This document shows, one piece after another, positions 1-17,206 of a stretch of 17,206 nucleotides of DNA. A program made the translations under genes and the position numbers. The stretch comes from Bdellovibrionota bacterium FG-1 (GTDB lineage Bacteria > Bdellovibrionota > UBA1018): assembly GCA_051382295.1 (NCBI GenBank), contig JBBCAW010000154.1:1-17206 (forward strand). Reading direction: 5' to 3'. How positions within the stretch are numbered: the first letter of the stretch is position 1; each line of letters opens with the position of its first letter. The notes beneath the pieces were generated by a model, which saw only the letters and a program-made list of their open reading frames with translations, made no database searches and was not told the origin of the DNA.

Positions 1-595
1 GCCCAGCTGATACAAAAAGCCGTTCCCGCTGCTCCCCGAAATGGGGGTATTCCAGCGGTGGTTGATTTTGACTGTAGAAGGTGGGACGAACTCGGGTCGT
101 CAAATAGGCCGTCCAGCGATGATCTTTAAGTTTCATATTCCAGGTTGTATCGAAGGCCGCAGACATCAGCATCTCTTGATAATTGCGAGAATAGCTTGTG
201 AGGGGTGGAAAGAGCGAAACCTGACCATCCAAACGAAAGACCTCATTATCCAGTAACCCCCCTTGGTGATACCAAATTTGAGGGTCATAAATCGTAAAGG
301 TCGGCTCAATGGGATAGTGAGAGGAATCTCGCACGCCGTGAACTAAATCCTGCGTGGCTGAAAGCTCAAGGCCCAGACTACTTTTGCCATTAAGCGAGTA
401 AACCGAATCCACAGTATGGTAGAAATAAATTGGCCAGGGTCCACGCGCGAACGGACTATAGGCCGTCCCGAGGGACTCACCCAGCGCCTGCCCATTGAGC
501 CGGGCAGTCCACGAAAGAGAAGGAATATTTTGAGCATGAGCCGAACTCACCCCCAAACACAATAGTAGCGCCGCCAAAACTATCCCGGGGGTCAT
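1..595 (-). CDS. Secreted hypothetical protein, probable outer-membrane beta-barrel; 3'-truncated by the window edge and not in the supplied ORF track
   Basis: Translated by hand. ATG at 595 overlaps the TGA stop of the upstream gene (ATGA, 592-595) and the frame stays open to position 1: MTPGIVLAALLLCLGVSSAHA|QNIPSLSWTARLNGQALGESLGTAYSPFARGPWPIYFYHTVDSVYSLNGKSSLGLELSATQDLVHG...FTIYDPQIWYHQGG...VFRLDGQVSLFPP...AAFDTTWNMKLKDHRWTAYLTTRVRPTFYSQ...RLFVSAG. Classic Sec signal peptide ending AHA; alternating hydrophobic/aromatic strands suggest a beta-barrel (inference). Confidence 0.85.
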   Translation of the reverse strand, partial: MTPGIVLAALLLCLGVSSAHAQNIPSLSWTARLNGQALGESLGTAYSPFARGPWPIYFYHTVDSVYSLNGKSSLGLELSATQDLVHGVRDSSHYPIEPTFTIYDPQIWYHQGGLLDNEVFRLDGQVSLFPPLTSYSRNYQEMLMSAAFDTTWNMKLKDHRWTAYLTTRVRPTFYSQNQPPLEYPHFGEQRERLFVSAG

Positions 596-2688
596 TGAAT
601 CATCCTTTTCAAAACCGTTTCCCGGTCGGCGACGAACGCCTCAATCGTGTCGATCAGAATTTTGCGCTGCCGAGAGTCAATGTCATCCGGGAGTCGCTGC
701 GAAATTTCTGGCCGAATACTGGCGAATTCAAGGTTCATCATATGGACCAGCTGCTCATAAAGCGGTTCGATTTGAGTTCTGATCTCACGTGCGACCGCTT
801 CTTTTGGCTTAGCAGGGCTATCAAAAAGAAGCGTCAGTTCTCGCCGCTTAGCTGAATAAAAGCTCTGTAAAAGCCAGATCGCATTTCGGACTGACCACGT
901 ATAAGTCTGAAGTCCAAAATTAGAGGCCTCTTGAGCTTTGTTCTGGAGCAAATAAAGAATTTCCCACTGCCGCTTCATGTAGGCGCGAAGCGCGGTCCCG
1001 TCCGTATGATCAACCTGGTTGAACAGTTTAGAGTTTTTCTTCAGTCGCTCCATAATGGTAGCGCCCTCAACTCGTGTTTTTTGAAAGGCATTGGCTATAT
1101 TTTCGAGACGTTTATAATCAGCTGGTTTCTTAAAGTCGCTTTCACGGCTTGAAAGCTTGTTCGTCATGTCCTGCAAAAGCAAGATGCTGCGCCCCATATA
1201 ATAGTCGCGATAAACCTGCTCTTTAGATTGATCCATGACTACATAGGGATGATCCAAAATATAGCGCAAAAGCTTATCCCACACATACATCTCTACCCGT
1301 CGAGTCCTAACGCTTTCATCATCAATAAATTTAATCAAATCCCCAGGAGGGCTTTTAAGACTGCCGCGTAGAATTGCGAGCTGATCGAGATAACGTTCAG
1401 TCTCCTCCCAAGTGCTGTCGACTATCATCGAAAAATTGAGTTGAGTCTCCATCTGATCCAAACGACCCATACGGGCGGCAAATTGCATGTTCTCTTCATA
1501 GCCGATTTGCATGTTCTTAAAATTGCTCATTCGATCGACCCAACTCTGACCATCGACTTCCTTAAAGTCGGTAGACAAAGGCATTCCGAGATGATGGCCG
1601 AGACTTTCTTGAGGTGGCGGCACAACCTCTGCCGCCTTCGGTGGCGCCGTAGCGACACTCGCTTCTGGCCCCACTAAGCCGGAAACCACCTGCGAAGCCC
1701 CGAGATAGGCAGATCTCACTCTTCCCACTGCCCACATGGCATGGGGATTCAAAGGTTGCGTAATAAAATAGAAGGTAAATGGCCCGTAAATAGCTAATGC
1801 CATGGAATATCCGATATTGCCCTTGACGGTTTTCAAAAACCAAATCAAGACACCAATCGTGTACTTATAGGTAAAACCACGAATATTCGAAAATGGACGT
1901 AACACTAGCCGCTGGGCTCGATTTCTAAAATCTCCGGCCCTCAGAAAAAGGCCGGCCATCAGCTTGCTGCGCCCGTGCGCGCGGCATTTGACGTCCACGA
2001 TTTTTTTCCGTTCCCCGAAAAGCTGATCGAGGACTTTTTGTCGCTCTTCCCAGCTCAAAACAAGGTCACTTTCCGCTGCAATTGCCTTTTCCCAAAGATT
2101 CAAAACGGCCGAATCGCGATGAAAGGGTAAGGCGACAGTTTTACCCAAAAAACTCTCCATGACCCTGATTTGTCGGGAGCGAGATGCGCCCAACTGGGCC
2201 TGGTCGTATTCATGGGCAAGATAATTGTAGACGTGGGACATCAGGGGACATCGCGGGTCCATCTCAATGAGATCGACATACAAGATATCTAAATAAAGCG
2301 CGTGATCCACCGACTGAAAAACGCCCGTTTCAGAATAAAGCTCCCAAATTTCCTCCCGCCCCTCGCTGTCAATAAATACCTTGTGAACCACAAAGCCACC
2401 CCAACGAAGCGGCGCAAAACCTACTTCAGCACGACAGTGCTCACCCAGGCGGTATTCATAGCCACTATAGCCATTGACCCTAAAAAATGGCAGCGTTCGA
2501 GTATTGCCGGGAAGCTTTCGGCCGCCGCCCAGACAAAAAAACTCCAAGGCTTCTTGAATCGTGTGCGTCCGAAACATAAGCCAGAGCTCAAGTTGGTCAC
2601 GATCCAGATTCAACGGCTCACCACTGAGGTGAGCGTTCCCCGCATTTATTGCAATCACGTGATCCGCATTCATCCGTCTTGTCCCCAT
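592..2688 (-). CDS. Hypothetical membrane-anchored protein (~695 aa): N-terminal soluble domain, central hydrophobic segment(s), large helical C-terminal region
   Basis: 698-aa ORF 13 nt downstream of the ATP-grasp gene, with an ATGA overlap to the next gene. Hydrophobic stretch YTIGVLIWFL...IGYSMALAIYGPFTFYFIT at ~1760-1865, followed by a Pro/Ala linker. No family recognised. The start may be ATG 2673 (MNADH). Confidence 0.85.
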   Translation of the reverse strand: MGTRRMNADHVIAINAGNAHLSGEPLNLDRDQLELWLMFRTHTIQEALEFFCLGGGRKLPGNTRTLPFFRVNGYSGYEYRLGEHCRAEVGFAPLRWGGFVVHKVFIDSEGREEIWELYSETGVFQSVDHALYLDILYVDLIEMDPRCPLMSHVYNYLAHEYDQAQLGASRSRQIRVMESFLGKTVALPFHRDSAVLNLWEKAIAAESDLVLSWEERQKVLDQLFGERKKIVDVKCRAHGRSKLMAGLFLRAGDFRNRAQRLVLRPFSNIRGFTYKYTIGVLIWFLKTVKGNIGYSMALAIYGPFTFYFITQPLNPHAMWAVGRVRSAYLGASQVVSGLVGPEASVATAPPKAAEVVPPPQESLGHHLGMPLSTDFKEVDGQSWVDRMSNFKNMQIGYEENMQFAARMGRLDQMETQLNFSMIVDSTWEETERYLDQLAILRGSLKSPPGDLIKFIDDESVRTRRVEMYVWDKLLRYILDHPYVVMDQSKEQVYRDYYMGRSILLLQDMTNKLSSRESDFKKPADYKRLENIANAFQKTRVEGATIMERLKKNSKLFNQVDHTDGTALRAYMKRQWEILYLLQNKAQEASNFGLQTYTWSVRNAIWLLQSFYSAKRRELTLLFDSPAKPKEAVAREIRTQIEPLYEQLVHMMNLEFASIRPEISQRLPDDIDSRQRKILIDTIEAFVADRETVLKRMIQ

Positions 2689-2701
2689 TTTCCCCGTCGA
2701 A

Positions 2702-5700
2702 TTACTGCTGTGTTTGGTTGTAACTGCCGCCCAAGGCTATCGCCACCAAAGGGGCGTGCAGCGTGAGATTTTCCACGGCTATTTTATGCCGCGGAAACCG
2801 CACCCCCGGATACTGATGATTCGCGATGATCCGAAGGGTTTCCCAATCAAGTTTTGCCGATCGCACCTGGCTTTGGATTTGCCCGGAGAAACGCACGCAT
2901 TGAAACGAATTTGCCGATGGCAAGGCTGATTGCACGGGATCCAGGTCCAGCTTCAAACCCAGTTCTTGCGCAAAAACAATATTCTTCGCATTTTCGAGCG
3001 CCGGTATCACTTCACGAATCGCCTTTACTTTAACCTGAACCGAAGCATCCGTTGAATAGCTGACAATCGAACCCAATTTTGAGACTTCATGATTCCAGGT
3101 CCCGGTTCCCGCCCTCAAGGCCTGGCGCATTTCAGTCACCCAATTATTTCCACGCCGGGCGTACCCCATCAGCTCAGCAAATCCATAAAGGACCTTACGA
3201 TCTAATAAAACATCAGCCGCTGCTGATTCGATGGTTCCCGATGACATTCCTAAAAAATTACCGTAAAAATTGAGAAACCGCGCAAACTCCAGTGGGCTAC
3301 CCTGAAGCGCTTCCACTTCCTGCTTCATCATCGCGCGGATTTGCTGAAAATGGACCAATTCATGACCGACGGTGTAGGCCTGAATCAAGGGATTCAGCTC
3401 AAGAGCCGTCCACGTATAGATATTACTGTCCGAAAACAAGCCATGTGCCTTTCGCTTGGTGGCAAAACATTCGCCCGCAAAGCCCGAAGTAGAAAGACCA
3501 ACCTCAGCCCGTTGCTCCGTCGAGAGCACGGCAATTCGACGATCGACTAACTTATTAGTAAACAACTCTCGGGGGGAGATGCCTTGCGTACGGGCATATT
3601 GGAGCAAGTTAAACTTGGCATAGGGTAAAATCTCCAGCATTTGCATGATCGCGCTCGCGCTGGATTGGAGAGGGCGATCGACCAGCCGTTGATATTCGGC
3701 AATAATCGGATGCTTTACAAAATGTGCCCACCGTGCAGCTTCAAGATCCTCGGGGGTTTCAGCCAAAGTTGCCAGCCAGTCGAATCGCGCTTTGCGAAGA
3801 TCTTCGGCGACAAAACCCGTTTCGGTAAGCAATTTACCCGTTCTGACTTCCTCTTCGGTGGCAATCAGTGGTTTGTAATCTAAAATATGCTCATTTTTGG
3901 CAAGCGGACGAAAAGGTTCGGCGAATAAAATGTCGAATTTCATCTCGCGTACTTTTTCGGACTTATTGAAAAGTTCTGAAAATGCTTTTCCCCCCCGCCA
4001 AATACTGAGATGGGATTGGGCAAGGAGGCAGAAAGTCTCTAATTTGAAAAGCAGGCTCTGACAGGCCGCAGGAGAAAGTACTTTCGCCGGAAAAAGTTGT
4101 TCCACTAAACTTCCAAGCGCCGCAAAAACCCGGGCCTGGTCGGCAGGCCAGACACGGACATGGCAGCAAAGGCGCTTGAGGTCCGAAATAATCTCTCGGT
4201 CTCTTTGCCGCTGTTCAGGTGTCAAAGCGTAAATTTCATTATCGGTGACATTGAGAACACTCAATTCGTCGAGCCGATTGAAAAATTCGTCAGACAAAGC
4301 CCCCTCCAGACGCTTAAGAGCCGTAACCGCCTGAATGCGCAACCTGGCACGACGCTCAAAAAAGACCCGCACCCTGGTTTTTCGGAGGTGCCGCTCAAGC
4401 GATTCAATCATTTCGTTGACTGACTCCATGTTATTAGGATGAAGAAATGAAAGAATTTCTCGGCACTGTTTGCGAAGACTAGTCACTAAAAAATAGGCAT
4501 CAACCAGTTCGACGGTCCCTACCTTGAGATGGTCGCGCAATTCTCCGACTATTTTAGCAATTTGAACGATCTGGGCCCCCGCAAAGGCCGGCAAGTCCGT
4601 CGGCGATACGGCTGGTATCTTTTTCTGGGTCAACTCCTCGACGGTCACTGAAGCGGGGTGACCGACATCATCAACGACGATCATCGGTGCATAGCCGCCA
4701 CCTTTAGAAGTGTTGACGATACTGCTCAGCGGACCCTTTTCAACAGGGGCAGTACGGATCAATCCATTATGGGTAAGACGGGGCAACGGCATTTCTGCGC
4801 CCGCGCCGTAGAATGACCACATTCGGATATCGGCGGCGATATTAGCAAAATGATAGTCCCGACAAGAATCCTTTTTTGCGATTGGAATGCGCCCAATCCG
4901 AACTAACTTTTGATACGCAAAATCCTTAGGATGGGCCTTTGCTTTGGCTAAAATTTCGCGCCGCTCTCCCAACGGGAGCGTTTTTAGAATATAGACGCCC
5001 TTTCCTCCCGAAAGATTTGGAGCTTTGATCACCCAATCTTCTGGATTTTTTGCGATGACTTCGACGGAATCGGCTTGGGAAGGAAGGGTTTCAGGGGGCG
5101 ATACGGGGAGAACTTCGTCGACATCAATCCCTAAGGTTTTTAGCTCTTTTTTGAAAAAAAGTGGGGCATAATGACAAAGAGCGGACAAGATGATCTTGTT
5201 GTCGAGAACGCGATTCAACCCACCCACATAAATTTTTCGATCTAAGATCGCTTCGATCGCACCTGGAATCATATAGCTCGACTCGAGCGGTATGGGCTGC
5301 CCTTTAGCATTGCGGAGGGGTTTGGGATGTTTAGTCGTAGCAAGCGGGTCTGTCACATAAAGGGACTTGCCCGTCTCAGCATCCCTCAGGAAAAGCTTAC
5401 GATCAGGATCAAAGAGCGCGCTGTCAGAGTTGATGCGCGAATAAATCGCCGTGACCACTGGATCACTACCGCTCACCGTGCGGAGACGAATAAAGCCTGC
5501 GGAATCCTGGTAGAGTTGTCCGGAATCCGTGTAGATGAGTCCGCTATACATTGCCAGTTGGTGAATTTCTGGGGCAGCGCCGCTTTCACCCCCTGGTGGC
5601 AAGACAATTTGGACACCATCACGCACACCTGTCCAAGTCTCCCCTAGAGACCGATAGGTCGCACCTAAAATTTGGAAATGGTCGTTAGGCATCACCTTTC

Positions 5701-6448
5701 CCATGGTTCCGAGAGCTTCCGGATCAAACTTCTTGAGACCCTCAAGAATGTGTAAATTATTGGAGGCACCCGAAGGTGAGCCTGCATTGATTTCCAGAAT
5801 ACGGAAGGGCAATGCCTGCGAGATCGGACGAGGACCACGGGCCACGGCATCACCCAAGTCTTCAGTCAAAACAAGATCCAAACCGACCACATCAAAGAAC
5901 GGGTAATTTCGCATGACCGGGTCATGGAGTTGTGGAAAATATTGGGGCGACTTCTCTACAGCATTAATAAAAAGGCGCCGAACTTCATCCGGAAGAGCTT
6001 GAACAAACGCTGACTTTCGGACGCTTTGGGATCCATAAATATCTTGAAGCACTAAACGGAGAGCGGCGACCAAAACTTGGGCTGAACGCTCAAGCGTATC
6101 AAACAGTGATTTAGGAACAGGGAGGGGCGTCGTCGTACAAGGCACGGCAAAAATACGATATTCGCCGGATTTGGTGAGTTTAGAAAAAGTCATCTCACGC
6201 TTGCGCAAAAAATCAGTCAAGGCTTGATTTCGGCGGTGCTGTTCTTCGGCGGGCCGGGAAAGCACAAGATCAACAAGTTCTCGACAATGCGGATAGCCTA
6301 CCGCGTGGCCCTTAAATCCGGCCGAAACGCGCGAGGTAAAAAGGTAGTTCGGAACTTTCAATTCTTGACTGCCGATATACCCCATGTGGGGAAGGTATTG
6401 GGTAGGTAGGTGACCGCGTAATAGCTCAGGCTGTTCATCGAAAAGCAT
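2702..6448 (-). CDS. Circularly permuted type 2 ATP-grasp (peptide ligase) protein fused to a helical region and a C-terminal HExxH zincin-like domain
   Basis: Ordered motifs of the circularly permuted ATP-grasp family (CP_ATPgrasp_2-like): LQDIYG, VGLDLV, ILEINAGSPSGAS, VLPPG..SGAAPE, AIYSRINSD, VLDNK, WVIKAPNLSGGKG, AYQ, ADIRMW, GLIR, IVNTSKGGG. YTVGHELVHFQQ lies near the C-terminus (HELVH at 3350-3364). ATG 6448 preferred over TTG 6463 because of GGAGG at 6453-6457 and the promoter position. Confidence 0.88.
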   Translation of the reverse strand: MLFDEQPELLRGHLPTQYLPHMGYIGSQELKVPNYLFTSRVSAGFKGHAVGYPHCRELVDLVLSRPAEEQHRRNQALTDFLRKREMTFSKLTKSGEYRIFAVPCTTTPLPVPKSLFDTLERSAQVLVAALRLVLQDIYGSQSVRKSAFVQALPDEVRRLFINAVEKSPQYFPQLHDPVMRNYPFFDVVGLDLVLTEDLGDAVARGPRPISQALPFRILEINAGSPSGASNNLHILEGLKKFDPEALGTMGKVMPNDHFQILGATYRSLGETWTGVRDGVQIVLPPGGESGAAPEIHQLAMYSGLIYTDSGQLYQDSAGFIRLRTVSGSDPVVTAIYSRINSDSALFDPDRKLFLRDAETGKSLYVTDPLATTKHPKPLRNAKGQPIPLESSYMIPGAIEAILDRKIYVGGLNRVLDNKIILSALCHYAPLFFKKELKTLGIDVDEVLPVSPPETLPSQADSVEVIAKNPEDWVIKAPNLSGGKGVYILKTLPLGERREILAKAKAHPKDFAYQKLVRIGRIPIAKKDSCRDYHFANIAADIRMWSFYGAGAEMPLPRLTHNGLIRTAPVEKGPLSSIVNTSKGGGYAPMIVVDDVGHPASVTVEELTQKKIPAVSPTDLPAFAGAQIVQIAKIVGELRDHLKVGTVELVDAYFLVTSLRKQCREILSFLHPNNMESVNEMIESLERHLRKTRVRVFFERRARLRIQAVTALKRLEGALSDEFFNRLDELSVLNVTDNEIYALTPEQRQRDREIISDLKRLCCHVRVWPADQARVFAALGSLVEQLFPAKVLSPAACQSLLFKLETFCLLAQSHLSIWRGGKAFSELFNKSEKVREMKFDILFAEPFRPLAKNEHILDYKPLIATEEEVRTGKLLTETGFVAEDLRKARFDWLATLAETPEDLEAARWAHFVKHPIIAEYQRLVDRPLQSSASAIMQMLEILPYAKFNLLQYARTQGISPRELFTNKLVDRRIAVLSTEQRAEVGLSTSGFAGECFATKRKAHGLFSDSNIYTWTALELNPLIQAYTVGHELVHFQQIRAMMKQEVEALQGSPLEFARFLNFYGNFLGMSSGTIESAAADVLLDRKVLYGFAELMGYARRGNNWVTEMRQALRAGTGTWNHEVSKLGSIVSYSTDASVQVKVKAIREVIPALENAKNIVFAQELGLKLDLDPVQSALPSANSFQCVRFSGQIQSQVRSAKLDWETLRIIANHQYPGVRFPRHKIAVENLTLHAPLVAIALGGSYNQTQQ

Positions 6449-6471
6449 TTGGCCTCCGTTCAAGATGGCTT

Positions 6472-6500
6472 CTTATAACCGTAATATTGCGGTGTGTCAA
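6472..6500 (-). promoter_or_regulatory. sigma70-type promoter of the ATP-grasp operon
   Basis: Minus strand reads TTGACA (6500-6495), 17 nt, TATAAG (6477-6472), about 25 nt upstream of ATG 6448, with an AT-rich tract further upstream. Confidence 0.75.
6478..6493. promoter_or_regulatory. 16-bp palindrome filling the promoter spacer; candidate operator
   Basis: ACCGTAATATTGCGGT versus its reverse complement ACCGCAATATTACGGT: 7 of 8 pairs match. It lies between the -35 and -10 boxes. Confidence 0.5.
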
Positions 6501-6584
6501 TAAACGGTGAGATTTTTTTGCCCTGTTTAACTTACTGTAATTATTAGTGAATTTATTTTTTAAAAAATAGATCCCGTTTTTCTT

Positions 6585-6613
6585 TTGACACGACGCAAAC
6601 CCTTTATTAAACA
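6585..6613 (+). promoter_or_regulatory. Possible sigma70 promoter of the glutaminase gene
   Basis: Perfect TTGACA at 6585-6590, 17 nt, then a weak -10 (TAAACA). AAGAGGG RBS-like site at 6628-6634. Confidence 0.3.
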
Positions 6614-6641
6614 GCCACAAAACAAAAAAGAGGGTTCCAAA

Positions 6642-7553
6642 ATGGCCAACAAGTGGTCTTTCACGTTTATTTATTTAATTTCATTGATGTATTCCCAGAT
6701 TGCTGGGGCCGCACCCTTAGCTGCCGTGAATACGCGCGTTCACGATCTCATTGCGCCTGATCAAACCTTGAATGCATGGCAGGTGCTTTCGACCTCGGAT
6801 GGACGGGTCTATCAGGTTAAACCGGCGCAAAAAGACGTTCTTGCTGAACTCCAAAAAGCAGTCGCGACTAAAAGTGCGATCAAATTGATGGTCGATGGCG
6901 ATAACGTCCTATCCGTTAAAGCATCAGATGGTATCGCACCGGAGAAGGATATCGTCGCGCAATCCCTCATGGGATTGACGGCTAAGGCTCCGGACTCTCA
7001 AATGCCGGCTGATTCTCTTGGCTATCAGCCCACGAATCTGGATTCCCTGGGTCAGGCTAATCAGTTTTTTGATTCACTTCGGACGTTGAGATATAAGTCA
7101 CAATGCTATCAACGCGCCCATTATTGGGCTCATCAATTGTGGGAATCAAACAGTGTTTATAGCATGAAGGTCTTCATGTTCTTTACGCGGCGGTTTGTTC
7201 GTGAACATCGATATCATTGGTGGTTTCACGTCGCCCCCTTCGTTTATGTGCAGGGCGCCGAAATCGTATTAGATCCTCAATTTACAAAATCCCCATTGGC
7301 AATGCATACGTGGACTGATGTTTTTATGATGGATCAGGGAACTGTCAGGCCTCCACTCTTCGACAGCCCAGAATGTCCTAGTGTTGCCAATTACAAGGCT
7401 TATGAAGACAATCAGGAGACGCAATTCTGCTACCTTCTGAAGCTACCCATGTATTACTACCAGCCACTGGATGCAGAAAAACTTGCAGAAGAAGGCGCTC
7501 GTATTGACAGCTGGCGCGCTTGGGACCTCGCACACAGCAAAAGAGCCGAATAA
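6642..7553 (+). CDS. Secreted protein-glutamine glutaminase family protein (papain-like/transglutaminase fold, Cys-His-Asp triad)
   Basis: Signal peptide MANKWSFTFIYLISLMYSQIAGA. Motifs QCYQRAHYW (Cys 7104-7106), WWFHVAP (His 7227-7229) and IVLDP (Asp 7272-7274) parallel the CYARAH / WxYHVA / IIDP motifs of Chryseobacterium protein-glutaminase. ATG 6642 with an RBS is preferred over TTG 6585. Confidence 0.82.
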   Translation: MANKWSFTFIYLISLMYSQIAGAAPLAAVNTRVHDLIAPDQTLNAWQVLSTSDGRVYQVKPAQKDVLAELQKAVATKSAIKLMVDGDNVLSVKASDGIAPEKDIVAQSLMGLTAKAPDSQMPADSLGYQPTNLDSLGQANQFFDSLRTLRYKSQCYQRAHYWAHQLWESNSVYSMKVFMFFTRRFVREHRYHWWFHVAPFVYVQGAEIVLDPQFTKSPLAMHTWTDVFMMDQGTVRPPLFDSPECPSVANYKAYEDNQETQFCYLLKLPMYYYQPLDAEKLAEEGARIDSWRAWDLAHSKRAE

Positions 7554-7575
7554 GCGTTAGATGACTAGCGCAGGA

Positions 7576-7603
7576 TAAAAAGATGACTCATGGAGGAGTC
7601 ATC
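7576..7603 (-). terminator. Rho-independent terminator after the 7602..8405 gene
   Basis: Stem GATGACTC (7582-7589) / GAGTCATC (7596-7603) with a 6-nt loop, followed on the minus strand by TTTTTA. Lies between convergent genes. Confidence 0.6.
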
Positions 7604-8405
7604 AATCATTGCTCATGGAGCGCCTGGCCCAGGTCAAGTCCATCAACAACATGCCAACCGCGTTGATCGGGTTGAGACCCAAAAGATCGCGAAACGGATC
7701 ATAGTCCACCGAAGCTTGAGCCGAAGCACCTAATTCAAAGTCACTAAAGGAAACAATGCGAGTGCGAACCTCGGCGCTTGTCCCCAAAACAAAGTGATGG
7801 GGATCAAAACCGTATTCTGGCTCCATGCCGACGCGAGCCGTAGCCCGTCCTGTAAAGGAGCCAGCAGTCCAATCAATTTCGGCGGTTTCGGTAAGCAGAT
7901 GGCGAGTGGCACTTTGATTAGCCTCGGTAGTCAGCTTTTCAAAGTCATACCCCGTCCTGAGATTGAGTTTCACTGCATCCGTTTGGACAATATTTGCCAA
8001 GATGGCAACCCCGGTACGCAGAATGCTGCTATAACCACGGTCGCCTTCAGAGCCAAAAGTCACGCCGTCAAATCGTAATCCCACGTGCGCTCCCTTGATC
8101 AGCGCTTCTGCCGCGCCAATGGTCAGTTTACGTGAACCCAGCTTTGAAAAGTCGCTTGAACTGGCCTGACTATATTGGAGCAAACCATCGATGGAGATCC
8201 AAATATCCTTGGTTTCAATCCTTCCTTGACCAACCTTGGCTTGGATGGTCCACCGGAAGCAAGGACATTGCCCGATTGAAACCTGCACACCGGCCGCGGC
8301 GGCAGCGGGATTAATCTCAATCATATTATCCGCCTGAGCGCCCATCGAGGCGACAGTGGCAACCACACCCAAAAGACCCATAAAACATTTGTGATTCATA
8401 ATCAT
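7602..8405 (-). CDS. Secreted hypothetical protein, probably beta-barrel / outer membrane
   Basis: Signal peptide ending AQA, Gly-rich alternating strands (LNLRTGYDF, AEIDWTAG, FELGASAQASVDYDPF, LMDLTW) and a CPC motif near the N-terminus. Start uncertain among 8405, 8399 and 8381. Confidence 0.75.
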   Translation of the reverse strand: MIMNHKCFMGLLGVVATVASMGAQADNMIEINPAAAAAGVQVSIGQCPCFRWTIQAKVGQGRIETKDIWISIDGLLQYSQASSSDFSKLGSRKLTIGAAEALIKGAHVGLRFDGVTFGSEGDRGYSSILRTGVAILANIVQTDAVKLNLRTGYDFEKLTTEANQSATRHLLTETAEIDWTAGSFTGRATARVGMEPEYGFDPHHFVLGTSAEVRTRIVSFSDFELGASAQASVDYDPFRDLLGLNPINAVGMLLMDLTWARRSMSND

Positions 8406-8494
8406 GACGCGGTGTGTATATTATTTTTTAATGGTTGAAAAGAAAAATGTTGGGGTTGAAACAGAGCGGCAAAGACGGTACAGCTCATTCCTCA

Positions 8495-9307
8495 ATGAAT
8501 ACAGAAGATAATGCCCACGAAACTGTGCAAAACTCACCGGTCGGACAACGCCCCAAAACAGGCGTTAAGTATTTTCTAGAAAATATCTTTTCACTCGGTG
8601 TCGCCCTGTTGATCGTTTTTATGGTGCGCTCGAGCATTTTTGAATCTTTCAAGATTCCCTCTGGCTCCATGATTCCCACCCTGGCCATCGGCGACTATAT
8701 TTTTGTCAATAAATTTGCCTACGGGTTCAAGCTTCCGTTTTCAGATTTATTGCTCTCTGAACCGCTTTATTTAGTGAAGCGAGCCCCTCCTCAACGGGGG
8801 GATGTTATCGTTTTTAGATTTCCAAAAGATGAAAGCATCTACTTTATCAAACGCGTCGTCGGTGTCCCAGGAGATCGCATCGAACTCAGAGACAAGCTTT
8901 TATACCTCAATGATCAACTCGTTCCACGCGACCCGACTCCAGAAGCGGACCAAAAGGCCATTCTGAGTGGTGAGGTCCTCAGTGACCCCCAATACACAGT
9001 GACCAATCCGGATTTTTTTATCGAACATCTAGAGCGTCAAGATCACCAAAAAGTGGATCATCTGATGATCTTGGATAAAAATAACCCATCTGGACGGGAT
9101 TTTGGCCCCATTACAGTGCCGTCAAATTCTTATTTTTGTATGGGCGATAATCGCGATGTATCCAACGACAGTCGTTACTGGGGTTTTGTCCCGATGAAAA
9201 ATGTCGCGGGGCGAGCCACCCGCATATGGTTTTCGTTTTGGATCGTGAATTTTATGGAAGGGAAGTTTTATTTCCATCCCTCGCGGATAGGTACGGCGAT
9301 TCGCTAA
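8495..9307 (+). CDS. lepB: Signal peptidase I
   Basis: One TM helix, then FKIPSGSMIPTL (catalytic Ser), GDYIFVNKF, RGDVIVF, YFIKRVVGVPGD (catalytic Lys) and MGDNRDVSNDSRYWGFVP. ATG 8495 chosen; the track starts at TTG 8435. Confidence 0.96.
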   Translation: MNTEDNAHETVQNSPVGQRPKTGVKYFLENIFSLGVALLIVFMVRSSIFESFKIPSGSMIPTLAIGDYIFVNKFAYGFKLPFSDLLLSEPLYLVKRAPPQRGDVIVFRFPKDESIYFIKRVVGVPGDRIELRDKLLYLNDQLVPRDPTPEADQKAILSGEVLSDPQYTVTNPDFFIEHLERQDHQKVDHLMILDKNNPSGRDFGPITVPSNSYFCMGDNRDVSNDSRYWGFVPMKNVAGRATRIWFSFWIVNFMEGKFYFHPSRIGTAIR

Positions 9308-10788
9308 CTCGCTTTTTTTGCCGAACGACCTTGAAGTAGCCGAACCAACTTGCTTGCAATTTGATCGAGGGGAGCAACGGTTTCAGCACCGCCTAATCGA
9401 ATCGCCTCGCGAGGCATTCCAAATACCACGCAACTGGCCTCGTCCTGCGCGATAGTGTTAGAACCTGCGTCGCGCATCTTGAGGAGGCCCTTCGCGCCAT
9501 CAGCACCCATGCCGGTGAGAATAACGCCAACCGCCGATTTGCCAAGTTCTTTGACCACGGAGTCGAGCAACACGTCCACGGATGGTTTATGTCGATTTAC
9601 AGGAGGAGAGTCATCAATCACAATTCTAATTGTGCCATCTGATTTGACACGTTTAAGGGACATTTGCTTGCCCCCAGGGGCAATCAGGACTCGGTTAGGA
9701 ATAACGAGATCGCCGTCCGAAGCTTCGAGCACCTCAAAGCGGAAAAGATCATTCATACGCATGGCAAAGGCTTTCGAAAAAATAGGTGGGATATGCTGCA
9801 CGATCACGATCGGCGGAATTTTATCTGGCAGTCCCTCCATCAACACACGCAAAGCCTCGGTGCCTCCGGTAGAGGAACCAATAGCGATGACCCGAGAGGA
9901 GTCCATTTCTCCCATTCCGGAAATCGCATTTCTTGCCCCAGCGGCCGAGCTGCGACCTCCGACCGTGACTTTCGCACCAGCGGCTGACTTAATTTTTTCA
10001 ATAATCACGGGGGCAAGCGCCTTGAGCTGATCAAAGGATGGCTTTTGAATATACTCCACTGCGCCAGCTTCAAGGGCCGACAGGACCATGGGTCCTTCTT
10101 CCATACTGATCGAGCTGATCATCACGGTGGGGATTGGATATTGAGGTAAATACTTTTTCAAAAACGTCACGCCATCCATGCCAGGCATGTGGATATCCAG
10201 AGTAATGACGTGTGGCCGATGCTGGCCAATGAGAGGCTCGGCAGCCTCCGCGCTTTCAGCAGTGGCGACCACATGGACCATCGGATCTGACGACAAAATA
10301 CGTGTCATAAGATCTCGAATCGTCTTCGAGTCATCGACAATCATGACCTTAATTGGCCCCGAAGGCTGGGTCGATGATTCAGCGGCTTGAAGCTCCGCCT
10401 TGGAAACTCGGGCGCGTCCGGTTTGCGAATAAAAAAACACCTCGTGGTTTCCATGCCCAAGCTCGTGCCGGGTCGAGGGGGTAAGATTGATACCCGCCAA
10501 AGCAGAACTCACCGTGCTCATGGGCGCTGGAGTACCAATAAGCTTGATGACCGCCCCAGGTTTCTGAACCTTAACATGGCGCTGAATTTGTCGGAGAGTC
10601 TCCTCAATCCAACCATCAGGAAGCGTCGCTGATGTAACCAAAACCGCGACGCCGTGGCTTTCTCCTGGATCAAACGCGGTCAAGACCACGCCCTCGGAAA
10701 ACTCAAAATGAATAACGTCGCCGTCCTCCCAAGACTGAGGTTTCATAGGGCGCGCTTTAATGAGTGTTTCGCCTAAAGATTTAGCCAT
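9304..10788 (-). CDS. cheB: Chemotaxis response regulator protein-glutamate methylesterase with an extra ~130-aa N-terminal degenerate CheD-like domain
   Basis: Receiver domain (IVDDS, TLDIHMP, YIQKP) and methylesterase with intact triad motifs GSSTGG, VQHIP, TGMGADG, plus NRHKPSVD and AQDEASCVVFGMP. Overlaps the cheR end by 8 nt. Confidence 0.95.
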   Translation of the reverse strand: MAKSLGETLIKARPMKPQSWEDGDVIHFEFSEGVVLTAFDPGESHGVAVLVTSATLPDGWIEETLRQIQRHVKVQKPGAVIKLIGTPAPMSTVSSALAGINLTPSTRHELGHGNHEVFFYSQTGRARVSKAELQAAESSTQPSGPIKVMIVDDSKTIRDLMTRILSSDPMVHVVATAESAEAAEPLIGQHRPHVITLDIHMPGMDGVTFLKKYLPQYPIPTVMISSISMEEGPMVLSALEAGAVEYIQKPSFDQLKALAPVIIEKIKSAAGAKVTVGGRSSAAGARNAISGMGEMDSSRVIAIGSSTGGTEALRVLMEGLPDKIPPIVIVQHIPPIFSKAFAMRMNDLFRFEVLEASDGDLVIPNRVLIAPGGKQMSLKRVKSDGTIRIVIDDSPPVNRHKPSVDVLLDSVVKELGKSAVGVILTGMGADGAKGLLKMRDAGSNTIAQDEASCVVFGMPREAIRLGGAETVAPLDQIASKLVRLLQGRSAKKAS

Positions 10789-12664
10789 GAGTCTTACTCA
10801 AAAATTCCATCGACATGTAAGGAAAACTTGTCGCGGGTACCACATCGCTCGCCACACTCGAAAGCCGGTTTTCTTCTGGTCGTGACGAAGATCCGGGATC
10901 TTCGACCAAAAGTTGTCTTCCTGAACCAGAAAATCGTTGAATCAGCTTGCTACTATGGGCTGATGTCGCGCCATAGACGAGGACGGAAAGGGAGCGTGCA
11001 CATTCGCGGTGCATAATGGGCTCAAAGGAGGAGCCAAAGTCCGCAAGATAAACGGATCCCGCCCGCAGTTGAGTTTGAGTGGAATCAATCAACTCGACCG
11101 AAAGTCCGATTTTGCTGCTCAAGGCCTTGGTATATTCTCCCAAGACCTCCCGAGCGCCCTCGACAAAGATAATTGACGGGGGTTGCTTGCCGGTGGCTTC
11201 ACGAAAAAAGGCCGCAAGCTTGTCGACGTGGGAATAACCGGCGACAATCGCACGGAGGCATTTATCCGGCGCGGTGATCACAGGTTTCGTTTTAAAAGCC
11301 TGGTCCAGTGAAATATTTTTTGCTGAGGTATTGGCCCGACTTTGAACCGCACAAAGAAGTTTGGTTCGAATTTCCTCGCCTCTTTCAGCAAAATTAGCAA
11401 GAGCCGGTTTCTCCACAAAGTCACTGGCCCCGCTCTTGAGCGCCAACATCGCTAGATCTGAGTTTTCACGAGAAACTGAAGTAATCATGACGACCGGAGG
11501 GTGCCCCGGGCCATAATTTTTCTGTAAATATTCGGTTCCGGTTTGTTCAGGCATGTGAATATCCAAGGTCACCACGTCAACCTTATGCTGCTTAAGCTTG
11601 GCAGCCGCCTCAAGCCCATTCATCGCGATAGCCACGATTTCAAATCCATTTTCTTTGCAAAGGATTCGTTTTAGAAGCGTATGCACGCTCGGAGAGTCAT
11701 CCACACAAAGGACGCGAATGAGCGCGTTATTGCTAGGCGCCGCAGTAATGGAAACCACTGGTGCGGGTGCGGCTGGTCGCGCCGCTCCGGTTGCCGCGGT
11801 TTTTGGGCGGGTTCTGGAATAAATGGACGGTCCCTCATAAGTAATCGGTAGATTGAGCCCGTTGAGGGTCTCGGAAATGCCTACAAATAAATACCCATAA
11901 GGGCTGAGCCGTTCAATGAGCCGAGAGGTGATTTGTTTGATCTGTTCGGGGGTGAAGTAGATGAAAACGTTACGGCAAAAAATGATATCGTATTCTTCAC
12001 CGGCCTTTGGTGCCCCCAATTGAATGAGGTTTCCAACTTCGAATCGACAAGAATTTCTCAGGGCTTTTTTGGCTTTTACAAATTCAGAAATATCACCCGT
12101 TCCCCGGGCCCAGTGATCACCCAAAAAGGAAAGAGGAACTTCTTTGATTTCGCTGCGATGATAGACGCCATTTCGAGCGATTGCGACTGACTCGGGGTCC
12201 ACGTCCGCCCCTACGATTTCAAATGAAAATCCCGGTGCGAGCCTTGGCAAATGAAAAGCAAGATACATCGCCAGTGAATAGACTTCTTGCCCACGACTGC
12301 AGGCGGCCGACCAGACTCGGAGTGTTTTTCGTCCCTGTGCTTGAGCTGCGGCTACACAGGCTGAAATGGCCTTTTTTTCAAGAAATTCAAAATGCGCAAA
12401 TTCGCGGAAAAAATAGGTATGGTGCGTGGTTAACAGCGAAACCAACATACCGGTTTCAGCCTCGAGATGAGTCCGCAAATATTCAGAATAGCCGTGTTCA
12501 TCGGTGACCCCCAGGTCCATGATCCGCCGCCGTACGCGGGTTTCGACCATGGTCTTTTGTCGTTCCCCGAGCTGTACCCCCGTAATGGAGGATACAATGC
12601 GCGCGACGTCCTCGAATACTGAGGTTGGGTTGATCGAAAGTTCAAGAGCAGTTTTAGGAATCAT
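10781..12664 (-). CDS. cheR: Chemotaxis methyltransferase CheR fused to a CheB-type receiver and a degenerate methylesterase-like domain
   Basis: CheR motifs TTHHTYFFRE, RVWSAACSRGQEVYSLAM, GADVD, YDIIFCRNVFIYF and GYLFVGISE. Then an Ala/Pro linker, a receiver (CVDDS, TLDIHMP, FVEKP) and a ~160-aa C-terminal domain. Confidence 0.93.
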   Translation of the reverse strand: MIPKTALELSINPTSVFEDVARIVSSITGVQLGERQKTMVETRVRRRIMDLGVTDEHGYSEYLRTHLEAETGMLVSLLTTHHTYFFREFAHFEFLEKKAISACVAAAQAQGRKTLRVWSAACSRGQEVYSLAMYLAFHLPRLAPGFSFEIVGADVDPESVAIARNGVYHRSEIKEVPLSFLGDHWARGTGDISEFVKAKKALRNSCRFEVGNLIQLGAPKAGEEYDIIFCRNVFIYFTPEQIKQITSRLIERLSPYGYLFVGISETLNGLNLPITYEGPSIYSRTRPKTAATGAARPAAPAPVVSITAAPSNNALIRVLCVDDSPSVHTLLKRILCKENGFEIVAIAMNGLEAAAKLKQHKVDVVTLDIHMPEQTGTEYLQKNYGPGHPPVVMITSVSRENSDLAMLALKSGASDFVEKPALANFAERGEEIRTKLLCAVQSRANTSAKNISLDQAFKTKPVITAPDKCLRAIVAGYSHVDKLAAFFREATGKQPPSIIFVEGAREVLGEYTKALSSKIGLSVELIDSTQTQLRAGSVYLADFGSSFEPIMHRECARSLSVLVYGATSAHSSKLIQRFSGSGRQLLVEDPGSSSRPEENRLSSVASDVVPATSFPYMSMEFLSKTHG

Positions 12665-12689
12665 GCTTTACTCGATTGTTGGTGACGAT

Positions 12690-14471
12690 TCAAACATCTT
12701 GAAAACGAGGATCATTTTCTTTCGGAATAGGCAACCCGGATGCTCCTACGGCCTGCCTCACCTCAGGCTCAGCCGCACTTTCCATGGGTTTGTTGGGCTT
12801 TATCGGAATGACTTTTGCCAACTTTTTGCTCCCAGAGCTTTTCGGTTTCGCAGCGTTCGCTGATGGGGCCTTTGCGACGGAACCCGAAGAGGTATCGCCA
12901 TTACCATCGATCTCGTGCCGGAGATCGCCCACCATTGCGCGAAGCCCATGAGCCTGCTTGCTCAGCCGTTCGGAGGCTCCGCTGGCTTCCTGTGATGCGG
13001 CGGTGTTTTGTTGCGTCACCTGATCCAATTGACCCATGGCTTTCGTGATCTCCTGGACCCCTTGGGATTGTTCCTGGCTAGCGGTCGCGATTTCAGCGGT
13101 CATTTGAGTCACAGTGTTGACCTGGGTAACAATTTCATCCAGCACTTCGCCACAACGCCGTGCGGTCAGAGTTCCTGCTTCGACCTTCTCGCGCCCCGTT
13201 ACCACCAATTGATCGACCCGACTTTGCGTTTGAGTGACGATCGACTCGACCTTACTGATGCTGGCATCGAGCATTTGGGTAATTTCTTTCGCCGCATTTC
13301 CGCTCATTTGGGCCAGATTTCCGACCTCTTCGGCAACCACCGCAAAACCCTTGCCGTGCTCACCTGCACGCGCAGCTTCGACCGATGCATTGAAAGAGAG
13401 GAGCTTAGTCTGAAAAACGATGTCATTGATCACCTTGGTTTTAGAGCCAATCTCGGAGATGACTTTGACAATTTCGCCCATTTCTTGATTACTTTGCTCG
13501 ATTTGTCGCATGATTTCAGCATTGCTTTTGCTGATGGCATCAATCGAACTAATCATTTCGGTAACGACTACTTTTCCTTTTTCAGCCACGCTTTGACTAT
13601 TGGAGGATACCTCTTGAGACCGTGTGGCATTGTCGGAGTTCTTGTTCACCATCGCACTCACCTGATCCAGCGAGGCTACAGTCTCCTGAAGCGCCGCCGC
13701 CTGTTCATGCGCGGCCGACGATAGTTCAGTGGAAGCGGATGAGACATTGGTGGATTCGCTAGCCACTTGTTGCGCCCCTTCGCTGAGACGATCCGCGATT
13801 TGAGCCAACTTTCCGGCCAGACTTGAGGAAAAGAAAAATGAGAAAATCTGTGAGGCGACAAAGCCGAGAGCAACAATCACAGAGATAATCAGGTTTGCTG
13901 AGGTCGAGGCGGATTGAGCCAAACTGACCCAGGTTTTTGCCTCATCGGCTTGATAATCGGCAAGCCGACCCATTTCGACGGTGTATTCGGCAATCGAAGC
14001 ATGAAGTCCATTAAGATTCTTTCGAAATTCCTCATGATCGGCCGGATTACTGGATTTCATAAGCTCGGAACCTTTTTCGGAAAAATCCTTAAACTTTAGC
14101 CAAAGGGCATTGGTCTTGTTGTACAAAACCTCCGCGTCCTTATCCAAAGGAAGGGCATTAAACGCTTTATTAGCGGCTTCATAACTTTCAACGTAGGTTC
14201 GAATATTTTTTGAATATTCGTGGATTCCTTCAGGGGTCATTCCGCTAAGGCCCATCATGGCCAAGCTCGCGTGAATGCGCCTAAAATTAAGCCGCATATC
14301 TGCGTTGGCGATTATTGAATTTAGGTTTTCATGAGTCACGTGTTCATATTTACCGGATACGTTTCTGAGGGTCAGAAATGACGCGACCCCTGAAGCCAGT
14401 CCAAAGAGACTAATTAAAGTACAGATCGTGACTAATTTATGCTTGAGACTGAATTTATCCGTGAAGCTCAT
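12690..14471 (-). CDS. Methyl-accepting chemotaxis protein with a periplasmic four-helix-bundle-type sensor
   Basis: Two TM helices flank a ~155-aa helical domain. Signalling hairpin INDIVFQTKLLSFNASVEAARAGEHGKGFAVVAEEV; methylation helices EQAAALQETVAS and QQNTAASQE; flexible tail ending RFQDV. Confidence 0.96.
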   Translation of the reverse strand: MSFTDKFSLKHKLVTICTLISLFGLASGVASFLTLRNVSGKYEHVTHENLNSIIANADMRLNFRRIHASLAMMGLSGMTPEGIHEYSKNIRTYVESYEAANKAFNALPLDKDAEVLYNKTNALWLKFKDFSEKGSELMKSSNPADHEEFRKNLNGLHASIAEYTVEMGRLADYQADEAKTWVSLAQSASTSANLIISVIVALGFVASQIFSFFFSSSLAGKLAQIADRLSEGAQQVASESTNVSSASTELSSAAHEQAAALQETVASLDQVSAMVNKNSDNATRSQEVSSNSQSVAEKGKVVVTEMISSIDAISKSNAEIMRQIEQSNQEMGEIVKVISEIGSKTKVINDIVFQTKLLSFNASVEAARAGEHGKGFAVVAEEVGNLAQMSGNAAKEITQMLDASISKVESIVTQTQSRVDQLVVTGREKVEAGTLTARRCGEVLDEIVTQVNTVTQMTAEIATASQEQSQGVQEITKAMGQLDQVTQQNTAASQEASGASERLSKQAHGLRAMVGDLRHEIDGNGDTSSGSVAKAPSANAAKPKSSGSKKLAKVIPIKPNKPMESAAEPEVRQAVGASGLPIPKENDPRFQDV

Positions 14472-14486
14472 GTTTCCACCTTTTAT

Positions 14487-14981
14487 TTAAGCAGCCTTTT
14501 TCAATGGCACGGTGTTCTTAATGGCGTGCATATCTTCAACACTGAGGACCCGTGCAATATCTAATAAAAGGACCAACCTTTTATCTTTTCTACGATATAC
14601 ATTGGTAATGTAATCGGCAATTTTCGAGCCGTGGATATCCGGCTTGCCAGAGAGATCGCCCTCGGCTGGGGTGAGTACGGAGTCGATTGAGTCGACCACC
14701 ACCCCGAGGCAGATCGGCGCCAAGTCGCAGATAATGACCGCATTTTCAGCGGTATTTTGGGGCTTAATGCCAAATTTGGTTCGTAAATCGATGACTGAGA
14801 TCACCTGCCCACGCAAATTCATGATTCCCAAAAAATGGGAAGGCGTAAAGGGTATGGGCGTGACCTCAGGGACGGCAATCACTTCTTTGACGCACAGAAG
14901 TGGAATTGCATAATCCTCATTTCCAAGTGAAAAACTGAGAAACCGATTTCCAGTGAAATGACTCTGATTACTGTCGCTCAT
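14487..14981 (-). CDS. cheW: Chemotaxis coupling protein CheW
   Basis: FLSFSLGNEDYAIP, VKEVI, TPIP, LGIMNLRGQVISVIDLR, GVVVDSI, LLLD. ATGA overlap with the cheA stop. Confidence 0.96.
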   Translation of the reverse strand: MSDSNQSHFTGNRFLSFSLGNEDYAIPLLCVKEVIAVPEVTPIPFTPSHFLGIMNLRGQVISVIDLRTKFGIKPQNTAENAVIICDLAPICLGVVVDSIDSVLTPAEGDLSGKPDIHGSKIADYITNVYRRKDKRLVLLLDIARVLSVEDMHAIKNTVPLKKAA

Positions 14982-16891
14982 GCGGCACTCCTTTGCTGCG
15001 GCTGAACTTGCGGCAGCGGGTTGATTACGGAAACGGGATTGAGTTGAAGCGGTTTATGCTTGGCGATCAGGTCGGGTAACTCGAGGATGAGGGCAGGACG
15101 ACCATCTCCCAAAATAGCACTTCCAGAAAAACCCTTCAGGGCGCGATGTTCCTCACCCAGGCGTTTAATCACCACCTGGTGCTGACCAATGATGTCATCC
15201 ACCAAGATTGCGAACGGCTTTTCGTTGGTTCGGACGACGATGGCGATTGCGCCATGGGCCGGTTTGACCGTCCCCTTCTGCCCCAAAATGATGGAGAGAC
15301 GGTAAAGCGGGAGGTTTTCACCGCGTAGGCTGAAAATTTCACCGGCACCCGTTACAAAGTGAACATCCGCCACAGTGGGTTGAACGGACTCATGCACATG
15401 AGAAAGAGGTATGATGTATCTCTCAGTTCCTGAGCGAATGACCATTCCATCAACGATCGCAAGAGTGAGGGGCAAGCGAATTTTAAAGCAGGTCCCCTTG
15501 CCCAATTGGGTTTCAATACTAATATCGCCTTGCAGATGCTCAATATTGGTTCGAACGACATCCATGCCTACGCCACGGCCTGAAATATCCGTGACCTGGG
15601 CCTTAGTGGAGAACCCCGGTGCAAAAATAAGATGGTGAGCATCTTTTTCACTGAGTTGGGTGCCAGGTTTCAAGATCCCTTTTTGGATTGCTATATTCGT
15701 GAGTTTAACAGGATCCAACCCACCTCCATTGTCTCGGATCTCAATGACCAGACTGCCGCTCTGGTGGTAGGCATTCAACCAAACCGTGCCGGGTTCGGTT
15801 TTTCCGGCAGCTTGACGTTCCTCCGCGGATTCGACACCATGATCAACGGCGTTTCGAATGAGATGAACGAGAGGATCCCCGAGATTCTCAAGGACGGTCT
15901 TATCCACTTCGGTGTCTTCGCCCTGAAGAACGAGTTGAACTGACTTGCCCAGTGCTGACGAGGTGTCTCGCACGATTCGGGTCATCTTTTGAAAAGTCTG
16001 CTTGAGCGGCACCATCCGCAGGCTCATCGAAATGTCCTGCACTTCTTTGGTGACTTTTCCGAGTTGGTGAACAGCCTTTCGTAAGGTGGGATTACCTAAT
16101 GAGGCCTGCTCCCTTAAGACGGTTTGCATAATCACCAGTTCACCGACGAAGTTCATGAGTTTTTCGATACGATTTAGGCTCACTCGGATACTTTCGTCCG
16201 CGCTGGCGGCCGGATTGCCTGGTTTATTCGAGGCGGGTGGAGCGGCTGCCACAACCTTGGGTGGTTCAATCGATTGGACTGCCTCGGGCTGCGAGAAGGC
16301 CTGCATTTTTTGTTCTGTTTCGGCGGCCATCAGCGCAGTGACATCTTCCACGACGGGTTCTGCGCTTATTTCGGCCTGTGCTTCAAAAGATGCTTCATCG
16401 GGGATGCTAGCAGGAACAGCGGCATCCACCTCCATCATGACGGGTTCCGTGACTTCGACAGGCTCCGGCGACGGTGAGGCTTCCTGTGGGGCTGGGGCGC
16501 TCGCGCGGCCTTCCATTTGCGCGCGGATGTCGGCGAGAAGTTCTGTGCCATCGATTTTTGCGGCAAAATCTCCCTTAAGAGAATCAACCATTTTAGAAAT
16601 ATGGTCATTGCATCGAAGAAGTAGGCTAACGGAGCCCTGATGAATGGGGATTTCCTTGCTTTTCAATTTTAAGAGGTAGGACTCAAGCTCATGAGTGAAT
16701 TCGCCTAGTTGATCAAAACCAACCGCTTTGGCGCTGCCCTTGAGGTTATGAGCCAGTCTAAAAATCTTTTCCAGAATCGAAGCATCTTCGGGGGCGGTTT
16801 CAAGAGTCAAAAAACATTGTTCGGCGTCAGTAAGAAGCTGACTTGCCTCTTCCAAAAATCCATTTTTTAACTCTAGCTCAAAGTCATCCAT
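14978..16891 (-). CDS. cheA: Chemotaxis histidine kinase CheA (no P2 domain)
   Basis: HPt IFRLAHNLKG, dimerisation SIRV...LMNFVGELVI, HATPase HLIRNAVDHG / DNGGG / FAPGFST / SGRGVGMDVV / GKGT, and a C-terminal CheW-like domain. ATG 16891 has GGAGG at 16900-16904; the track's TTG 16927 sits at about the predicted transcription start. Confidence 0.97.
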   Translation of the reverse strand: MDDFELELKNGFLEEASQLLTDAEQCFLTLETAPEDASILEKIFRLAHNLKGSAKAVGFDQLGEFTHELESYLLKLKSKEIPIHQGSVSLLLRCNDHISKMVDSLKGDFAAKIDGTELLADIRAQMEGRASAPAPQEASPSPEPVEVTEPVMMEVDAAVPASIPDEASFEAQAEISAEPVVEDVTALMAAETEQKMQAFSQPEAVQSIEPPKVVAAAPPASNKPGNPAASADESIRVSLNRIEKLMNFVGELVIMQTVLREQASLGNPTLRKAVHQLGKVTKEVQDISMSLRMVPLKQTFQKMTRIVRDTSSALGKSVQLVLQGEDTEVDKTVLENLGDPLVHLIRNAVDHGVESAEERQAAGKTEPGTVWLNAYHQSGSLVIEIRDNGGGLDPVKLTNIAIQKGILKPGTQLSEKDAHHLIFAPGFSTKAQVTDISGRGVGMDVVRTNIEHLQGDISIETQLGKGTCFKIRLPLTLAIVDGMVIRSGTERYIIPLSHVHESVQPTVADVHFVTGAGEIFSLRGENLPLYRLSIILGQKGTVKPAHGAIAIVVRTNEKPFAILVDDIIGQHQVVIKRLGEEHRALKGFSGSAILGDGRPALILELPDLIAKHKPLQLNPVSVINPLPQVQPQQRSAA

Positions 16892-16931
16892 TGCCCGCGC
16901 CTCCGTGAATTGAAATTCAGCTGACAAGGTC

Positions 16932-16958
16932 TTGTCGGAAAACGTGGGTGAAAACTTA
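16932..16958 (-). promoter_or_regulatory. sigma28 (FliA)-type promoter of the che operon
   Basis: Minus strand reads TAAGTTTT-N11-TCCGACAA, against the sigma28 consensus TAAAGTTT-N11-GCCGATAA. Spacing is correct and the site is 40 nt upstream of the cheA ATG. Confidence 0.75.
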
Positions 16959-16983
16959 AGGTGTCTTTTTGGGAATAGGGAGA

Positions 16984-17013
16984 AACATCGCGCCCCCTGG
17001 GTGGGGTGATGTT
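16984..17013. terminator. GC-rich hairpin, possible terminator insulating the che promoter
   Basis: AACATC(GC)GCCCC-CTGGGT-GGGGTGATGTT: stem with a 2-nt bulge and one non-canonical pair. Only a short pyrimidine tail follows on the minus strand. Confidence 0.35.
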
Positions 17014-17052
17014 GAGAGCCGTAACGAGTTGGAATGATTGCTTATAGTACCT

Positions 17053-17108
17053 TCCAGCTATGGAGGGCGCCGTTGTTAGTTCCAGCTATGGAGGGCGCCG
17101 TTGTTAGT
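17053..17108. repeat. Perfect tandem direct repeat, 2 x 28 bp
   Basis: TCCAGCTATGGAGGGCGCCGTTGTTAGT at 17053-17080 and again at 17081-17108, with no spacer. Confidence 0.95.
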
Positions 17109-17128
17109 TTGACGGTTTAACGTCAAAC
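17107..17128. promoter_or_regulatory. Perfect inverted repeat; candidate operator or hairpin
   Basis: GTTTGACG-GTTTAA-CGTCAAAC: 8-bp arms and a 6-nt centre, abutting the tandem repeat. Confidence 0.4.
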
Positions 17129-17158
17129 CTATCCCTACGTGGTAGGAGACTGCTTTTA

Positions 17159-17206
17159 GTGACCCATCCCATGAACCCGACTATCCGTGATCTCAACCCC
17201 GTGAAA
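17159..17206 (+). CDS. Possible 5' end of a divergent gene truncated by the window edge
   Basis: AGGAG at 17144-17148, then GTG 17159 in frame with ATG 17171 (MTHPMNPTIRDLNPVK), open to the edge. Too short to be sure. Confidence 0.3.
   Translation, partial: MTHPMNPTIRDLNPVK

Follow-up and report, generated by a model that had tools for sequence, protein, structure and literature searches.

The locus analysed here raises the question of why a cytoplasmic ligase should be encoded together with a membrane-type protein and a putative outer-membrane barrel, and what such a combination could make or transmit. Related ligases are known from the canonical operon of circularly permuted (CP) ATP-grasp, alpha-E, transglutaminase and Anbu genes; in the parts of the sources available, this operon is induced by nitrogen limitation, peptide tagging is proposed for it, and ATP hydrolysis is reported for one member, with no confirmed role (PMC6376114, PMC5666114). 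The window, meaning the whole stretch of 17,206 nucleotides analysed from a contig of Bdellovibrionota bacterium FG-1, contains the following features:

1..595, minus strand: g3, cut by the contig end; signal peptide and predicted outer-membrane beta-barrel
592..2688, minus strand: g2, 698 aa, member of an isolated protein family
1741..1821, minus strand: g2 residues 290-316, candidate membrane segment, uncharged, Gly/aromatic-rich and highly conserved
2702..6448, minus strand: g1, 1248-aa cytoplasmic CP-ATP-grasp ligase with helical bundle, predicted gluzincin-type domain and C-terminal Gln tail
2705..2722, minus strand: C-terminal tail of g1, YNQTQQ-COOH, in 120/120 homologues
2849..3601, minus strand: predicted zinc metallopeptidase domain of g1, H1029-E-x-x-H1033 and E1152-x-x-x-N1156 (invariant motifs, weak Pfam matches)
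3983..4603, minus strand: four-helix-bundle linker domain of g1, about residues 616-822
4667..6202, minus strand: CP-ATP-grasp domain of g1, about residues 83-594 (PF14403, profile match to PDB 3n6x, invariant residues)
6472..6500, minus strand: sigma70-like promoter match by sequence, TTGACA-N17-TATAAG, 11/12 consensus
6642..7553, plus strand: divergent gene for a secreted protein glutaminase (Gln_deamidase_2, PF18626) with C-x-x-R-A and W-x-F-H motifs, a recurrent accessory gene

The three minus-strand open reading frames (g1, 6448-2702; g2, 2688-592; g3, 595-<1) agree with the tight packing described in the original prediction: g1 and g2 are spaced by 13 nt, and g2 and g3 share a 4-nt overlap (ATGA). 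The ATG of g1 follows GGAGG at 6457-6453, whereas the other end of the module is incomplete: the contig begins at window base 1 and truncates g3 to a visible portion of 198 aa, and the missing remainder was not found elsewhere in its own genome. The promoter match at 6500-6472, unlisted by the promoter scan because the scan rule requires T at the last -10 position, confirms that a near-consensus sigma70 sequence is present, but such a match (at least 10/12) precedes g1 in just 5 of 37 loci. Nor is a single promoter for all three genes general, since in one family g1 is inverted and transcribed divergently from g2-g3 (14/14 loci).

The three-gene module is real and conserved in the Bdellovibrionota. 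We found g2 in 42 of 401 genomes of the Phylum, every time with g1; among the other 41 genomes, g1 adjoins g2 in 40 and g3 adjoins g2 in 39, and metagenome loci with enough flank hold g1 in 34/34 and g3 in 56/60. This near-perfect co-occurrence, with adjacency kept in four families, upholds the proposal that the genes belong together. Even where g1 is inverted, g2 and g3 remain head-to-tail, mostly -4 to +14 nt apart. No description of the module was found in the literature searched, a scope that excludes the founding 2009 paper on the canonical operon (Iyer et al.).

By its sequence, g1 is a member of the CP-ATP-grasp ligase family with intact catalytic motifs, as originally recognised, and would be expected to catalyse ligation. 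It matches PF14403 at 62.5 bits (cut-off 32), and its family profile matches PDB 3n6x at E 2e-12. The residues D191, E219-x-N221, K475, G481-G482-x-G484, D540-x-R542 and N579 are invariant in 39/39 members, and these Mg/ATP-binding positions (D, ExN, K, Gly loop, DxR, N-x-S-x-G-G-G) also align to the canonical members. The predicted fusion to a peptidase also finds support, in the motif HELVH (1029-1033). We predict the C-terminal region to be a gluzincin-type peptidase from its motifs and weak profile matches: H1029, E1030, H1033, E1152 and N1156 are invariant in 39/39, with HExxH in 120/120 and LENxKN in 118/120 of the wider set of homologues, and the HExxH sits on a helix after beta strands with a downstream ExxxN/D, as in ImmA/IrrE-like gluzincins. 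DUF6782 is matched weakly by 33/39 members and Peptidase_M78 by 9/39 (best E 1e-4), and the atlas lead for this domain stood at 0.87. A Foldseek comparison with solved zincins gave no match at E 0.001, the domain being modelled within a longer chain in which the helical bundle took up the lists of structural neighbours.

The most constant feature of g1 is its C-terminus. YNQTQQ(Q)n ends the protein in 120/120 homologues, with 2-11 terminal Gln encoded by mixed CAA/CAG codons, and the structure model packs this tail with confidence against the C-terminal half (pLDDT 76-88). Of 8 canonical loci read by eye, which mostly hold a transglutaminase gene, 6 have a looser Gln-rich tail on either the ligase or the alpha-E gene; alphaproteobacterial-type canonical ligases have a Gln-rich end in only 1/120. 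Long tails and Gln-enzyme neighbours appeared associated (29/31 against 16/44), a relationship lost under phylogenetic pairing (median p 0.5).

Neither g2 nor g3 matches any known family above cut-off, and g2 gave no match in the fold search either; it represents a new family of candidate membrane proteins. Its architecture comprises an N-terminal beta-sheet domain, a basic helical stalk with conserved K234, R236 and H238, a conserved uncharged segment, a Pro-rich linker and a C-terminal helical bundle rich in conserved Glu/Arg, reminiscent of alpha-E. The central membrane anchor originally proposed corresponds to segment 290-316, in which charged residues are absent in 78/104 alignment rows and N291, G293, S295, Y301, T305 and N314 are invariant; the 55 residues preceding it hold 10.5 K/R vs 1.4 D/E, a strong positive-inside bias. 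Its hydrophobicity is marginal, however: no 19-residue window reaches a Kyte-Doolittle value of 1.4 (family mean peak 1.12), and the best simple Hessa sum is +4.4. We consider g2 likely to be anchored in the inner membrane, with a topology that we infer from this segment. The product of g3, about 260-400 aa in complete homologues, is predicted to be an outer-membrane barrel, with some 12 strands by visual count, from its signal peptide, amphipathic strands and hydrophobic or aromatic C-terminal strand; up to 5/25 members weakly match the barrel families DUF2490, Phenol_MetA_deg, DUF6733 and Wzi. The proposed layout of cytoplasm, inner membrane and outer membrane fits, although the span in g2 is only a candidate.

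The surroundings of the module point to glutamine. The original prediction saw no transglutaminase-like partner, which holds for the operon strand and for the three-gene core, but the divergent gene at 6642-7553 encodes a protein glutaminase with a papain fold (PF18626, 48.6 bits, above cut-off). A gene for a secreted GP42-type transglutaminase, protein glutaminase or pyroglutamyl peptidase (PF16683, PF18626 and PF01470) lies within 5 kb of the module in 25 of 41 genomes (by family, f1 3/7, f2 0/1, f3 8/14 and f22 14/19) and in 15 of 31 metagenome loci. When positions were placed at random in the own genome, 3.1% had such a gene, a background that underestimates chance for copy-rich genomes; of 30 control loci built around unlinked glutaminases, 2 had one. 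No such gene lies inside 5 kb in the other 16 genomes, and a mostly marine clade largely lacks these enzymes. In the glutaminase tree, linked and unlinked members interleave, with 8 changes of which at least 5 are forced by starred branches; by this phylogeny, glutaminases became linked to the module repeatedly. Of the 401 genomes, 209 have transglutaminase genes, and glutaminases reach 15 copies per genome, so that module-independent roles exist. The module provides a first context for the numerous secreted transglutaminases and glutaminases of these bacteria. Of the canonical partners, alpha-E (PF04168) was detected in 0/44 genomes by a profile search whose control matched in 3/14, hhalign of g2 and of the C-terminal half of g1 against alpha-E gave a probability of at most 0.2%, and no Anbu or NTN peptidase was among the annotated families neighbouring the module.

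We tentatively favour, at somewhat short of an even chance, a line that makes a glutamine-rich peptide and exports it, to be finished by secreted enzymes. The ATP-grasp domain would extend the protein's own YNQTQQ tail as primer, the predicted zinc peptidase would clip the extension off, and g2 and g3 would pass it outwards through the inner and outer membranes; outside, GP42-type transglutaminases could cross-link lysines to its Gln side chains, protein glutaminases convert Gln to Glu, and the pyroglutamyl peptidase unblock a cyclised N-terminal Gln. The reading builds on gene order and co-occurrence, the catalytic motifs of both g1 domains, the invariant tail, the g3 signal peptide and the enrichment of Gln-acting enzymes. 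Against it, a single g2 span would form a channel only by oligomerising; g1 carries no signal peptide, so its tail stays apart from the secreted enzymes if no product is exported; and both the 16 genomes with no Gln enzyme inside 5 kb and the module-independent roles of these enzymes weaken the link to glutamine. Of the two options first put forward, making and exporting a peptide is strengthened by the Gln tail and the secreted neighbours, whereas modifying or cleaving a membrane transducer gained no direct support. A bolder version, which we regard as doubtful, is a self-priming poly-glutamine synthase coupled to a trans-envelope exporter of its own. It would be the first line for secreting a ribosome-independent polyamide to be based on a CP-ATP-grasp enzyme. 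If so, poly-glutamine might serve as a Gln-donor glue, cross-linked by secreted transglutaminases into a surface coat or onto prey.

Trans-envelope signalling is an unlikely alternative, in which g3 would sense an outside ligand, the outer bundle of g2 relay it through the membrane segment, and g1 work as a switch, either writing and erasing a peptide tag carried by g2 or a different cytoplasmic target, or building and degrading a small messenger peptide, with the Gln enzymes as co-located outputs. Cell-surface signalling systems combine a barrel, a single-span protein and a cytoplasmic component in this way, the g2 segment holds many invariant polar and small residues, the stalk has conserved basic residues, and a ligase and hydrolase in one chain would suit a switch by analogy with glutathionylspermidine synthetase/amidase. 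However, no sigma factor or regulator was seen conserved beside the module across families, two-component genes upstream of it being confined to f22, and the invariant free Gln tail and the three neighbouring Gln-acting families are left unexplained.

Import seems less probable still: secreted Gln enzymes would attack prey or environmental protein, g3 and g2 import Gln/Glu peptides, and g1 re-ligate or hydrolyse them for storage or use, its tail serving as an autoregulatory pseudo-substrate. The partial accounts of induction by nitrogen limitation in the canonical operon fit such scavenging (PMC6376114, PMC5666114), as do the weak matches of g3 to small-molecule channel barrels and the folded-back tail. 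Against it, no permease for peptides, whether of ABC or another type, is conserved among the annotated neighbour families (singletons being unannotated), and a cross-linking transglutaminase suits building more than scavenging.

We give little credence to a self-donated tag, whereby the ATP-grasp domain would join the tail carboxylate to a client lysine or N-terminus and the zincin free g1 again, leaving a short Gln tag on a client to be exported and anchored by transglutaminase. The anatomy required is identical to that of the synthase-export reading, and a sequence-fixed free C-terminus is what Pup/ubiquitin-type tags have. Tagging is also the hypothesis put forward for the canonical operon in the available parts of its literature (PMC6376114, PMC5666114). 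Yet g1 would be single-turnover unless its tail were rebuilt, the neighbourhood of the module showed no conserved gene for a client, and some 12 strands make a barrel with little room for a folded protein.

Very improbable is a soluble, cytoplasmic g2 that replaces alpha-E in a module not spanning the envelope, with g3 and the Gln enzymes as co-regulated passengers: the low hydrophobicity of the segment, the alpha-E-like composition of the helical C-domain and the failure to find alpha-E in these genomes would allow it, but they are set against the 27-residue uncharged stretch with its positive-inside bias, the lack of profile similarity between g2 and alpha-E, and the translational coupling of g3 to g2 in 39/41 genomes though g1 can be inverted away.

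The synthase-export reading can be placed among several known systems. Synthase-dependent exopolymer secretion (Alg8/Alg44/AlgK/AlgE, Bcs, Pga) and the poly-gamma-glutamate Cap/Pgs machinery follow the same general plan: a polymerase, a membrane co-factor bearing an outer domain, a barrel in the outer membrane and modifying enzymes outside the cytoplasm. We detected no homology to them in sequence or fold, and the module has no polytopic inner-membrane channel. Like g1, glutathionylspermidine synthetase/amidase joins a CP-ATP-grasp fold and a hydrolase in one chain, and 3n6x, the nearest solved relative of g1, is labelled a putative glutathionylspermidine synthase; the amidase of the known enzyme is papain-like rather than a predicted zincin, and that enzyme is not known to have a Gln tail or envelope genes. 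RimK/RimB/RimBK, as far as the available part of the source describes them, are analogous in that a homopolymeric tail at a C-terminus is lengthened by an ATP-grasp ligase and cut back by the matching protease, fused ligase-proteases included (PMC11957791), an activity that for the module is only proposed. They differ in ATP-grasp clade and protease fold, in placing a Glu tail on RpsF rather than a Gln tail on the ligase itself, and in having, in that account, no membrane or barrel partner (PMC11957791). With ligase, peptidase and a fixed candidate substrate in one chain, tail extension by g1 can be checked directly on one purified protein by intact mass. The canonical operon shares with the module a ligase of the PF14403/PF04174 family (about 24% identity), a link to an enzyme of transglutaminase fold, encoded outside the three-gene core in part of the module's genomes, and to a peptidase, which in the module is predicted, and Gln-rich tails at several loci. 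In contrast, the module has no detected alpha-E, its predicted peptidase is a fused gluzincin instead of Anbu or a stand-alone gene, its tail is sequence-fixed, it is joined by a new protein of membrane type and a predicted barrel of the outer membrane, and the Gln enzymes linked to it are secreted members of other families. Should the bolder poly-glutamine version be true, the canonical operons, which are widespread, would have primers in their Gln-rich tails as well.

The three tightly packed minus-strand genes of the original prediction are borne out by their open reading frames, with 13 nt separating g1 (an ATP-grasp ligase/peptidase fusion) from g2 (a protein of an isolated family), and an ATGA overlap shared by g2 and g3 (a predicted outer-membrane barrel). 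We refer to these genes together as the module. The window, which is contig C154 in full, carries the following features:

6448-2702, minus strand: g1, 1248 aa
2688-592, minus strand: g2, 698 aa
595-<1, minus strand: g3, incomplete, running off the contig end
6500-6472, minus strand: sigma70-like promoter match, TTGACA-17-TATAAG
6642-7553, divergent from g1: secreted protein glutaminase (Pfam match)
7602-8405, minus strand: 267-aa secreted beta-rich protein, no Pfam or NCBIfam match
9304-16927, minus strand: chemotaxis operon cheA-cheW-mcp, then a CheR-receiver fusion and CheB

The proposed sigma70 promoter is present as a match, but was passed over by the promoter scan because the -10 box has no T at its conserved final position; relatives do not conserve the match. 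A homologue of the 267-aa protein lies near the module at locus L031, with a signal peptidase gene alongside. The CheR-receiver fusion (627 aa) has an unassigned C-terminal part, and CheB (494 aa) an extra N-terminal domain of ~140 aa.

Homologues of g1 and g2 co-occur and adjoin across the Bdellovibrionota, as expected of the operon first proposed. In an even sample of 401 genomes from the phylum, g2 was found in 42 and the C-terminal half of g1 in 44, with both together in all 42; the remainder are a partial match in a genome that is 84% complete and, in genome G230, a relic of 251 aa in which the first His is missing. Among the 41 other genomes, g1 adjoins g2 in 40, and 39 have g3 after g2; the exceptions are G296 (genes at contig ends) and G008 (no adjoining g3). 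The named loci are labeled Bacteriovoracaceae, Halobacteriovoraceae, Oligoflexia, Bdellovibrionales-type and, once, Flavobacteriaceae, and 37/38 carry g1; metagenome loci carry g1 in 34/34 cases and g3 in 56/60. It should be noted that these sets partly overlap and that related members do not count as independent cases. All 14 loci of family f3 have an inverted g1 that diverges from g2-g3. The G230 relic is a stand-alone peptidase domain (L114:4678-5433) that has lost the first His of its HExxH, in a genome without g2; its neighbors are S41 peptidase and GP42-type transglutaminase genes.

The circularly permuted ATP-grasp domain first called in g1 was recovered at residues about 83-594 (PF14403, 62.5 bits; profile match to 3n6x at E 2e-12); it can be aligned to canonical ligases, and all 39 aligned members share its metal- and nucleotide-binding motifs without change. 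The C-terminal half is confidently modeled (pLDDT 90.6, pTM 0.91) as a four-helix bundle and a domain of strands followed by an HExxH helix. Residues H1029, E1030, H1033, E1152 and N1156 are invariant (39/39), an arrangement that is the gluzincin pattern. These residues support the predicted fused peptidase. Profiles back it weakly: DUF6782 ('putative metallopeptidase') matches 33/39 members and Peptidase_M78 9/39. An atlas lead scored 0.87, and the searches run matched no solved zincin.

Searches of Pfam, NCBIfam, PDB and the atlas with g2 gave no match. Its profile (104 rows) found 88 matches among 1.84 billion representatives, each a full-length member or fragment, and none a longer protein of other architecture. 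The structure model (pLDDT 88.5, pTM 0.57) runs from a beta-sheet N-domain through a basic helical stalk, a long helix (265-310) and a disordered linker to a C-terminal helical bundle; fold searches with it returned only generic bundles. Conservation is strongest at residues 290-316, which are uncharged in 78/104 rows and preceded by 10.5 K/R versus 1.4 D/E. This stretch is a candidate membrane segment, likely an N-in/C-out span, but is only weakly hydrophobic. A second copy of g2, limited to its N-terminal part (354 aa), occurs in G299 at L063:9881-10945, with neither g1 nor g3 nearby. The third protein had been predicted to be secreted and of outer-membrane type, which agrees with a signal peptide and, in complete homologues, about 12 amphipathic strands (counted by eye) and a hydrophobic C-terminal strand; profile comparisons matched outer-membrane barrel families weakly. 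The wider g3 family has profile matches in 83/401 genomes, mostly weak where the module is absent. Near paralogues outside the module (E about 1e-58) lie at G190:C1:905204-906052, in the L099 genome, and G074:C66:182926-183765.

The original prediction was silent on the g1 C-terminus. There, all 120 g1 homologues among the matches listed carry YNQTQQ, extended by 0-9 Gln; a few divergent members at the genome loci vary within the motif and keep the terminal QQ. The tail mixes CAA and CAG codons, which points to selection on the protein. Glutamine enzymes also recur beside the module: protein glutaminases (PF18626), GP42-type transglutaminases (PF16683) and pyroglutamyl peptidases (PF01470), assigned with Pfam on representatives and counted with local profiles made from linked members. 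Of the stand-alone partners thought to be missing, transglutaminase-like genes lie near the three-gene core and not inside it. Alpha-E was found in 0/44 genomes and has no detectable homology to g2 or the g1 helical bundle. At least one of the three enzyme families lies within 5 kb of the module in 25/41 genomes, in three families, and in 15/31 metagenome loci with enough flank. Random placements in the FG-1 genome gave 3.1%, and of 30 loci centered on unlinked glutaminases, from ten of these genomes, two hold a transglutaminase or pyroglutamyl peptidase. The glutaminase is placed upstream and divergent, in the g1/g2 interval or downstream, and linked copies are scattered over the paralogue tree in more than one clade (8 changes, of which at least 5 are forced). 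All 16 linked glutaminases among the matches listed have the Cys and His motifs, and at least 17/26 linked transglutaminases match G-x-C-H/N-G; the Cys-His motif of GP42, and the glutaminase family, are described in PMC10318531. Against the link, 16/41 genomes have no such neighbors, GP42-type transglutaminases occur in 209/401 genomes, often in several copies, and glutaminases reach 15 copies per genome. A correlation with tail length fails under phylogenetic pairing.

Examples of the transglutaminases abundant in the phylum are L033:1591-4457, L094 and L097; a literature search on Bdellovibrionota transglutaminase found no paper. A secreted ~220-aa protein without a Pfam family accompanies such genes (L075:11941-12579, L096:14053-14715), adjoins the module in 9/41 genomes of two families, and in the FG-1 genome adjoins a transglutaminase away from the module (C58:24620-25276). 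In three f22 genomes (L094, L097, L112), a YkuD_2 (L,D-transpeptidase domain) gene lies between g3 and the transglutaminase.

Of the two roles originally suggested, manufacture and export of a peptide is our tentative preference, held at somewhat less than even confidence. The ATP-grasp domain would activate the terminal carboxylate of the tail and add Gln, the zincin would free the extension and restore the QQ end, g2 and g3 would carry the product outwards, and secreted glutamine enzymes may cross-link, deamidate or unblock it. A bolder version, a self-priming poly-glutamine synthase coupled to its own trans-envelope exporter, is doubtful. Signalling is retained as an unlikely rival; scavenging is somewhat less probable, a self-donated tag slightly less so again, and a purely cytoplasmic pair the least probable.

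The arrangement had not been recognized as described, and the literature searched, which leaves out the 2009 paper defining these systems, holds no description of it. The g1 ligase belongs to a known family; what sets the system apart is the lack of alpha-E together with an isolated membrane-type protein and a predicted barrel. Canonical operons (ligase, alpha-E, transglutaminase and Anbu) have no confirmed function according to PMC6376114 and PMC5666114. Extension plus trimming of a tail, as proposed for g1, has a tested precedent in RimK/RimB and the RimBK fusion (PMC11957791), which may be analogous. Like g1, the ligase or alpha-E has a loosely Gln-rich end at 6/8 canonical plasmid loci (read by eye), unlike close alphaproteobacterial-type ligases (1/120). 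Gln tails that go together with a transglutaminase-fold enzyme are therefore an older theme, which in the module is sequence-fixed and tied to envelope genes.
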